64,000 bases of DNA from an uncultured Acidobacteriota bacterium (GTDB lineage Bacteria; Acidobacteriota; UBA6911), in contig CAYTYP010000013.1 of the NCBI GenBank assembly GCA_964441405.1, forward strand, positions 23,779 through 87,778, in the 5' to 3' direction. Below, piece after piece: positions 1 to 64,000 of the stretch. The position numbers and the translations under genes are program-made. A model generated the notes under the pieces. It worked only from the letters and a program-made list of their open reading frames with translations, was not told the DNA's origin and ran no database searches. Positions within the stretch are counted from its first letter, which is position 1, and every line of letters starts with the position of its first letter.

Positions 1-494
1 AAGGATCGGATATTGACCAGGATCTGATCAATGCCAGTTGCCAACCGGTCCTGGAAGTTCCCGGGAGCGTATATTTCGACATATGCGAATCCTTTGCCAT
101 GATAAGAGGCGGCCATGTGGATGTTACGGTAATGGGAGCTTTTCAAGTCAACGAGACCGGTGATTTCGCCTCCTGGCTGAATCCTTCCAGGGGATTGAAC
201 GGCATCGGGAATGTCGGCGGGTCCATGGATCTCGCTTTTGGCGCAAAAAAGCTTTTCATCGCAATGGAACATACTGCCAACGACGGTTCGCCAAAGATTG
301 TGCGCGCCCTGACTTATCCCGCTACTGGAAGAAAAAAAGTTCATAAGATCTTCACGGATCTTGCTGTAATCGAGATAATACCCGAGGGATTGCTTTTAAA
401 AGAGATATACCCGGGACTCGGGGTGAATGACCTTCAATCGGTAACAGAGCCGAAACTTCTTATATCGCCCGATTTGAAGGAAATTGAGTTGTAG
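1..494 (+). CDS. CoA-transferase subunit B (AtoA/ScoB-like), 3' fragment; gene begins upstream of window
   Basis: Frame is open from the window edge. Translation GHVDVTVMGAFQVNETGDFASW...GGSMDLAFGAKKLFIAMEHTANDGSPKIVR matches the conserved C-terminal core of acetate/3-oxoacid CoA-transferase beta subunits. Confidence 0.75.
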   Translation, partial: GSDIDQDLINASCQPVLEVPGSVYFDICESFAMIRGGHVDVTVMGAFQVNETGDFASWLNPSRGLNGIGNVGGSMDLAFGAKKLFIAMEHTANDGSPKIVRALTYPATGRKKVHKIFTDLAVIEIIPEGLLLKEIYPGLGVNDLQSVTEPKLLISPDLKEIEL

Positions 495-515
495 CCTGGA
501 GGGAGGCATAGTCAA

Positions 516-635
516 ATGGCAAATCAAGTAGGCAAACGGTATAAATGCGCAAAATGCGGTGCAGAAGTCATTGTGACTCGCGGCGGCAATGGCACGGTAA
601 AGTGCTGTGGACAGCCGATGGAAATAAAAAAATAG
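516..635 (+). CDS. desulforedoxin-like zinc-ribbon protein (39 aa), not in ORF track
   Basis: ATG at 516 preceded by GGAGGG. Translation MANQVGKRYKCAKCGAEVIVTRGGNGTVKCCGQPMEIKK has the desulforedoxin Cys pattern YKCxxCG...G.GT..CCG..M. Confidence 0.55.
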   Translation: MANQVGKRYKCAKCGAEVIVTRGGNGTVKCCGQPMEIKK

Positions 636-648
636 CCGGGGAATTAAT

Positions 649-789
649 ATGAGTCAGCTTGGTAAAAGATATAAATGCGAAGTATGCGGGACTGAAGTCC
701 TTTGCACCAAGGCCGGAGAAGGCGTGTTTGAGTGCTGCGAAAAAGAAATGAAACTGGTGGAGCCGCGGCCTCTCCCTTCCTCGGATTAA
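649..789 (+). CDS. desulforedoxin-like zinc-ribbon protein paralog (46 aa), not in ORF track
   Basis: ATG at 649, 13 nt after the previous stop. Translation MSQLGKRYKCEVCGTEVLCTKAGEGVFECCEKEMKLVEPRPLPSSD has the same CxxC...CC pattern. Confidence 0.5.
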   Translation: MSQLGKRYKCEVCGTEVLCTKAGEGVFECCEKEMKLVEPRPLPSSD

Positions 790-803
790 TCGATAGCCGG
801 GGC

Positions 804-885
804 GCCGCCACGGAAGAAATACGCACGGAAAACACGGGAAAGAATCTGTTTTGTTCCGTGCTTTCCGTGTTCTTCTTTCCGTGGC
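804..885. repeat. nested palindrome, member of the GCCACGGAA/TTCCGTGGC hairpin family
   Basis: GCCGCCACGGAAGAA...TTCTTCTTTCCGTGGC with an inner CACGGAAAACACGGG...GTTCCGTG. Lies between the convergent desulforedoxin and EamA genes. Confidence 0.5.
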
Positions 886-893
886 AAAAGCTA

Positions 894-1757
894 TCATTGC
901 TTGATACCTGCATGTAGCCGTTTACATCTTTTATTTACCCACAAGGCGGAGAGCATTAAGGCGCAGCCGGCAAGAAGCCGTGTGTAGCTGGTGGTTTCCC
1001 CAAGAATTGCCAGGCTTGCGACGACGGCAACTGGGATTTTCATATTATTCATGATGGCAAGAGTTCCCCGGCTTACGGCGCGCGCCCCCTTATTCCACAA
1101 AAAAAAGCAGATCCCCGACGCAACTATCCCCAAATACAAAAGCGCCAGCCATTGTTGCGGCTGGATCGGGAATGGATTTTTAGCTTTAATCAGCCAGAAA
1201 ACTCCGGTTACGAGAACAGCTCCCCCATACATCAGGCCGAAAACATTTCTGTCCTGCAATGCAGGTCTTGAAGCCATCCATTTCTTATAGGCGACCTGGC
1301 CCACAGCGAATGCGGCATTCGATATTTGGATAAGAACAACGCCGAATACATTTACGGCAGGGGGCTGATTCGGGAACTCAAGGATCGCCCCCCCGGCCAC
1401 GGCAAGCAATGCGGCCAACAGGGAAGCGCTGTGAATGCGCCGATCGGCAAGATCGCCGGCAATTGTGACAAATATCGGGGTTGTTGTGGTCAGAAGCGCC
1501 GCTACGTGAGCCGGGAGATAATGGAATGATGCGATATAGGCAAGATACATGAGGCCGAATTGCAGGCCCCCGATAATCATGAGTTGCAGCTTTTCAACCC
1601 GACCTATGCCGGATATGCGTACAAAAGGGAGAAAAATCGCCAGCGAGAGGAACAGCCGGACAAAGGATACAAAAGCTGAATCCAGCGAGACAAGCGATCC
1701 TTTGATGATGATAAAAGAAAATCCCCAAACAATCGAAACAGCGATAAGGTATGCCAT
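894..1757 (-). CDS. EamA/DMT-family membrane transporter
   Basis: 287-aa ORF that is hydrophobic throughout, with about ten predicted TM segments in the two-domain repeat architecture typical of EamA permeases. Confidence 0.65.
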   Translation of the reverse strand: MAYLIAVSIVWGFSFIIIKGSLVSLDSAFVSFVRLFLSLAIFLPFVRISGIGRVEKLQLMIIGGLQFGLMYLAYIASFHYLPAHVAALLTTTTPIFVTIAGDLADRRIHSASLLAALLAVAGGAILEFPNQPPAVNVFGVVLIQISNAAFAVGQVAYKKWMASRPALQDRNVFGLMYGGAVLVTGVFWLIKAKNPFPIQPQQWLALLYLGIVASGICFFLWNKGARAVSRGTLAIMNNMKIPVAVVASLAILGETTSYTRLLAGCALMLSALWVNKRCKRLHAGIKQ

Positions 1758-1899
1758 AAATGCCCAAATCGAAAATCAGCGTTCGTTCGCGTAACTCAGC
1801 GGTAAAAATAGTATGTTTTTCCTGCAATTTGCAATTGCTCTTCGGCCACAGGATATGACACACTGCCCCCTGCCCAGCGTATCTAACAATTAACTATTT

Positions 1900-3045
1900 A
1901 TGGAGCGACCGGCAATGAAATCATTATTTCTCTGCCTTGCAGCTTTGTTTATTATCCTTTCCATTGAAGCATGCCAGTCCAACAGAAAGGACCCATCTCC
2001 TATGACCTCATCCGTTTTCGGAAAGCTTCCGGACAACCGTGAAGTTCTCCAATATACTCTCACGAATCGCGCCGGCATGTCCGCGCAAGTCATCAATTAC
2101 GGAGCTACTATAACATCGCTCCGCGTTCCTGATCGCTCGGGAAAAATGGACGATGTCGTCCTTGGTTATGATTCGGTGCAAGGATATATGGATGGAACGT
2201 CCTATTTTGGCGCCATCGTCGGCCGATACGGCAATCGCATCGGCAAAGGGCAATTTCAGTTGGATGGCAAGCAATATCAGGTGACCGTCAACGACGGCGA
2301 GAATCATCTCCATGGCGGAAAGATCGGATTCAACAAGGTTCTGTGGCAATCCAAGCTTTTAAGCCCCTCTTCTGTGGAATTGCAGTATGTCAGCAAGGAT
2401 GGCGAAGAAGGCTATCCGGGCGCTGTGACGCTGAAAGTCACCTACACCCTCACAGATAAAAATGAACTGCGCATCGATTATGAAGGAACGACCGACAAGC
2501 CTACGATACTGAATCCTACCCAGCATTCCTATTTCAACCTTTCCGGCTCTTTTACAAACACAATTCTCGATCATGTTTTGACGATCGAGGCGGATCGGTT
2601 TACACCGGTGGATAAAGGGCTCATCCCAACAGGACAATTGGCTGAAATTGCAAATACGCCATTTGATTTCCGCGCGCCCACGGCAATTGGCGCCCGGATT
2701 AACGATCCCGTTGAGCAGATGGCCTTGGGCAAAGGCTATGACCACAACTGGGTTCTGAGAGGCGACGCCGGTCAGTTGCGAAAGGCTGTAGAGCTTTATG
2801 AGCCCAAGAGCGGACGGCTGATGACGATGTTTACCGATCAGCCGGGAGTTCAGTTTTATTCCGGCAATTTCCTTGACGGCGCGGCGCACGGAAAGAACGG
2901 CGTCGCCTACCAGCACCGGACCGGTCTCTGCCTGGAAGCCCAGGCTTACCCGGACACGCCTAATAAACCGCAATTCCCGTCTGTGACGCTCAAGCCCGGA
3001 CAGGTTTATCGTCAGACTACTGTGTACCAATTTTCGACCAAGTAA
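1900..3045 (+). CDS. galM: aldose 1-epimerase (galactose mutarotase family), secreted/lipoprotein
   Basis: N-terminal signal peptide with a Cys (LSIEAC). The GENHLHGG motif and overall mutarotase-like sequence. Confidence 0.8.
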   Translation: MERPAMKSLFLCLAALFIILSIEACQSNRKDPSPMTSSVFGKLPDNREVLQYTLTNRAGMSAQVINYGATITSLRVPDRSGKMDDVVLGYDSVQGYMDGTSYFGAIVGRYGNRIGKGQFQLDGKQYQVTVNDGENHLHGGKIGFNKVLWQSKLLSPSSVELQYVSKDGEEGYPGAVTLKVTYTLTDKNELRIDYEGTTDKPTILNPTQHSYFNLSGSFTNTILDHVLTIEADRFTPVDKGLIPTGQLAEIANTPFDFRAPTAIGARINDPVEQMALGKGYDHNWVLRGDAGQLRKAVELYEPKSGRLMTMFTDQPGVQFYSGNFLDGAAHGKNGVAYQHRTGLCLEAQAYPDTPNKPQFPSVTLKPGQVYRQTTVYQFSTK

Positions 3046-3063
3046 AGTTTATAGGAGATTGTT

Positions 3064-4821
3064 ATGACCAGCGCCCTACAATCCATTGACTGGATAGTGA
3101 TTGTTGCTTATTTCGCGTTGATTGCGGGAATTGTGGTTTGGGTTGCTAAAAAACAGAAAAAGACTTCCGACAGCTATTTCCTGGCCGGAAGACAACTGGG
3201 CTGGTTCGTGATCGGAGCTTCGATCTTCGCTTCGAATATCGGCTCGGAGCATTTAGTAGGATTGTCCGCATCGGGTGCAACCGATGGCGTCGCAATGGCG
3301 CATTACGAACTCCATGCCTGGTGCCTGCTGGTTTTGGGATGGGTCATGGTTCCCTTTTATATGCGCTCGAGAGTATTCACGATGCCGGAATTTTTGGAGA
3401 GGAGATTTTCTCCGGCTTCGCGCACCGTCCTTTCGGTTATTTCACTTGTCGCCTACATTCTTACCAAAATCGCGGTAGGAATTTTTGCCGGCGGCGTAGT
3501 GTTTGCGGTGCTTATGCCGGATGTGAATTTGTGGGGTCTGGACAGCTTTTGGATCGGATCTCTCCTGGTGGTAGTGATTACCGGTTTGTATACGATCGTC
3601 GGCGGCATGACTGCCGTAGCTTATACGGAGGCTGTGCAGACAGTTGTTTTAATCGTCGGATCAGCCCTGGTTACGATCTTTGGATTAAGTGCGCTCGGCG
3701 GCTGGGACGAACTGAGAAGCATCGTTGGTTCGGACATGTTCAATCTTTGGAAACCTTTAGTCCCGGCAGGACTTCAGGGCACCTGGGCCCCGGTCCATAC
3801 CGCAGAAAAAATGGCCTGGTATTTTAACGACAACTACCCATGGCTCGGAATGCTCATCTGCGCTCCGGTCATCGGCCTTTGGTACTGGTGCACCGACCAG
3901 TATATCGTTCAGCGCACCCTGACGGCGCCCAACGAGACCCAGGCGCGACGCGGTTCCATTGCCGCAGCTTTCTTCAAACTGCTTCCGGTGTTTATCTTTA
4001 TCATCCCGGGAATCATCTGCTATGCACTGGCCGTTTCCGGCAAATCGTCCGAGTTCCAGCAGCTCTTGATCGGGCCCGATGGAAAAATCATCCGCGATAA
4101 TGCTCAGCAGGCGTTCCCGCTCATGGTGGCTCATGTGCTGCCGATCGGGGTTCGAGGCATTGTCGTTGCAGGCCTGCTGGCGGCTCTGATGAGTTCTTTG
4201 GCCGGGGCCTTCAATGCATGCGCCACGTTGTTCACCATCGATTTCTATGGACGGCTGCGCTCGGGCGTATCGCAGGAAAAACTGGTGTGGGTCGGGCGTA
4301 TCGCAACTGCGGTTATGGTTCTCATCGGCATCTGCTGGATCCCGGTTATTCGCGGAGGTCGCGGGCTGTACGACTATCTGCAGGGTATGCAGTCCTATCT
4401 GGCGCCGCCCATTTTCGTCGTGTTCTTCCTCGGAGTTTTTTATAAGCGTTTGAACGCCAAAGGATGTCTCTGGGCGCTTATCACAGGATTTGCGCTGGGC
4501 CTTTTCCGGCTTGCTGTGGATACTCCGGTGAAAATGATTCAGGGTTTTCAGTACACGGATGGATCGTTCCTGTGGATTGTGAACCACATATTTTTCCAGT
4601 ATTACAGCATGATCATTCTGGCAGTTTCCGCGATCGTTATGATTGTGATCAGCCATATGAGCGAAGCGCCTGATTATGCCAAAATCAGCGGGCTGACCTA
4701 CGCTACGAGAACGGATAAAGACAAGGCGGCTTCCAGGGCAAGCTGGTCGGCGATTGACGTTATCTTGTCTGTGGTTGTGATCGTTCTGATTCTCGCGGCT
4801 TACCTGTATTTTGTCGGATAG
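3064..4821 (+). CDS. sodium:solute symporter (SSS family, SGLT-like sugar transporter)
   Basis: 585-aa polytopic membrane protein with SSS-family signatures. Located in a sugar-utilisation cluster. Confidence 0.8.
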   Translation: MTSALQSIDWIVIVAYFALIAGIVVWVAKKQKKTSDSYFLAGRQLGWFVIGASIFASNIGSEHLVGLSASGATDGVAMAHYELHAWCLLVLGWVMVPFYMRSRVFTMPEFLERRFSPASRTVLSVISLVAYILTKIAVGIFAGGVVFAVLMPDVNLWGLDSFWIGSLLVVVITGLYTIVGGMTAVAYTEAVQTVVLIVGSALVTIFGLSALGGWDELRSIVGSDMFNLWKPLVPAGLQGTWAPVHTAEKMAWYFNDNYPWLGMLICAPVIGLWYWCTDQYIVQRTLTAPNETQARRGSIAAAFFKLLPVFIFIIPGIICYALAVSGKSSEFQQLLIGPDGKIIRDNAQQAFPLMVAHVLPIGVRGIVVAGLLAALMSSLAGAFNACATLFTIDFYGRLRSGVSQEKLVWVGRIATAVMVLIGICWIPVIRGGRGLYDYLQGMQSYLAPPIFVVFFLGVFYKRLNAKGCLWALITGFALGLFRLAVDTPVKMIQGFQYTDGSFLWIVNHIFFQYYSMIILAVSAIVMIVISHMSEAPDYAKISGLTYATRTDKDKAASRASWSAIDVILSVVVIVLILAAYLYFVG

Positions 4822-4902
4822 AAAAGTATAACCGCGGATTTTCACAGATCTGCACGGATGATGTAAATCTGTGAAAATCCGCGAATGAAAATCGGAGAAG
4901 CG

Positions 4903-6600
4903 ATGTCGCGGTACGCGATCGGACTGGATTTCGGCACTAACTCCTGCCGGTCTCTTCTGGTAAATGTCACTACCGGAAAAGAATTGGCCACCCATGTTTT
5001 CCCTTATCCTTCGGGCGAGGCCGGAGTCATCATCGATCCCTCTGAACCAAATCTGGCCAGGCAGAATCCGGCGGACTACCTTCAAGGGATTGAATTTGTA
5101 ATAAAAGGCGCAATCAGGGCGGGGAAAGAAGTGGATCCGGAGTTCGACCCCAATGCCGTTATCGGCATTGGAGTCGATACAACGGGGAGCAGCCCGATGC
5201 CTGTCGACGCATCCGGGCAGGCTCTCTGCTTCCAGGATAGGTTCAAGAACAATCCGGCCGCAATGGTATGGCTCTGGAAGGATCACACGGGCTATAAGGA
5301 AGCGGCCCAAATTACGGAATTGGCCTCGGCGATACGCCCTCAATATCTTTCTAAAATCGGTGGAACTTATTCGTCGGAATGGTGGTGGAGCAAAATCCTG
5401 CGCTGCAAGAACTCTTTCAAAGACGTTTTTGAAGCAGCTTATAGTTGGGTTGAAATATGCGATTGGATTCCTGCCGTTCTGACCGGCGACTTGAATCCGC
5501 GACATCTGAAGAGGAGCATCTGCGCCGCCGGACATAAGGCCATGTTCAATCCGGACTGGCAGGGATTGCCGGATGAGGAATTCCTCGAAAAACTCTCGCC
5601 TGGTTTGGGCGCATTGCGCGACAGGCTTTATGAAAAAGCCTATACGGCAGATCAACGAGCCGGTGAGCTTTCGGCCGAATGGGCTCAAAGGTTGGGACTG
5701 TCTCCGGCGACATCCATAGCGGCAGGCGCCTTTGACGCGCACATGGGCGCCGTCGGCGCCGGCATATGCCCGGGAACGCTTGTGAAGATCATCGGGACGA
5801 GCACTTGTGACGTCATGGTTCACCCGAACAGCGAAGATCTGCAGGATATTCCCGGCGTATGTGGAATTGTCGACGGATCCGTTATGGGCGGTTATTACGG
5901 CATCGAAGCAGGGCAATCCGGAGTCGGCGATATTTTTCTTTGGTTTGTAAATAACCTGGTCCCGGAAAAGTATGGCAGGACTCAATCGGAACTGTTCGCT
6001 TCGCTTGAGAAAGCTTCCGCCGCATTAAAACCCGGAGAGAGCGGATTGCTGGCCCTTGACTGGAATAACGGAAACAGAACGATTCTTGTGGATGCGCGGC
6101 TCACTGGATTGCTGATCGGACAAACCCTTCACACGCAACCCCATGAGATATATCGCGCACTGCTCGAAGCGACGGGTTTTGGAGCTCTCGCAATTATTGA
6201 TCGTATTCAGGAATATGGCGTTGCGGTCAAAGAAGTAATCAACTGCGGAGGGCTTGCCGCCAAGAATTCGTTATTAATGCAGATCTATGCAGATATCACC
6301 GGCCGTCCTATGAAAATCTCGCGCAGCGAACAAGCGCCCGCTTTAGGCGCCGCCGTTTTTGCGGCGGTAGCAGCGGGCGCCGATTCCGGAGGCTATGATT
6401 CCGTTCAAAAAGCTCAGAGCGCCATGACGGGAACCGGCAGGGAATACAGGCCTATACCGGAGAACAATAAGATATATAGACAACTCTATATCCTTTATCG
6501 CCAATTGTATGATGGCTTCGGCATGCGGCGCTGGTCCGGACGTATGTCTAACGTTATGAAAAAACTCTTGGACATTCGGGACGAAGTGCGACTGTCATAA
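4903..6600 (+). CDS. araB: L-ribulokinase (FGGY kinase)
   Basis: MSRYAIGLDFGTNSCRSLLV N-terminus parallels the AraB N-terminus. GGAGA RBS before the ATG at 4903. Protein length is about 565 aa. Confidence 0.8.
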   Translation: MSRYAIGLDFGTNSCRSLLVNVTTGKELATHVFPYPSGEAGVIIDPSEPNLARQNPADYLQGIEFVIKGAIRAGKEVDPEFDPNAVIGIGVDTTGSSPMPVDASGQALCFQDRFKNNPAAMVWLWKDHTGYKEAAQITELASAIRPQYLSKIGGTYSSEWWWSKILRCKNSFKDVFEAAYSWVEICDWIPAVLTGDLNPRHLKRSICAAGHKAMFNPDWQGLPDEEFLEKLSPGLGALRDRLYEKAYTADQRAGELSAEWAQRLGLSPATSIAAGAFDAHMGAVGAGICPGTLVKIIGTSTCDVMVHPNSEDLQDIPGVCGIVDGSVMGGYYGIEAGQSGVGDIFLWFVNNLVPEKYGRTQSELFASLEKASAALKPGESGLLALDWNNGNRTILVDARLTGLLIGQTLHTQPHEIYRALLEATGFGALAIIDRIQEYGVAVKEVINCGGLAAKNSLLMQIYADITGRPMKISRSEQAPALGAAVFAAVAAGADSGGYDSVQKAQSAMTGTGREYRPIPENNKIYRQLYILYRQLYDGFGMRRWSGRMSNVMKKLLDIRDEVRLS

Positions 6601-6653
6601 TAATAGGAACGCCACCCTATTATTACGAACTGGGAACCGGGAACCTTCTTGAA

Positions 6654-7346
6654 ATGTATAAGCATCTTAAAGCGGAAGTTTTCAAAGCAAATATTGCACT
6701 GGCGCGCTACGGCCTTGTGACTCTTACCTGGGGGAATGTCAGCGGTGTGGACCGCCGGCTCAAGTGCGTCGCGATCAAACCGAGCGGGGTCGATTATGAA
6801 TCCATGACTCCCCAGGACATTGTGATTGTTGATATGGAAGGGAATGTTTTGGACGGGCGTTTTCGTCCCTCTTCCGACACCCCTACGCATCTTGAATTAT
6901 ACCAAGCTTTCCCGTCAATTGGCGGGATCGTTCATACGCACAGTATCCATGCAACCATGTTCGCTCAGGCATGTCGTGAGATTCCGTGTTTAGGGACCAC
7001 TCATGCCGATCACTTCAATGGCACGGTTCCGGTAACGCGTTTCTTGACCGAGACTGAAGTACAGGAAGGATATGAGCTCGCGACGGGCAAGGTCATTGTT
7101 GAACGGTTTGCCGGATTGAATCCGGTGAGTACGCCGGGAGTTCTGGTAGCCGGTCACGCTCCTTTTGTATGGGGAATCAATGCGGCGGATGCGGTCAGAA
7201 ACAGCCTCATTCTGGAACGTATTGCGCAGATGGCTTTTGGATCGCTGCAGTTGAATCCAACGCTTTCGGCCATCCCTTCCTTCATCCAGGAAAAACATTA
7301 TCAACGAAAACATGGGCCCAAGGCTTACTATGGCCAAAAACAATAA
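6654..7346 (+). CDS. araD: L-ribulose-5-phosphate 4-epimerase (class II aldolase fold)
   Basis: LVTLTWGNVSGVDR and IKPSGVDYESMTPQDIVIVD are AraD-like motifs. Confidence 0.85.
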   Translation: MYKHLKAEVFKANIALARYGLVTLTWGNVSGVDRRLKCVAIKPSGVDYESMTPQDIVIVDMEGNVLDGRFRPSSDTPTHLELYQAFPSIGGIVHTHSIHATMFAQACREIPCLGTTHADHFNGTVPVTRFLTETEVQEGYELATGKVIVERFAGLNPVSTPGVLVAGHAPFVWGINAADAVRNSLILERIAQMAFGSLQLNPTLSAIPSFIQEKHYQRKHGPKAYYGQKQ

Positions 7347-7358
7347 GGAAGTATTGCT

Positions 7359-8837
7359 ATGCAAAATATACCTGTAATTAAATTAGGCCTCATCGCAGTC
7401 AGCCGAGATTGTTTTCCAATTGAACTGTCACAAAAACGCCGCGGCCGCGTCGTTGCATCCTGCAAACAAAAAGGCGTTCCGGTTGTAGAGATTGAGACGA
7501 TCATCGAAAATGAAAGCGATGTACTCAAAGCCCTGGATGAAATTAAGCAGAAGGGGATCAATGCTCTTGCTGTTTATTTAGGCAACTTCGGCCCGGAAGG
7601 GCCCACGACGCTTTTGGCTCAGAGATTTTCAGGTCCAGTCATGCTTGTCGCCGCCGCGGAAGATAGCGGAAAGGATCTGATCAATGGCAGGGGAGATGCT
7701 TATTGTGGGCTGCTCAGCGCTTCCTACAATAGCGGGCTTCGCCGGCTTCGCCCTTATATCCCGGAGTATCCGTTGGGCGATCCCGAAGATGTCGCCGCCA
7801 TGCTTGAGGAATTCATACCTGTTGCACGGGTGGTGAACGGAGTCCGAAATCTGAAAATCATTTCTTTTGGCCCGCGCCCCTTTGATTTCCTGACCTGTCA
7901 CGCCCCCATCCAGCCGCTGTACGATTTAGGCGTCGAAATTATGGAAAACAGCGAATTGGATCTTTATGCACTGGTTCAGGATGCGAAGGGGAGCCCTGAA
8001 ATCAAGCGCATCGCCGGTGAGATCTCTGCAGAACTGGGGAAAGGGAATACCTACCCTGATATGATTGATAAGCTCGCCCAGTATGAATGCACTCTCGAAA
8101 AATTCATGGAGGCGAATTTGGGGGCTTCCCGGTATGCGGCGTTTGCCAATAAATGCTGGCCGGCTTTTGAAAAACATTTCGGCCATGTCCCCTGTTATTT
8201 GAATTCCCGGCTGGCGGCCAAAGGCATTCCTTCCGCCTGCGAAGCGGATATATACGGCGCTCTTAGTGAATATATGGCCGTTTGTGCAACCGAAGTCCCT
8301 CCGACCTTGCTGGATATCAACAACTCTGTGCCTAAAGATATGTATGCGGAGAATAAGACGGTTATCGGCGATTATCCGATTGAGGATTTATGGATGGGAT
8401 TTCATTGCGGAAATACGTCAGCCGAATGCCTGATCCAGCCTACGATGAAATACCAGTTGATTATGCATCGTCTGCAGGAACCGGAGAAAAAGCCCGATAT
8501 CACCAGGGGAACCCTGGAAGGACAAATCAAATCCGGACCTATTTCTATTTTCCGCATTCAATCTACTTCCGAGGCGCACATCCAGGCTTATATTGCGAAC
8601 GGAGAAACGCTCAGCGTTAATCCCAAGTCCTTTGGCTCGATTGGAGTGTTCGCTATCAAAGAAATGGGGCGTTTCTACCGGCATGTACTTCTCGAGAAAC
8701 GTTTCCCTCATCATACCGCTGTTGCGTTCCGCCATGCAGGCAAGACGCTTTTTGCAGCGTGCAGAATGTTGGGCTTGGAGGATATCTATTTCAATCTTCC
8801 CAAAGGAGCGTACTATCCGACGGAGAATCCTTTTTAA
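7359..8837 (+). CDS. L-arabinose/L-fucose isomerase family protein (FucI-like fold)
   Basis: 492-aa ORF immediately downstream of araBD. Family assignment is by context and the general isomerase-like sequence and is tentative. Confidence 0.5.
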   Translation: MQNIPVIKLGLIAVSRDCFPIELSQKRRGRVVASCKQKGVPVVEIETIIENESDVLKALDEIKQKGINALAVYLGNFGPEGPTTLLAQRFSGPVMLVAAAEDSGKDLINGRGDAYCGLLSASYNSGLRRLRPYIPEYPLGDPEDVAAMLEEFIPVARVVNGVRNLKIISFGPRPFDFLTCHAPIQPLYDLGVEIMENSELDLYALVQDAKGSPEIKRIAGEISAELGKGNTYPDMIDKLAQYECTLEKFMEANLGASRYAAFANKCWPAFEKHFGHVPCYLNSRLAAKGIPSACEADIYGALSEYMAVCATEVPPTLLDINNSVPKDMYAENKTVIGDYPIEDLWMGFHCGNTSAECLIQPTMKYQLIMHRLQEPEKKPDITRGTLEGQIKSGPISIFRIQSTSEAHIQAYIANGETLSVNPKSFGSIGVFAIKEMGRFYRHVLLEKRFPHHTAVAFRHAGKTLFAACRMLGLEDIYFNLPKGAYYPTENPF

Positions 8838-8901
8838 ATAGGAGGCTTCCGATTGAAAACCTTCGGTTGGGATAGGGAATGCCGGAACAGGAAACGAGTG
8901 A

Positions 8902-9507
8902 ATGAGAAAGATTGAAGTGCCGGAGTATATCCAGGGGCTCATTTTTGATTGCGATGGGACCCTGGTAGATTCCATGCCCGCGCACATGAAAGGATGGGAA
9001 CACGTCATCAAGGCAAATGGCGGGGCGTGGGATTTTGAATTTTTCTTTTCAAAGAAAGGCTCCCCGGAGGAGCGAATCGTACAACTGTACAACGAGCATT
9101 CCGGCATGGCGTTGAATCCTTTGGAAATTGTAAGAATGAAGCATGAATTTTTCCGATCGAATTCAGCCCTTGGGCTAAAACCGATTCCCGAAGTCGTGGA
9201 AGTTGTTGAGATATACCGGGGGAAGATTCCGATGGCTGTCGCTTCGGGCGGCGTTCGAGAAATCGTGGATTTTGAATTGGAGGCTTTGGGGATCAAGGAT
9301 TTTTTCGCAGCGGTCCTGACCGCAGATGATCCTATCAAGCCAAAACCTGCCCCTGATATTTTCCTGGAGTCTGCGCGACGGCTTGGGATTGCTCCGGCCT
9401 ATTGCCAAGTGTTTGAAGATGGAGATTTTGGGCTGGAAGCCGCCCGATCCGCCGGCATGCTGGCTACCGATATCCGGTTGTTCGCCAATGACCGGGTCCG
9501 GACTTGA
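8902..9507 (+). CDS. HAD-superfamily hydrolase (beta-phosphoglucomutase-like)
   Basis: LIFDCDGTLVDS motif I and a downstream K...DD motif. Confidence 0.7.
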   Translation: MRKIEVPEYIQGLIFDCDGTLVDSMPAHMKGWEHVIKANGGAWDFEFFFSKKGSPEERIVQLYNEHSGMALNPLEIVRMKHEFFRSNSALGLKPIPEVVEVVEIYRGKIPMAVASGGVREIVDFELEALGIKDFFAAVLTADDPIKPKPAPDIFLESARRLGIAPAYCQVFEDGDFGLEAARSAGMLATDIRLFANDRVRT

Positions 9508-9563
9508 GAATATAATTTTTTATATTCTCAAGTCCGGACCCGTTTTTTTAAGGAGTTGTTTTG

Positions 9564-10385
9564 ATGGCGCTGTTGATTGTCGATAAGGACAAATGCAAGA
9601 GAGATGAGATTTGTGCAAAGGAATGCCCGGGATTGCTGATTCAGCTCCACGAAGGCGGTTATCCTGAAATAAGGCCCGGAATGGAGGGTGGTTGCGTCGA
9701 ATGCGGGCATTGTGTGGCGGTTTGTCCGCAAGGAGCTCTCAGTCATAAAAAGATACGAATTGAGAACTCGCCTGAAATTCTGGAAGAACTCAAAATAAGC
9801 ATGAGACAAGCCGAGCAGTTCCTGAGATCGCGTCGTTCTATTCGGGTGTATCAGGCAAAGCCTGTTGATCCAAATACAATCAGACGGCTTATCGAAATAG
9901 CCCGCTGCGCCCCTACAGCCGGCAATAGTCAATTAGTGGAATGGCTTGTTGTGACCGATCGCGCCGGAATTAAAAATATTGCCGGGCTCACAGTGGAATT
10001 TGTGCGCAAAATGATGAAAGATCCGCAGGTAGCCGCTGCCGCTCCCTATCTGCAGATGATGGTAGCCGGGTGGGATGCCGGGTTCGATACAGTGTTGCGG
10101 GATGCGCCTGTAATCGTTGTTGCGCATGCGCCCAAAGAAGCCATGAATGGTTTAGGAGATGTGACTTTGGCGCTTTCATACCTGGACCTTATGGCGCCGA
10201 CGATGGGGCTGGGCACATGTTGGGCAGGGCTGCTGCATGGAGCGATGCTTACGGAGCCTTCAATAAAAGAAGCCGTAGGAGTTCCGGTGGATCATCCGCA
10301 CCAATACCCGATTATGCTGGGCTATCCCGAGGCGAAGTACTATCGGGTTCCCGAAAGAAGAACGCCCAAAATAATTTTTGCTTGA
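9564..10385 (+). CDS. nitroreductase-family protein with N-terminal 4Fe-4S ferredoxin domain
   Basis: CxxCxxC...CP and CVECGHCVAVCP motifs followed by a nitroreductase-like domain. AAGGAG lies 8 nt upstream of the ATG at 9564. Confidence 0.65.
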   Translation: MALLIVDKDKCKRDEICAKECPGLLIQLHEGGYPEIRPGMEGGCVECGHCVAVCPQGALSHKKIRIENSPEILEELKISMRQAEQFLRSRRSIRVYQAKPVDPNTIRRLIEIARCAPTAGNSQLVEWLVVTDRAGIKNIAGLTVEFVRKMMKDPQVAAAAPYLQMMVAGWDAGFDTVLRDAPVIVVAHAPKEAMNGLGDVTLALSYLDLMAPTMGLGTCWAGLLHGAMLTEPSIKEAVGVPVDHPHQYPIMLGYPEAKYYRVPERRTPKIIFA

Positions 10386-10405
10386 GATGAAGACCGGAAT
10401 CCGAT

Positions 10406-10693
10406 CTATATGATCTCGCTGATTTGAAATTCCGGTTTGATATCGGAAAAATTAACCAGGTCGGCGGCAAGCTCCGGGTCATGGGCTTGCAATCCCTTCT
10501 CCATATCTTCCATGGTTTTAAAAACCAGGTGTCCTATAGCGATAAAAGGTGCGGTTCCAACGCCTTTGTTGACTTCGGTTTGGACCAGTCCATAAGGATC
10601 GAGTAATTTATGAACCAGCTTCATGTGTTGGTTCGTGTAATACTCGAAATTGAATTTTCCGCCTTGAGGATACATAACCGATACACGCATCAT
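10406..10693 (-). CDS. EthD/dimeric alpha-beta-barrel family small protein
   Basis: 95-aa translation MMRVSVMYPQGGKFNFEYYTNQHMKL. Tentative family call. Confidence 0.4.
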   Translation of the reverse strand: MMRVSVMYPQGGKFNFEYYTNQHMKLVHKLLDPYGLVQTEVNKGVGTAPFIAIGHLVFKTMEDMEKGLQAHDPELAADLVNFSDIKPEFQISEII

Positions 10694-10764
10694 ATGATTT
10701 GTTCTCCTGTTGGACTGGATTCTATACCGCGGTGATCGATCACGGCAACTGTCGAGGCATAAAA

Positions 10765-11205
10765 ATGATAGATTCATTCCTGAAAGCCGCTCTTGAAGAA
10801 GCGAAACTGGGACTCGCGGAAGGCGGGATTCCGATCGGGTCGGTTTTGGTTGTTGAAAATAGAATTGTCGGACGGGGCCATAATCGCCGCGTTCAGCGCG
10901 ACAGCGCCATTCTGCATGCGGAAATGGATTGTTTTGAAAATGCCGGCCGGTTGACAAGCAAAGAATACGGACGCGCCATATTATATTCAACCCTCTCCCC
11001 ATGTGATATGTGCAGCGGAGCGGCTTTGCTCTATAAGATTCCCAGGATTGTGATCGGTGAAAATAAAACCTTTCAGGGGCCGGAAGAATATTTGCGCTCC
11101 CGTGGCGTGCAATTGGATATTCTGCAGGACAGCGAATGCATCCGCTTAATGGAGGAGTTTATGAAGGCGCAACCAAGTCTCTGGAATGAGGATATTGGGG
11201 TGTAG
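10765..11205 (+). CDS. CMP/dCMP-type nucleoside deaminase (cytosine/guanine/tRNA-adenosine deaminase family)
   Basis: HAEMDC and SPCDMC zinc-binding motifs. ATG at 10765. Confidence 0.7.
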   Translation: MIDSFLKAALEEAKLGLAEGGIPIGSVLVVENRIVGRGHNRRVQRDSAILHAEMDCFENAGRLTSKEYGRAILYSTLSPCDMCSGAALLYKIPRIVIGENKTFQGPEEYLRSRGVQLDILQDSECIRLMEEFMKAQPSLWNEDIGV

Positions 11206-11259
11206 GCTCAGGAGCCTGTCCGAGAAGTAGGATGGGGCATATCCTAATTCTCGGACAGG

Positions 11260-11841
11260 CTAGGTTTCTTCAGGGTGGATCCATTTATCCACGAGGGCTG
11301 GTTCCCAGGTCGAAAGGCGGGTCAGCAGGTCCTCGACGCTCTTTGCATCGAGTATTAAAGATCTATGTTGGGGCCGCAACAGACGTGTTTCGACAATGTG
11401 ATCCAGGAATTTGAGAAAATGGTTGTAAAATCCGGATATATTAAGTAGACCGAAGGGTTTTTTGTGAAGGCCCAATTGCGCCCAGGTGAGAATCTCGCAA
11501 AACTCTTCCAGAGTTCCAAATCCTCCCGGCAATGCAATGAATCCGTCCGATAGCTCGGTCATAAGAGCTTTACGTTCGTGCATGGAATTTACTATCCGGA
11601 GCTCTGTAACTCCATGATGCGCAAGCTCTTTGTCTACAAGAGCTTGAGGGATTACACCAATCACCTGACCGCCGGCGTTCAGGCCGGCGTCCGCAATTAC
11701 TCCCATCAGCCCTATATTTCCTCCGCCGTAGACCAATCCGATTTTTCTTTGAGCCAAAGCTCGGCCAAGAGACTCCGCTGCAAGGGTGAAGGCTGGATCA
11801 TTTCCAATGCTTGATGCACAAAATACGCAAAGTTGTTGCAT
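11260..11841 (-). CDS. LOG-family (TIGR00730) cytokinin riboside 5'-monophosphate phosphoribohydrolase-like protein
   Basis: GLVYGGGNIGLMG and PGGFGTLEE motifs. Confidence 0.75.
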   Translation of the reverse strand: MQQLCVFCASSIGNDPAFTLAAESLGRALAQRKIGLVYGGGNIGLMGVIADAGLNAGGQVIGVIPQALVDKELAHHGVTELRIVNSMHERKALMTELSDGFIALPGGFGTLEEFCEILTWAQLGLHKKPFGLLNISGFYNHFLKFLDHIVETRLLRPQHRSLILDAKSVEDLLTRLSTWEPALVDKWIHPEET

Positions 11842-11957
11842 GAATATCTCCAGTTCAGGTTATAGCACAATTTAGGTAGACCAGACCCGCATTCAAGTTT
11901 TTCTTGACGTCCACGCTTGGAACGACGAAGCTATGCAGCAACTGGAGGATCGAAGAT

Positions 11958-13319
11958 ATGAAGGGCATATTGGCGTTTTTGGTTTTTTGTACCTTTGCAT
12001 GGAGTGTCGGCCCAGGTGAAAGTTACTGGCCATACTGGCGCGGGCCGGCTGCTGACGGCATGGCGGCAGGAGATGCTCCGCTACACTGGAGCGATACCCA
12101 AAATGTCAAATGGAAGGCGGATGTTCCAGGACGTGGCAGCTCCAGTCCGGTGATATGGGGCGATCAGATATTCGTGACTACTGCCATTCCAACCGGCGCT
12201 GCCCCCAAAACGGAACCCAAGCAGGCAACGCCTGCGGCGCCGGCGCCGAAATTCGGCAGGAGCATGGGTTTTGGCGGGCCGCCTCCGGTTGAGCAGGATT
12301 TTGTAGTGATCTGTCTTGACCGGAAAACAGGCAAGGAATTATGGCGACGCACAGCCGTAACGGCGACTCCGCATGAGTCTCATCATGCTCAATATGGAAG
12401 TTTTGCGTCCAATTCACCTGTTACGGACGGCAAACATATTTATGCATTTTTTGGATCGCGCGGAATCTATTGTTACGACATGAAAGGAGAATTGGTCTGG
12501 AAAAAAGATTTCAATGTGAAGATGCGGATGAGAATGCAATTCGGGGAAGGGATGGCTCCGGTTCTTTCCGGCGACCGGTTGATTTTAGTCTTTGATCATG
12601 AAGGGGATCAGACCGCAACGCCCGCAACGTCTTCCTTTATGGTTGTGCTCGACAAGAATTCCGGGAAAGAGATCTGGAGAGCGGACAGGGACGAAAAAAC
12701 CAATTGGTCGGCGCCTCTTGTGGTGGATTTCAAAGGAAAGAAGCAAATTATAGTCAGCGCCACCAAGAGGGTGCGAAGCTACGATTTTGAGACAGGGAAA
12801 GAGACTTGGCAGTGTGGCGGCCTTGGTGAGAATCCGATCCCCCAGCCTGTGCGCCAGGATGATTTGATCTTCGCCATGACAGGTTATGGGAGGAGTCCCA
12901 AATTGATGACAATCCGGCTCGGCAGGGAAGGCGATTTGACCGACACCGACGCGGTGGTATGGAGCCAGACTAAGGGAAATTCCTACACGCCGTCTCCAGT
13001 GATTTACGATAATAAGTTTTATGCATTAACGGACGACGCCAAGTTCAGCTGCTATAACGCCCGCACAGGTGAACCTTATTATCATCAGACCCGAATTCCC
13101 AATGCCGCCAATTTCAAATCCTCTCCAGTGGGAGCTAATGGCAAGTTGTACATGGCGGACGAAAGTGGCAATATTTTTGTTCTCAGGATGGGCGAGAAGT
13201 TTGAGGTTCTTGCGACAAATGCCATGCCCAACGAGATGTTTATTGCCACTCCGGCCATTGTGGGCGGCGAAATCTTTCTCAGAAGCATGAATCGCCTTTA
13301 TTGCATTCACGAAAACTAA
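11958..13319 (+). CDS. secreted PQQ-like beta-propeller repeat protein
   Basis: Signal peptide MKGILAFLVFCTFAWS. Repeated propeller-blade patterns (G.IY..D..TG...W). Confidence 0.6.
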   Translation: MKGILAFLVFCTFAWSVGPGESYWPYWRGPAADGMAAGDAPLHWSDTQNVKWKADVPGRGSSSPVIWGDQIFVTTAIPTGAAPKTEPKQATPAAPAPKFGRSMGFGGPPPVEQDFVVICLDRKTGKELWRRTAVTATPHESHHAQYGSFASNSPVTDGKHIYAFFGSRGIYCYDMKGELVWKKDFNVKMRMRMQFGEGMAPVLSGDRLILVFDHEGDQTATPATSSFMVVLDKNSGKEIWRADRDEKTNWSAPLVVDFKGKKQIIVSATKRVRSYDFETGKETWQCGGLGENPIPQPVRQDDLIFAMTGYGRSPKLMTIRLGREGDLTDTDAVVWSQTKGNSYTPSPVIYDNKFYALTDDAKFSCYNARTGEPYYHQTRIPNAANFKSSPVGANGKLYMADESGNIFVLRMGEKFEVLATNAMPNEMFIATPAIVGGEIFLRSMNRLYCIHEN

Positions 13320-13370
13320 GTTTCCCGGGAGCACGGGCGTCACGCCGACGCTCCCGGGGCAAGGATAGAT

Positions 13371-14288
13371 ATGAAGATTGTTGTTGCCGGCGGATCGGGA
13401 TTCATTGGCTCTCATGTTGTGGATGCTTTGATGGAACGTGGTCATGAAGTGCTGATCTACGACCTCGAAGCGCCGCATTACAACCAGCCGTGCGGCTTTG
13501 TCCGGGGCGACACGCGTGATATAGACCGGATGACGCAAGTATTGAAAGCCGGCGATATAGTGTATTTAATTGCGGCGGAAGCTAATGTGAACCGATTTTA
13601 TGAAAGCCCACGGTTCTCCAATGACATTACAGCCAATGCAACTCTCTCGGTTCTGGAAGCGGCCCGTCGAACCTCAGCTTCAAGAGTGATCCTTGCATCC
13701 ACGGAATGGGTCTATGGATCGCTTCCGGAATCTGAAGAGGAAAGTGTCATCACAGAGGAGACGCCGTATACTGGAAACCCGGATCATATTTATACCTCCT
13801 CGAAAATAGCTGCCGAGCTGTTCTGTAAAAATTACCTGGGGCTCTATGGTGTGAACTACACCATAATGCGTTACGGCATCCCTTTTGGGGAGCGGGCTCG
13901 TCCTGAAACGGTCACTCCCATTTTTATCCGGCGCATCGTCCGTGGCGAGCCAATTACAATCCATGGAGACGGCAGCCAGACCAGGCAATTCATTTATGTC
14001 AAAGATCTTGCTCAAGGCAATGCTGCCTGCGCCAGCGCTGCAGCGGAAAACCAGATTTTCAATCTCAACGGTAAAAAGAAAATCAGCGTTATCCAGATAG
14101 TGAGAACTCTGGAGGACATCCTTAAGAAAAAGGCTAACCTGAGCTTCGTGGAGGATCGCAAGGGGAATTTCAAAGGACGTTTTATTTCCTCGGAGAAAGC
14201 GCGTAATCTTCTTGGGTGGTCGTCGGCGCTTGACTATGAAAATGCTATGCGCACGTATGTCGAATGGTTTTTGAAGAATAATCTTTAA
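13371..14288 (+). CDS. NAD-dependent epimerase/dehydratase (SDR family)
   Basis: VVAGGSGFIGSHVV Rossmann motif and a YxxxK catalytic pair. Confidence 0.75.
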   Translation: MKIVVAGGSGFIGSHVVDALMERGHEVLIYDLEAPHYNQPCGFVRGDTRDIDRMTQVLKAGDIVYLIAAEANVNRFYESPRFSNDITANATLSVLEAARRTSASRVILASTEWVYGSLPESEEESVITEETPYTGNPDHIYTSSKIAAELFCKNYLGLYGVNYTIMRYGIPFGERARPETVTPIFIRRIVRGEPITIHGDGSQTRQFIYVKDLAQGNAACASAAAENQIFNLNGKKKISVIQIVRTLEDILKKKANLSFVEDRKGNFKGRFISSEKARNLLGWSSALDYENAMRTYVEWFLKNNL

Positions 14289-14345
14289 ATTTGGTTCCTT
14301 GAATGCGGGATCTGCCGCTGGGCTCCTGCAATCCCGGGTTAAAAA

Positions 14346-15719
14346 ATGAAATATGCTATTGAGCGCCTGGATCGACGAACTTCGATCCAGAAAGCAATTC
14401 AGTTAATTGAACGCAGTACATTTGATGCGGCTTTTGTTGTTGATGAAAAAGGCATTTATCTGGGCGGCGTCGCTATGGCGGAGCTGCGCCGGTTATTAAT
14501 CAGTGGCGCGCCGGGAGAGGAAGAAATCGGCAGCTGTCCGTTGAAGCATGAATACAGGCTGACGGAAAAGATTCTAAGTGATCGGAGCAAGGCCAACAGG
14601 ATGCTTTCCGATATGGAACTGGTTGGCGTGCATTTTCTTCCTGTTGTGGCGCCGGACGGGACTATTCGCGATATCCTTTCAGCGGAAGATATCGGTCGTT
14701 TGCATGGATTGTCCAATTCGTGGACGGCTGGACCTGCCCGGAGGGTTTTAGTTGTCGGGGGAGCCGGTTTTCTGGGCAGCGTTCTTACTCAGAGGCTATT
14801 GCGCTCTGGATTCCGCGTGCGAGTGTTGGACAGCTTCCTTTATGGCCGGAGGTCACTGGATCTCTTGTCCGGCGATGAGAATCTTGAAATAGTTGAGGGA
14901 GATCTTCGCAACATTCATACATGCGTAAATTCTCTGGATGATATTGATGCCGTTACACTATTGGCAGCCATTGTCGGAGATCCTGCTTCGAAAATCCGCC
15001 CGACCGAAACGATCGAAACCAATGTGCTTGCCGCCCAGGCGTTGGCGTCCGCATGCAAGTTGCACCATATAAACCGATTCCTCTATGCCTCGACCTGCAG
15101 TGTGTATGGCGTGGGCGGAAATCTGTTGGACGAGGAAGCGCCGCTCAACCCGGTGTCTCTTTATGCACGCACCAAGATAGAATCAGAAAAAATCATCCTC
15201 GGCATGAGTGATGATTATTTCAGCCCAACCATCCTGCGTATGGGAACCCTATACGGATATTCTCCGAGGATGCGTTTTGACCTCGTGGTCAATACGATGA
15301 GTATGAAGTCATTCGTAGAGCAAAAGATTCAAGTGTTTGGAGGCAGGCAATGGCGGCCTTTGCTGGGAGTGGAGGACGCAGCGGATGTCTACATTCGCTG
15401 CTTGGAAGCCGACCTTCAGAAGGTTGGAAGCCGTGTCTTCAATGTAGGTTCGGACGACCAGAACTACAGGATTGAAGAAGTCGCCGAGATTATAGGGGAA
15501 GCTTTGGGAAAAATCCCTATATCAAGGGACAATTCCAACCTGGACGCCCGTGATTATCGCGTATCTTTTGCCAGATTGGAGCAGACTCTTGGATTCCAAC
15601 CCCAGCAGACGATTCACAAAGCTGCGCAGGATATTTTTGAAAAATTGAGCGCCGGCGTGATTCGAAATCCGACTCAAAAAATATACTATAATCATTATTT
15701 TGATTCTGCCGAGGAATAA
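14346..15719 (+). CDS. CBS-pair domain fused to NAD-dependent epimerase/dehydratase
   Basis: The N-terminal ~125 aa are CBS-like. They are followed by VLVVGGAGFLGS and an SDR epimerase domain. Confidence 0.65.
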   Translation: MKYAIERLDRRTSIQKAIQLIERSTFDAAFVVDEKGIYLGGVAMAELRRLLISGAPGEEEIGSCPLKHEYRLTEKILSDRSKANRMLSDMELVGVHFLPVVAPDGTIRDILSAEDIGRLHGLSNSWTAGPARRVLVVGGAGFLGSVLTQRLLRSGFRVRVLDSFLYGRRSLDLLSGDENLEIVEGDLRNIHTCVNSLDDIDAVTLLAAIVGDPASKIRPTETIETNVLAAQALASACKLHHINRFLYASTCSVYGVGGNLLDEEAPLNPVSLYARTKIESEKIILGMSDDYFSPTILRMGTLYGYSPRMRFDLVVNTMSMKSFVEQKIQVFGGRQWRPLLGVEDAADVYIRCLEADLQKVGSRVFNVGSDDQNYRIEEVAEIIGEALGKIPISRDNSNLDARDYRVSFARLEQTLGFQPQQTIHKAAQDIFEKLSAGVIRNPTQKIYYNHYFDSAEE

Positions 15720-15962
15720 CGAAGAGAGAGCAGCCTGAAAATATTTTATTCCAGGAATTGCCCTAGGGGGGCTTTTTGGTGTAGACTTCTTCAAGCAGCG
15801 GATGCCTCTTTTGGGCGTCTGCTTAGCTGCTGAGGTTGCAAAAAGATTTACGACGCCAACTCAATAACATGATCCCGAGTCAATACGCATGATAACCCAA
15901 ACCTCCCGCATTGGTGGAGAACGTGCGTCGATTTGCGTATTCTGGGGTTTTAAGGGAGAGCA

Positions 15963-16562
15963 ATGCCTGTACGTTTGTTTGTGGGGAACCTTCCCTACGA
16001 TACTACTGAACCAGATTTAAGAGAATTCTTTTCAGCCGTTGGACCACTCTCGAATGTAATCATTCCTGTGGATCGTGAAACAGGAAAAAGACGAGGGTTC
16101 GCCTTTGTGGAATTCAGCGACCCGGCGCAAGCCGAGGAAGCGAGCAAACGTTTAAACAACCAGCCCTATAAGGGACGCAATATAACAATCAATGAAGCCC
16201 GGGCGCGGGAAAACCGTCCCGATGCCGGAACCGGGGCTCGTTCCCCGATGCGGCCGGCCGGATCATACCCTAGACCAGGTTTCAGCCCAAGGCCTTCGCT
16301 GGGCGCCCCGGATTTTTCCCAAAATCCTCTGGAAAATGGCAAGGCAGGGCGCTCGGAAAGACGACGGAATTTTGGGGCTGACGCCAAACCCGTGAGAAAG
16401 CGTAAAGTTAGTTACGGCGTTAAAGGGGAAATGGGCGGCAAAAAAGGTCCAATTAGAGAACGGGCTGGAGGTCAAATCTTCGGCTATGATGATGCCGCGG
16501 ATGATTCCGATCTTGATTATTTGCAAGATTTTAAGGAATCAGACGAAGAAGACGTCATCTGA
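15963..16562 (+). CDS. RRM-type RNA-binding protein with Arg/Gly-rich disordered tail
   Basis: RLFVGNLPYD (RNP2) and RGFAFVEF (RNP1) motifs. The C-terminal half is RG/PG-rich. Confidence 0.8.
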   Translation: MPVRLFVGNLPYDTTEPDLREFFSAVGPLSNVIIPVDRETGKRRGFAFVEFSDPAQAEEASKRLNNQPYKGRNITINEARARENRPDAGTGARSPMRPAGSYPRPGFSPRPSLGAPDFSQNPLENGKAGRSERRRNFGADAKPVRKRKVSYGVKGEMGGKKGPIRERAGGQIFGYDDAADDSDLDYLQDFKESDEEDVI

Positions 16563-17142
16563 ATATTAAATAACAGCCAGTACTTTTATATCAATCCATC
16601 CTCTTAAAATTAAGAGCCTGTTATACTTGTGCCTGCGAGCCGCAGCCCGAAAGGGCGCGGCAGCGGGCGCGCATCAGCCTGCCCAGCTCTGTAACTTCGA
16701 TGATTTCAAATCGGAGTCGGAATCGGCGTTCGAAAGGATCGATTTTCGATAGCGACAGCGACCTCGATTCCGACCCCGATGAATGCCTTAGCTTTGAGAC
16801 ATCTCAACAGAAATGGTGCAAATGGGTGCAAATGGTGACAGGCACGAATTGCACCATTAATAATTATTCCGTACGTTCCGTGGCTGTATTCCGTGGCACG
16901 CTTTTACGGATTCAAGACAAAGCTTGAGTCACAGATTATTCAATAAAGTACGGCTGGTGGCGGGACTGCCCGCCGCCATGCCAAAGTGCAAACGCTATTC
17001 ATTAACGGCCCCTAAGATTCCACCTGGTGAAAAAACAGTTGAGGGCGGCTGGTGGTTAGGACTATGCTGTCAATTCTGTTAATGAGGTTTTTCATTTTCT
17101 CCTTGGATTGACGAACGTTCAAATGCGGAGAAGGAGTTGAAA

Positions 17143-18714
17143 ATGTCGAAGATTATAACTGCCCGGGAAGCGGCAATACTGATCAAAGATGGTTCCACCA
17201 TAGGCGCCAGCACTCAGGGATTATCGGGTTGGGCAGAGGAAATAGCCATCGCTATTGAAGAGCGTTTTCAGCAATCGGGACATCCAAAAGATATCACTCT
17301 GGTTCACAGCTGCACCTGCGGCGATTATAAAAAAAGAGGGACCACGCATCTGGGGCATGAAGGGCTGACAAAAAGGCTGATTTGCGGCCATACCTTGACA
17401 TCGCCCAACATGATTCGTTTAATTGAGAGCAACAAAATCGAATGCTACCTGCTGCCCCAGGGGGTAATTTGCCAGCTGTGGCGAGCGATTGCGGGAAAAA
17501 AAATCGGCGTAATAACTTCGGTAGGGCTGGGCACGTTTGTCGATCCAAGAATCGAAGGCGCCAAGATCACCTCCATTACTAAAGAAGATCTGGTTTCCGT
17601 CATCGAAATCAATGGGCAGGAACAGTTGTTATATAAACCCTTTCCCATTGATGTAGCGCTCATACGCGGCACTGTCGCCGATGAGAACGGCAACCTTAAC
17701 ATGGATAACGAATCGATAATTATGGAAGCGCTCCCGCTTGCGATGGCGGCAAAGAACAGCGGGGGCATCGTTATTGCTCAAGCGCATGATTTGGCCATGG
17801 CCAATACGCTTCATCCTAAAAATGTCAAAGTGCCTGGGACTTTGATCGATTATGTCGTAATTGCCAAACCCGAAAATCACCACCAGACCCAACAAACATA
17901 TTTCAGTCCTGCATTAGCAGGACATATAAAAGTGCCTATAACCGGCATCCCCAAGCTCTCATTGGACGCCCGCAAAATAATTGGACGGCGCGCAACTATG
18001 GAGCTTTCGGCTGGGGATGTAATCAACTTGGGCGTTGGAATACCCGCGGTGATTCCCAGCGTAATCGCTGAAGAAGGAATGACCAATAAAGTTACGACAA
18101 CCACTGAGTTGGGCGTCTTTGGCGGCGTTCCTGCCATCGGGCTCGATTTTGGCGGCGCCCTGAATGCCGAGGCGATGATTGAGCATGCCTCCATGTTCGA
18201 TTACTACGACGGCGGCGGGTTGGACGTCACTTTTGTGGGCTTGGCCCAGATGGATAAAATGGGCGACGCCAACGTCAGCAGGTTTGGGAATCGAGTGGCC
18301 GGACCGGGCGGTTTTATCAATATTACCCAAAATTCCAAAAAGGTTGTTTTTTGTGGAATGTTTTCCACCGGTTCAGAAGAGGTTGTTGAAGACGGCAAGC
18401 TGCGTATTACGAAAGAAGGCTCTGGGAAAAAATTTGTCAACCGTGTCGATCAGATTACCTTTAGCGGTGAATTTGCCCAACGCAGAAAGTACCCGGTCTT
18501 ATTCATAACGGAACGCGGAGTTTTTAAGCTGGAAAATCGAGAACTCATCCTTATCGAGATTGCACCGGGCATTGACCTGGAAAGAGACATTTTAGGAATG
18601 ATGGAATTCAAGCCTCGTATTTCTTCCGATCTGACGAGTATGGATCCTTCAATGTTCTTGCCGGAATGGGGACGTCTTGGAGAATCGCTCAAGAAAAAGG
18701 CCAAAGTGAACTGA
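17143..18714 (+). CDS. propionate/acyl-CoA:acetate CoA-transferase family enzyme (Pct/YdiF-like)
   Basis: About 520 aa with an IITAREAAILIKDGSTIGAS N-terminus, as in propionate CoA-transferases. AAGGAG RBS before the ATG at 17143. Confidence 0.7.
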   Translation: MSKIITAREAAILIKDGSTIGASTQGLSGWAEEIAIAIEERFQQSGHPKDITLVHSCTCGDYKKRGTTHLGHEGLTKRLICGHTLTSPNMIRLIESNKIECYLLPQGVICQLWRAIAGKKIGVITSVGLGTFVDPRIEGAKITSITKEDLVSVIEINGQEQLLYKPFPIDVALIRGTVADENGNLNMDNESIIMEALPLAMAAKNSGGIVIAQAHDLAMANTLHPKNVKVPGTLIDYVVIAKPENHHQTQQTYFSPALAGHIKVPITGIPKLSLDARKIIGRRATMELSAGDVINLGVGIPAVIPSVIAEEGMTNKVTTTTELGVFGGVPAIGLDFGGALNAEAMIEHASMFDYYDGGGLDVTFVGLAQMDKMGDANVSRFGNRVAGPGGFINITQNSKKVVFCGMFSTGSEEVVEDGKLRITKEGSGKKFVNRVDQITFSGEFAQRRKYPVLFITERGVFKLENRELILIEIAPGIDLERDILGMMEFKPRISSDLTSMDPSMFLPEWGRLGESLKKKAKVN

Positions 18715-18730
18715 CGGCTGCAGTTTAAAC

Positions 18731-18842
18731 TAAAACAACGCTAAACTGAAACAACGCCACAGAATCGAACACGGAGTGCACGGAATTTATTGGTTTATTT
18801 CTGTGTACTCCGTGATGGGTTCCGTGGCGTTGTTGTTTTAAC
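18731..18842. repeat. ~100-bp structured palindromic repeat, copy A
   Basis: AAACAACGCCACAGAATCGAACACGGAGTGCACGGAATTTATTGGTTTATTTCTGTGTACTCCGTGATGGGTTCCGTGGCGTTGTTGTTTT. Nearly identical to copy B at 42424-42523. Confidence 0.8.
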
Positions 18843-18965
18843 CGGTTTATTCGGAATTTCGGTGACTGTCTTTGCTTTTGGTAGTAAGGTTGTGAGAACG
18901 GCTGATTGGGATTCCGGACGTTGATTCCCGGAATGGATTTATTTTTCTTAAAATAAGGAGGTCTT

Positions 18966-20162
18966 GTGAGCCTCAATCATTCACGAAGACAGTTTTTACA
19001 GGCAGGCCTTGCCCTTCCGGCGGCCGGTCTGGTTTCATCGGAACTCCCGAAATCGACGCCAAAAACATCGTCCAAATCCAAATCGGCGACCGGGCGGGCT
19101 TTCGTTTCGAAATCGGAAGCGCCGGCAGGAATCGTTTATAGAACTCTGGGCAAAACAGGATTGAAAGTTTCGGGCGTTGGCTATGGCATTGGATTCAATC
19201 CGGTCCCTGAGGTGGTGGCGCGCGCTATAGATTTGGGCGTCAATTATTTTGATACTTCGCGGGACTATAAAGATAGTGAGTTGGTTTTCTCGAAATTAAT
19301 CAAGGGCAGAAGAGACAAAGTTCATATCGCTACAAAATCAGGCAAGAGAAAAAAAGCCGATATCCTGAACGACCTGGACACAAGCCTCAAAACTTTAGGA
19401 ACGGACTATGTGGACATCTGGCATATGCACGCCTGTGATGCGCCGTCAGCTATTCCGGATGAAGCCCTGGAAGCGATGGTGCAATGCAAGAAATCGGGGA
19501 AAGCGCGTTTTATCGGTTTCAGCTGCCATGATCCGAATGCCATGGTCGACTTTCTTATAAAAACCAAGGCCTTCGATGTTATGCAGACCACGTACAGTTG
19601 GCCTATTGGTTCATACTATCGGGATGAGGCGGTAAAGAAATTGCATAATGCGGGGATTGGGGTCATCGCCATGAAGGTAGTGGTAGGATTGACCGGCTTG
19701 CATATATCAAAATTTGACAATCCCCCGGCCAGCAAAGAACCCGAAGGGCCTCTTGCCGGTATCAAATGGGTTTTGAAAAATCCTGCCATCGGGACAACAG
19801 TTCCATTCATGCAGAAAATTTCCGAGCTCGAAATGAATATACGGGCCATGACGGAACCTTTTACCCCGGCAGACGAAAAGCTCCTCTATGTCATGAATGA
19901 GCAGATACGTCCGCTGTATTGCCGGATGTGTTATGAGTGCAAGGGACAATGCCCGCAGGGGATGCCTGTTACCGACGTGTTGCGCTTCCTGGCTTATAAC
20001 GACTTCGGAGGCAACTATTATCAGGGACTGGCGAATTTCAGGAATTTGCCTTCCGAAATTCGTAATTTACATTGCAGTGATTGTTCTTCCTGCGCCATTA
20101 AGTGTCCCAATGGAGTCGCCGTACGGGACCGACTGATGCGGGCGCAAGAGCTTTTTGCTTAG
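18966..20162 (+). CDS. Tat-exported aldo/keto reductase with C-terminal 2x[4Fe-4S] ferredoxin-like domain
   Basis: GTG start after AAGGAGG. SRRQFLQAG twin-arginine motif, an AKR core, and two CxxCxxCxxxCP motifs near the C-terminus. Confidence 0.7.
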   Translation: MSLNHSRRQFLQAGLALPAAGLVSSELPKSTPKTSSKSKSATGRAFVSKSEAPAGIVYRTLGKTGLKVSGVGYGIGFNPVPEVVARAIDLGVNYFDTSRDYKDSELVFSKLIKGRRDKVHIATKSGKRKKADILNDLDTSLKTLGTDYVDIWHMHACDAPSAIPDEALEAMVQCKKSGKARFIGFSCHDPNAMVDFLIKTKAFDVMQTTYSWPIGSYYRDEAVKKLHNAGIGVIAMKVVVGLTGLHISKFDNPPASKEPEGPLAGIKWVLKNPAIGTTVPFMQKISELEMNIRAMTEPFTPADEKLLYVMNEQIRPLYCRMCYECKGQCPQGMPVTDVLRFLAYNDFGGNYYQGLANFRNLPSEIRNLHCSDCSSCAIKCPNGVAVRDRLMRAQELFA

Positions 20163-20241
20163 CAGGGAGATGGTACGTTCCCAACTCATTGCTGCAAAAA
20201 GCCGAACCAATCGCGCAAGCTATCGTAAAAACACAAATATA

Positions 20242-20318
20242 AAAACGCCGCGGATTAACACGGATTTTATAAATTAAAAAAATTTAAATTTGTGGGATTC
20301 GTGAATCTGTGGCGTTTT
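20242..20318. terminator. long imperfect palindrome of the GCCRCGGATT family (probable terminator of the AKR gene)
   Basis: AAAACGCCGCGGATT...AATCTGTGGCGTTTT flanking an AT-rich loop. Confidence 0.4.
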
Positions 20319-20340
20319 AACTGGTAACGGGCGCCACGCG

Positions 20341-21510
20341 ATGACGAATTTTTCTAAGTTTGATCGGATCCGGCGGCGGAACCTACGGTTTGTCGCTTTC
20401 CTTGCATTGTTCCTGTTCAGTGCGGCGGCCAATGCCATTGCCCAGGCCAAACCAAAGCCCGCCGGCCTGTCCGCTGTGGAATTCAGCCGGATGATTCGCA
20501 ATTTCTCAGAAGAGCCCGGCTATTTTTTCTCCGACAACTTTACCTCAAATGAAGATTCCTATTTGACCGTAGTAGATAAAATGCGGGAGTTGAAAGCGGC
20601 GGGGGGCGCCTATATCGGAGTCGGGCCCGAACAGAATTTCACCTATATAGCTAAAATTCGGCCGCGGATTGCTTTTATCGTGGATATCCGCCGCCAGGCG
20701 ATGATCCAGCATTTGATGTACAAAGCTATTTTTCATCTTTCACCTACGCGCGCGGAATTTCTTTCTAAATTGCTAAGCCTGCCTTTGGATGCGAAAGCGC
20801 CTGGAGCCCACGATTCCATTAATAATATTCTCCAGTATTTTTCCAAGGTTTCGCCCAATAGAAAGGCTTACACCTCCAACCTGGCAGCCATTGCCAAGAC
20901 TATCAAAGAGAATTTTCATTTCCCCCTTTCTCCGGAAGACTATGAAAGTCTCGAATACGTTTATCAAAACTTTTACAGCCGGGGCTTTAACATCGGATTC
21001 GATGTGGACGACATGGGCGGACGCTTCGGGCATTTGCCCAATCTGAAGGAAATCCTTGCTCAAGAAGATTTGAAGGGTAAACAGGGAAATTTCCTTGCCG
21101 TCGTTGAAGATTATAATTTCGTGCGTGATTTGCAGGAACAAAATATGGTTATCCCGATCGTGGGGGACTTTGCCGGGAAAAAGGCATTGGCGATGATTGC
21201 GGACTACCTGCGCAAAAACAAATACACCCTTACGGTTTTTTATCTCTCCAATGTTGAAATAGTGCTATTGGAATGGAACGATCAACACATGTTTTCCGAT
21301 TTCGTGGACAATGTGAGGAAGCTGCCGTTTAATGACAAGAGCTTGCTCATCCGTTCCACGTTTGCATACTATGGACAGCCGACAACCCTGCCCGGTTATG
21401 CTCTTTGCACGATGCTTCAGAGCCTGCCCGTTTTCCTGCGCGATTTTGATCAGGGCCGGTATTTCTCTTATCGCCAGTTAATCAGAACGCACTATATTTC
21501 GGCTTATTAG
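20341..21510 (+). CDS. hypothetical secreted protein
   Basis: 389-aa ORF with an N-terminal signal peptide (FLALFLFSAAANAIAQA). No recognisable family. Confidence 0.5.
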   Translation: MTNFSKFDRIRRRNLRFVAFLALFLFSAAANAIAQAKPKPAGLSAVEFSRMIRNFSEEPGYFFSDNFTSNEDSYLTVVDKMRELKAAGGAYIGVGPEQNFTYIAKIRPRIAFIVDIRRQAMIQHLMYKAIFHLSPTRAEFLSKLLSLPLDAKAPGAHDSINNILQYFSKVSPNRKAYTSNLAAIAKTIKENFHFPLSPEDYESLEYVYQNFYSRGFNIGFDVDDMGGRFGHLPNLKEILAQEDLKGKQGNFLAVVEDYNFVRDLQEQNMVIPIVGDFAGKKALAMIADYLRKNKYTLTVFYLSNVEIVLLEWNDQHMFSDFVDNVRKLPFNDKSLLIRSTFAYYGQPTTLPGYALCTMLQSLPVFLRDFDQGRYFSYRQLIRTHYISAY

Positions 21511-21743
21511 GAGGCCTATCCGGACAGCCGGCAAACGCTGTGAATTATTAGCGCAATTCCGGTAAATTATTATTTCTCTTGACGCAATCCGGAAAATCAA
21601 TTTAGGATTGGTATATCTAGAGGATCATTTCTCATAAAGCAAGGAAATCAGGAGTTTGTGATAATGAAAAGAGCTCTGTGGTGAGATAAATGACAGCGCT
21701 CGTCGTATATATAATAAACAGACTGTGAAAGAGGTGTCGTCCC

Positions 21744-22472
21744 ATGGCTGGAGACAAAAAGAAAGAAGATAAAAATGTTTCAAGGCGAGACTTTATGCGG
21801 GGCAGCGGTACTGCCCTAGCCGGAGGCGCCCTGACGGTTATTGCGACAACTACCCCGGTAGTTGCTGCGGATGAGCAGAAAAGCTTTCCGCTCTCAACAA
21901 AATATCTGGTTTATGATTCAAAACATTGCGCCGGTTGTTATGGCTGCATGATAGCCTGTTCCATGGCCCATGATGGGGAGGTCAGTTTTTCACTTTCCAG
22001 GATTCAAATGCACAGGGCAGTCCTCAATGAATATCCTGAAGACATTATCATACATGTGTGCAAGCAATGTCCTGAACCCCTCTGCGTGAAGTATTGTCCG
22101 ACAGGCGCTTGTCATATCAGCGCCGAAAACGGCAACATCAGAATGATCAATGCCGAAAAATGCATTGGTTGCCAGACTTGCATTAAAATGTGCCCGCAAA
22201 CTCCTCATCGCACCATTTGGAATCCTGTAGCGAAAAAATCGACGAAGTGCGATTTATGCACCAATACGCCCTTTTTTAACAAGAAAGGCGGCGTTGACGG
22301 AGCCCAGGCTTGTATTGAGGCTTGTCCCAAAAAAGTTCTAAAAGTCGTAGATAAACTTCCATTGGAAACTGGTGGATACGAAGTTGACCTGGCGCCTCCT
22401 GCTCCCAAAGGCGGATTCGGCGGATTCGGTGGACCCGGTGGAGCTAAACCTAAACCCAAAGCAGGGATCTAA
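21744..22472 (+). CDS. Tat-signal 4x[4Fe-4S] ferredoxin-type electron-transfer subunit (AorA-like)
   Basis: SRRDFMRGSG twin-arginine motif, multiple CxxCxxCxxxCP motifs and a Gly-rich C-terminal tail. Immediately upstream of the AOR gene. Confidence 0.75.
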   Translation: MAGDKKKEDKNVSRRDFMRGSGTALAGGALTVIATTTPVVAADEQKSFPLSTKYLVYDSKHCAGCYGCMIACSMAHDGEVSFSLSRIQMHRAVLNEYPEDIIIHVCKQCPEPLCVKYCPTGACHISAENGNIRMINAEKCIGCQTCIKMCPQTPHRTIWNPVAKKSTKCDLCTNTPFFNKKGGVDGAQACIEACPKKVLKVVDKLPLETGGYEVDLAPPAPKGGFGGFGGPGGAKPKPKAGI

Positions 22473-22492
22473 AGGAAAAGGAGGAAAATATT

Positions 22493-24494
22493 ATGGCAAC
22501 GCCAGGATTCGGTGGAAAAATTTTATTAGTTGACCTTTCAACCAAGCAAATAACAAGACTGGATACCGACAAATATGCAATGTATGGTGGCGGTCATGGC
22601 ACCTCCACAGCCATTTTCTGGGAATTTAGCGTGGCTCCGGGAGAATGGGATCTTCAAGACGCCTTTCATCACAGGAATTCCGTTTGCCGCCCGTACCAGC
22701 GTCTCGGGAATGTCTCCCCAGTTCTATCCAATTCAGTGGTGGAGTCACAGCAATTTTGGCGGCACGTTTTCTACGATGCTCAAATTGGCCGGCTGGGACG
22801 GCGTGGCTGTGATAGGCAAAGCGGACTCTCCGGTGTACATCAATATTGTTGACGATAAAGTCACGATAGAAAACGCCAGGGATTTATGGGGCATGACGAC
22901 ATGGAAGTGCCAGGAGGAAATCTGGAAAAAATCCGGCGTTCGCTACGGAATGGATTGGCAGCAATTGGATGGCGGTTTTACGTTGCAAAGACCTGCAATT
23001 GTAACGATGGGAGCTGCCGGTGAGAATATGACACGAGTTGCTTCCCTCGTGCATGGCGGCGGCAGCGGCGCGGGCCAGGGCGGATTTGGCGGCGTTTTCG
23101 GATCTAAAAACCTGAAAGCAGTCGCGGTTGTAGGCTCCGGCAGCATCAAAATAGCCGATCCTAAAGCGCTGGTGGATGCCAAAGAAAAATATTTCCGCGG
23201 CGGCGGTGGCGGTGGCGGGTTCGGCGGCGGCGCAGCAGATATTTCATCGTGTTGCGCGGGTTGCGGCATGGGCAGCAGAATGTGCCACAACCGAAACCGG
23301 GCTTACAGCGCCGATTCCGATGATTGCGCGGAATCGACTTGGTTCTCAATTACGAAAGAACAGTCCAACGGCGTGCAACTCCCGCAAGATATTAACAAAA
23401 AAGGGACCGATATCATTCAGCAGTTCGGGATCAATGGCATGGAAACCTGTTTCCAGGGTCCCATGTCATTTTCGACTTCTCATAATAAGGACTTCCCTAT
23501 CCAGCCGAATATTCCTGCCTACTCAGCGCTGGGCTGGTACATGATGAAGATGTATGAAATGAAGATAATCGGCCCCGGCACCAAGTTCGATACGGCGCCG
23601 CTCCCAATGGATAAATTCCCAAGCCAGGAATTCATGGAAATTTATGGACGAGCGATCGCAAACCGCGAAGGCTTTGGCAAGCTCCTCGGGGAAGGGACTG
23701 CCCGCCTTGCTGAAGCGCTTGGAAGAACGGATGACTTCAATACACTGGCCCGACAGACTATGTGGGGATTTATGGATCACTGGTCCCTGCCTGGAGTTGA
23801 ATGGGCTTACGGCAATCTGCTCGATTCCAGGGATATCAACAGCCACGATATCACTTGGGGACGAGTAGGAGCAGATGCTGCACCCACTGTGAAAGCCTAT
23901 GCAGCCGGGACGTTAAGGAACGAACCGCTATGGTTCGATTATACCTGGCAGGGAGATCAGGCTTATAAAACCGGAATTTATTCCAAATACAAAGCCGAAT
24001 GGGTCGCCTGGCATCAGCATTACTGGAACTATTATAAAGAATCAGTGGGTTACTGCGATTGGGGATATTGCCAACTCAACAACGGACGCACTCCTACCGC
24101 CGAACCTACATTTCTCAATGCCATCACCGGAAGAAATCATTCCTTCAATGACGGCCTGGAAATCGGCCGGCGCGCCTGGACTCTGAAGCGGGCCATTTTC
24201 GTAATGCAGGGCAGGCACAAAAAGATGGAGAATTTCTCGGGATATCATTACAGGCCCGGAGCCTCCTATTGCGGATATTCCACAACACTGCCCATACTCA
24301 ACGGCGATAAATGGGAATTCCAAAATTGCAAGGAGCTCTACTTCTCCAGAGAAGGGGTCGATCAGTTCAAAACCCATTTCTATAACGTAGAAGGCTGGAA
24401 TCCCGATTCCGGCTATCCGACGGGAAAGACTCTTGGAGATCTGGGTCTGAAGCATGTTGCGGATCATCTCAAGAAGAACAACAAGCTTGGATAA
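22493..24494 (+). pseudogene. tungsten aldehyde:ferredoxin oxidoreductase (AOR family) catalytic subunit, +1 frameshifted
   Basis: The AOR N-terminal domain (GKILLVDLSTKQITRLDT...YGGGHGTSTAIFWEF) reads in frame 2 from the ATG at 22493, which has a strong RBS. From about 22645 the AOR homology (NGIFKTPFITGIP...SHSNFGGTFSTMLKLAGWDGVAVIGKA, DWGYC) continues in frame 0 to 24494. Confidence 0.75.
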
Positions 24495-24518
24495 GCTTTA
24501 ACATCCAAAACTTTGAAG

Positions 24519-24556
24519 GCCGCCACGAATGCAACGAATTCGTGGCGGCTTTTTTG
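24519..24556 (+). terminator. rho-independent terminator
   Basis: Perfect 12-bp stem GCCGCCACGAAT/ATTCGTGGCGGC with a 7-nt loop, followed by TTTTTTG. Sits 25 nt after the AOR stop. Confidence 0.8.
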
Positions 24557-24587
24557 TTGTCGGCTTGTTCCCAGGAAGGAAAATATT

Positions 24588-26018
24588 ATGCAGTTATTCG
24601 GCGAATACGATGTGGTTGTTGTCGGCGGAGGAACTTCCGGAGTAGCGGCGGCTATCGCATCCGCGCGCGCCGGGGCCAAAACCATACTGATCGAACGGCT
24701 GGGCGTGCTTGGCGGACAGATGAACGTGTCCGGCCCTCCCGGATTCGCCTACGCCTATATGTTCAACCCGCGCTGCGAACAGATCATCGGCGGCATCATG
24801 GAAGAAACTCACAGCCGTTTGCTGAAGGAGGGTCACGCCTGGCCGCATGCCACGCCGGATTTTCGAATAGGATATAGCTTTTCTTTAGTCGATCCGGATT
24901 ATTGGGGACTTTTGATTTTTGAGATGATGGATGAATCCGGCGTGAACCTGCTGTTGCATTCGCTGGCAGTCGACGTTTTGAAAAAAGACAATTCCGTCCT
25001 TGGAGTTGTTGTTGAGAATCCTTCGGGCAGACAGTCTGTTTTGGGCAAGGTTATTATCGATTGCACGGGCGAGGGCGAAATATCCGCCCGCGCCGGCGCT
25101 TTGTTCGAACAGGTTTCCAAAGACCAGCTCGAGCCGCATACCATTTCCTTTACGGTGGACGGCGTGGACTGGGATAAGGTTCTGCAATACGTCAGGGAAA
25201 ACGCCGAATATGAATTCAATCCCATGACGCATCCTTATCTGAACTGGACCCGGGAACAGATCGTTGAAAGAATCCGGCAGGTGAAAGACATCACTGAAAT
25301 AAGCAACTTTATGGGTTATTACTCCATAAGGGATAAAGCTTTGGCCGCCGGGGAATGGCATCCGTTCAGCGGTTTGGGTTTTTTTATCATGCCCAGAGAC
25401 AACGGAAGATTCCAGGCGCATTTCCAGCATTCTTCCCAAGTAGGCAATGCGGATCCCACGGATGTAAGAGACTTGACTTATTGTGAAGTCGAGTGCAGAA
25501 AACAGGTGAGCATGGCGCTGAAGTTTATCAAAAAATATATGCCCGGATTTGAAAACTCCTATTTGACGAGAATGTGCCCGGAACTGAGAATACGCGAGAG
25601 CAGAAGAATCATGGGCGACTACATTCTGACAAAGCAGGACGTTGCAGAAGCTCAAAAATTCAAGGATGTCATAGGCAAAAGCTCATTCTCGTCGGGCGCC
25701 AAACACGTCGCGACAAGCGAGACAATATCTTATGAGGGCATCGTTTATCCCAAAGATGGAGGTTCCTACGACATACCCTATCGATGCCTCGTTCCAAAAG
25801 TGATCGATAATCTGCTGGTAGCCGGGAAAGCCATCTCCACCGACAGGGATTCCTACGCCAGGTTTCTGCAGGAAACGATGGTGACCGGGCAGGCTGCAGG
25901 AATCGCCGCTGCGATCTGCGCCCGGAAAGGCATTACTCCGCGAGAATTGGAGCAGGACGTCTCGGAATTGCAGGAAATCCTTATCAAGCAGGGCGCCATA
26001 CTGTACGGCACGCACTAG
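24588..26018 (+). CDS. FAD-dependent oxidoreductase (AorC-like FAD subunit candidate)
   Basis: VVVVGGGTSGVAAAIASARAGAKT dinucleotide-binding motif. ATG at 24588 preceded by AGGAAGGA. The alternative start at 24513 would overlap the terminator. Confidence 0.7.
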   Translation: MQLFGEYDVVVVGGGTSGVAAAIASARAGAKTILIERLGVLGGQMNVSGPPGFAYAYMFNPRCEQIIGGIMEETHSRLLKEGHAWPHATPDFRIGYSFSLVDPDYWGLLIFEMMDESGVNLLLHSLAVDVLKKDNSVLGVVVENPSGRQSVLGKVIIDCTGEGEISARAGALFEQVSKDQLEPHTISFTVDGVDWDKVLQYVRENAEYEFNPMTHPYLNWTREQIVERIRQVKDITEISNFMGYYSIRDKALAAGEWHPFSGLGFFIMPRDNGRFQAHFQHSSQVGNADPTDVRDLTYCEVECRKQVSMALKFIKKYMPGFENSYLTRMCPELRIRESRRIMGDYILTKQDVAEAQKFKDVIGKSSFSSGAKHVATSETISYEGIVYPKDGGSYDIPYRCLVPKVIDNLLVAGKAISTDRDSYARFLQETMVTGQAAGIAAAICARKGITPRELEQDVSELQEILIKQGAILYGTH

Positions 26019-26139
26019 AGTTGCCGCACTCCAAATATCGGTATTGGCCTACCAGACTGCTTTGGGGTAATGCTCGCGGATGCGAAGATCTTTGGTAATG
26101 AGCGGATCAGAATCCAGGGATGCCTGGGCAACGATGATT

Positions 26140-26370
26140 CTATCGAAAGGATCCCTGGTCCAACCTAGAGTTTCTGCCAATTTCGATTAAATCGTCCAGA
26201 TCGCCTGAAAATACATCAGGATGCTTATGCAGATTGTCGAATTTATCCGGCGGCTCCAGAGAAATAATTTTAAACTTTCTTCCCTTGGATTCGATTTCAA
26301 CGGACTGGCCTGTTAGAGCTGCCTTATCCAGAATCTTGAACAGATTTTTTCGTAGATTGGTTGCTTTCAT
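26140..26370 (-). CDS. Phd/YefM-family antitoxin (orphan)
   Basis: MKATNLRKNLFKILDKAALTGQSVEIESKGRKFKII fits the Phd/YefM N-terminal pattern. Confidence 0.5.
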   Translation of the reverse strand: MKATNLRKNLFKILDKAALTGQSVEIESKGRKFKIISLEPPDKFDNLHKHPDVFSGDLDDLIEIGRNSRLDQGSFR

Positions 26371-26436
26371 ACTCGCTGACTCCATCGACAATACATGTAC
26401 AATAAAAGATCAAGCAATGCGTACATGTCAAATATT

Positions 26437-26856
26437 TCACGTCAGGATGAATTGAGGCTCCAGGCAATATACAAGCACTTGTGTGATTTTCATGAAATGA
26501 GCATCAGTGGTTAACACTGCCAGTCCGTGCTGCATGGCGTTTGCTGCGATCCAGATGTCGTTGGTCGGCGTTGGCGAGCCGGCTTCCCAGAGAGCGTTCA
26601 GAATAAAAGCATACCTTTCGGATGTCTCTGCATCGATCGGAAGGATTGCGACGCGAGGCGATGAGATAAAGCGCTGCAGATATCCTTCGTTCTTCCCGCC
26701 CTGGCGCCCTTTTCCGAAACCGGACCGCAATTCGCCCAATACGATTGGATTTAAATAAATCTCCTTTGCGCGCTGGAGGTGTTTTTGTACTCCATCATGG
26801 CCTCTCAGTAATGCGGAATATGCGGACGTGTCCACCAGAATTCTCGTCATTTCCAC
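26437..26856 (-). CDS. vapC: PIN-domain ribonuclease toxin (VapC)
   Basis: ILVDTSAY start, then acidic residues spaced as in a PIN domain. Start overlaps the upstream antitoxin gene. Confidence 0.7.
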   Translation of the reverse strand: MEMTRILVDTSAYSALLRGHDGVQKHLQRAKEIYLNPIVLGELRSGFGKGRQGGKNEGYLQRFISSPRVAILPIDAETSERYAFILNALWEAGSPTPTNDIWIAANAMQHGLAVLTTDAHFMKITQVLVYCLEPQFILT

Positions 26857-27104
26857 AGATCTCTTTCAATAGAACGCTGCCTGACTAAGTTCTTATCAAA
26901 AGCGTCCGCTTCTTGTTTGCTCCAAACTCCGGCCAGATCATCCAGATCATGGTGTTCAGACGCCTTCGAGGAAGAAGGAATGCCTGCTTGTTCTTCGAGT
27001 AAATCAATCACAGCCTTATTCTGGCTTAATTTCTTCGTACGCATCCGATCGTTTATCACTCGATTGAGAGCGGGCGGGATTTTTCTAAGAGTAACCGTTT
27101 TCAA
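26847..27104 (-). CDS. VapB-type antitoxin (ribbon-helix-helix/AbrB-like)
   Basis: 85-aa ORF with a 10-bp overlap onto the vapC start. TLRKIPPALNRVINDRM N-terminus. Confidence 0.5.
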   Translation of the reverse strand: MKTVTLRKIPPALNRVINDRMRTKKLSQNKAVIDLLEEQAGIPSSSKASEHHDLDDLAGVWSKQEADAFDKNLVRQRSIERDLWK

Positions 27105-27273
27105 TGTCGTTCTCCCGGCTTATGCATCATTCATGCATCATTATGATGCACATTGTAGCAATATCCTTTATTTTTAACAAGCGAGGAATAGTCCTGCAAC
27201 CCAATCAACTTGACGTGAGAATGGGCAGGGGCTAGGATCGTGATGTGGGGTTTTTCAACTTAGAGATTGCGGG

Positions 27274-28092
27274 GTGCTTACTATGTCCTTCGTATTTATT
27301 CGGGGCGGCGGCGACCTCGCCAGCGGGGTTGCCCTTCGCTTGCATCGTTCCGGTCTGCCGGTGATTATCGCCGAGTTGCCGGAACCGCTGGCAGTGCGTA
27401 GGCGAGTTTCTTTCGCTTCAGCTATTTATGACGGCAGCATCCGGGTGGAAGATAGCCTTGCTCGCCGGGTTGACGATCCTATAGACAACCCGTCAATCAA
27501 ACAGATTATTGCTGAAGGGCAAATCCCTGTCCTGGTAGATCCGGATGGAGATTATATAAAAATTCTGAAGCCCAAGGTTGTGGTCGACGCCCGCATGCTG
27601 AAACACCAAGTGGAACGTCACCCGGGCCCGGAACAACTGCTGATTGGATTAGGCTCCGGATTCGTTGCCGGGGTGAATTGCGATGCCGTTATTGAAACCA
27701 ACCGGGGCAATTCTATGGGCCGCGTCCTATGGAAGGGCGCTTCCGAACAAAGCGCCGACAGTCCCGCAACAGTAGCCGGGCAATTGGAGGCGCACATTCT
27801 GCTGGCGCCGGTCGATGGCGTAGTCGAGACCTACGCCGAAATTGGCGATCACATAATCCCGGGACAGTCCATCGCACAGGTCAACGAACATTTTGTCAAT
27901 GCTACATTCAGTGGCATTCTGCGTGGATTGATCTATTCCGGATTGACGGTCAAAGCAGGCATGAGGATCGGAGAACTCGATCCGCGTGATGATCCTCGTC
28001 TATGTACGCAGGTTTCAGATAAAGCCATTGCAGTGGGAGGAGGCGTTTTAGAAGCCATCTCCTCAAGAATCGAATTATCGGAGTTTATATAA
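27274..28092 (+). CDS. XdhC/YqeB-family molybdenum-hydroxylase maturation accessory protein
   Basis: Rossmann-like FIRGGGDLASGVA N-terminus. Lies directly upstream of the 2Fe-2S/MoCo/FAD subunit genes. Confidence 0.5.
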   Translation: MLTMSFVFIRGGGDLASGVALRLHRSGLPVIIAELPEPLAVRRRVSFASAIYDGSIRVEDSLARRVDDPIDNPSIKQIIAEGQIPVLVDPDGDYIKILKPKVVVDARMLKHQVERHPGPEQLLIGLGSGFVAGVNCDAVIETNRGNSMGRVLWKGASEQSADSPATVAGQLEAHILLAPVDGVVETYAEIGDHIIPGQSIAQVNEHFVNATFSGILRGLIYSGLTVKAGMRIGELDPRDDPRLCTQVSDKAIAVGGGVLEAISSRIELSEFI

Positions 28093-28097
28093 TAGGA

Positions 28098-28598
28098 ATG
28101 AAGCCAGCCAGATCAATAAATTTGAAAGTAAACGGCCAAACCATCGAATTGGATATCGGCAAAAAACCTGGTCAAATCGATCCGTCCGATACCCTGATCC
28201 ACACTCTGCGGGAGACGCTCGGGCTGACAGGAACAAAATTTTCCTGCGGTCAGGGCGCTTGCGGGATTTGCACCGTTATCATGGATTCCAAGGCTGTCCT
28301 TGCCTGTAAAATCCTGACCATCGAATGTGATGGAAAAGAAATCACAACGATCGAAGGTCTGAGAGATCAAAAAACCGGAGCGCTCCATCCGCTGCAACAG
28401 GCGTTTGTCGACTATTCCGCCTTTCAATGCGGTTTTTGTACGCCTGGAATGATTATGACTGCCAAAGCGTTCCTCGATGAACATCCCCATCCTGCCGAAA
28501 ACGAGGTCCAAGACGCGCTTGCTGGCAATTTTTGCCGATGTGTCAGCCACTATCAGGCTTTCAAGGCTGTGATGTCGGTTGCAGATAAGGGGCGATAG
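28098..28598 (+). CDS. (2Fe-2S)-binding small subunit of molybdenum hydroxylase (CoxS/XdhC-small type)
   Basis: FSCGQGACGICTV and CGFCTPGMIM cysteine motifs. Confidence 0.85.
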   Translation: MKPARSINLKVNGQTIELDIGKKPGQIDPSDTLIHTLRETLGLTGTKFSCGQGACGICTVIMDSKAVLACKILTIECDGKEITTIEGLRDQKTGALHPLQQAFVDYSAFQCGFCTPGMIMTAKAFLDEHPHPAENEVQDALAGNFCRCVSHYQAFKAVMSVADKGR

Positions 28599-28600
28599 CC

Positions 28601-30868
28601 ATGGGCAAGGATTATCGCTACATCGGCAAATCGGCGCCCCGGCGCGACGCGACGGAAATCGTTACCGGTTCCGTGCAATATCTGGATGACGTGAAGTTCC
28701 AGAACCTTGTCTATGGAAAGGCGCTGAGGAGCCCGTACGCTCACGCCAACATTAAAAAGATAGATAAGAGCAAGGCCGAAGCGCTGCCCGGCGTGTTGGC
28801 CGTGGTCGCCTGGGAAGACATCCCGGACTGGAGAGGCGGCACTCCGCGCATAGTTCGGGTGCTGGATAAAAAAGTCCGTTTTGTCGGCGATGCTGTCGCG
28901 CTGGTCGCCGCGACAACGGAGAAAATTGCAGAAGAGGCGTTGAGCCTTATTGAGGTCGAATACGAAGTTCTGCCTGCGGTGTTCAATATAGACGCCGCTC
29001 TCAAGCCGGATGCCCCTCTTCTTTACGAGGAATTAAAAAGCAACATCCTTCCGGGCGGAACGCCCATATATGGCCCGAATTGCCTTCAAGGCGTCGTGCA
29101 TGGAGATGTCGATAAAGGCTTTTCCGAAGCGGATGTGATTGCGGAGGGGACTTTCGGTTACGAGAATATTCCCAACGCCCTTCCTCCTGAATCGATAGGC
29201 GCTGTAGCCGTCTGGGAGCCGCCGGACAGGGCGACCATCTACGGAACCAGCCAGGCGCCCTACATGGACAAGGTTACGCTCTTTCACGTATTCAACCGTA
29301 AGTTTGAAATCCGCAGCATCGGACATCATGTCGGCGGCAGTTTTGGCACCAAATTTACCTGCTGGCAAGTCCAGGCCTATGCAATCATACTGGCGCGTGC
29401 GACGGGGCGGCCGGTTAAAATCATGTTTACAAAAGAAGAGCACATGGCCGCGTTCGCCTTGCGCATCGGATCCCGCATACACGCCAAGGTCGGGATAAAA
29501 AAAGACGGATCCATCACCGCAATCCAGGGCGCATGGCATGTGGACACCGGCAGCAATTCCTTTACCACGCAATGCCAGGTGGCGGTCGGGTCCGCCGAGC
29601 TTATGATCATGGCCCAGTGTCCCAACTGGGATTTGAAAAGCGCCATTGTAGCTACCAACAGAAACCCCTCGAGCGCCACAAGGGGATTTGGCGGGCAGGA
29701 ACTGGAATGTTCCTTCGTTCCTGTCTTGAATATGGCCATGGCAAAAGCCGAACTCGATCCGTTGGAAGTGTTCAAAAAGAACTTTGTCAAACCGGGCGGA
29801 GGATATTACTGGCGCGATGGCCTCTGGTATAACTACCGCGGAATTGATTTCACCAAAACCATGGATCGAGGAGCCGAGCGGTTCGGGTGGAAAGATAAAT
29901 GGAAAGGCTGGCTGACCCCGACATCGGTGGATGGTCCGAAACGGCGCGGAGTCGGGGTGGGCGTTCATGGCAATGCGGATATTGGCGAGGATGCAGCGGA
30001 AGCCTACGTGCAGCTTGGCTATAACGGGACTGCCACCATTTTTCTTTGCTTTTCAGAGCATGGGACCGGTCAGAAGTCGAACTACCCCAAATTAGTGGCC
30101 GAAGTGCTCCAGATGCCGCCGGAGCGCATTTCGATGTCTCCTGCCGATACGCTCGTAACTCCTTTCGAATTCGGCCCGGTCGGTTCCAGAGGGACGTACG
30201 CCATAGGAAGCGCGGTCATTAATGCCGCTGAAAATGCAAAAAAACAACTGCTTGAGATGGCGGCGCCCAAGCTCGGCGTGGCCCCCCAGGATCTTGATAC
30301 GGCGGATGGAGTTATTTTTGTAAAGGGAACTCCCGAAAAAGGAATGAAATGGAGAATGATGGGCAATGACAGGACCATTATGGGATATGGCCGGTTTGAG
30401 CCCGATTTCACCATGTGCAATTGCTTCATGAGCTTTGTTGAAGTTGAGGTGGATTCGGAAACCGGCAAGGTGACGCTGGTGCGCGTCGTGAATGCTACCG
30501 ATATAGGGCAGATAATCGATCCTGCAGGGCTCGACAACCAGCTCAACGGATGTTGGGGCTCCGCCGGAATCGACAGCGCGATTTTTGAAGAATCCATCGT
30601 AGACCGCCGGACCGGTCATCTGGTCAACGCCAACCTGATTGATTATAAATGGAGGACTTTCAGCGAATTGCCCACAGTGGACAACGTCGTGCTCGAAACG
30701 CCTTTCCCCAGCCATCGTTTCCATGCGATCGGCATTGGCGAAATTGTCACGGCGCCCGGTCCGTTTGCCGCGCTCATGGCAGTGTCCAACGCAGTCGGCA
30801 GCTGGTTGCATGAATATCCCGCAACCCCGGACAGGGTGCTCCAAGCTTTTTCCAGAAGAGTTTCATGA
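28601..30868 (+). CDS. molybdopterin-binding large subunit of xanthine dehydrogenase/aldehyde oxidase/CO dehydrogenase family
   Basis: 755 aa. YIGKSAPRRDATEIVTGSVQYLDD N-terminus and MoCo-domain motifs. Start is coupled to the small subunit. Confidence 0.85.
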   Translation: MGKDYRYIGKSAPRRDATEIVTGSVQYLDDVKFQNLVYGKALRSPYAHANIKKIDKSKAEALPGVLAVVAWEDIPDWRGGTPRIVRVLDKKVRFVGDAVALVAATTEKIAEEALSLIEVEYEVLPAVFNIDAALKPDAPLLYEELKSNILPGGTPIYGPNCLQGVVHGDVDKGFSEADVIAEGTFGYENIPNALPPESIGAVAVWEPPDRATIYGTSQAPYMDKVTLFHVFNRKFEIRSIGHHVGGSFGTKFTCWQVQAYAIILARATGRPVKIMFTKEEHMAAFALRIGSRIHAKVGIKKDGSITAIQGAWHVDTGSNSFTTQCQVAVGSAELMIMAQCPNWDLKSAIVATNRNPSSATRGFGGQELECSFVPVLNMAMAKAELDPLEVFKKNFVKPGGGYYWRDGLWYNYRGIDFTKTMDRGAERFGWKDKWKGWLTPTSVDGPKRRGVGVGVHGNADIGEDAAEAYVQLGYNGTATIFLCFSEHGTGQKSNYPKLVAEVLQMPPERISMSPADTLVTPFEFGPVGSRGTYAIGSAVINAAENAKKQLLEMAAPKLGVAPQDLDTADGVIFVKGTPEKGMKWRMMGNDRTIMGYGRFEPDFTMCNCFMSFVEVEVDSETGKVTLVRVVNATDIGQIIDPAGLDNQLNGCWGSAGIDSAIFEESIVDRRTGHLVNANLIDYKWRTFSELPTVDNVVLETPFPSHRFHAIGIGEIVTAPGPFAALMAVSNAVGSWLHEYPATPDRVLQAFSRRVS

Positions 30869-31941
30869 TGAAATCTTTCAAACATTACAGCGCCCGATCG
30901 CTCAAGGAAGCCGCCGCTCTTCTTGCGAAACACAATGGGAAAGCCAGGATAATTGCAGGCGGTACGGACTTGCTTGGCTTAATGAGAGATGGATGCGGTC
31001 CTGATTTTCCCGAAGCCTTGATCGATATAAAAACGATCAAAAATCTTAATTACATCAAGGTCGGCGTTCGCGGGGTCCGGATAGGCGCACTGACCAGACT
31101 GGCGGATATCGTCAAGTTTCCGGAGATCCGACAGGATTATCCGCTGCTATCCGAAGCGGCGCATTCGGTGGCCAGTCCCAACATCAGGAATATGGCTACG
31201 GTGGGGGGCAATCTCGCCCAGGATGTGCGTTGCTGGTACTATCGGTATCCACAACAAATCGGCGGCCCTATCGTCTGCCTGCGCAAGGGGGGAAAAATCT
31301 GCAGCGCCATCGCAGGCGACAACCGGTATCATTCCATTTTCGGCGCAGCGCCTGTCGCTGAACGCCACACAAGCATCGATAAGGAAGATGTTTCCGGTTC
31401 AAGCCCGATCGAAATTAAAACGGAAGCGCGCCGCCGCCTCAAATACGGATGCCTGGCCATAGGACCGTCCGATCTGGCGCTTGCTTTGGTCGCCCTGGAT
31501 GCGAGCGTAGTGACAAACAGAAGAACGCTTGGAGCGCAGGCCTTTTTTACGGCAAGTGCGACGAGTTCTACCGTCCTGGACAAGGACGAATTGATCAAGG
31601 AAATTCGAATTCCCAAACCCCCCAAGGGATCCCGCCAGAGCTATAAGAAATTCACATTGAGAAAGCCGGTTGATTTTGCTCTGGTAAGCGTGGCCGCCGT
31701 GATCACTTCTAAAAAAGGAGTATGCTCCGACGCGCGCATTGCGCTTGGAGCCGTTGCGCCCTCTCCCCTTCGGGCAAGCGCTGCGGAGGCGGCGATCAAG
31801 GGGATGCCGCTGGATGAAAATTGCGCCGCAGAGGCCGCACAACTGGCGCTTGCGGACGCCGCGCCTCTTTCCATGAACGCCTATAAAATTGAAATCGCCA
31901 GAACCTTGGTGAAAAGATCTATCCTGGGTCAATCAGGATAA
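30865..31941 (+). CDS. FAD-binding medium subunit of molybdenum hydroxylase (CoxM-like), extended
   Basis: ARIIAGGTDLL FAD-binding motif. 4-bp overlap with the large-subunit stop. About 70 aa longer than a typical medium subunit. Confidence 0.8.
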   Translation: MMKSFKHYSARSLKEAAALLAKHNGKARIIAGGTDLLGLMRDGCGPDFPEALIDIKTIKNLNYIKVGVRGVRIGALTRLADIVKFPEIRQDYPLLSEAAHSVASPNIRNMATVGGNLAQDVRCWYYRYPQQIGGPIVCLRKGGKICSAIAGDNRYHSIFGAAPVAERHTSIDKEDVSGSSPIEIKTEARRRLKYGCLAIGPSDLALALVALDASVVTNRRTLGAQAFFTASATSSTVLDKDELIKEIRIPKPPKGSRQSYKKFTLRKPVDFALVSVAAVITSKKGVCSDARIALGAVAPSPLRASAAEAAIKGMPLDENCAAEAAQLALADAAPLSMNAYKIEIARTLVKRSILGQSG

Positions 31942-31977
31942 AATAAGGCAGCGTCCCCTATTTAGGAGGAGAAGAGC

Positions 31978-34392
31978 ATGGATGCCTATCGGCCTTGGAC
32001 ATGGAAAATACCGGAAAATTTCGAGAAGGACCGGCGCAGGATTTCACGTCAGGACGCGCATGAACGCGTAAGTGGAAAGGCTGTTTTTACCAGGGACGTT
32101 TGCCTGCCCGGCATGCTTTACGCCAAAATCCTGACTTCTCCCTACGCTCACGCAAAAATTACCGGCATCGATACAAGCCAAGCGCAGGCGCTTCCGGGCG
32201 TGAGAGACATACTCCGATTCGACGACTCCGATATATCCCACGATACAGGCATCGGCGCCTGGTACGAGGCTTCCGGCAATTACAATATTCTTACGCTTCC
32301 CGGAACCAGCGATTTTTTTCAGCATCCGATGGGAGTCGCGGTGGTCGCCGATAGCGATGAAATCTGCGATCAAGCGCTGAGGCGGATGGAAATAACATGG
32401 GAAGAACGGCCGTTCGTTCTCGATATGGAAGAATCCGTCAAGCCGAACGCCGTCAAAATCATGTCGGAAGTGCAGCGAGTCAACGCCAAAGCCAGAGAGC
32501 CCAATACCGTTGTGGCGGACGCCGTGGAATATGGCGATATTGAAAAAGGCTTTGCCGAAGCCGATAAAGTGATCGAATACAAGATAACCCGGCAGGTGAA
32601 TTCAGCCGCCGGCGTCGAACCGGCTGTTTGCGTCGCGCAATGGCGCAACGATTTTCTGGATCTCTGGATCCATCACCAGGACATTCCGCAGTGGTTTTTG
32701 ATCTACCCTCAGGATTCAAGAGGAAAGCATATCCCCGCTCTTGCCGATTGGGCCAAGATCACGGTAACGATGCCTTATCAAGGTTCCTATTACGGCGGGT
32801 TTTCCTGGCTTGCCTATTCCTGCTGTTTTACCCGCCTCGCCGTCATACTCGCCCGAAGGGCGGATGGCCGCCCCGTCAAACTGACTTATGATGAGAGCAA
32901 CCATTATGTCCTTGGGGATGACGCCGGGACCTATCAATGCAAAGTGGGCGCCAGGAAGGACGGGACCATTACCGCTTTCCATTGGCATATGGTTGGCGTC
33001 AGAAATCCCGCAGTCGAAAAAACCTATGAAGGCACCCAAATACCCAATATCCGGGGCAGCCATGAATGGGGGCTGGTCAATAAAGGGCATTTGATATGTA
33101 TCCGGCACGGTTCGCATTGCACGGTTCCGCACGCCGTGATGTTCGATCGCGTCGCCGCGGAATTCGGATTGGATCCCACAGACGTCGCGCTGAAGAACGA
33201 CGGCTGCAGGGGACATGACTGGGACTGGGTCACGCGCTACCAGAAGGAAAACGGATTCCCTCAGCGATGGAGCCTGAAAGAAGTCATAGACAAAGGAAAG
33301 GAAGCGATCCATTGGGATAAGAAATGGCATCCACCCGGAACGAAGAAGCTGGCGAACGGTAAAATGCACGGTTTGGGCTTCATGCAAATTAATGAATGGA
33401 CCTGGCAAGCGCCGGCTCCCGCGATGACATTCGCGTGCTTATCTCTCCGCAACGGCATTGCCTCGATCATTGGAGTGCGCAGCGATCTTGGAGTGGATTC
33501 GGAATCCGGAGCGCGCCATGTCGTTGCATCGGAAATCGGTTTGAAGTATGAAGACACGGTCGTTCATGAGCGCCAGGTAGCGACGAGCCAATTCTATATG
33601 TGGCAGCCGGGCGGATCCTTCTCAACGCCCTATATGACCACTCAGCTGATTATGGCCGCGAAAGAAATCAGAAAGAAAATACTGGAGTACGCTGTAAAGC
33701 AGACTCCGGCTTACAACTCAAGCCATTTTATGAAAACCGAACAACCCCCTGCTTTCCCGGGGAAAAAGCCTGAAGACCTGGACATTAAAGACAGTATGGT
33801 TTTTGAGAAGGCCGATCCCGGCAACCGGAAAAGCGTGCGGGAAGTAGCCGACATATTCTGGGATGTCGATCCCGCAATTTCGCATCCTGTCGTCGGCACA
33901 GCCAACAGCATGACTATGGATGGGAAACCGGACGCCAACCAGTATGTCATGGGCAGGCAAGCGCATTTTATTGAAGTTGAAGTGGACGCCGAAACCGGCA
34001 TGGTGGATGTGACGGATGTTGTTTGCGTTAATGACGTAGGCCATCTGTTTAATCCGGAAGGCGCCGCCGCCCAGCAGTATGGAGGCGCCATCATGGGCTT
34101 GGGCAGGAGCGGCTCCGAGGAACATGTCTGGTGTCCTCGCACCGGAGTGGCTTTGAATTTCGATCTCATCAATTATCATATAGGCACGATGAACGATTAT
34201 CCTGTAGTTCAGTGTCGGATTAACGAGAGCCATTTGGGCTACGCCGCTTTTGGCGCGTACGGGATAGGAGAAAATCCCGGCGCCGCTCTGTCGGGAATTA
34301 CGGCGTCTGCAATATTCAATGCGACGGGAAAATGGGTGCTGGATTACCCCACGACTCCGGATAGAGTTCTTAAGGCTCTGGGCAAGATATAG
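31978..34392 (+). CDS. second molybdopterin-binding large-subunit paralog (aldehyde oxidase/xanthine dehydrogenase family)
   Basis: 804 aa. RPWTWKIPE...RQDAHERVSGKAVFTRD...PGMLYAKILTSPYAHAKI N-terminus. Paralogous to 39923-42382. Confidence 0.8.
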   Translation: MDAYRPWTWKIPENFEKDRRRISRQDAHERVSGKAVFTRDVCLPGMLYAKILTSPYAHAKITGIDTSQAQALPGVRDILRFDDSDISHDTGIGAWYEASGNYNILTLPGTSDFFQHPMGVAVVADSDEICDQALRRMEITWEERPFVLDMEESVKPNAVKIMSEVQRVNAKAREPNTVVADAVEYGDIEKGFAEADKVIEYKITRQVNSAAGVEPAVCVAQWRNDFLDLWIHHQDIPQWFLIYPQDSRGKHIPALADWAKITVTMPYQGSYYGGFSWLAYSCCFTRLAVILARRADGRPVKLTYDESNHYVLGDDAGTYQCKVGARKDGTITAFHWHMVGVRNPAVEKTYEGTQIPNIRGSHEWGLVNKGHLICIRHGSHCTVPHAVMFDRVAAEFGLDPTDVALKNDGCRGHDWDWVTRYQKENGFPQRWSLKEVIDKGKEAIHWDKKWHPPGTKKLANGKMHGLGFMQINEWTWQAPAPAMTFACLSLRNGIASIIGVRSDLGVDSESGARHVVASEIGLKYEDTVVHERQVATSQFYMWQPGGSFSTPYMTTQLIMAAKEIRKKILEYAVKQTPAYNSSHFMKTEQPPAFPGKKPEDLDIKDSMVFEKADPGNRKSVREVADIFWDVDPAISHPVVGTANSMTMDGKPDANQYVMGRQAHFIEVEVDAETGMVDVTDVVCVNDVGHLFNPEGAAAQQYGGAIMGLGRSGSEEHVWCPRTGVALNFDLINYHIGTMNDYPVVQCRINESHLGYAAFGAYGIGENPGAALSGITASAIFNATGKWVLDYPTTPDRVLKALGKI

Positions 34393-34398
34393 AAAAAA

Positions 34399-34451
34399 AC
34401 GCCACGGATTACACTGATGTTAAAGCCTCTTTTGATCCGTGGAATCCGTAA
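34399..34451. terminator. palindrome of the CCACGGATT family downstream of the MoCo paralog
   Basis: ACGCCACGGATTAC...GATCCGTGGAATCCGTAAT with alternative pairings. Confidence 0.4.
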
Positions 34452-34542
34452 TACAAACATGTAGGTTTTTGTTTTTCCAATTTGTTCCAATCCATGATAA
34501 ACAATAGGACGCACAGGCTTCCCACAAATAAAGGAAATTAGA

Positions 34543-35862
34543 ATGAACGACAAATTGACTGCGGAGCAGAAGCGGGAAAACAGATTTCAACAGTGGTTGA
34601 ACCCGAGAGGCGTTGCATTCAATAACGCACAGGCGAAAAATGCATATCAGGACCGGGTCCGGCGTTTTATCCAAGTTATTAAACTCGAAAAACCGGATCG
34701 CGTGCCCGTCATTCTGCCGGCCGGATCGTTTCCCCTTTACTACGCCGGCATGACATTGAAAGAGGCCATGCAGGACAATGAACGGACCTGCCAGGCGTAC
34801 CGGAAATTCATGGCCGAATTTGAATCCGACACGATCAGCAGCCCCATGATGACGCCTTGCGGAAAAGCTTCCGAAATAGTCAACAGTTTGATGTTGAAGT
34901 GGCCCGGGCATGGATTGCCGGACGATACCTCGATGGTCCAATTCGTTGAAGGCGAGTATATGAAAGCGGATGAGTACGATCATTTTATCGAGGATCTCTC
35001 CGATTTCATCCTTCGCCGCTACCTTCCCCGCAGCCTTGGGGCGCTTGCTCCTTTCGCGGATTTCTCGCCCACTCCATTCGTTCTTGGAATGGCGAACAGG
35101 TTCCTGGGCCCGGCCGTTATGCCGCAAGTCCAGGCGGCGTACAAGGCTATTATTGATTACGGCGTGGAAACAGCGAAGTGGCAGGGGCCGATGATGAAGT
35201 TCCACTTTGAGGCGACTGCCGCAGGATATCCGTCATTTTTCGGAGGCCAGGCTCATGCCCCGTTCGACATACTCGCGGACACTTTGCGCGGAACCAAGGG
35301 CGTCATCCTGGATATGTATCGCCAGCCGGAAAAACTTCTGCAAGCCATCAGGAAAGTGACTCCCATGAATATTGCTTGCGGCCTCGAAGGCGTCAACATG
35401 ACCGGCACGCCCATCGTGTTTTTCGCCCTGCATAAAGGGGACGACACTTTCATGTCCAATGCGCAATATGAAAAATTCTATTGGCCGACGTTCCGGGAAG
35501 TCATTCTTGGATTGATTGAAGACGGAGCCACGCCTCTGCTGTTTGCGGAAGGGAGATATGACAACCGCCTGGAGATCATCAAGGACCTGCCGAAAGGCAA
35601 AGTGATCTGGCACTTCGACAGGACGGATATGTTCCGGGCCAAGAAGATTCTGGGCGACAACGCCTGCATCGCCGGGAACGTTCCCGCTTCATTGCTGTGC
35701 ACAGGCACTCCCAAGGAGGTCAAGGAATATTGCCGTAAGTTGATTGAGGTTTGCGGCGAAGGCGGAGGATTCATCCTGACCGGCGGCGCCAGCATCGACA
35801 AAGGCGATCCGAACGCCCTGCGCGCCATGACCGAAGCCGTCATGGAATACAGCGCACGTTAG
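34543..35862 (+). CDS. uroporphyrinogen-decarboxylase (URO-D) family protein (methyltransferase-like)
   Basis: 439-aa ORF with a URO-D-like fold signature. Tentative. Confidence 0.5.
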   Translation: MNDKLTAEQKRENRFQQWLNPRGVAFNNAQAKNAYQDRVRRFIQVIKLEKPDRVPVILPAGSFPLYYAGMTLKEAMQDNERTCQAYRKFMAEFESDTISSPMMTPCGKASEIVNSLMLKWPGHGLPDDTSMVQFVEGEYMKADEYDHFIEDLSDFILRRYLPRSLGALAPFADFSPTPFVLGMANRFLGPAVMPQVQAAYKAIIDYGVETAKWQGPMMKFHFEATAAGYPSFFGGQAHAPFDILADTLRGTKGVILDMYRQPEKLLQAIRKVTPMNIACGLEGVNMTGTPIVFFALHKGDDTFMSNAQYEKFYWPTFREVILGLIEDGATPLLFAEGRYDNRLEIIKDLPKGKVIWHFDRTDMFRAKKILGDNACIAGNVPASLLCTGTPKEVKEYCRKLIEVCGEGGGFILTGGASIDKGDPNALRAMTEAVMEYSAR

Positions 35863-35903
35863 CCAGATCATCGTTTTATCTTTTCAGTCGCAAGGAGGTT
35901 TCC

Positions 35904-36287
35904 ATGGTCGATGATAAGAAGACGGTGCTGTTGGTGGATGACGATGAAGACATGCTGGAGCAGACCCGCATCGTTGTTGAACAAGAGTATAGAGTAGAGT
36001 TCGCTCACAGCGGAGAAGAAGCTCTCGAAAAGCTCGGTAAAAATCATTACGACTGTATCGTGATGGATGTCATGATGAAGACGCTGAGCGACGGGCTCGA
36101 TACGGCAAAAAAAATTAAAGAAAATCCTGCAACGCAAGCAATTCCGATCATTCTATTGACCGGCGTCAACCAACACTTCGATTATCGCTCCCAGATTGAC
36201 GGAGACTTTTTCCCCAAGGATAGCTGGTTCAGCAAGCCGGTAGATCCGAAAAGGCTCATGGAAGAAATCAGAAAACAGGTTCAATAA
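35904..36287 (+). CDS. single-domain response regulator (CheY-like receiver)
   Basis: VLLVDDDEDM...DCIVMDVMM...LLTGV receiver motifs. AAGGAGG RBS before the ATG at 35904. Confidence 0.8.
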   Translation: MVDDKKTVLLVDDDEDMLEQTRIVVEQEYRVEFAHSGEEALEKLGKNHYDCIVMDVMMKTLSDGLDTAKKIKENPATQAIPIILLTGVNQHFDYRSQIDGDFFPKDSWFSKPVDPKRLMEEIRKQVQ

Positions 36288-36303
36288 AGTCAAGAAAGCG
36301 CGC

Positions 36304-38178
36304 ATGGATATTTGCCAGAAAGTGCTTTTTGTTGATGCAGGAACGTCTTATTACCGGATCAATCGATACAAGCTGGGTGATTTTTTTGGTCCTGTAGATC
36401 TTGGACTGCACCTGGCGGGAAAATACGACGGGCTCAATATTGGCATCGGTTTATTGGCCGGCTCCATTTTCCCCGGTTCCAACCGGCTCATCTTTACCGG
36501 TTTTTCTCCCTGCTGGGGAGGGTTTTATATCTCCTCTATGGGAGGCGCAGGCCTGATCTTTGAACAATTGGGCATTAATATGCTCTCGCTGGTGGGCAAG
36601 GCTCCGGCGCCATCCCTGCTTTATTTAAACCGCGTCCATGGAGAGGAAATTGAGGTTGAGATTTGCCCCATTGAGCTCAATGACATTTGGAAGTCCGGGC
36701 GTAAAGGCGTCTATAGCTTGATGGATTATGTTCTGGAGCGCTATGGCGAGCGCTACGCAACCGACCCCCGGATCCTCGCGACCGGACCGGCGGCTGCGGC
36801 GACCGATTTTGGCGCTATAGGCTCGGCGCCCATTTCCAACAACAAGCTTACTTATGTGGACACCTGGGCCGGCCGGGGCGGTTTTGGAACCAAGCTTCTG
36901 CAAAAACATGGGATTGCGGCAATCATTTATGGCGGAACCCATATCGACGAAGATTTTAAAGACAGGAAAGTCGCCGACAGCTGGTTTGAAGAACGATATC
37001 AACAGAAGATGGCTGCCAAGGACATTGAAGCTACCGCAAAATACAGGTTCGAACCTAAATTCGAAACGGGCGGAACGCTCGGCGTCAATTTTGCAACATT
37101 AGGCGGAAACCTGCTGTCTTTTAATTACACCAGCATCTTTCAAGAGGAAAGTGAGCGCCTGGAGCTGCACAAGCGCTTTATCGTCGAGCATTACCTGAAG
37201 CAATTTAACGATGAAACAATAAAAACCAAGCAGCAAAAAACCTGCGGCGAGCCCTGCGTTGCAGTCTGCAAAAAAAACAATGGCGAGTATAAGAAGGATT
37301 TTGAGCCCTACCAGGCGATGGGGCCATTAGCCGGCATCTTTGATCAGCGCGCCGCGGAGAAACTAAATCATCACGCCGATGCTTATGGATTTGACGCCAT
37401 CTCGGTGGGCGGAGTCCTTTCCTGGTTGATGGAATGCCTCTCCCGCAAAATTCTGACGCCGGCGGAATTGGGCGTATCCCGCACACCGCATTTTTCAGCC
37501 AAGGATTTTGATGTGACGGCCACTTCCATGCTTAACGCCGAGGTGGGAATTGAACTTCTGGATTCCATTATCTACAAGCGTGGGTTTATGAACCTGGAAG
37601 AAGGCGCGCGTAAGTTCGCCCGCAAGCTGGCAAGGGACAAAGGAGACGAGGTCCTCAATTCTTTCGTCTACACAGCTTATGCCCGGAAGGGATGGATGAC
37701 GCCCAACCAGTATTGGACCCCCGGAGTGCTTTCGCCCATGGTGATCATGGGGAAATATTATATGCATTATGGCGACGAATTTATCCCTCCCAGGGAACTG
37801 GGCAGAAAAAACGCCGCCCGGTTTAAAGGCGAATTGATACTCGACAACATGGGGATGTGCCGCTTTCACAGGAAATGGGCGGAGGAGATGATTCCCGATA
37901 TTATCGAATCGCTGTTTGGACTAAAAGAAAGTTATCTGCAAAACATTGCCATGACGGCAAGCCGTATCAACAGCCGCAATTCCTCCGTTTTTTGGGAAAG
38001 CGAACGCAACATGGATTTTGTCCGCACATTCCTGGAACGGGAGAAGAGGATAAAAAATACTCAGAACCCGGAACTGGACAAGTGGATGGATCTTTTCAGG
38101 AAAGACAAAAAGGAAGCGGCCCTAAGCTACTGGTATGAAATCCATAAAGGCGTTCAGGAATCGTTAAGGGAATTTTAA
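36304..38178 (+). CDS. divergent aldehyde:ferredoxin oxidoreductase (AOR) family protein
   Basis: AOR-like N-terminal domain (KVLFVDAGTSYYRINRY, GFSPCWGGFYISSMGGAGLIFEQLG), a CGEPCVAVC Cys cluster and a DNMGMC pterin-binding-type motif. Confidence 0.6.
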   Translation: MDICQKVLFVDAGTSYYRINRYKLGDFFGPVDLGLHLAGKYDGLNIGIGLLAGSIFPGSNRLIFTGFSPCWGGFYISSMGGAGLIFEQLGINMLSLVGKAPAPSLLYLNRVHGEEIEVEICPIELNDIWKSGRKGVYSLMDYVLERYGERYATDPRILATGPAAAATDFGAIGSAPISNNKLTYVDTWAGRGGFGTKLLQKHGIAAIIYGGTHIDEDFKDRKVADSWFEERYQQKMAAKDIEATAKYRFEPKFETGGTLGVNFATLGGNLLSFNYTSIFQEESERLELHKRFIVEHYLKQFNDETIKTKQQKTCGEPCVAVCKKNNGEYKKDFEPYQAMGPLAGIFDQRAAEKLNHHADAYGFDAISVGGVLSWLMECLSRKILTPAELGVSRTPHFSAKDFDVTATSMLNAEVGIELLDSIIYKRGFMNLEEGARKFARKLARDKGDEVLNSFVYTAYARKGWMTPNQYWTPGVLSPMVIMGKYYMHYGDEFIPPRELGRKNAARFKGELILDNMGMCRFHRKWAEEMIPDIIESLFGLKESYLQNIAMTASRINSRNSSVFWESERNMDFVRTFLEREKRIKNTQNPELDKWMDLFRKDKKEAALSYWYEIHKGVQESLREF

Positions 38179-38248
38179 TTGATCCACTTGCCCCGGAAGA
38201 CTTAGGTATATAATGCCTTATCGTCAAACCAAGCCAGGAGGCATCCCT

Positions 38249-39820
38249 ATGAAAATTTGGAACCGCAGCTATCTGCCTTTGTTTCTTTTTTCTGTTTTTT
38301 TATTCGTTGCAGCCGCCGCTCAAGCTCAACAAACCTGTGAGAGTTTGGCTTCCATTAAAATTCCCAACGTCACCATTACTTCAGCTCAATCCCTGAAACC
38401 AGGATGGACGTCGCCCGAGCAAACAGGATTTATTAATGCCAAGCCAACGGCAATCAAAAAGCCGGCATGCAGGATACTGGCCGTTTCCGCGCCCACCGGC
38501 GATTCCCATATCGGGATCGAAGTCTGGCTCCCGGTTGCAGAAAATTGGAATGGCAAGTTTTTGGCGATCGGCAATCCTGGATTCATTGGTTCTATTGCAA
38601 TCGGCGGACTCATCGGCAATTCTGAGAGTGGCTGGGCGACTGCAGCGACCGATACCGGGCATGTGGACGATACGGCCAAATGGGCTCCGGGTCATCCCGA
38701 AAAATGGGAGGATTGGGGCCATCGCGCCGTTCATGAGATGACAGTGACGGCCAAGAAATTAATCCAGAGCTATTATGGCAAATCTCCCCGGCATTCTTAT
38801 TGGAACAGCTGCCACAACGGCGGCAACCAGGGACTCAATGAAGCGCAGCGTTATCCTGACGATTACGATGGAATTGTCGCCGGCGATCCCGCATTTTATA
38901 TTTCGCACCTGCAGCCCGGTTCTCTTTATATCAGCTGGGTCGCTCTTAAAGATGGAGTGGCTGGCCCCGGCTATATCCCGACTAAAAAACTTGCCGTCAT
39001 AAATAAAGCGGCGCTCGCAGCGTGCGATACTATAGATGGTCTCAAAGACGATTTAATTACCGATCCTCGGCAATGCAAATTCGATCCGAAAACGCTCCAG
39101 TGCCCGGGTAATAAGGATGGTGAATCCTGCCTCACAACCGCCCAGATTGATACGGTAAAAAAGATCTATGCCGGGGCGAAGTTCAAAGACGGAACCCAGA
39201 TTTACACCGGTTTTGAGCCGGGAAGCGAGCTGACCTGGGCGCCCATTATGATTGAGAAGGAGCCTTTCTTCGTCAATGTTGACTATTTCAAAGGCATGGT
39301 TCATGAGGATCTGAATTGGGACTGGCTCAAGTTCGATCTCGAAAAAGACACTCGCAAGGGCATCGCCAAAGCCGGGAAAAAGGTGGACGGGAACAATCCT
39401 GATTTGAGCGGCCTCAAGAAAGCTGGCGGAAAGCTCATCATGATCGCTTCGTGGAATTCCGTTGCGCTTCCTCCCAGACGCCTCTCCCAATACTATGAAG
39501 ACGTTGTCAAGACTATGGGCGGATTGAACAAGACGAACGATTTTGCCCGCCTCTTCATGGTTCCGGGCGCGGGCGGATGTGTAGGATTCATGACTGGCGG
39601 CAGGGACTTTGACGCCTTCACTGCAATCCAGAATTGGGTTGAAAAAGGCGTTGCCCCGGACTCGATCGTATACACCCAAAGCCCCCAGGCGGGCAGAGGC
39701 CAGCAAGGAGGCGTCACCCGGAGCCGTCCTGTCTGCGCTTATCCTGAGGCGGCCAAATACAAGGGAAGCGGCGATATCAACGACGCTGCCAATTTCGTAT
39801 GCGCCGGTTCCGGCAAATGA
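38249..39820 (+). CDS. secreted tannase/feruloyl-esterase family alpha/beta hydrolase
   Basis: Signal peptide followed by CESLASIKIPNVTITSAQ, typical of the family N-terminus. AGGAGG RBS. Confidence 0.65.
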   Translation: MKIWNRSYLPLFLFSVFLFVAAAAQAQQTCESLASIKIPNVTITSAQSLKPGWTSPEQTGFINAKPTAIKKPACRILAVSAPTGDSHIGIEVWLPVAENWNGKFLAIGNPGFIGSIAIGGLIGNSESGWATAATDTGHVDDTAKWAPGHPEKWEDWGHRAVHEMTVTAKKLIQSYYGKSPRHSYWNSCHNGGNQGLNEAQRYPDDYDGIVAGDPAFYISHLQPGSLYISWVALKDGVAGPGYIPTKKLAVINKAALAACDTIDGLKDDLITDPRQCKFDPKTLQCPGNKDGESCLTTAQIDTVKKIYAGAKFKDGTQIYTGFEPGSELTWAPIMIEKEPFFVNVDYFKGMVHEDLNWDWLKFDLEKDTRKGIAKAGKKVDGNNPDLSGLKKAGGKLIMIASWNSVALPPRRLSQYYEDVVKTMGGLNKTNDFARLFMVPGAGGCVGFMTGGRDFDAFTAIQNWVEKGVAPDSIVYTQSPQAGRGQQGGVTRSRPVCAYPEAAKYKGSGDINDAANFVCAGSGK

Positions 39821-39843
39821 TAGAGTTCGCGTAAAAATAAAAC

Positions 39844-39894
39844 GCCACGGATTCCACAGAGTAAAAATTATTATTATTCAGTGGATTCCGTGGC
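39844..39894 (+). terminator. perfect 14-bp hairpin GCCACGGATTCCAC/GTGGATTCCGTGGC followed by a T-rich run
   Basis: Seen directly. Downstream of the esterase stop. Confidence 0.6.
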
Positions 39895-39922
39895 ATGCTT
39901 TTAAATTTTGGGCGGGGTTATT

Positions 39923-42382
39923 ATGGCGGAAGACCATAGGCCATGGACATGGAAGCCGCCTGAAGGCGTTTTCGGGACCGACAATAGCAAACCGCGCCAG
40001 GATGCCCACGACAAACTGTCAGGCCAGGCTGTCTTTACAAGGGATCTGGATTTTCCCGGCATGCTCTATGCCAAGATCCTTGCCGCGCCGTATGCCCACG
40101 CTAAAATCGCAAGCATGGATGTCCGAAAGGCCGAAGCGCTGACCGGAGTTCGGGACATAGTAAAATACGATGATCCCGATCTTGCGCTCGAAAACTCCAC
40201 GGGCGGTTATTGTTCCAGCGAATACAATATCCTGACGCTTCCCGGCGCAAGCGATTTCTATCAGCACCCCATGGGAGTTGTGGTAGTGGCGGACAGCGAA
40301 GAGATATGCGATCGCGCGCTGCGATTGATTGATATCCAATGGGAAGAAAAGCCATTCATTTTGGATATGGAGGAATCGTTAAAACCAAACGCCCCCAAGA
40401 TCATGCCCGACGTTTTGCGCCTGAATCCAGGAGCAAAAGAACCCAATACTCTCCTGACCAAAACAACGGAAATTGGAAATGTTCAAAAGGGATTCGCCGA
40501 GGCGGACAAGACAATCGAATATACGATTACGAGAGCGACCAATACGGTGGCGGGCGTCGAAGCGATGGCTTGCGTCGTCCAATGGCGAGGAGACTTCCTC
40601 GACATATGGCCTCATCATACGGCGCACATGCAGCCGGTCCTGAGCAGTGCGAGCACGCCCTCGTCCGGATTGTCGTGGGTTGCACTCGGGTATGGAATTC
40701 AGCAATTTGATCCTGATTCCAAGGCGACGGACAGGTTTAAACCTCTCGCTCCGATTTGTGAGAATAATAAAATATCCGTAACAGTCCCATACCAGGGCGC
40801 CTGGTACGGCGGCATTGCATGGCTGGCATATTCAACGGCGTTTATCCGGATGGCGGCAATCCTGGCCCGGAGAGCCGGGAACCGGCCGGTGAAGCTGCTG
40901 TATGATGAAAGCAATTTCTATTGCAATGGAGATGATGCGGCAATTTATCGATGTAAAGTGGGCGCAAAAAAGGATGGAACGATTACAGCCTGCGACTGGC
41001 ATGTTGTGGGACCGTTCGGAGAACTGCACATTGATAAGACGCATGAATCTACCGGGATCCCGAACCTGCGCAACACGCAGGAATGGGCTTTGATCAACCA
41101 GGGCCATTACATGTGTTTCCGGCACGGCGCCCATTGTTGTGTGCCGCATAATGTAATGTTCGATCGCGTCGCCGCCGAATTCGATTTGGATCCTACCGAA
41201 GTCGCTCTTAAGAATGACGGATGCCGAGGCAACTATTGGGATTGGGTGACAGAATACCAGAAACAGAATGGATTTCCACCGCGACAGAGCTTAAGGGAAA
41301 TTATCCAATTAGGCAAGGAAGCGATCGGCTGGAACCGGAAATGGCACGCTCCGGGAGCCGGGAGGCTGCCGAATGGAAGAATGCATGGCCTTGGTTTTGT
41401 TTCGATCAACGAGTGGAGTTGGATTGCAGGCAGGATGTTTGCTTGCCTCATATTGCGTGAAGGAAAACTCACAATTGTGGGATTGCGCGCGGATTTCGGG
41501 ATGGACACCGAATCGGCTTTTCGCCAATGTGTAGCTTCGGAAGCGGGATTGAGATACCAAGACACAGTGATTCAGCAGCAACGGACGGATGCGGGAGCCT
41601 ACATGTTCTGGGTTCCCGGCGGATCCATGGGAATCAGCCAAACCACTCCTCAACTTGTGATCGCCGCCAGAGAGCTGAAACGGAAAATTATCGGTTACGC
41701 CCTGCGGCCTCGCTCAACCATGGCGGGTTTCGGATCCTCTATGTTTCCGGGCAAAAATGCCGAAGATCTGGATGTCAAGGACGGCTTTGTTTTTGAAAAG
41801 GCAAATCCGGACAAGAAAAGAAGCGTGAAGGATGTGGCCGCTTCATTCTGGAGCGAAGATCCGGCGATCATCCACCCCACGGCTCCATCCGTGAGCGGAT
41901 TGACTCTTGATGGGAAACCGCATTCGCAGATGTACATCATGAGCCGGCAAGCGCATTTCATTGAAGTTGAAGTCGACGCCGAGACCGGTGAAGTGGTTGT
42001 AACCAATCTGGTATGTGTTAATGACGTCGGCCACCTGTTTAATCGCCGCGGAGCGGAAGCGCAGCAGTATGGCGGCGCAATCATGGGATTAGGACGAAGC
42101 GTAACGGAAGAAAAAGTTTATTGCCCGAAAACCGGCGTCGGATTGAATTTCGACAATATCGGGTACCACATAGGAACTATGAATGACTACCCGGAAGTCA
42201 AGTGCCTCATCAATGAAAGCCACCTCGGCTATTCGACCTACGGAGCCTGTGGAGTCGGGGAAGATACGGCCGCTTCTCTGTCGGGAATCACCGCAGGCGC
42301 AATATTCAACGCCACCGGCAAATGGGCTCTCGATTACCCGCACACTCCCGATAAAGTACTCAAAGCCCTCGGGAAGATTTAA
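39923..42382 (+). CDS. third molybdopterin-binding large-subunit paralog
   Basis: 820 aa. Collinear with 31978-34392 from the N-terminus (HRPWTWKPPE...RQDAHDKLSGQAVFTRD...PGMLYAKILAAPYAHAKI) through the C-terminus (ALDYPHTPDKVLKALGKI versus VLDYPTTPDRVLKALGKI). Confidence 0.8.
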   Translation: MAEDHRPWTWKPPEGVFGTDNSKPRQDAHDKLSGQAVFTRDLDFPGMLYAKILAAPYAHAKIASMDVRKAEALTGVRDIVKYDDPDLALENSTGGYCSSEYNILTLPGASDFYQHPMGVVVVADSEEICDRALRLIDIQWEEKPFILDMEESLKPNAPKIMPDVLRLNPGAKEPNTLLTKTTEIGNVQKGFAEADKTIEYTITRATNTVAGVEAMACVVQWRGDFLDIWPHHTAHMQPVLSSASTPSSGLSWVALGYGIQQFDPDSKATDRFKPLAPICENNKISVTVPYQGAWYGGIAWLAYSTAFIRMAAILARRAGNRPVKLLYDESNFYCNGDDAAIYRCKVGAKKDGTITACDWHVVGPFGELHIDKTHESTGIPNLRNTQEWALINQGHYMCFRHGAHCCVPHNVMFDRVAAEFDLDPTEVALKNDGCRGNYWDWVTEYQKQNGFPPRQSLREIIQLGKEAIGWNRKWHAPGAGRLPNGRMHGLGFVSINEWSWIAGRMFACLILREGKLTIVGLRADFGMDTESAFRQCVASEAGLRYQDTVIQQQRTDAGAYMFWVPGGSMGISQTTPQLVIAARELKRKIIGYALRPRSTMAGFGSSMFPGKNAEDLDVKDGFVFEKANPDKKRSVKDVAASFWSEDPAIIHPTAPSVSGLTLDGKPHSQMYIMSRQAHFIEVEVDAETGEVVVTNLVCVNDVGHLFNRRGAEAQQYGGAIMGLGRSVTEEKVYCPKTGVGLNFDNIGYHIGTMNDYPEVKCLINESHLGYSTYGACGVGEDTAASLSGITAGAIFNATGKWALDYPHTPDKVLKALGKI

Positions 42383-42423
42383 CCGCCGATATATGTTTCT
42401 CTGCTGAATTAACGGCCGCAACC

Positions 42424-42523
42424 TAAACTAAAACAACGCCACGGAATCGAACACGGAGTCCACGGAATTTATTGATTTATTTCTGTGTGTTCCGTGATGG
42501 GTTCCGTGGCGTTGTTGTTTTAG
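42424..42523. repeat. ~100-bp structured palindromic repeat, copy B
   Basis: AAACAACGCCACGGAATCGAACACGGAGTCCACGGAATTTATTGATTTATTTCTGTGTGTTCCGTGATGGGTTCCGTGGCGTTGTTGTTTT. Differs from copy A at a handful of positions. Confidence 0.8.
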
Positions 42524-42637
42524 GCGGTTAATTCTTACGCTAAAAGCTGCTGGGCTTGGATCAAACGATCCCGGACATGCCCGCTTTATGGAGCTGGGCA
42601 ATTGCCTGTTGTCTGTAAGGCAAGCCGCCAAAGAGCT

Positions 42638-44803
42638 TCACCGGTCCAATTCAATGTCGGTTTGAGTTATGGCAATGCCGGCGGAACCGGCTTCGGAGAT
42701 CTCGATCCTTAACGTGTATTTTCCCGGCGGCGCGTCCGGGAACGTCAGATTCAATGCGGCAAAGGCTTCCGAACTGCCGGTTAGGGCGAGTTTTGTCCGG
42801 TTTAGTTCCATTGAAGATTGAGCGGACTCCTCGTCTTTTTCACTGATCAGTTTGGCTTTAGCTTCAAGCTTCCATTGATTGACGCTGCTGTTGTCATTGT
42901 AGATCTTGAATAGAACTGGAATCGTCGAACCGACCGGCAATTTGTGATTCATGTTGGGAGTGATTTGCATCCCGTTATAAACCAAGGGATCGCTGTCATC
43001 CAGCAATTGAGCTTGAATGTCCTGAACCAGGGCGGGCAAAGCCGTCTTTTGGGCCATGACGACCAGGCTGCTGACGGAAAGCCCTTTCTGTGGTTTCGCA
43101 GGCACTTCCAAGGACTGCTCTATCGCTCCGAGATTGTTTGATTCGTCGGAAACAGCAAATTTTAAGCGATATTTTCCGGGCTGAAGTTTGAAATAATTGC
43201 GATAGGGCAGGTTCATTTTGCGGATATCCTGCTCTGTTTCCTTTTCAAACTTTGTGTTCAGGGTCTCGCTGAATCTGCCGCTTATGCTTCCGTCTTCCGC
43301 ATAGGCTACGCCCATAACGCTGAGATCGCTTTCCAGCTGATCGCCGTTCTTTTTAATTGCGGCTTTTTCCATCCCGATTTCGGCAAAAACCAAAACTCTT
43401 GAAAGGCGTGAGGAATCGTAAAAATAAGCCGGGCGGAAAGAAACCGGCAACCGGGTAGTCGAAGCCGGCGACGCCAGGGCGTCCATAAGTTTCCCTTCCC
43501 GTTTAGAACTGGAAAGCATGTCTACAGGACGCCGGTCAAGATAAGCATTCCGGTGCTTGAGTGCGATCCCCTTCTGGTCAATCTTCACCGTCAGTTTGCG
43601 CAATTCTCCATTGCGCTTTGGATTATTGGAGCTGAAACCCAAAATGTAATAATTGCTCAACTGCAAATCCAGGTTGGCGAGTTCACTGTCGTACTTGTTT
43701 GTGTTGAATATGGACGATCCTCCGGTATCCGAAGCCAAAGCTTTCAGCAGGCTCAACCCGCCGCCTCCGGACTGACCCGCGATATTCTGAGAAGCCTGAG
43801 AATCTAAAGAATCCGCTGAGCCGGCGGAAGATGTTTGGGCTCCCTGAGCTGCCGCTGCGGCAGAAGGCGATGTCGAAGAAGACGAGCTGGAAGAGGAGGA
43901 TGTGGATGTGGAAGTAACCGTTCCCGAGTTAATATTGTTGTTGTCCCATGGGGAAGGCTGCGTTAGCGTCAGGCCGCCGGGGTCCACTGTGTAATAAACA
44001 ACATTAGCTCTTTTGGCGGATGTCAGGACGGCTTTATATACTTTTTCGACAGTTTTAGGATTGATGAAATTGGATTGTGAATAAATCAGTACGGATTTTT
44101 GCCCTTTAAGCCGCTCGATGGAATAATTAATGGCCTGGAGAGCGCTGAGAAAGCCTTCCGATTGATAGTTCATGGATGCCATGCCAATATCCAGATCTCG
44201 TGGCGCTCCCGTACCCGGCAGCGATGCAGTGGATCCATCGGACTTAGAGGAGAAATTGGTCGCCGAGATGGCCGGTTGAGCAATGGCCTTTAAAATTTTT
44301 TCCGGTTCATTGGTGAGGTTTTGAAGCAAGGTTAGACTATATCCAAACGATGCTGCGGCAAACCAATCCTGGGAATTCATATGATCTTTTACGAACAATG
44401 CGGCAGAGTCGCGAGCACGCTTGACATTCTCCGCTGAAAGAGCGCCGTCATCAAAAAGGATCAATACCGTTTTCCCTCCGCGCCGGGCGTTGTCGTCCAA
44501 TAGAGCCATATTTTGCGGGGACGGCGTTCCTTGCCCTGCCGTCACTTCATCAAAACTCACTATTTCCTGCTGCTTCCCATCTTCATAAAGCTTAAAGCTC
44601 TCTTTTTTCAGGTTCTTTACCGGTCGGCCATTTTTGTCCAGCGCCGCTACTTCGACTGCAACCAGTTCGACCTCTGAGCGCAGGACAAAAGGTTTTTCCG
44701 ACTGAGCTGCAGCGGTGCGCATGGACAGGAAAGGCTGAAATAGAATGAAACAGCTGAAAAGCAGCAGTGCGGATAGAAGGCGGTTTGCTCCGGCGATGGA
44801 CAT
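42638..44803 (-). CDS. secreted VWFA-related acidobacterial-domain protein with poly-Ser linker
   Basis: Signal peptide. N-terminal VELVAVEVAALDKNGRPVKNLKKESFKLYEDGKQQEIVSF motif shared with the two downstream paralogs. VWA-like core and a long S/T tract. Confidence 0.6.
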   Translation of the reverse strand: MSIAGANRLLSALLLFSCFILFQPFLSMRTAAAQSEKPFVLRSEVELVAVEVAALDKNGRPVKNLKKESFKLYEDGKQQEIVSFDEVTAGQGTPSPQNMALLDDNARRGGKTVLILFDDGALSAENVKRARDSAALFVKDHMNSQDWFAAASFGYSLTLLQNLTNEPEKILKAIAQPAISATNFSSKSDGSTASLPGTGAPRDLDIGMASMNYQSEGFLSALQAINYSIERLKGQKSVLIYSQSNFINPKTVEKVYKAVLTSAKRANVVYYTVDPGGLTLTQPSPWDNNNINSGTVTSTSTSSSSSSSSSTSPSAAAAAQGAQTSSAGSADSLDSQASQNIAGQSGGGGLSLLKALASDTGGSSIFNTNKYDSELANLDLQLSNYYILGFSSNNPKRNGELRKLTVKIDQKGIALKHRNAYLDRRPVDMLSSSKREGKLMDALASPASTTRLPVSFRPAYFYDSSRLSRVLVFAEIGMEKAAIKKNGDQLESDLSVMGVAYAEDGSISGRFSETLNTKFEKETEQDIRKMNLPYRNYFKLQPGKYRLKFAVSDESNNLGAIEQSLEVPAKPQKGLSVSSLVVMAQKTALPALVQDIQAQLLDDSDPLVYNGMQITPNMNHKLPVGSTIPVLFKIYNDNSSVNQWKLEAKAKLISEKDEESAQSSMELNRTKLALTGSSEAFAALNLTFPDAPPGKYTLRIEISEAGSAGIAITQTDIELDR

Positions 44804-44831
44804 GATTCCTCCACTAATAAATTACAATCCT

Positions 44832-46727
44832 TTATGGTATTTCGACCGTTTTGGACAGAGAACCCATTTTGCCCTGGACGCTCTCGCGTACTACAGCCTT
44901 GATTCTGTAGCGGCCTAAAGGAAGTTTGAGTTCGACTCTGGAGGAAAGACCCCGTCGGCGAAGGTCGGAGTAGCTTCTCTCCAGCAGTTTGAAATCAATG
45001 GTTTTTTCTACGCCGTCGATATATTGATCGTTTTCATCGTAAGCAGCCAGAACCAGGCTGATCAGGTTTTTACGGCGCGCGTCCTCATCAAGAAAATGCA
45101 GCTTATCGATGTCCATGCTCGTCAGGAAGGATACGCCATAAATAGAGGCGTCTTCCCGGTAACAGTTGTAAGAAAGGGAAACGGGAATCTCATTGAGGTT
45201 GCCGGGGGCTTGCAGCGCATCCATGATATCCTCTTTCTTTCGCTTCTCAAAAGTCATTTCCTCTTTGGAAGAATAAAATCCTTTTCGATAGGATATTTCC
45301 AATCCCGGACGGGAGACGTCCAATTTAATCCGGTGATAGACTCCATCAGGCTTTTGCGAAGAAGTGGCGTACGTCAGGATGTAATCGCTAGACTGGCTGT
45401 GAATGATCTGTCGAATCCCTTTATACAAATTGTTATTGTTGGTAAAAAATTGTCCTCCCGTATCATCGGCTAATTGCTTCAGAGGGTTTTCTTTTGCATT
45501 AAAATCGTCCAGCCTTTCGCTGACTGTATTGCCGACGGGTATATAATCTACATGCTGCAGTACCTTGGATATCTCATTCCATTGGCTCAGATCTCCTCCC
45601 TCCGCGGATACATTGCTGATTTCGTTCCATATTCCGTTTATTTTCTTGGTTGTCATTTCCGTGGCCGGACCTTCTCCCCGTGCATCCGTGGCGCTCAGGC
45701 CGGTTTCCAAGCCTCGGATATTCACGCAATTGAAAACAACCCTGGAATTCAGCGCGCGATCGATTACTTCCTGCAGATGATGCGCCGTATAGCTGGAAGA
45801 TTCAGATAAAAATCCACTGGAGAAAAATATTACCCTTTTCTCCGCATCAAAATGTTTCAGCGCCCGCAGATGCTTTCGAAGAGTGTCCAGAAGGATGCGG
45901 ATCCGGCTTTCATTCTGTTCGTACTGCATGTTGGCGACACTGGTCGCCATAGAACCCGCGGACATCAGGTTGCCGGCAAAGGCCGCCCCTCGGCTCACAC
46001 CCCCGTTGGAGAGATCAGAGAAGTCGTCGCTATCATACAGGCCCATACACACCAAGGCCTTCACCGCTGCTTTATTTAGCTCCAGCTTTTCATGCAAAAA
46101 AGCGATCCGGTACGCTTGCTGATCTGTTAGATCAGGGCATTGCTTGGCCGGAACATTGCGCTGGATGGCGCCCAAAATACCGGCGATGCGCTCCTGGAGA
46201 ATCTGCTTGTCATCGGTGAAGGGCACTTGAATTTGCGCCGAGCCTGAAAGAATGGCGATTTGGTCAAAAGGCGCTACATCATGGATAACATATTCCTGGA
46301 CAGCCTGGATCAGCCGCGGCAGGTTCTCAAGCGAATCCAACATCAAATCATCTATAATGAGTGAAATCATCCTGTGCCGTGTCAGATAAACCGGGGGCTT
46401 CAACGATGGGGAGCTTTTCGCGGAAGCAGTTGCGTTTTTAGGGTCTTGAGCCGGTTCCCGGCTCAAAGGGAAAGTTTCCCGGGCAAATGAATTTATTTCC
46501 TGCAGTTTCCCATCCTCATAAATCTTGAAATCGTTTTGGTTCAAGTCGGCGACGGGATTCCCCTGTTTGTCTTTTACTGTTGCACGGATGGTCACTATGT
46601 TTACCGGAACTTTGAAGTAAGGCGTTTCCGGTTTTTTTTCTTTGTCGCCTTTTTTTTGTTCGGCCGCGGCAAAAGAGCAGAGAATCATGAGCAGCAACAA
46701 TACAAAAGCTTTCATCGGCTTATCCAT
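44832..46727 (-). CDS. secreted VWFA-related acidobacterial-domain protein
   Basis: Signal peptide. FKVPVNIVTIRATVKDKQGNPVADLNQNDFKIYEDGKLQEINSF motif. Confidence 0.6.
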   Translation of the reverse strand: MDKPMKAFVLLLLMILCSFAAAEQKKGDKEKKPETPYFKVPVNIVTIRATVKDKQGNPVADLNQNDFKIYEDGKLQEINSFARETFPLSREPAQDPKNATASAKSSPSLKPPVYLTRHRMISLIIDDLMLDSLENLPRLIQAVQEYVIHDVAPFDQIAILSGSAQIQVPFTDDKQILQERIAGILGAIQRNVPAKQCPDLTDQQAYRIAFLHEKLELNKAAVKALVCMGLYDSDDFSDLSNGGVSRGAAFAGNLMSAGSMATSVANMQYEQNESRIRILLDTLRKHLRALKHFDAEKRVIFFSSGFLSESSSYTAHHLQEVIDRALNSRVVFNCVNIRGLETGLSATDARGEGPATEMTTKKINGIWNEISNVSAEGGDLSQWNEISKVLQHVDYIPVGNTVSERLDDFNAKENPLKQLADDTGGQFFTNNNNLYKGIRQIIHSQSSDYILTYATSSQKPDGVYHRIKLDVSRPGLEISYRKGFYSSKEEMTFEKRKKEDIMDALQAPGNLNEIPVSLSYNCYREDASIYGVSFLTSMDIDKLHFLDEDARRKNLISLVLAAYDENDQYIDGVEKTIDFKLLERSYSDLRRRGLSSRVELKLPLGRYRIKAVVRESVQGKMGSLSKTVEIP

Positions 46728-46804
46728 AGCGCGCTCCAGGTCTTTCGTTGGATCAGCTCATTAAAAAACTGATGCATGAATGAAGAAATAAGTTCATGCC
46801 ATCT

Positions 46805-48697
46805 TCATTGCAGAACTCCTCCGAAATTATTTCTCATGCCGGCTAGAAGAGATTCCCAATCTCGAACGAGCTCTATTTCATATTCCCACCAGGGATCGTT
46901 TTGCGAAGTGTCGCCGGACGACAATGTAAATACCTTTTGAAGCCAATGCAATGAGGTTTCGAAATCGCCCCTGCTGCGCGCCAGATAACTCGCAGCCAAT
47001 AAGGGCGCTTGCGCCATTGGAAACAACGTTGCAGCGCGAGTGAAACATTCGCGGGCTTTCGTATGACGTTCAAGCGCGGCAAATTCATAACCCAGGAATA
47101 GGGAGGCGTAATATTTGAGTTTCGGATTCGTTAAGGTTGCATCCGCTTTCTGCAATTCGGCGATTGCCTTTTTATGATCGCCGAGAAGTCCTAAAACTCT
47201 CCCAAGTCTGAGATGCGCTTCGTTAAAACCCGGATCGGATTCTATGGAATTTGTCAGGAATATAAGCGCTGATTCCAATTCAGGTATTTTAGCGCCATAG
47301 AGATAATGTCTTCCAGGCGGCGGAATAGCGTTTTGGCTTTTCGGTGAAGCGTAACTTTCATGCAGCGCGCCGGCATAAAATAAAAGCTTCGCATCATTCG
47401 GGAAGATTTTCAGCGCTTGCTTAAGATTCTGATCTGCATAGATACGGTCGCGACAACTCAACATATGGGCGGTTGTGGAAATGTACCAAAGTCTCATCGT
47501 TTCGTCTTTTGACGGATTTGCAGGCAAGGAGTTGAGCAATAATCGAGCGAACTCCCAATGCTGCCCGCCGCTGGTCGCTATTCCAATGCCGTCATGGACC
47601 AAACCTATGTCTGAATCGGGGGCATCGTCCCTTCCGGTTTCCAGTCGCAAGACGGAAATATCCGTATGCAGTAAAACCCCACGTTTCAAAATCGGATTGA
47701 GATCCTTTGCGAGCTTCAGTTTGCCTTTAAAAGATTCTTTGAATTCAAGGTAGCAGTTTTTGAGCGAATTTGGGATCTCATGGCTGCGCGTCATTTTCTT
47801 CCCGGTCTGTTCAACGACAACGCTGATAATGGCTTCTATATCGCTTATGGGCCAGCTCCCGATTTTAACGGCGGCTTCGTCCATGGCGCCCGGCATGTGT
47901 TGGGCTGCTGATGTTTGCCAATCCTCTGCTTTTCGGATCCAGTAGTTGAGGTCTTCCACTTCGCTGAGTTTCTTTTCTTTCCCGAATAGTTCGATGAAGG
48001 AGGCGCTGACCTCTCCGGGCTTCCTCAGGAGTGAAGCTTTCCGATATTCGGAAATAGCTTTGTTTAAATCTCCCTCTCCGAGCCAGATCCCGCCTAATAG
48101 GGCATAGTTCTCCCCATTCCGGGGATCCAGCCGGATGGCTTTTTCCACTTCGGCAATCGCGGCTTTTGTATCCTTTTTTTTTGCAAGAGCGAGGCCAAGT
48201 TCTATGTGGTAATTGGCGTTTGAAGGTTCGAGCCGCGCAGCTTCCCTGTATTCGCCTAGGGCGGCATCCGGATTGCTCGACTGCAAAAAGCCCAGCATAT
48301 AATGCGATTCGGCGTCGTCAGGCTTCAGTCGAACAGATTCCTGATAGGCGGCCAATGAGTCTTTTCTGTTATTGAAGAGCCAGTGAACGAAACCCAGATT
48401 TTTCCATAATTCGACGTTGGCAGGCAGGCTTTTTATTGCTCGTCGGTATATTTTGACCGCCTCCTCATAATGTTTAAGAGCTTTGGTTTTGTCGCCGCTG
48501 CGTTGGTGCATATAGCCATTGATGATCCAGGCTTCGGCTTTTTGGGCTTCGGAACCGGCCTGCTGTAATTGGGCAATGGATTGAGCCGGATCGATCCACA
48601 GCAATGCATTTACAAACAGGCATGCCATGATTCGAGAGAGCCTGGATCCTTTACTGGGGGCGTTTGCATTGCCGGGGGCTTGAATGATCGAATGCAT
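46805..48697 (-). CDS. TPR-repeat protein
   Basis: Multiple 34-residue TPR-like repeats (W..G.....G....A...Y..A). Gene adjoins and is coupled to the neighbouring VWA genes. Confidence 0.7.
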   Translation of the reverse strand: MHSIIQAPGNANAPSKGSRLSRIMACLFVNALLWIDPAQSIAQLQQAGSEAQKAEAWIINGYMHQRSGDKTKALKHYEEAVKIYRRAIKSLPANVELWKNLGFVHWLFNNRKDSLAAYQESVRLKPDDAESHYMLGFLQSSNPDAALGEYREAARLEPSNANYHIELGLALAKKKDTKAAIAEVEKAIRLDPRNGENYALLGGIWLGEGDLNKAISEYRKASLLRKPGEVSASFIELFGKEKKLSEVEDLNYWIRKAEDWQTSAAQHMPGAMDEAAVKIGSWPISDIEAIISVVVEQTGKKMTRSHEIPNSLKNCYLEFKESFKGKLKLAKDLNPILKRGVLLHTDISVLRLETGRDDAPDSDIGLVHDGIGIATSGGQHWEFARLLLNSLPANPSKDETMRLWYISTTAHMLSCRDRIYADQNLKQALKIFPNDAKLLFYAGALHESYASPKSQNAIPPPGRHYLYGAKIPELESALIFLTNSIESDPGFNEAHLRLGRVLGLLGDHKKAIAELQKADATLTNPKLKYYASLFLGYEFAALERHTKARECFTRAATLFPMAQAPLLAASYLARSRGDFETSLHWLQKVFTLSSGDTSQNDPWWEYEIELVRDWESLLAGMRNNFGGVLQ

Positions 48698-48699
48698 TT

Positions 48700-49629
48700 T
48701 CAGTCTTTTTTTTCGTTGGCGGGGCCCGAGAAATAGCCGGACCGCGCCAGGATTTTTGCCTTGTGGTTTTTGACTCGGATTTTAAGTTGATGCCAGCCGT
48801 CACGCGATACGCCGGTTGGCGAGTAAGTCAAAAGATATCGATGGCGGAATTCTTCGAGAATGTCGAGAAAAACGCGACCAAGATCTTGTATTGATTCGAC
48901 TTCAAGTAAAGAACCGCCGGTTAATCCGCTGAGATCGTGTAGAAAGGTTTTGTTCGGAAGGCGGCGGGTGGTTACGGCATAGACGACGGCAGTGCCGCGA
49001 ATGGCGCTCTCCAGCACTGCCTTATCGGGCAGACTGCTTGAAGTGTCCAGTCCGTCGGTGAATACGATAACCATCGGCCGATCGCGTTTCGATTCGGCCA
49101 ATACCAGGCCTGCATAGCTTGCGTCGATAAGCGAGGATTCTCCCAATGGATTGGATTGCGCTTCACGGAGAGTTTTTTTCACATTATTAAAGTCCGCTGT
49201 GAGCGGAGAGCCAAGCTTTATTTGGCGGCTGAAAGTAATAAGCGCGGCCCGGTCCTCACTTTTAAGCCCATCCAGCAGCCCGGAACCGGCGGCTTTCAGG
49301 TTTTTGAGTTTTTCGCCGGCTACGCTGCCGCTCATATCAAAGACCAGAATGGCGCTGATGGGCATCTGCTCAAAGCTTAAAAAAGCGATTTCCTGAAGCT
49401 TGCCGTTATCGCGCACTTCGAAATCGGACGCTTTCAAATCCCGGATCGGCTTTCCATTTTCCGTTATCAGCATATCGATCCGCACCTCTTCAGTTTTAAC
49501 GGAAATGACTGATTGCGGTGCGGAGGATGGGGCTCCGGCTAGGATTGCAAATAAAAACACAATTGTTCCAAGGAGGCCCTGGACTCGTCCAAGTCGATGC
49601 TGAAAGGAAAAACAAAACGGCTTTTTCAT
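48700..49629 (-). CDS. secreted VWA-domain protein (VWFA-related acidobacterial family, short form)
   Basis: Signal peptide. KASDFEVRDNGKLQEIAFLSFE motif and a VWA-like core. Confidence 0.6.
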   Translation of the reverse strand: MKKPFCFSFQHRLGRVQGLLGTIVFLFAILAGAPSSAPQSVISVKTEEVRIDMLITENGKPIRDLKASDFEVRDNGKLQEIAFLSFEQMPISAILVFDMSGSVAGEKLKNLKAAGSGLLDGLKSEDRAALITFSRQIKLGSPLTADFNNVKKTLREAQSNPLGESSLIDASYAGLVLAESKRDRPMVIVFTDGLDTSSSLPDKAVLESAIRGTAVVYAVTTRRLPNKTFLHDLSGLTGGSLLEVESIQDLGRVFLDILEEFRHRYLLTYSPTGVSRDGWHQLKIRVKNHKAKILARSGYFSGPANEKKD

Positions 49630-49955
49630 TCAGCGCTCCCGCGCGAAGACGGATATTCGTTTTCTGATGGATTTCTCTTAAGCCAGCAGTATGGGGTTTA
49701 TTAATGAATTTTTCATCATAATTTGGAGTTATCTGCATGATTTAACAAATCCACTCTTGACTCCTGATCCGTCTGTTCCTCCGGAGCCGCTCTCCGGCCA
49801 ACTTCGAAATTGGGATTATTATGCGGGCTGAGCGATTAACCCGTTAGTAATAGCGCAGCGCTTCCTTGCTTTTCTTTTTCGGGCTCATTATTCTCTTACC
49901 GTTTTCCCAAATACATTATTGGAATTATATTTTCAGGGCGGTGTAATGGCTCGTT

Positions 49956-50857
49956 ATGATCAGACCACACGGCAATTATGCCATTGGGATGGGGCCTCAT
50001 AAAAACTATCGGCAATACAAAGAAACGATCGACCGGCTCACGGACGCGATCGATCGGAAGCGTATCGTAGAGATGCGGTATTACTCAGCTTCCCGCAATG
50101 TTCCCGGTGGGTGCAGTCGATAGTGCGAGTCGTCTAATGACGCATGGGTTTGGGTAAAGCGCCTGTCGGCTGGTTGCACCGATAGCGCGTCCCGTTAGGG
50201 ACGCTATGGATTAAGCCCGGCACTTTAGTGCCGGGTTTATAGGAACCCCCAAAGTTTAGTCCCGTAGGGACGGCTGAAAATATATGGTTTGATTTCCGCC
50301 GTCCCGGGACGTGTGCGGAATTGGGCAAGACGCCGATGATGTTCCCAGGAGCGACTTATGGACACTCCATTTATTGACTTGTACTTCCGATTGCACCCGT
50401 TACCGGTCGAAGAGCCGTAGGTCCTTACCGGATATGGTATGCGGCTGGAGGGCTCTATTTGATCGGCTATTGCCATAAGCGCCGGGATGTCCGGATGTTT
50501 GCAATCGAAAGAATCCGATCATTGGCAGTGACGAACAATCCATGCCAGATGCCCCTGGGGTTCGACATCGAGGCGTATGTTCAGGACGCTTTGGTGGTAA
50601 TGCGCGGCAAGCCGATCGAGGTGGAACTCGTGTTCGAGCCCAAGGCGGCGGCATGGGTAAAAGATCGCGAGTGGCATGCCAGCCAGGTTCTTTTACCGGT
50701 GAAGGGCGGCCGTTTGAAGATGCGGTTGAGTGTGGCGGACACGCCTGAACTTGTCGGCTGGATCCTGAGTTTCGGCGCCGGTGTGCGCGTAGTTTCGCCT
50801 GCACGTCTCCGGGAGCGCGTTCTCGCCGAAGCAAAAAATATTTGTGAAAAAGAATAA
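49956..50857 (+). pseudogene. WYL-domain regulator gene (WYL + C-terminal WCX-like domain) interrupted by a miniature insertion
   Basis: Frame 0 reads ...IDRKRIVEMRYYSASRNVPG up to 50108. After the insertion, frame 2 resumes with VTGRRAVGPYRIWYAAGGLYLIGYCHKRRDVRMFAIERI (WYL motif) through a C-terminal domain to the stop at 50857. Confidence 0.65.
50109..50402. mobile_element. non-autonomous miniature insertion (MITE-like) with TIRs and 5-bp TSD
   Basis: Left end GGGTGCAGTCGATAG and right end CTTCCGATTGCACCC form an imperfect TIR. Flanking CCGGT is duplicated at 50104-50108 and 50403-50407. Interior holds GTCCC..GGGAC hairpins at 50187-50204, 50260-50272 and 50300-50311, and CCCGGCACTTTAGTGCCGGG at 50216-50235. 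Confidence 0.55.
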
Positions 50858-51554
50858 TCTTTGTCCCCGGATGTCACATCCCGGAATTAGCATCGTTTTC
50901 GTATTTCGATTTGTAAATGTGACTGACGCAGCCGAAGGCTGGGTGGATGGATTTAAACGCAGAGAGATTTCTTCGATGATTCCTTCTTCGGATACATAAG
51001 AATTATCACCGGATTCCAGGTAGTGTGCTATGGCTTCAAGGATGTTGTTGCGAGCTTCTTCCGGCGGGAGTTTTTCGATGCCGTCATGGAGTTCTTTAAT
51101 GTTCTCATAAATGCAGAATACCGCTGCGTCCGCATCGACTCAAGCGCCTTTGCGCTGGCGTCTCGTTCGAGTTCATGCGATTTACGCTGTTTTAGGCAAA
51201 GAAGAATGATCTCTCGACTTAATTGGTTTGGCAGATGACAATAACTATTTGATGTATTCGAGTATTGATGTGAAAAAAACTAAAAAACTATCTTCACAAC
51301 AAATAGAACAGAACAATGATTGGGTTGCCAATTGTATTGAAAATGAGCCTATTCTGGAAGAGATGCGAATGCTTCGACTTCAGGAAATAGATGATGAAAC
51401 CGTTCGGAAGACAACTCTTTAGCTGTTCAGCATGTGGCGGCCAAGGGAATCTGATGATCATGGTGCCGGCATGATGGAATAGTGAAAATTTTAGCAAAGC
51501 TCCGCCTGCTCGAATCAAAAGGAAGAATCAGCGAGTGAATTCACATCCCAGTAA

Positions 51555-51668
51555 TTTATGAAATGGATTGATTATTTGGTAATTAATTGGATTGGATTAG
51601 CTTAGAAAAATTACTTTTGGAATTATTTTGGGATTCGTTTGATTGATCATATGGAGGATTTATAGCAA
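51555..51668 (+). promoter_or_regulatory. AT-rich cas3 upstream region with iterated TGGATTG/GGATT direct repeats (candidate promoter/operator)
   Basis: AATGGATTGATTATTTGGTAATTAATTGGATTGGATTAGC...TTTTGGAATTATTTTGGGATTCGTTTGATTGATC immediately upstream of the GGAGG RBS of cas3. Confidence 0.4.
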
Positions 51669-54545
51669 ATGGAAGATTTCAGCAATGATCGAATCAATAA
51701 TGAATTTCTTCGGAAGGCATTGAGGCTGCGAGAAAGTGAAACTCCATTTCCTTGGCAGGAAGAACTTCTGCGACGATTCCTGCGCGGATCTATACCCCCG
51801 GCACTCGATATTCCGACTGGACTGGGCAAAACGGCTGTAATGGCAATCTGGCTTATCGCCCGTGCTGGTGGAGCGGCGCTTCCAAGGCGGCTTGTTTATA
51901 TAGTGGATCGACGAGCTGTTGTTGATCAAGCCACCGATGTGGCCATTGCGCTCCACGATCTGGTCGATAGCAATGCTGACCTGAAGACAAGGCTCAGACT
52001 GGATGATAATCGCTCGCTTCCCATCTCAACGCTTCGTGGTAAACATGTTGATAACCATGAATGGCTTGAGGATCCGTCATCACCTGCAATAATCGTCGGA
52101 ACTGTGGACATGATTGGCTCACGGCTGCTTTTCGAAGGCTATGGCGTTTCTCGGAAAATGCGCCCCTATCATGCGGGACTTCTTGGCGCCGACGCGCTCA
52201 TTGTGCTCGACGAGGCTCATCTTGTGCCGCCATTCGAGATGCTTCTCAAGTTCATTGCCGAAAGAGATGCTGATTTTAGGCCAACCGATAAATTACTGGA
52301 TAAATTGGTGCCGCGATTCAGACTGCTTTCACTTTCAGCAACTGGCCGAACTTTAGGCGAAGACTCTATTAGACTGGAAAAAGCTGATCTAAACCACGAA
52401 GAATTGAAGAAGCGCCTCAATGCTGAAAAGTGCTTATTGCTGAAACTAAACAATGAAGATACTGACAGCGCTCAAACTGAAGCTAATATAAACCAGAAGG
52501 AAAAGTGGAGCATTTCGGAAGAATTGGCAAAGGAGGCCTGGAAGATCGTTGAGAATGGCACAAACAATACCAGAATCATTATTTTTTGTAACTGCCGTAA
52601 GGATGCGAGTGATACGAAGAGCGCCGTAGAGAAACTGGCAAAGGGCGATAAAAAGGCTGGCAAGGGGCCCGTCTTAATCCATTCAGAGCTTTTCGTCGGT
52701 GGACGCAGGATTTATGAGCGCGAAGAGGCCAAGATGCGCCTTGTAAAATTTGGTTTTATTGCAGGGAGTGAACAGACTCCTGATCGACCAACATTTCTCT
52801 TCGCGACATCAGCAGCAGAAGTTGGCGTGGATCTCGACGCCGATCATATGGTATGCGATCTTGTTGCCTGGGAGCGCATGGTTCAGCGGCTTGGTAGAGT
52901 CAATCGAAGAGGTAACTGCACTGCAAATGTTACCGTTGTCATGGAGCCAGAACCAAAACCTAAAAATAAAAAAGAAAAGGATGTAATAAATAAGAAGGCT
53001 AGCGGGAAGTCCTTGGAGGAGAAAGAAATCAAAATCTTAGATGCTTTTGAAGCTCGAGTCCGTGAGTGGAAAAACTATCAGAAGCCTTTCAGACATCTGC
53101 CGCTGATAAGTAATGGTGCATTTGATGCAAGCCCAGGAGCTCTTTCTAATCTAAAACAGCGTGCCGAATCAGACAAAGAGCTTGGGGAAATTTTGAGAAA
53201 TGCAACCACGCCCACCCCTCTGCGGCCTGTCCTCACTCGCGCACTTGTCGATGCATGGTCGATGACTTCTCTCAAGGAACACACCGGACGTCCAATGATC
53301 GATCCGTGGTTGCGTGGATGGAAAAAAGATGAGCTTCATACAAATATTGTATGGCGTGCGCACCTGCCATTACGGTCATCTTCAAAGCCGCCGGCAAAGA
53401 AAGAGATCGAGCAATTCTTTGAGGCTGCTCCACCACATGCCAGTGAAGTATTAGAGGAGGAAACGTATCGAGTCGTCCAGTGGCTTGAAAAGCGGGCTGT
53501 TGCGGTGCTGAAGAATGCAACTCATAACCCGAGCACGACTGTACGACCACTCCTACCCTCCTCCGATGAAGTGGTAGCTTTCATTCTCTCTCGTTCTGGT
53601 GATTTTCAGGACCACCTTAGATTCAAGGATCTCATAACTACCGATAATGGCGATTCTCAAAGCAAGCAACAAATGCGGCTCCGCCAGACGCTGGGCGGAG
53701 CAATTCTTGTGGTCGATTCAATTCTTGGTGGCTTAAAAGACGGGTTGCTTGATGAAAAGGAAGATTCTTTGCCCAAAACCACCGATGATGGTCAAGAGTG
53801 GCTCGGGGAGCATGTCGCTGGCTTCCGTATCCGTAGTGTTCGTGCTGATGAATCCCTCGGATCAGATCCATCGTGGCGAGAACGATTTCGCTTTGCAACC
53901 AAACTCACGGAGGAGGGAGAACCAAGGCTATGGCTCATCGTCGAAAAGTGGCGGCATGAAGCAACAACCGAAGATGATCGATCCTCGTCTCATCCGCAAA
54001 TTTTGGAGGAGCATCAATCATGGGCAGAGGATCGGGCCCGTAATCTTGCACAAAAACTTCAATTGGATGAGCCTTATCTCAAAATGCTTGCAATCGTGGC
54101 TCGTCTGCACGACGAAGGCAAGCGCTTTCGCCGGTGGCAGCGAGGCTTCAATGCATCTAAAGATGGGATATATGCGAAAACAAAGGGGCCGATAAACTAC
54201 GCCTTATTAGATGGCTACCGACATGAGTTAGGTTCTCTTCTTATCGCTGAGAATGACGAAAAGATTAATTCTCTTTCTGAGGAATTACGCGAGCTCGCAC
54301 TACATCTAATCGCTGCCCATCATGGTTTTGCGCGCCCCGTCATTGGCACTCACGGCTGCGAGGATGCCCCGCCATCCGTTGTGGAAACGCGGACTTGTGA
54401 AGTGGCGCTGCGTTTTTCACGCCTTCAGCGGCGTTGGGGCCCATGGGGACTTGCATGGTGGGAAACGCTCCTTCGGGCGGTTGACCAGCAGGCTTCTCGC
54501 GAAAATGATGCCGCTGAATTGGTGATACAAAAGGAGGAGTTCTGA
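51669..54545 (+). CDS. cas3: Cas3 helicase-nuclease with C-terminal HD domain (type I-G/I-U architecture)
   Basis: N-terminal SF2 helicase motifs (DIPTGLGKTAV Walker A, LIVLDEAHL motif II) and C-terminal HD-nuclease motifs (ARLHDEGKRFRRWQ, IAAHHGFARP). 958 aa. GGAGG RBS. Confidence 0.85.
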   Translation: MEDFSNDRINNEFLRKALRLRESETPFPWQEELLRRFLRGSIPPALDIPTGLGKTAVMAIWLIARAGGAALPRRLVYIVDRRAVVDQATDVAIALHDLVDSNADLKTRLRLDDNRSLPISTLRGKHVDNHEWLEDPSSPAIIVGTVDMIGSRLLFEGYGVSRKMRPYHAGLLGADALIVLDEAHLVPPFEMLLKFIAERDADFRPTDKLLDKLVPRFRLLSLSATGRTLGEDSIRLEKADLNHEELKKRLNAEKCLLLKLNNEDTDSAQTEANINQKEKWSISEELAKEAWKIVENGTNNTRIIIFCNCRKDASDTKSAVEKLAKGDKKAGKGPVLIHSELFVGGRRIYEREEAKMRLVKFGFIAGSEQTPDRPTFLFATSAAEVGVDLDADHMVCDLVAWERMVQRLGRVNRRGNCTANVTVVMEPEPKPKNKKEKDVINKKASGKSLEEKEIKILDAFEARVREWKNYQKPFRHLPLISNGAFDASPGALSNLKQRAESDKELGEILRNATTPTPLRPVLTRALVDAWSMTSLKEHTGRPMIDPWLRGWKKDELHTNIVWRAHLPLRSSSKPPAKKEIEQFFEAAPPHASEVLEEETYRVVQWLEKRAVAVLKNATHNPSTTVRPLLPSSDEVVAFILSRSGDFQDHLRFKDLITTDNGDSQSKQQMRLRQTLGGAILVVDSILGGLKDGLLDEKEDSLPKTTDDGQEWLGEHVAGFRIRSVRADESLGSDPSWRERFRFATKLTEEGEPRLWLIVEKWRHEATTEDDRSSSHPQILEEHQSWAEDRARNLAQKLQLDEPYLKMLAIVARLHDEGKRFRRWQRGFNASKDGIYAKTKGPINYALLDGYRHELGSLLIAENDEKINSLSEELRELALHLIAAHHGFARPVIGTHGCEDAPPSVVETRTCEVALRFSRLQRRWGPWGLAWWETLLRAVDQQASRENDAAELVIQKEEF

Positions 54546-55462
54546 TGACAGAAGCATCCATTCCGGTTGATTTATTCAATCCCGGGCAGGTGTTCGCCTG
54601 CCTTGGTTTTCTTGAGGCGGCCGAAATGCTGCTCGGCAATGCGGAGGGCGGCTTCGATTGGAGCATTCATAAGGATATTTTCTTTCGCCTCTGCGCTAAG
54701 GGTGCGAAAAATCCTTTTTCAGTCGTTCTACAGTTCCTTACAACCGCAGATATCATTCCACATAGTTTTACTCAGTGTACTTTGAATTCGATGTTTGACA
54801 GTAATGGAGCCCCTATCTCTGACATCCAAATAGATTGTTCGGGCACATTCCCTTGTCCGGATGTGGACACAATGACATTACCAATCCACCTTGTTGGATT
54901 ACTGAACGATGAAAAATATTTGATTAATTTTAGCCACTGGGCTGATGGATCGAGTCGCAATACTTTTAAACTCTATTCCGGCAACCGATCCGCAGCTGAT
55001 ATTTCGCGCGCCATGCTATTGGGAACTCAAAAGAAGTCAAAGAAGAAACAAGGCGAGATGGAAACGTACGGCCTTCGATCCTTATGGAAGGAGCATCGAT
55101 CAGAGCTGGAAAAAAACCCATTCAATGTTCTAACACCGCTTGGGGGGAGTTTTAATTTTGATCCAAGAGGTGCATGGACAGGAATAGACGCCGGGTATTC
55201 TCCAAATGATCAGAAACATGCCATGGCAGCCTCGCCAGTTGTCGAGATCCTGGCGGCTCTCGGGCTTGAGCACGCACGGCCGGATGAATTCAAGACTCGC
55301 CAGGTGCGATATGCAGCCTGGAACTCAATAATTCCGCCTTTTCTCGCGAGAGCTGCTCTATCCGGTGCGCTCTTAAACATTCCGCTAAGGAAGTTTCAAT
55401 TCACCCTTTTTCTTTCGGGGAAGAATAAGGTCATCACATTTGCAAAGGAGGAAATACAATGA
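54545..55462 (+). CDS. Cascade-like effector subunit, 305 aa, in the large-subunit (Cas8u) position; family unassigned
   Basis: ATGA overlap with the cas3 stop, so translationally coupled. No motif could be assigned by eye. Confidence 0.45.
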   Translation: MTEASIPVDLFNPGQVFACLGFLEAAEMLLGNAEGGFDWSIHKDIFFRLCAKGAKNPFSVVLQFLTTADIIPHSFTQCTLNSMFDSNGAPISDIQIDCSGTFPCPDVDTMTLPIHLVGLLNDEKYLINFSHWADGSSRNTFKLYSGNRSAADISRAMLLGTQKKSKKKQGEMETYGLRSLWKEHRSELEKNPFNVLTPLGGSFNFDPRGAWTGIDAGYSPNDQKHAMAASPVVEILAALGLEHARPDEFKTRQVRYAAWNSIIPPFLARAALSGALLNIPLRKFQFTLFLSGKNKVITFAKEEIQ

Positions 55463-56697
55463 CGGAAGTAACGGAAGTAATCACTGAGGAGGTTTTGAAT
55501 AATTGGGCAACGGATGAAAAGGGCCCTGTGGCCCTTCACATGAAACAGAGACTCTTGCCTGTAGAAGTGTTAGATGAAGAGACTGGCATAATATTCCCTC
55601 CCACGTATGCCGACATCGGATACAACATCGATACGCTTTTTGACGGCACGAGGGTTGCTACTATCGACAGTATCGGTTCGCAAGCCAACCGACTTGAGCC
55701 GAACTTCAAATCCAATTCACAGAACAAGGAGGAGTGGCTAGTTCCGCAAATTGAGATCGTACTGCGTTCGGAACCGTGCGGAGAATGTGAGGCGTGCAAG
55801 GAAGTCAAACGCGTAGGTGGAAAGAGCAAAGCAAGCGGCTGTATAAAGCCAAAGCAGGTGAAACGTTCGATCTTCGATCTTGCGCACCGCGCTGCCGATG
55901 CCGTTGTCCAGTCTTCCCCTGGACTTAATGGGCTCATCAAAGATGCATTCAAGGCGCTTCAAGAAGGCGATGCCCTGCCTCTTTGTTCATTAGCACCGAC
56001 ATCGCTGGTTTTCGGTGTGTGGGATTCGCGCGGAGGAAGCGGCGAAAAGCGCCCTCGCTTGGTTCGCTCTATTATTCGGGCCTGGGACGTAGAACCGCTG
56101 CATGCTGCAGCACAGTTTAATTCTGTCTGGAAAGCTCTCGATGAAGAGCAAAAAGAGGATTTGAAAAAGGAGGCGACGGCAAAGAAGGTCGAGTTGTCGG
56201 AGAAAGGCTTCGCGGATGCTCCGGCGGTTTTTCGCAAAACCAAGATTCAGCTATATCGCGAGGGTACGCCGAATCCAGAAGCCCGTGTTCTTGGTGGCAT
56301 TTTCGTCAAGGGGCGAATTGAGCGCGACGTTACCGTGAATCTTGTTGCGCTCCGTGGCCTTTACGGTAAATATGACATGACAAATGCAATTCGCAAATAT
56401 CTTCTCGGTCTTTCTCTACTTGCCGCGACGGCAGATATCGACTTGTTCCTTCGTGAGGGCTGCCACCTGCGCTATGCGGCAGAAGATAATTGGTTCGAAG
56501 TGCCTCGCAGGGGCAACCCAACGCTATTGAAATTCCCTACTGATTCGAAATTCTTAATGAATTATATAATGGAAGCTTCAAAAGGATTCAGATCAGCATG
56601 GCCGGAGAAGTTGGAATATGTATTTAATTTAAGTGAGGCAAAAAGGCTGCTTGCGAAAAATACAAATGATCATGAAGAAGCAGTTGGAGGTGCATGA
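55459..56697 (+). CDS. Cascade-like effector subunit, 412 aa, probable Cas7 (Csb1-like)
   Basis: ATGA overlap with the upstream gene. The size and position match the Cas7 slot. Glycine-containing loop LGGIFVKGRIERDV. Confidence 0.45.
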   Translation: MTEVTEVITEEVLNNWATDEKGPVALHMKQRLLPVEVLDEETGIIFPPTYADIGYNIDTLFDGTRVATIDSIGSQANRLEPNFKSNSQNKEEWLVPQIEIVLRSEPCGECEACKEVKRVGGKSKASGCIKPKQVKRSIFDLAHRAADAVVQSSPGLNGLIKDAFKALQEGDALPLCSLAPTSLVFGVWDSRGGSGEKRPRLVRSIIRAWDVEPLHAAAQFNSVWKALDEEQKEDLKKEATAKKVELSEKGFADAPAVFRKTKIQLYREGTPNPEARVLGGIFVKGRIERDVTVNLVALRGLYGKYDMTNAIRKYLLGLSLLAATADIDLFLREGCHLRYAAEDNWFEVPRRGNPTLLKFPTDSKFLMNYIMEASKGFRSAWPEKLEYVFNLSEAKRLLAKNTNDHEEAVGGA

Positions 56698-59105
56698 TGT
56701 CCAGTGCACTTGCAATCCATGTGCGCTTTCATGATGGGCGCTATCATGGCGACAGCGACTGGCCTCCGTGTCCCGCCCGGCTTTTTCAGGCACTTGTCAG
56801 CGGCGCCGGGCTCAGTGGCCCGATCAGCGAGAAGTTTTCTAATGCGCTCAAATGGCTGGAGAGCATTCCGCCCCCACTGATCGGTGCGCCGCAAGCGCAG
56901 CGCGGCCAGCGCGTCATGTTTTATATGCCGAACAATGATATGGATATAGTGGGCGGTGATCCGCTACGAATTGCGGAAATTCGCACCGCAAAAAAGTATT
57001 TCCACCCCTATTTATTCGATTTAAATATTCCGTTCCTCTTCCTCTGGCAAAATATAACTGATGAACACACCCATTATGCCAACGAGATTTGCGAGGCTGC
57101 GTACCATCTTTATCAACTCGGTCGTGGCATCGATATGGCATGGGCGTGGGCCGATTTGCTCAACATGGCTAAGGTCGATGAACTACTTGCGAGCTATCCT
57201 GGGCAAATACATCGTCCGTCAACCGGAATCGGCGAAAATCATACAAATACACTTTTATGTCCGCATCCGGGGTCATTGGAGTCCATTTGCAAACGCTACC
57301 AGGCCTATAGTCACAGGTTTATGATTGCGAGGAAAGGCAAGACGGTAAAGCAAACTTTCCAGAAGGCGCCACAAGCGAGCTTCCGGTCCGTTTCATACGA
57401 CAATCCGCCAACACGCTATATTTATGAGCTTCGCAGGTCACCGGATCCGTTGTTGTTTTTTCCGTGGCCATTATCAGAAGTATCGAAGCTTATTGTTTGC
57501 TTGCGGGATGGAGCAGTGGATCGGCTCAAGACGGCGTTGCCTGACCAAGCTGCTCAAATTGATCGTGTGCTTGTAGGGCGAAAGTCTGATGGCACAAATG
57601 CCGGTTCGACAGCCGAACGGGTAAGAATTATTCCTCTACCATCTGTCGGACATCCTCACGCTGATCATGCAATTCGGCGGATTCTGGTTGAAGTGCCCGC
57701 TGCCTGTCCGCTGAGAGCAGATGACGTATCATGGGCATTTTCGGCACTTGTTGAGCCTGTTGATATCGCAACAGGCGAAATATATCCACTCGTTCTGATA
57801 TCCACTGCTGATGAAAATATACTGCGCCACTTTGGCATGGGAGAAAACTCCGAAGCTTCAGTATGGCGCACGATTACGCCAATTGCTGTTCCAGAGGTAG
57901 CCGGCAGGAGAAGAATCGAGCCAACCATACAGCTCGCCCAAGCCAAATCGGGAGCGGAACGTGTTTACGAGCAACATATCGCCGCAGCGTCCATAATCCA
58001 GGCGTTGAGACATGCGGAGATTCGTGAGCAACCCGTGGCAGTCAAGGTTCAGCGAGAACCTTTTGAGGGTAATGGCGAACGGGTGGAAGCCTTTGCTAAC
58101 AGAACAAGATTTTATTCCCGGAGCCTCTGGCATGCCGAGATCACCTTTTTAAAGCCTCTCTCGGGTCCTCTGGTGGTCGGTGACGGTCGCTTCTTCGGCC
58201 TGGGTGTTATGGTTCCAAACGCTTTGAAAAGGACGCATGTTGCCCAATTTGTACTGGATTCTACGGTGTTGCCGCAAATCACTGAGGCGCTGCCGGTGGC
58301 GGAGTCTGCCCGCCGGATATTGATGGGCATAGGCGGCCGTATGTTCTCCGCTCCTGATGGATCGCGGGGGCGTTCTGATGTTTTTTCAGGTAAAAATGAA
58401 AATGGAAGACCGTTGGAAGGGCATGGCCATGCTTATTACCTTCCAACGGATGAGGACCAGGATGGCTATATTGACCATTTGACGATCATTGCAGTTGGTG
58501 GGTTCAACGAGCAGGATCTCAAGGTCCTGGATGCGTTGCGAGAATTAAAAAGCAAAGAGCGGGAAGCATCCGGCCATCCGCTTCGAACTTTACTGATAGG
58601 TATAGGAAGGTTGGACGAATACCGCCCCTACTTGATGCAGCCATCAAGAATATGGCGTTCTGCAACACCATTCATCGCTTCACGCTTTCTTAAAAAGCGA
58701 GGCACAAAACGCGATCCTGTTGAATTCTGGAATAATCCACATGATTTTCTCATTGCTGTTTTGAGGGAGGAAATGGCTAGGTTTATTGCCCGGCGGTTTG
58801 AATTGAAGGATCTAAATCCGGATAAAATCAAGATCAGGCCACTTTTAGATGAAAACAGTGTTTTTCGAATCGGCCGGCAAAATCTTCGACCGATCCAGTT
58901 TAAAAGGTTTCGTCAGAAGAAGGGGGATGATGGAGGCAATCGTCCGGCAGGATCATTTGAAATTGATTTTGGCCGCGATGTTAGCGGTCCTATCGCTCTC
59001 GGCCACTCCTCCCATTTCGGCTTGGGACTGTTTGTTCCGGTAAATGAGCAAAATGAATCTGGCGATGGAACTGTTATTAATGATCCTATTATTGGTATGA
59101 TATGA
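56694..59105 (+). CDS. enlarged Cas5-Cas6 fusion (Csb2-like), 803 aa
   Basis: N-terminus RFHDGRYHGDSDWPPCPARLFQALV resembles the Cas5u/Csb2 family N-terminal signature. Two RAMP-type glycine-rich loops: LVVGDGRFFGLGVMVP mid-protein and ALGHSSHFGLGLFVP near the C-terminus. ATGATG overlap with the upstream gene. Confidence 0.55.
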   Translation: MMSSALAIHVRFHDGRYHGDSDWPPCPARLFQALVSGAGLSGPISEKFSNALKWLESIPPPLIGAPQAQRGQRVMFYMPNNDMDIVGGDPLRIAEIRTAKKYFHPYLFDLNIPFLFLWQNITDEHTHYANEICEAAYHLYQLGRGIDMAWAWADLLNMAKVDELLASYPGQIHRPSTGIGENHTNTLLCPHPGSLESICKRYQAYSHRFMIARKGKTVKQTFQKAPQASFRSVSYDNPPTRYIYELRRSPDPLLFFPWPLSEVSKLIVCLRDGAVDRLKTALPDQAAQIDRVLVGRKSDGTNAGSTAERVRIIPLPSVGHPHADHAIRRILVEVPAACPLRADDVSWAFSALVEPVDIATGEIYPLVLISTADENILRHFGMGENSEASVWRTITPIAVPEVAGRRRIEPTIQLAQAKSGAERVYEQHIAAASIIQALRHAEIREQPVAVKVQREPFEGNGERVEAFANRTRFYSRSLWHAEITFLKPLSGPLVVGDGRFFGLGVMVPNALKRTHVAQFVLDSTVLPQITEALPVAESARRILMGIGGRMFSAPDGSRGRSDVFSGKNENGRPLEGHGHAYYLPTDEDQDGYIDHLTIIAVGGFNEQDLKVLDALRELKSKEREASGHPLRTLLIGIGRLDEYRPYLMQPSRIWRSATPFIASRFLKKRGTKRDPVEFWNNPHDFLIAVLREEMARFIARRFELKDLNPDKIKIRPLLDENSVFRIGRQNLRPIQFKRFRQKKGDDGGNRPAGSFEIDFGRDVSGPIALGHSSHFGLGLFVPVNEQNESGDGTVINDPIIGMI

Positions 59106-59124
59106 GCGTAGAATAATAATTGAA

Positions 59125-59481
59125 TTGTCCGGAACGATAATGAAAGAGATTAAAGAGCTTCAAGAAAAAGAACGGATGGCCCTTGAAGAACTGAAATTGA
59201 GGATCAGCTCGGAATTGCCGGAACCATCTTGCCGGCTCACTCTTTTCGGATCAAAGGCAAGAGGCGATGCTGAGCCCGATTCCGATATTGATGTTCTGGT
59301 TGAATTGGACGCACTCCATGTTTCTCCGGTTTATAAGCGGAAACTGCGGCGCATCGCAGGAGAGTTGTCCATAAAATTCCGCGTTTTGCTTTGTCTCCTC
59401 ATCATTGATCGGAGCACGCGTGAAGAGAAAGGCGATTACGCCATTTTGCAGAATATTCGTGAAGAGGGAATTTCCGTATGA
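59125..59481 (+). CDS. minimal nucleotidyltransferase (MNT/MntA-type antitoxin)
   Basis: LFGSKARGDAEPDSDIDVLV (GSxxxG...DxD) motif. 118 aa. Confidence 0.75.
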   Translation: MSGTIMKEIKELQEKERMALEELKLRISSELPEPSCRLTLFGSKARGDAEPDSDIDVLVELDALHVSPVYKRKLRRIAGELSIKFRVLLCLLIIDRSTREEKGDYAILQNIREEGISV

Positions 59482-59876
59482 GTGGGAAGGAAATTCGCGA
59501 ATTGCTCCAAAAAGCCGACCGAAGCCTTAAGGCTGCTGAAATATTACTGCAACAAGGCTATTGTGACTTCTCCATATCACGCGCCTACTATGCAATGTTT
59601 TATGCCGCGCAGGCTATTCTTCTTACCAAAGATGTTCGTCGAGTAAAACATTCCGGTATTATCGCCGCATTTAATGAATTGTTTGTGCATTCAGGTCAAT
59701 TGCCCCATGATCTCTTTATTTCATTGCGCGATGCTTTTGAGGATCGAGCCGAAGGCGACTACGGTTTAAATGTAATTTCTGAAGAACAAGCTGTCTCGTG
59801 TCTTTTGGAAGCACGTAAATTTGTTGCTGAAATAGACAAGAAATTGGGAGCATGGTCGGAATCCCATGACCATTAG
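59478..59876 (+). CDS. HEPN-domain protein (HepT-type toxin partner)
   Basis: ATGA overlap with the MNT gene. SRAYYAMFYAAQAILL HEPN core helix. 132 aa. Confidence 0.65.
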   Translation: MSGKEIRELLQKADRSLKAAEILLQQGYCDFSISRAYYAMFYAAQAILLTKDVRRVKHSGIIAAFNELFVHSGQLPHDLFISLRDAFEDRAEGDYGLNVISEEQAVSCLLEARKFVAEIDKKLGAWSESHDH

Positions 59877-59906
59877 TCATTTCGGTGGTTTGTTAAGAAC
59901 GATAGA

Positions 59907-60410
59907 TCATTTCATTCTTAATTTTATATCGATCAGGATTGTTGCATCGGCAAGGTGTTGTGTTTCGGAGTAGACGACTATGATGCCTTTGATTTTGCCG
60001 GAGGATTTACCACCGGTGAATTGCTGCTTGAGGTCCTCTGATAGAGCGCTGGACAGGAGCAGTTCTTTTGCTTTATCGGTGAAATAAAAAGTCGTCCGGA
60101 AAGAACCTTTAATAACCGAAAGCCAGAAGATGGTTTTCTTCTTTAGAGTGACTTTCAAAAGCCAGCCTTTCACGTCACGGTAATAGCGCCACTCTCTTGT
60201 AAAATCTGGATGATCGGCGTCGAGATGTTTGAAAAGCGAATTCCATAGCGGTTTCGTTTTCCCGATATGCGCGAAAATAATCTCATCCGTAGGGCGTTCG
60301 TTCGGGTTGGATAAAGCAATCGGTTCCATAAACCATCTCCGGTCGGAAAATTCAAATAATACACTGATTCCATGAGCTATAAAAAAAAGAATCTTTGAAT
60401 ATGAGCGCAC
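59907..60410 (-). CDS. hypothetical protein embedded in the cas locus (opposite strand)
   Basis: 167-aa ORF (the likely start at MEPIALSNPNERP gives about 140 aa). No family recognised by eye. Confidence 0.4.
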   Translation of the reverse strand: MRSYSKILFFIAHGISVLFEFSDRRWFMEPIALSNPNERPTDEIIFAHIGKTKPLWNSLFKHLDADHPDFTREWRYYRDVKGWLLKVTLKKKTIFWLSVIKGSFRTTFYFTDKAKELLLSSALSEDLKQQFTGGKSSGKIKGIIVVYSETQHLADATILIDIKLRMK

Positions 60411-60496
60411 TATTCAATGGGAACCTCTACGCTTTCTTCCAACCAATGATACAGTTGATGAATGAAAGATGAAGTGCGGCCGATATGTAATATCGT

Positions 60497-60787
60497 ATGC
60501 GTACGAGCTATCTGGTTTGCTACGATATTGCCGACGACAAAAGGCTGCGAAGCGTATTCAAAAAAATGCGCAGCTACGGCGATCACCTTCAGTTCTCCGT
60601 TTTCGAGTGCCAGTTGTCTCCGGCCGATCTCGTACGTTGCCGCACGGAACTGGATGCGATCATCAATCATAGGGAAGACCAGGTGCTTTTTGTGAATATC
60701 GGGCCGTCCGAGGGGCGAGGCGATCGGGTGATTACCGCCTTGGGCAAGCCCTACATCCATATAGACAGCCCTTGCATCGTGGTGTGA
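60497..60787 (+). CDS. cas2: Cas2
   Basis: 96 aa. YLVCYDIADDKRLRSVFKKMRSYGDHLQFSVFEC is the Cas2 N-terminal signature. Confidence 0.85.
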   Translation: MRTSYLVCYDIADDKRLRSVFKKMRSYGDHLQFSVFECQLSPADLVRCRTELDAIINHREDQVLFVNIGPSEGRGDRVITALGKPYIHIDSPCIVV

Positions 60788-62562
60788 AAGTGGAAACGAC
60801 TCAGGAAATTTCTAAGGAAGAAGGCAGAGAGCCTGTCCCGGAATACCTGCCCGCCCGTATGCTGAATGAGTTTGTCTATTGTCCGCGGCTTTTTTTCTAT
60901 GAATGGGTAGATGGAGTTTTCGAGGAAAGCGCGGATACGCTTGAAGGAAAAGCCCAGCATAAGAGGGTGGATGAGACGGTTTCATCCCTCCCTGCTCCCG
61001 AAGAACTTGAAGATGAGTCCATGCGTTCGCGGTCCGTAAGCATGTCCAGCGACCGCTATGGAGTGATTGCCCGTATGGACCTGGTGGAGGTTGAAAACGG
61101 AACCGTCACGCCCGTGGATTATAAGCATGGCGATCCCCGGGAGACGAAAACAGGCATCGAACTCTGGCCTGCGGACAAATTTCAATTGGCGACTCAGGGA
61201 TTGATTCTTAAAGACAACGGATACCGGTGCGATGAAGGATTAGTCTATTACTTCAAGACAAAACAAAGAGTACGCGTTCAATTAGATGAATTCCTGATTG
61301 CGGAAACTCTTCAGTTGATCAAGGATGCGCGGACAACAGCCGCCTCCGGACAGATCCCGACTCCATTGACTGATTCGCCAAAATGCCAGGGGTGTTCTCT
61401 TGTAGGCATATGCCTGCCGGATGAAACTTCGGAACTTTCGGCCGCGAGGACGGTTGAGGAGGCCTCCCAGCTTTCATTTTTTGAAGAAAATGAAACGGTA
61501 AAACATGTTTCGTCTTCCGTTCGAAGGCTGATCACGCCCAGGGACGATCTGCGCCCTGTTTATATCAATACACATGGCATGCGCATTGGTAAATCAGGCG
61601 AAGTCCTGCAGATTCGCGACAAGGATGCACTGAAACAGGAAATCAGGATTCATGAGATGTCGCAACTCAATATTATGGGAAATGTCCAGGTGTCCACCCA
61701 GGCGATACAAAGCCTTTGCCAGGAAGACATTCCTATCTGTTATTTTTCTCAGGGCGGCTGGTTCTACGGCATTACGGCCGGAATGAATGTCAAAAATGTC
61801 TTTTTAAGAAAAATTCAATATCGTCTTTCCGATGAAACCTGGTTCGCGCTGTCGTTCGCCAGACAACTCATCTCCGGAAAAATCAAAAATCAACGGACAA
61901 TGCTGCAAAGAAATCATATCGAGCCGAAAGCCATTACTTTACAGCAGATGAAAACGATGGCCGAAAGAGCCGAGCAGGCAGGAAGCCTTGAAGAATTGCT
62001 GGGGATCGAAGGGAACGCGGCAAGATTATATTTCGGCGATTTTAACGGCATGATCAAAGTGGAAGAGGGAGACGAAACCGGCAAACAGTTTGCATTCGAT
62101 TTTTCAAAGAGAAACCGGCGCCCTCCGAGGGATGCGGTGAACGCCATGCTTTCTTATTGCTATAGCCTTCTGGCCAAGGACTGCACGATCGCTTGTTATG
62201 CCGTCGGCTTTGATCCGATGATGGGCTTTTACCATCAACCCCGCTTTGGGAGACCATCCCTTGCTCTTGACCTGATGGAACCGTTTCGCCCCCTTATCGG
62301 CGATTCCGTGACGCTCAGCGCTATCAATAATCGCATGGTGCAGAGTAGGGATTTTGTGGAAGCAGGGCCTTCGGTTTCACTTACACCCTCAGGGCGAAAA
62401 GGTCTGTTGCATGCTTATGAATTACGCATGGATGCACTTGTCACTCACCCGATCTTTGATTATCGCGTAAGTTATCGTAGACTGTTGGAGATTCAGGCAA
62501 GGCTGCTTGCTCGATATTTGAATAATGAGATTGCCGAATATCCGGTATTTGTAACTCGATGA
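60772..62562 (+). CDS. cas1: Cas4-Cas1 fusion protein
   Basis: N-terminal Cas4 RecB-nuclease/Fe-S part (LNEFVYCPRLFFYEW ... CQGCSLVGIC). C-terminal Cas1 motifs (LGIEGNAARLYF, VNAMLSYCYSLL, ALDLMEPFRPLIGD). The exact start is ambiguous (TTG 60772, GTG 60784/60790 or ATG 60859). Confidence 0.85.
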   Translation: MHRGVKVETTQEISKEEGREPVPEYLPARMLNEFVYCPRLFFYEWVDGVFEESADTLEGKAQHKRVDETVSSLPAPEELEDESMRSRSVSMSSDRYGVIARMDLVEVENGTVTPVDYKHGDPRETKTGIELWPADKFQLATQGLILKDNGYRCDEGLVYYFKTKQRVRVQLDEFLIAETLQLIKDARTTAASGQIPTPLTDSPKCQGCSLVGICLPDETSELSAARTVEEASQLSFFEENETVKHVSSSVRRLITPRDDLRPVYINTHGMRIGKSGEVLQIRDKDALKQEIRIHEMSQLNIMGNVQVSTQAIQSLCQEDIPICYFSQGGWFYGITAGMNVKNVFLRKIQYRLSDETWFALSFARQLISGKIKNQRTMLQRNHIEPKAITLQQMKTMAERAEQAGSLEELLGIEGNAARLYFGDFNGMIKVEEGDETGKQFAFDFSKRNRRPPRDAVNAMLSYCYSLLAKDCTIACYAVGFDPMMGFYHQPRFGRPSLALDLMEPFRPLIGDSVTLSAINNRMVQSRDFVEAGPSVSLTPSGRKGLLHAYELRMDALVTHPIFDYRVSYRRLLEIQARLLARYLNNEIAEYPVFVTR

Positions 62563-62747
62563 TTGATGCTGCGAGCGGTTAGGTAATGAAGAAAAAGCAG
62601 GAGGCGTTCGCATCCGGGTTTAGCTATAAAAACAAAGCACTTACGTTGATCGGCGATTCTTACTAGAAATATATTATGTTGTTATTAGGCAAGCGTTCGA
62701 AAGGCACAACCCAGATCTTTGAAAATATGAGTTTTATGCGAGAAGCT
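62563..62747 (+). promoter_or_regulatory. CRISPR leader
   Basis: 185-bp AT-rich non-coding segment between the cas4-cas1 stop and the first repeat. Confidence 0.6.
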
Positions 62748-64000
62748 ATTTCCGCGATTGAAAGATCGCGGCCCCATTGAAGCGACCAAACCATAGCGCA
62801 CCCGGCAACCAGGATCGAAATTTCCGCGATTGAAAGATCGCGGCCCCATTGAAGCGTGCAAATTTGCACAAGGTCGGTTCTGGCGCCCTGATTTCCGCGA
62901 TTGAAAGATCGCGGCCCCATTGAAGCTCTGCGGGATGCACGAATACCAGCGAGAGCCGCCCGATTTCCGCGATTGAAAGATCGCGGCCCCATTGAAGCCA
63001 GGTTATAGGGTAGAGGTCTATCCAATTCGGAGCTATTTCCGCGATTGAAAGATCGCGGCCCCATTGAAGCACCATTTCATCCTGGCCGTGCGTGATGTTT
63101 TCAGGCATATTTCCGCGATTGAAAGATCGCGGCCCCATTGAAGCTTGATGTGTCATTTCGCGTCTCCTTTTTCGATTTTGATTTCCGCGATTGAAAGATC
63201 GCGGCCCCATTGAAGCTGATATAACGGCAACGTCAATTGGTTGTGTTCAACCACATCCAGATTTCCGCGATTGAAAGATCGCGGCCCCATTGAAGCATTG
63301 GAACGGATATCACAAAGACCATGCTCGATAGATTTCCGCGATTGAAAGATCGCGGCCCCATTGAAGCATGTAGGCCCGGACGGTGAAGGGCGTTCCAGGC
63401 GTGCATTTCCGCGATTGAAAGATCGCGGCCCCATTGAAGCTTTGGAATTTTCGGTGGATTTTGATTCAATGGGTCGGATTTCCGCGATTGAAAGATCGCG
63501 GCCCCATTGAAGCTCGTAGTGCTGTCGTTCCTGTCTCTTGTGCTGATCAATTTCCGCGATTGAAAGATCGCGGCCCCATTGAAGCATTCCGTCAATCGTT
63601 CCTGTTGGCGTCTCGGTGTATGATTTCCGCGATTGAAAGATCGCGGCCCCATTGAAGCTCCCCGCTACCATTCGCGGACATTTTCATCCGTTAATTTCCG
63701 CGATTGAAAGATCGCGGCCCCATTGAAGCCGCCCGTAACAAGCGGGTCGGTCTGCGCCTTGATTAATTTCCGCGATTGAAAGATCGCGGCCCCATTGAAG
63801 CCCGTGTGGATTTCCAGGGGCGGCTCCTCATCTTCCCAATTTCCGCGATTGAAAGATCGCGGCCCCATTGAAGCTATAAAACTGACGGCTTTGTACAAGC
63901 AGGCGTTGCGTGAATTTCCGCGATTGAAAGATCGCGGCCCCATTGAAGCACTGCTCCGATAATCGGTTTAATACTCTCTACTTCCAATTTCCGCGATTGA
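62748..64000 (+). CRISPR. CRISPR array, 36-bp repeat ATTTCCGCGATTGAAAGATCGCGGCCCCATTGAAGC; 17 complete repeats plus a truncated 18th at the window edge
   Basis: Repeats start at 62748, 62820, 62891, 62963, 63035, 63109, 63181, 63261, 63332, 63405, 63478, 63550, 63623, 63694, 63766, 63839, 63914 and 63987 (truncated). Spacers are 35-39 nt, with one of 44 nt. The repeat has an internal 7-bp palindrome CCGCGAT/ATCGCGG. Confidence 0.95.

Follow-up and report, generated by a model that had tools for sequence, protein, structure and literature searches.

A type I-G CRISPR-Cas locus with a compact Cas8g2 and a long-form Csb2 of three RAMP domains in an uncultured Acidobacteriota bacterium

Type I-G is the least understood of the type I effectors, and the large subunit of its Cas8g2 branch is less than half of the usual size. 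In the window, a 64,000-nt stretch of one contig of an uncultured Acidobacteriota bacterium, a 305-aa protein occupies the Cas8 slot of such a locus and an 803-aa Csb2-like protein is encoded two genes downstream. Did part of the large subunit, a Cas8 C-terminal or Cas11-like region, move into Csb2, as the original prediction proposed, or does the length of Csb2 have another source?

Gene content of the locus

The following features were analyzed, with coordinates given within the window:

51669..54545, + strand: cas3g, 958 aa (TIGR02621, E 1.5e-174, 583 bits against a cut-off of 400)
54545..55462, + strand: cas8g2 (GSU0052/Csx14/Cas8u2 family), 305 aa, minimal large subunit (TIGR04106)
55459..56697, + strand: cas7g/csb1, backbone subunit, 412 aa (PF09617, E 1.2e-27; TIGR02570, E 4.4e-24)
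56694..59105, + strand: csb2, 803 aa, three RAMP domains, N + M + D3 (TIGR02165)
56694..57443, + strand: Csb2 domain N (aa 1–250), Cas5-like
57444..58217, + strand: Csb2 domain M (aa 251–508), divergent Cas6-like RAMP ending in G-rich loop 1 (GDGRFFGLG)
58218..59102, + strand: Csb2 domain D3 (aa 509–803), canonical Cas6 endonuclease domain of Csb2 containing G-rich loop 2 (GHSSHFGLGLF)
59125..59481, + strand: MNT-type nucleotidyltransferase (MntA-like antitoxin) inside the cas operon (PF01909, E 2.5e-9)
59478..59876, + strand: HEPN-domain protein, partner of the MNT gene (PF05168, E 7e-18)
60497..60787, + strand: cas2 (PF09827, E 7e-21; tblastn with Cas2 of the related locus L001, E 1.5e-22)
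60772..62562, + strand: cas4g-cas1g fusion (NF049935, E 1e-227, 757 bits against a cut-off of 560)
62563..62747, + strand: AT-rich sequence from cas1 to the first repeat, read directly, a putative leader by its position
62748..63949, + strand: CRISPR array, 17 repeats of 36 nt (ATTTCCGCGATTGAAAGATCGCGGCCCCATTGAAGC)

The locus is a type I-G (formerly I-U) CRISPR-Cas system of the Cas8g2 variety that is complete and apparently functional: cas3g, cas8g2, cas7g/csb1 and csb2 were accompanied by the MNT/HEPN pair, cas2, cas4-cas1, the leader and at least 17 repeats, and the array probably runs on past the window end. The products of cas3, cas8g2, cas7 and csb2 all passed the curated NCBIfam cut-offs for type I-G Cas proteins (for Cas7g, 85 bits with TIGR02570 against 38), so the four reading frames are not chance ORFs. 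In Cas3g, which matched the Pfam families Cas3-like_C_2, DEAD and Cas3_HD, the helicase was N-terminal and the HD nuclease (aa 785–915) C-terminal. The signature set of type I-G, a csb2 gene for a Cas5-Cas6 fusion together with Cas7g/Csb1, was present; separate cas5, cas6 and cas11 genes were not found, nor was any further RAMP or Cas11 ORF within 51.6–62.6 kb. As is characteristic of type I-G systems, a Cas4-Cas1 fusion and Cas2 were encoded next to a CRISPR array. The MNT gene also matched NF047752, with a score under the cut-off. An Rfam scan of 49.5–64 kb detected no RNA family, and a search for repeats in the surroundings of the split WYL gene revealed no obvious inserted element.

The operon was intact and tightly coupled, as had been claimed, with the described ORFs, motifs and gene overlaps in place and a GGAGG-like Shine-Dalgarno sequence upstream of each start codon. 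The overlaps had all been given as ATGA or ATGATG; this holds for cas8g2/cas7 (ATGA) and cas7/csb2 (ATGATG), but cas3 and cas8g2 overlap by 1 nt in TGATG.

Cas8g2 and the domain architecture of Csb2

The protein in the Cas8 slot was indeed compact, although its 305 aa, described earlier as unusually small, are the usual size for the TIGR04106 family (about 280–320 aa): the model has 282 positions, and the best 120 of 3154 homologues were uniformly small (287–338 aa). Nor is the ORF a fragment of a disrupted gene. Its match to TIGR04106 was full-length (159.1 bits against a cut-off of 125; aa 4–293 on model positions 2–270). The gene lay between cas3g and cas7g, as it did in all 22 related loci. 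The AlphaFold2 model of Cas8g2 has a Cas8-like fold, mixed alpha/beta throughout and without a helical bundle. The C-terminal alpha-helical domain described for GSU0052 (Makarova et al. 2011) was absent from it; the predicted structure thus questions that description, while the HMM-defined membership in the Cas8g2 family is unaffected. Only 199 residues aligned with the 649-aa chain of Csx17, and comparison of the Cas8g2 and Csx17 profiles with hhalign gave no signal (probability 0.2%), so the relationship of Cas8g2 to Cas8 is one of fold alone. A sequence search of the PDB with Cas8g2 returned nothing relevant, and a literature search found no biochemical or structural study of the Cas8g2 branch.

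The 803-aa protein is Csb2, as predicted (333.9 bits with TIGR02165 against a cut-off of 45). It carries the N-terminal GRYH..WPPSP signature of the Csb2 family (TIGR02165/PF09609), VRFHDGRYHGDSDWPPCPARLFQALV at aa 10–35, and two glycine-rich loops, VVGDGRFFGLGVMVP at aa 494–508 and GHSSHFGLGLFVP at aa 770–782, the second of which stops 21 aa short of the C-terminus; both loops lie within RAMP domains. Relative to the 492-position TIGR02165 model the extra length is approximately 295 aa, not the approximately 250 aa first estimated. Residues 5–508 covered the entire model, and residues 509–803 matched its positions 252–492 a second time; in place of the two-domain architecture of the Thioalkalivibrio sulfidiphilus (Tsu) and Bifidobacterium animalis type, Csb2 of the window thus had three domains, N + M + D3.

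D3 alone matched TIGR02165 positions 252–492 with an E-value of 1.3e-19 and positions 224–448 of the PADLOC model Cas56g (PDLC01778) with 2e-54. In hhalign comparisons, the Cas6 half of canonical Csb2 was recovered by D3 with a probability of 100% (E 1.9e-45) and by M with 96.6% (E 6e-10), M matched D3 with 95%, and N matched the canonical N domain with 97%; cross-domain controls remained below 1%. Direct BLASTP of aa 201–508 against aa 509–803 gave just a glycine-loop match (E 2e-5), so the duplication is visible only by profile methods. Csb2 had no detectable similarity to any PDB chain in a sequence search, which returned nothing relevant. The protein owes its length to two Cas6-like RNA-binding domains: D3 is the orthologue-like equivalent of the Cas6 endonuclease domain in Csb2 of the canonical two-domain form, and M, an additional and highly conserved Cas6-like paralogue, is inserted between N and D3.

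This architecture is not peculiar to the window. Among the best 120 homologues of Csb2, 81 were of similar size (697–803 aa) and aligned over 72–99% of the query, most over 82–99%, an outcome that the original prediction had itself named as refuting it; the protein is a member of a long-form subfamily of Csb2, and, like Cas8g2, it falls in a known, populous family. The two parts are separate neighboring genes in related loci (L008, L013, L018), as one would expect if csb2 and a downstream cas6-like gene had been joined by a sequencing or assembly error. Such an artefact is scarcely credible, however, because the same unbroken ORF was found in an independent assembly (L004, SRR8925802, 802–803 aa) and the ORF was continuous in the 81 long homologues, which come from many sources, and in 12 named genomes. 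We found no description of this architecture, an N+M core with a further Cas6 module, in the searchable literature.

On this basis one can judge the idea that a helical region, Cas8 C-terminal or Cas11-like, was physically transferred into Csb2, which would account for both the small Cas8-slot protein and the length of Csb2. In its favor, Cas8g2 lacks the helical C-terminal domain of Csx17, and the long Csb2 accompanies Cas8g2 and not Csx17. Against it, both "extra" segments, aa 251–508 and 509–803, are homologous to Cas6 and form RAMP domains; both show an RRM-like beta-alpha-beta order of secondary structure with terminal glycine loops, and no Cas11-like or Cas8 C-terminal alpha-helical bundle was found within Csb2 (the structure model of which had a pTM of 0.70, with predicted inter-domain geometry). 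There was also no profile relationship between Cas8g2 and Csx17 by which a moved segment could be traced. Domain-level fold evidence brings the transfer close to refutation, and we consider it highly improbable. An internal Cas11-like product was rejected as well, as a helical-bundle segment that could give rise to it is missing from both Cas8g2 and Csb2.

Comparison with other systems and distribution of the Cas6 module

The Tsu type I-G Cascade consists of Cas8g1/Csx17, Cas7g, Csb2 and Cas3 (Shangguan et al. 2022, PMC9638904; PDB 8ANE, 8B2X). It is of the same subtype as the window system, with the same cas3g, cas7g and cas4-cas1 families and a repeat of the same architecture with an identical 8-nt handle, AUUGAAGC. 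The Cas6 domain of Tsu Csb2 is homologous to D3, including the catalytic histidine (Tsu H503, window H774), the mutation of which (H503A) abolished cleavage (PMC9638904). In contrast to the 305-aa Cas8g2 of the window, Tsu has a Csx17 of at least 649 aa with a Cas11-like helical C-terminal domain, and its two-domain Csb2 is divided at R260, whereas the window protein contains the 258-aa Cas6-like M between the Cas5-like and Cas6 domains. [quoted passage not shown]

A closer counterpart of Cas8g2 is found in the type I-U/I-G system of Geobacter sulfurreducens, GSU0051–GSU0054 with Cas8u2/Csx14 (Makarova et al. 2011, PMC3150331; Almendros et al. 2019, PMC6547450), which shares with the window the Cas8g2 (GSU0052) family and the gene order cas3, cas8, cas7, csb2. 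The GSU0052 family was termed "deteriorated Cas8" in 2011 (Makarova et al., PMC3150331). The cas3-cas8u2-cas7-cas5/6 set alone conferred interference in E. coli, and crRNA-guided DNA interference with a TTN PAM has been demonstrated only for the G. sulfurreducens and Tsu type I-G systems. The C-terminal domain of GSU0054 resembles M in having R and F at two of the histidine positions, but it has His at the "GH" position where M has R296. A search with the GSU0054 fragment from the 2011 supplement did not return the identical protein; its close relative in locus L109, where csb2 is split by a frameshift, was used as a stand-in and matched the M profile over its full length. Judged from L109, in which Cas8g2 is accompanied by a two-domain Csb2 with an M-like C-domain and cas2 follows directly, GSU0054-type Csb2 appears to consist of N and an M-like domain without a third, Cas6 domain. 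Taken together with the interference in E. coli, this means that M-type domains can presumably support crRNA maturation in some systems, a point against a non-cleaving M.

The type I-G system of Bifidobacterium animalis (Csb1, Csb2, Csb3; Chhetry & Anand 2022, bioRxiv 10.1101/2022.08.19.504415) has, like the window, a Csb2 that starts with a Cas5-like part and ends with a catalytic Cas6-like one, each about half of the protein in B. animalis, and its catalytic histidine, H520 of 545 aa, lies about 25 residues from the C-terminus, as compared with 29 for H774. It differs in having Csb3 instead of Cas8g2 in the large-subunit slot and a two-domain Csb2 (545 aa). Stand-alone Cas6 enzymes and Cas5 subunits of other type I systems (for example Cas6b 4Z7K, I-B Cas6 8FCJ_B, Csf5 6H9H, Cas5e 5U07_N) are separate single-function polypeptides, unlike the window Csb2, in which one Cas5-like and two Cas6-like modules are combined in one chain.

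Within the Cas8g2 clade of the window, the extra Cas6 module was fused to Csb2 in 13 loci, encoded by a separate gene just downstream in four and upstream of cas3 in two, and supplied by a whole second csb2 in two (L033, L034); the one locus without a module was disrupted. Rearranged repeatedly, the module was nevertheless kept by 21 of the 22 informative loci, with fused and unfused states interspersed on the N+M tree and at least four different Cas6 lineages among the modules. A 289-aa ORF upstream of cas3 in locus L016 was considered as a stand-alone module and rejected as low-complexity and without matches. The type of module did not co-vary with the repeat sequence: all loci had one repeat family, ...CCGCG-loop-CGCGG-CCNC-ATTGAAGC. 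Stand-alone "Csb2-like" genes of 280–320 aa beside type I-G operons are probably Cas6 modules and not gene fragments.

Loci with canonical Csb2 were of a different composition. Of 80 recovered, 54 had a Csx17 match adjoining a two-domain Csb2 without M, whereas the Cas8g2-clade loci had the N+M core throughout and no Csx17; both sets were recovered by pattern-based scans, which favor relatives of the queries. The small Cas8g2 of this clade thus co-occurs with a Csb2 that has one RAMP domain more, and Csx17/Cas8g1 with a two-domain Csb2, which is a correlation and not homology.

Proposed division of labor between M and D3

D3 was 44–52% identical to the C-halves of canonical Csb2 proteins of 510–577 aa and retained all residues invariant in 30 of them (GHxHA..YLP, H-F-G-L-G). 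His774 (codon 59013–59015) aligned with Tsu H503 in GFGCH(503)YGLGLF, the Tsu sequence being taken from Makarova 2011, Additional file 1 (PMC3150331), and is the predicted catalytic residue of D3. At this position, however, only 41/82 D3 domains of long-form proteins have His and 39/82 have Tyr, which counts against the assignment.

In M, the positions of the conserved Cas6-domain histidines are occupied by R296, R309 and F500, the last being equivalent to H774. M was the most conserved of the three domains (mean pairwise identity 0.67): in the homologue alignment G496, G498, R499, G502 and G504 were invariant, R296 and R309 were present in 120/120 sequences and F500 in 118/120. M also retains a GHxHAD motif, with H320 and H322 in at least 90% of sequences, and this motif could be a catalytic candidate that counts against a non-cleaving M.

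The repeat of the window forms an 8-bp hairpin (RNA folding; −12.1 kcal/mol, z −3.2), followed by 4 nt and the 8-nt handle. By homology and the identical repeat architecture, Csb2 would cleave the repeat independently of metal and be retained on the 3' hairpin. D3 would recognize the hairpin and cut the pre-crRNA 4 nt 3' of the stem via His774, which would leave the 8-nt 5' handle, and it would then stay on the 3' hairpin, as was shown experimentally for Thioalkalivibrio Csb2; Cas7g would polymerize on the spacer, and Cas8g2 and Cas3g would complete the complex. M itself most likely does not cleave and serves as an RNA- or protein-binding RAMP module specific to this Cas8g2 clade.

The roles could also be reversed, with M, the Cas6 domain that the GSU0054 lineage had originally, as the working crRNA endonuclease and D3 as a second Cas6 of redundant or auxiliary function, serving another array, for instance, or left as a spare after horizontal acquisition. 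The GHxHAD motif and the sufficiency of the two-domain GSU0054-type protein in E. coli (cf. L109) fit this reading, as do the free swapping of D3 lineages and the Tyr in place of His in the glycine loop of half of them. But M of the window clade has lost all three conserved Cas6-type histidines, the first of which is kept by the GSU type; in D3 of the window, all residues that are invariant in the experimentally active class are present; and the retention of the extra module in nearly all informative loci is hard to explain if it is redundant. We regard this reversal as improbable.

Somewhat less remote, yet still unlikely, is a functional compensation in which a repurposed M, co-evolved with the minimal Cas8g2, does the job of the approximately 400 extra residues of Csx17, such as capping of the 5' handle, bridging along the belly of the Cas7 filament or Cas3 recruitment. 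The distribution of M and Csx17 over the two sets of loci is in line with this, as are the conservation of M with its many invariant Arg residues, the lack of a handle-capping subunit in the Tsu complex and of an assigned role for the N-domain of Csb2 there. This evidence is purely correlative, however; GSU-like Cas8g2 systems work with only N and an M-like domain, and their M-type domain may be the original Cas6 domain of the lineage and not a compensating novelty.

M as a non-cleaving module within a type I-G Csb2 that would process crRNA through D3 remains our preferred reading. A bolder, speculative extension is that, in one large clade of Cas8g2-type systems, M was the original Cas6-like domain, which lost its histidines and was kept, strongly constrained, as a non-nucleolytic RAMP while processing passed to an interchangeable Cas6 module. 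On this doubtful scenario the module would have been recruited repeatedly, as a whole second csb2, a stand-alone gene or a C-terminal fusion, and M might, equally tentatively, have taken a structural role of the large subunit, in 5'-handle capping or Cas11-like bridging. If true, this would be a Cascade with a Cas6-derived domain standing in for part of Cas8/Cas11.

The outcome is mainly deflationary, in that the proposed transfer from Cas8/Cas11 is unsupported. A second Cas6-like module is either built into Csb2 or recruited by it in the Cas8g2 branch, with the catalytic histidines missing from one of the two modules; this bears on how a minimal Cascade splits RNA processing, RNA capping and large-subunit functions among its parts.

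Gene content and surroundings of the locus

By profile searches, the locus is a complete type I-G (formerly I-U) system; positions below are those of the window.

Features of the type I-G locus
51669-54545, cas3 (Cas3g); TIGR02621, E 1.5e-174
54545-55462, 305-aa ORF (Cas8g2); TIGR04106, E 1.7e-46
55459-56697, 412-aa ORF (Cas7g/Csb1); TIGR02570, PF09617
56694-59105, 803-aa ORF (Csb2); TIGR02165, E 2.2e-99
59125-59876, MNT (nucleotidyltransferase)/HEPN gene pair between csb2 and cas2, inside the cas operon
59907-60410, minus strand, DUF3788 gene between the HEPN gene and cas2; PF12663, E 3.7e-26
60497-60787, cas2
Downstream of cas2, Cas4g-Cas1g; NF049935, E 1e-227
After cas4-cas1, up to the window end, an AT-rich leader and then an array of at least 17 36-nt repeats

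The four ORFs from cas3 to csb2 have the coordinates of the original prediction, and a GGAGG-like ribosome-binding site precedes every start of these ORFs. Overlaps of the ATGA or ATGATG kind, claimed for all of their junctions, were confirmed between the 305- and 412-aa ORFs (ATGA) and between the 412- and 803-aa ORFs (ATGATG); the cas3/305-aa junction is instead TGATG, an overlap of 1 nt.

The MNT and HEPN genes overlap by 4 nt. Such genes also adjoin cas genes in related type I-G loci (L003:341-1052, L003:8623-9099, and L003:12034-12372), so MNT/HEPN may be recurrently associated with type I-G. In the window, cas2 is located upstream of cas4-cas1 and overlaps it; in locus L001, the order is cas4-cas1 and then cas2. 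A 116-aa ORF lying across cas2 on the opposite strand (60410-60760, minus strand) is almost certainly spurious.

Upstream of cas3, a remnant of a WYL-WCX regulator was found, split into two ORFs about 335 nt apart: 49956-50123, matching WYL positions 1-26, and 50459-50857, matching WYL positions 47-69 and a complete WCX domain. The HTH domain is absent from this gene, which is either disrupted or frameshifted; neither an inserted repeat element nor an RNA family was found at the split. Three minus-strand genes just upstream of the CRISPR locus (44832-49629) appear to form a BatA/BatB-like cluster without connection to the finding on Csb2 and Cas8g2; their products have 631 aa (no Pfam match), 630 aa (TPR repeats), and 309 aa (VWA domain).

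Cas8g2 and the three-domain Csb2

The 305-aa protein belongs to Cas8g2: it spans the 282-position model of this family from one end to the other, with a score that exceeds the curated cut-off. Among 5.8 billion proteins searched there were 3154 homologues, of which the 120 best are 287-338 aa long (mostly about 300-325 aa) and bear source names such as Csx14, Csb3, "type I-U Cas8c", and similar. Because of the full model coverage and the uniformly small size of these homologues, a frameshift origin of the 305-aa ORF as a fragment was ruled out; the protein is ordinary for its family. The Geobacter sulfurreducens member, GSU0052/Csx14, was described as a "deteriorated Cas8" in 2011 (PMC3150331), and the family was later renamed Cas8u2 (PMC6547450).

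The 803-aa protein belongs to Csb2 in its long, three-domain form, consisting of N (aa 1-250, Cas5-like), M (aa 251-508), and D3 (aa 509-803). The predicted N-terminal signature of Csb2 and both glycine-rich loops (aa 494-508 and aa 770-782) were found. Residues 5-508 alone fill the complete 492-position TIGR02165 model, and residues 509-803 alone match its C-terminal half a second time (positions 252-492, E 1.3e-19) and give a far stronger match to another Csb2 profile, PADLOC PDLC01778 (positions 224-448 of 449, E 2e-54). In profile-profile comparisons with the two halves of 30 canonical two-domain Csb2 proteins, D3 matched the Cas6 half with a probability of 100% (E 1.9e-45), M matched the same half with 96.6% (E 6e-10), and N matched the N half with 97%; M and D3 matched each other with 95%, and cross-domain controls stayed below 1%. 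These profile matches identify the protein as a Csb2 with three RAMP domains.

The extra length is not peculiar to this protein: 81 of the 120 best Csb2 homologues are 697-803 aa long and align along 72-99% of the query (most 82-99%), and 38 of the 120, 500-569 aa long, cover N+M only. Alignment to Csb2 homologues of similar size is the outcome that had been named in advance as refuting the original prediction. The headline idea that a Cas8- or Cas11-like function had moved into Csb2 was not supported. In publications, Csb2 is a two-domain fusion of "Cas5 and Cas6" with "duplicated RAMP domains" (PMC3150331), and the Bifidobacterium animalis protein was split into aa 1-250 and aa 251-545 (10.1101/2022.08.19.504415). 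In the searchable literature, which is incomplete, we found no use of the term Cas8g2 and no account of a third Csb2 domain or of type I-G Cas6 modules encoded on their own; long Csb2 proteins already carry the Csb2 name from database curators.

Proposed roles of D3 and M

In Csb2 of Thioalkalivibrio sulfidiphilus (Tsu), the domain boundary lies at R260, the isolated C-domain cuts the repeat, and H503A abolishes cleavage (PMC9638904). H503 sits in the glycine loop, since the Tsu sequence reads ...GPLALGFGCHYGLGLFAPSHDSE in the Makarova 2011 alignment (PMC3150331). The D3 loop in the window reads GPIALGHSSHFGLGLFVP, which makes H774 the counterpart of H503. All residues invariant in 30 canonical Csb2 proteins are kept in D3, including GHxHA-YLP (H577, H579), and its nearest relatives among 1.84 billion representative proteins are the C-halves (about aa 250-540) of 510-577-aa Csb2 proteins, with 44-52% identity. 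Position 774 is His in only half of the long-form D3 domains and Tyr in the rest.

The 36-nt repeat of the window, AUUUCCGCGAUUGAAAGAUCGCGGCCCCAUUGAAGC, forms a hairpin of 8 bp (-12.1 kcal/mol, z -3.2) and shares its layout with the Tsu substrate GUCAUCCGCGGCAUUUAGCCGCGGCCUCAUUGAAGC: a stem, 4 nt, and an identical 8-nt handle, AUUGAAGC. Cross-phylum repeats, from the window and six related loci (L006, L011, L013, L021, L022, L024), have ...CCGCG-loop-CGCGG-CCNC-ATTGAAGC in common and differ in the loop and distal stem by compensatory substitutions; this natural covariation supports the predicted hairpin with a fixed 4-nt spacer and 8-nt handle. From the H774 match, the invariant residues, the nearest relatives, and the Tsu-like repeat layout, we infer that D3 both cleaves the crRNA precursor and serves as the anchor on the hairpin.

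At the three positions of conserved His in Cas6-type domains, M carries R296, R309, and F500, residues that recur in 120, 120, and 118 of 120 homologues, respectively. M retains many invariant Arg and Gly and a GHxHAD motif, and its mean pairwise identity is the highest of the three domains (0.67; N 0.60, D3 0.52). M is under constraint, though probably for a non-canonical role.

Additional Cas6 modules among Cas8g2 loci

We tallied 20 named genome loci with a close Cas8g2 together with loci from exact look-up, the remaining loci being cut by contig ends. N, M, and D3 are fused in 13 loci, including those of Lamprocystis purpurea and Thioalkalivibrio sp. ALJT; in 4 (one frameshifted), a distinct Cas6-like gene of 280-320 aa comes after N+M, in 2 such a gene lies upstream of cas3, and the extra module is missing in 1, apparently disrupted. 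In two metagenome loci, L033 and L034, N+M is followed by a whole canonical csb2. In L034, which is Cas8g2-type, these are 6638-8182 (N+M, 515 aa) and 8699-10423 (two-domain, 575 aa); the second csb2, as in L033, is of the class usually found with Csx17, and the tandem arrangement may be an intermediate toward stand-alone and fused Cas6 modules. In two genomes, another type I-G module of a different kind, with the order cas7, canonical two-domain csb2, cas3, adjoins the Cas8g2-type operon on its upstream side (L017:3-5487, L023:3-2920), so that two variants stand side by side.

The added modules fall into at least 4 lineages: Tsu-like (window, L018, L034), "GGGLF-loop" (most forms of about 730 aa), Rhodothermus/L017-like, and GSU0054-like. 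The stand-alone module of L018 spans 13568-14506. In a neighbour-joining tree of N+M, built without support values, the three states (fused-A, fused-G, unfused) are intermingled, with the window placed among unfused relatives. Mean identity of the window protein to other long forms is 26% in D3 and 58% in M.

Not every Cas8g2 system has the extra module, because in the GSU0054-like clade of L109, Cas8g2 (TIGR04106, E 5.5e-55) is paired with a Csb2 of two domains; its C-domain aligns with the full M profile, and in this locus cas2 follows csb2 directly. Since the G. sulfurreducens cas3-cas8u2-cas7-cas5/6 set is enough for interference in E. coli (PMC6547450), M-type domains probably represent this lineage's original Cas6 domain and can be functionally competent; the GSU-type M-like domain keeps one His that M of the window has lost. 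On the long contigs of L109:4892-11892 and L108:1629-10028, both GSU0054-like type I-G, several cas genes including csb2 are in pieces, probably through long-read frameshift errors, and many 150-390-aa "stand-alone Csb2" database entries may be artefacts of this kind.

Among 80 metagenome loci with canonical two-domain Csb2, scored in the DNA recovered per locus, a Csx17/Cas8g1 match was found in 54 (4 of them confirmed with TIGR04113, E down to 2e-214), and M and Cas8g2 were absent from all but L033 and L034. Csx17 was found in none of the loci of the Cas8g2 clade. In the sampled clade, the minimal Cas8g2 does go together with a Csb2 that is enlarged and modular, a correlation open to experiment.
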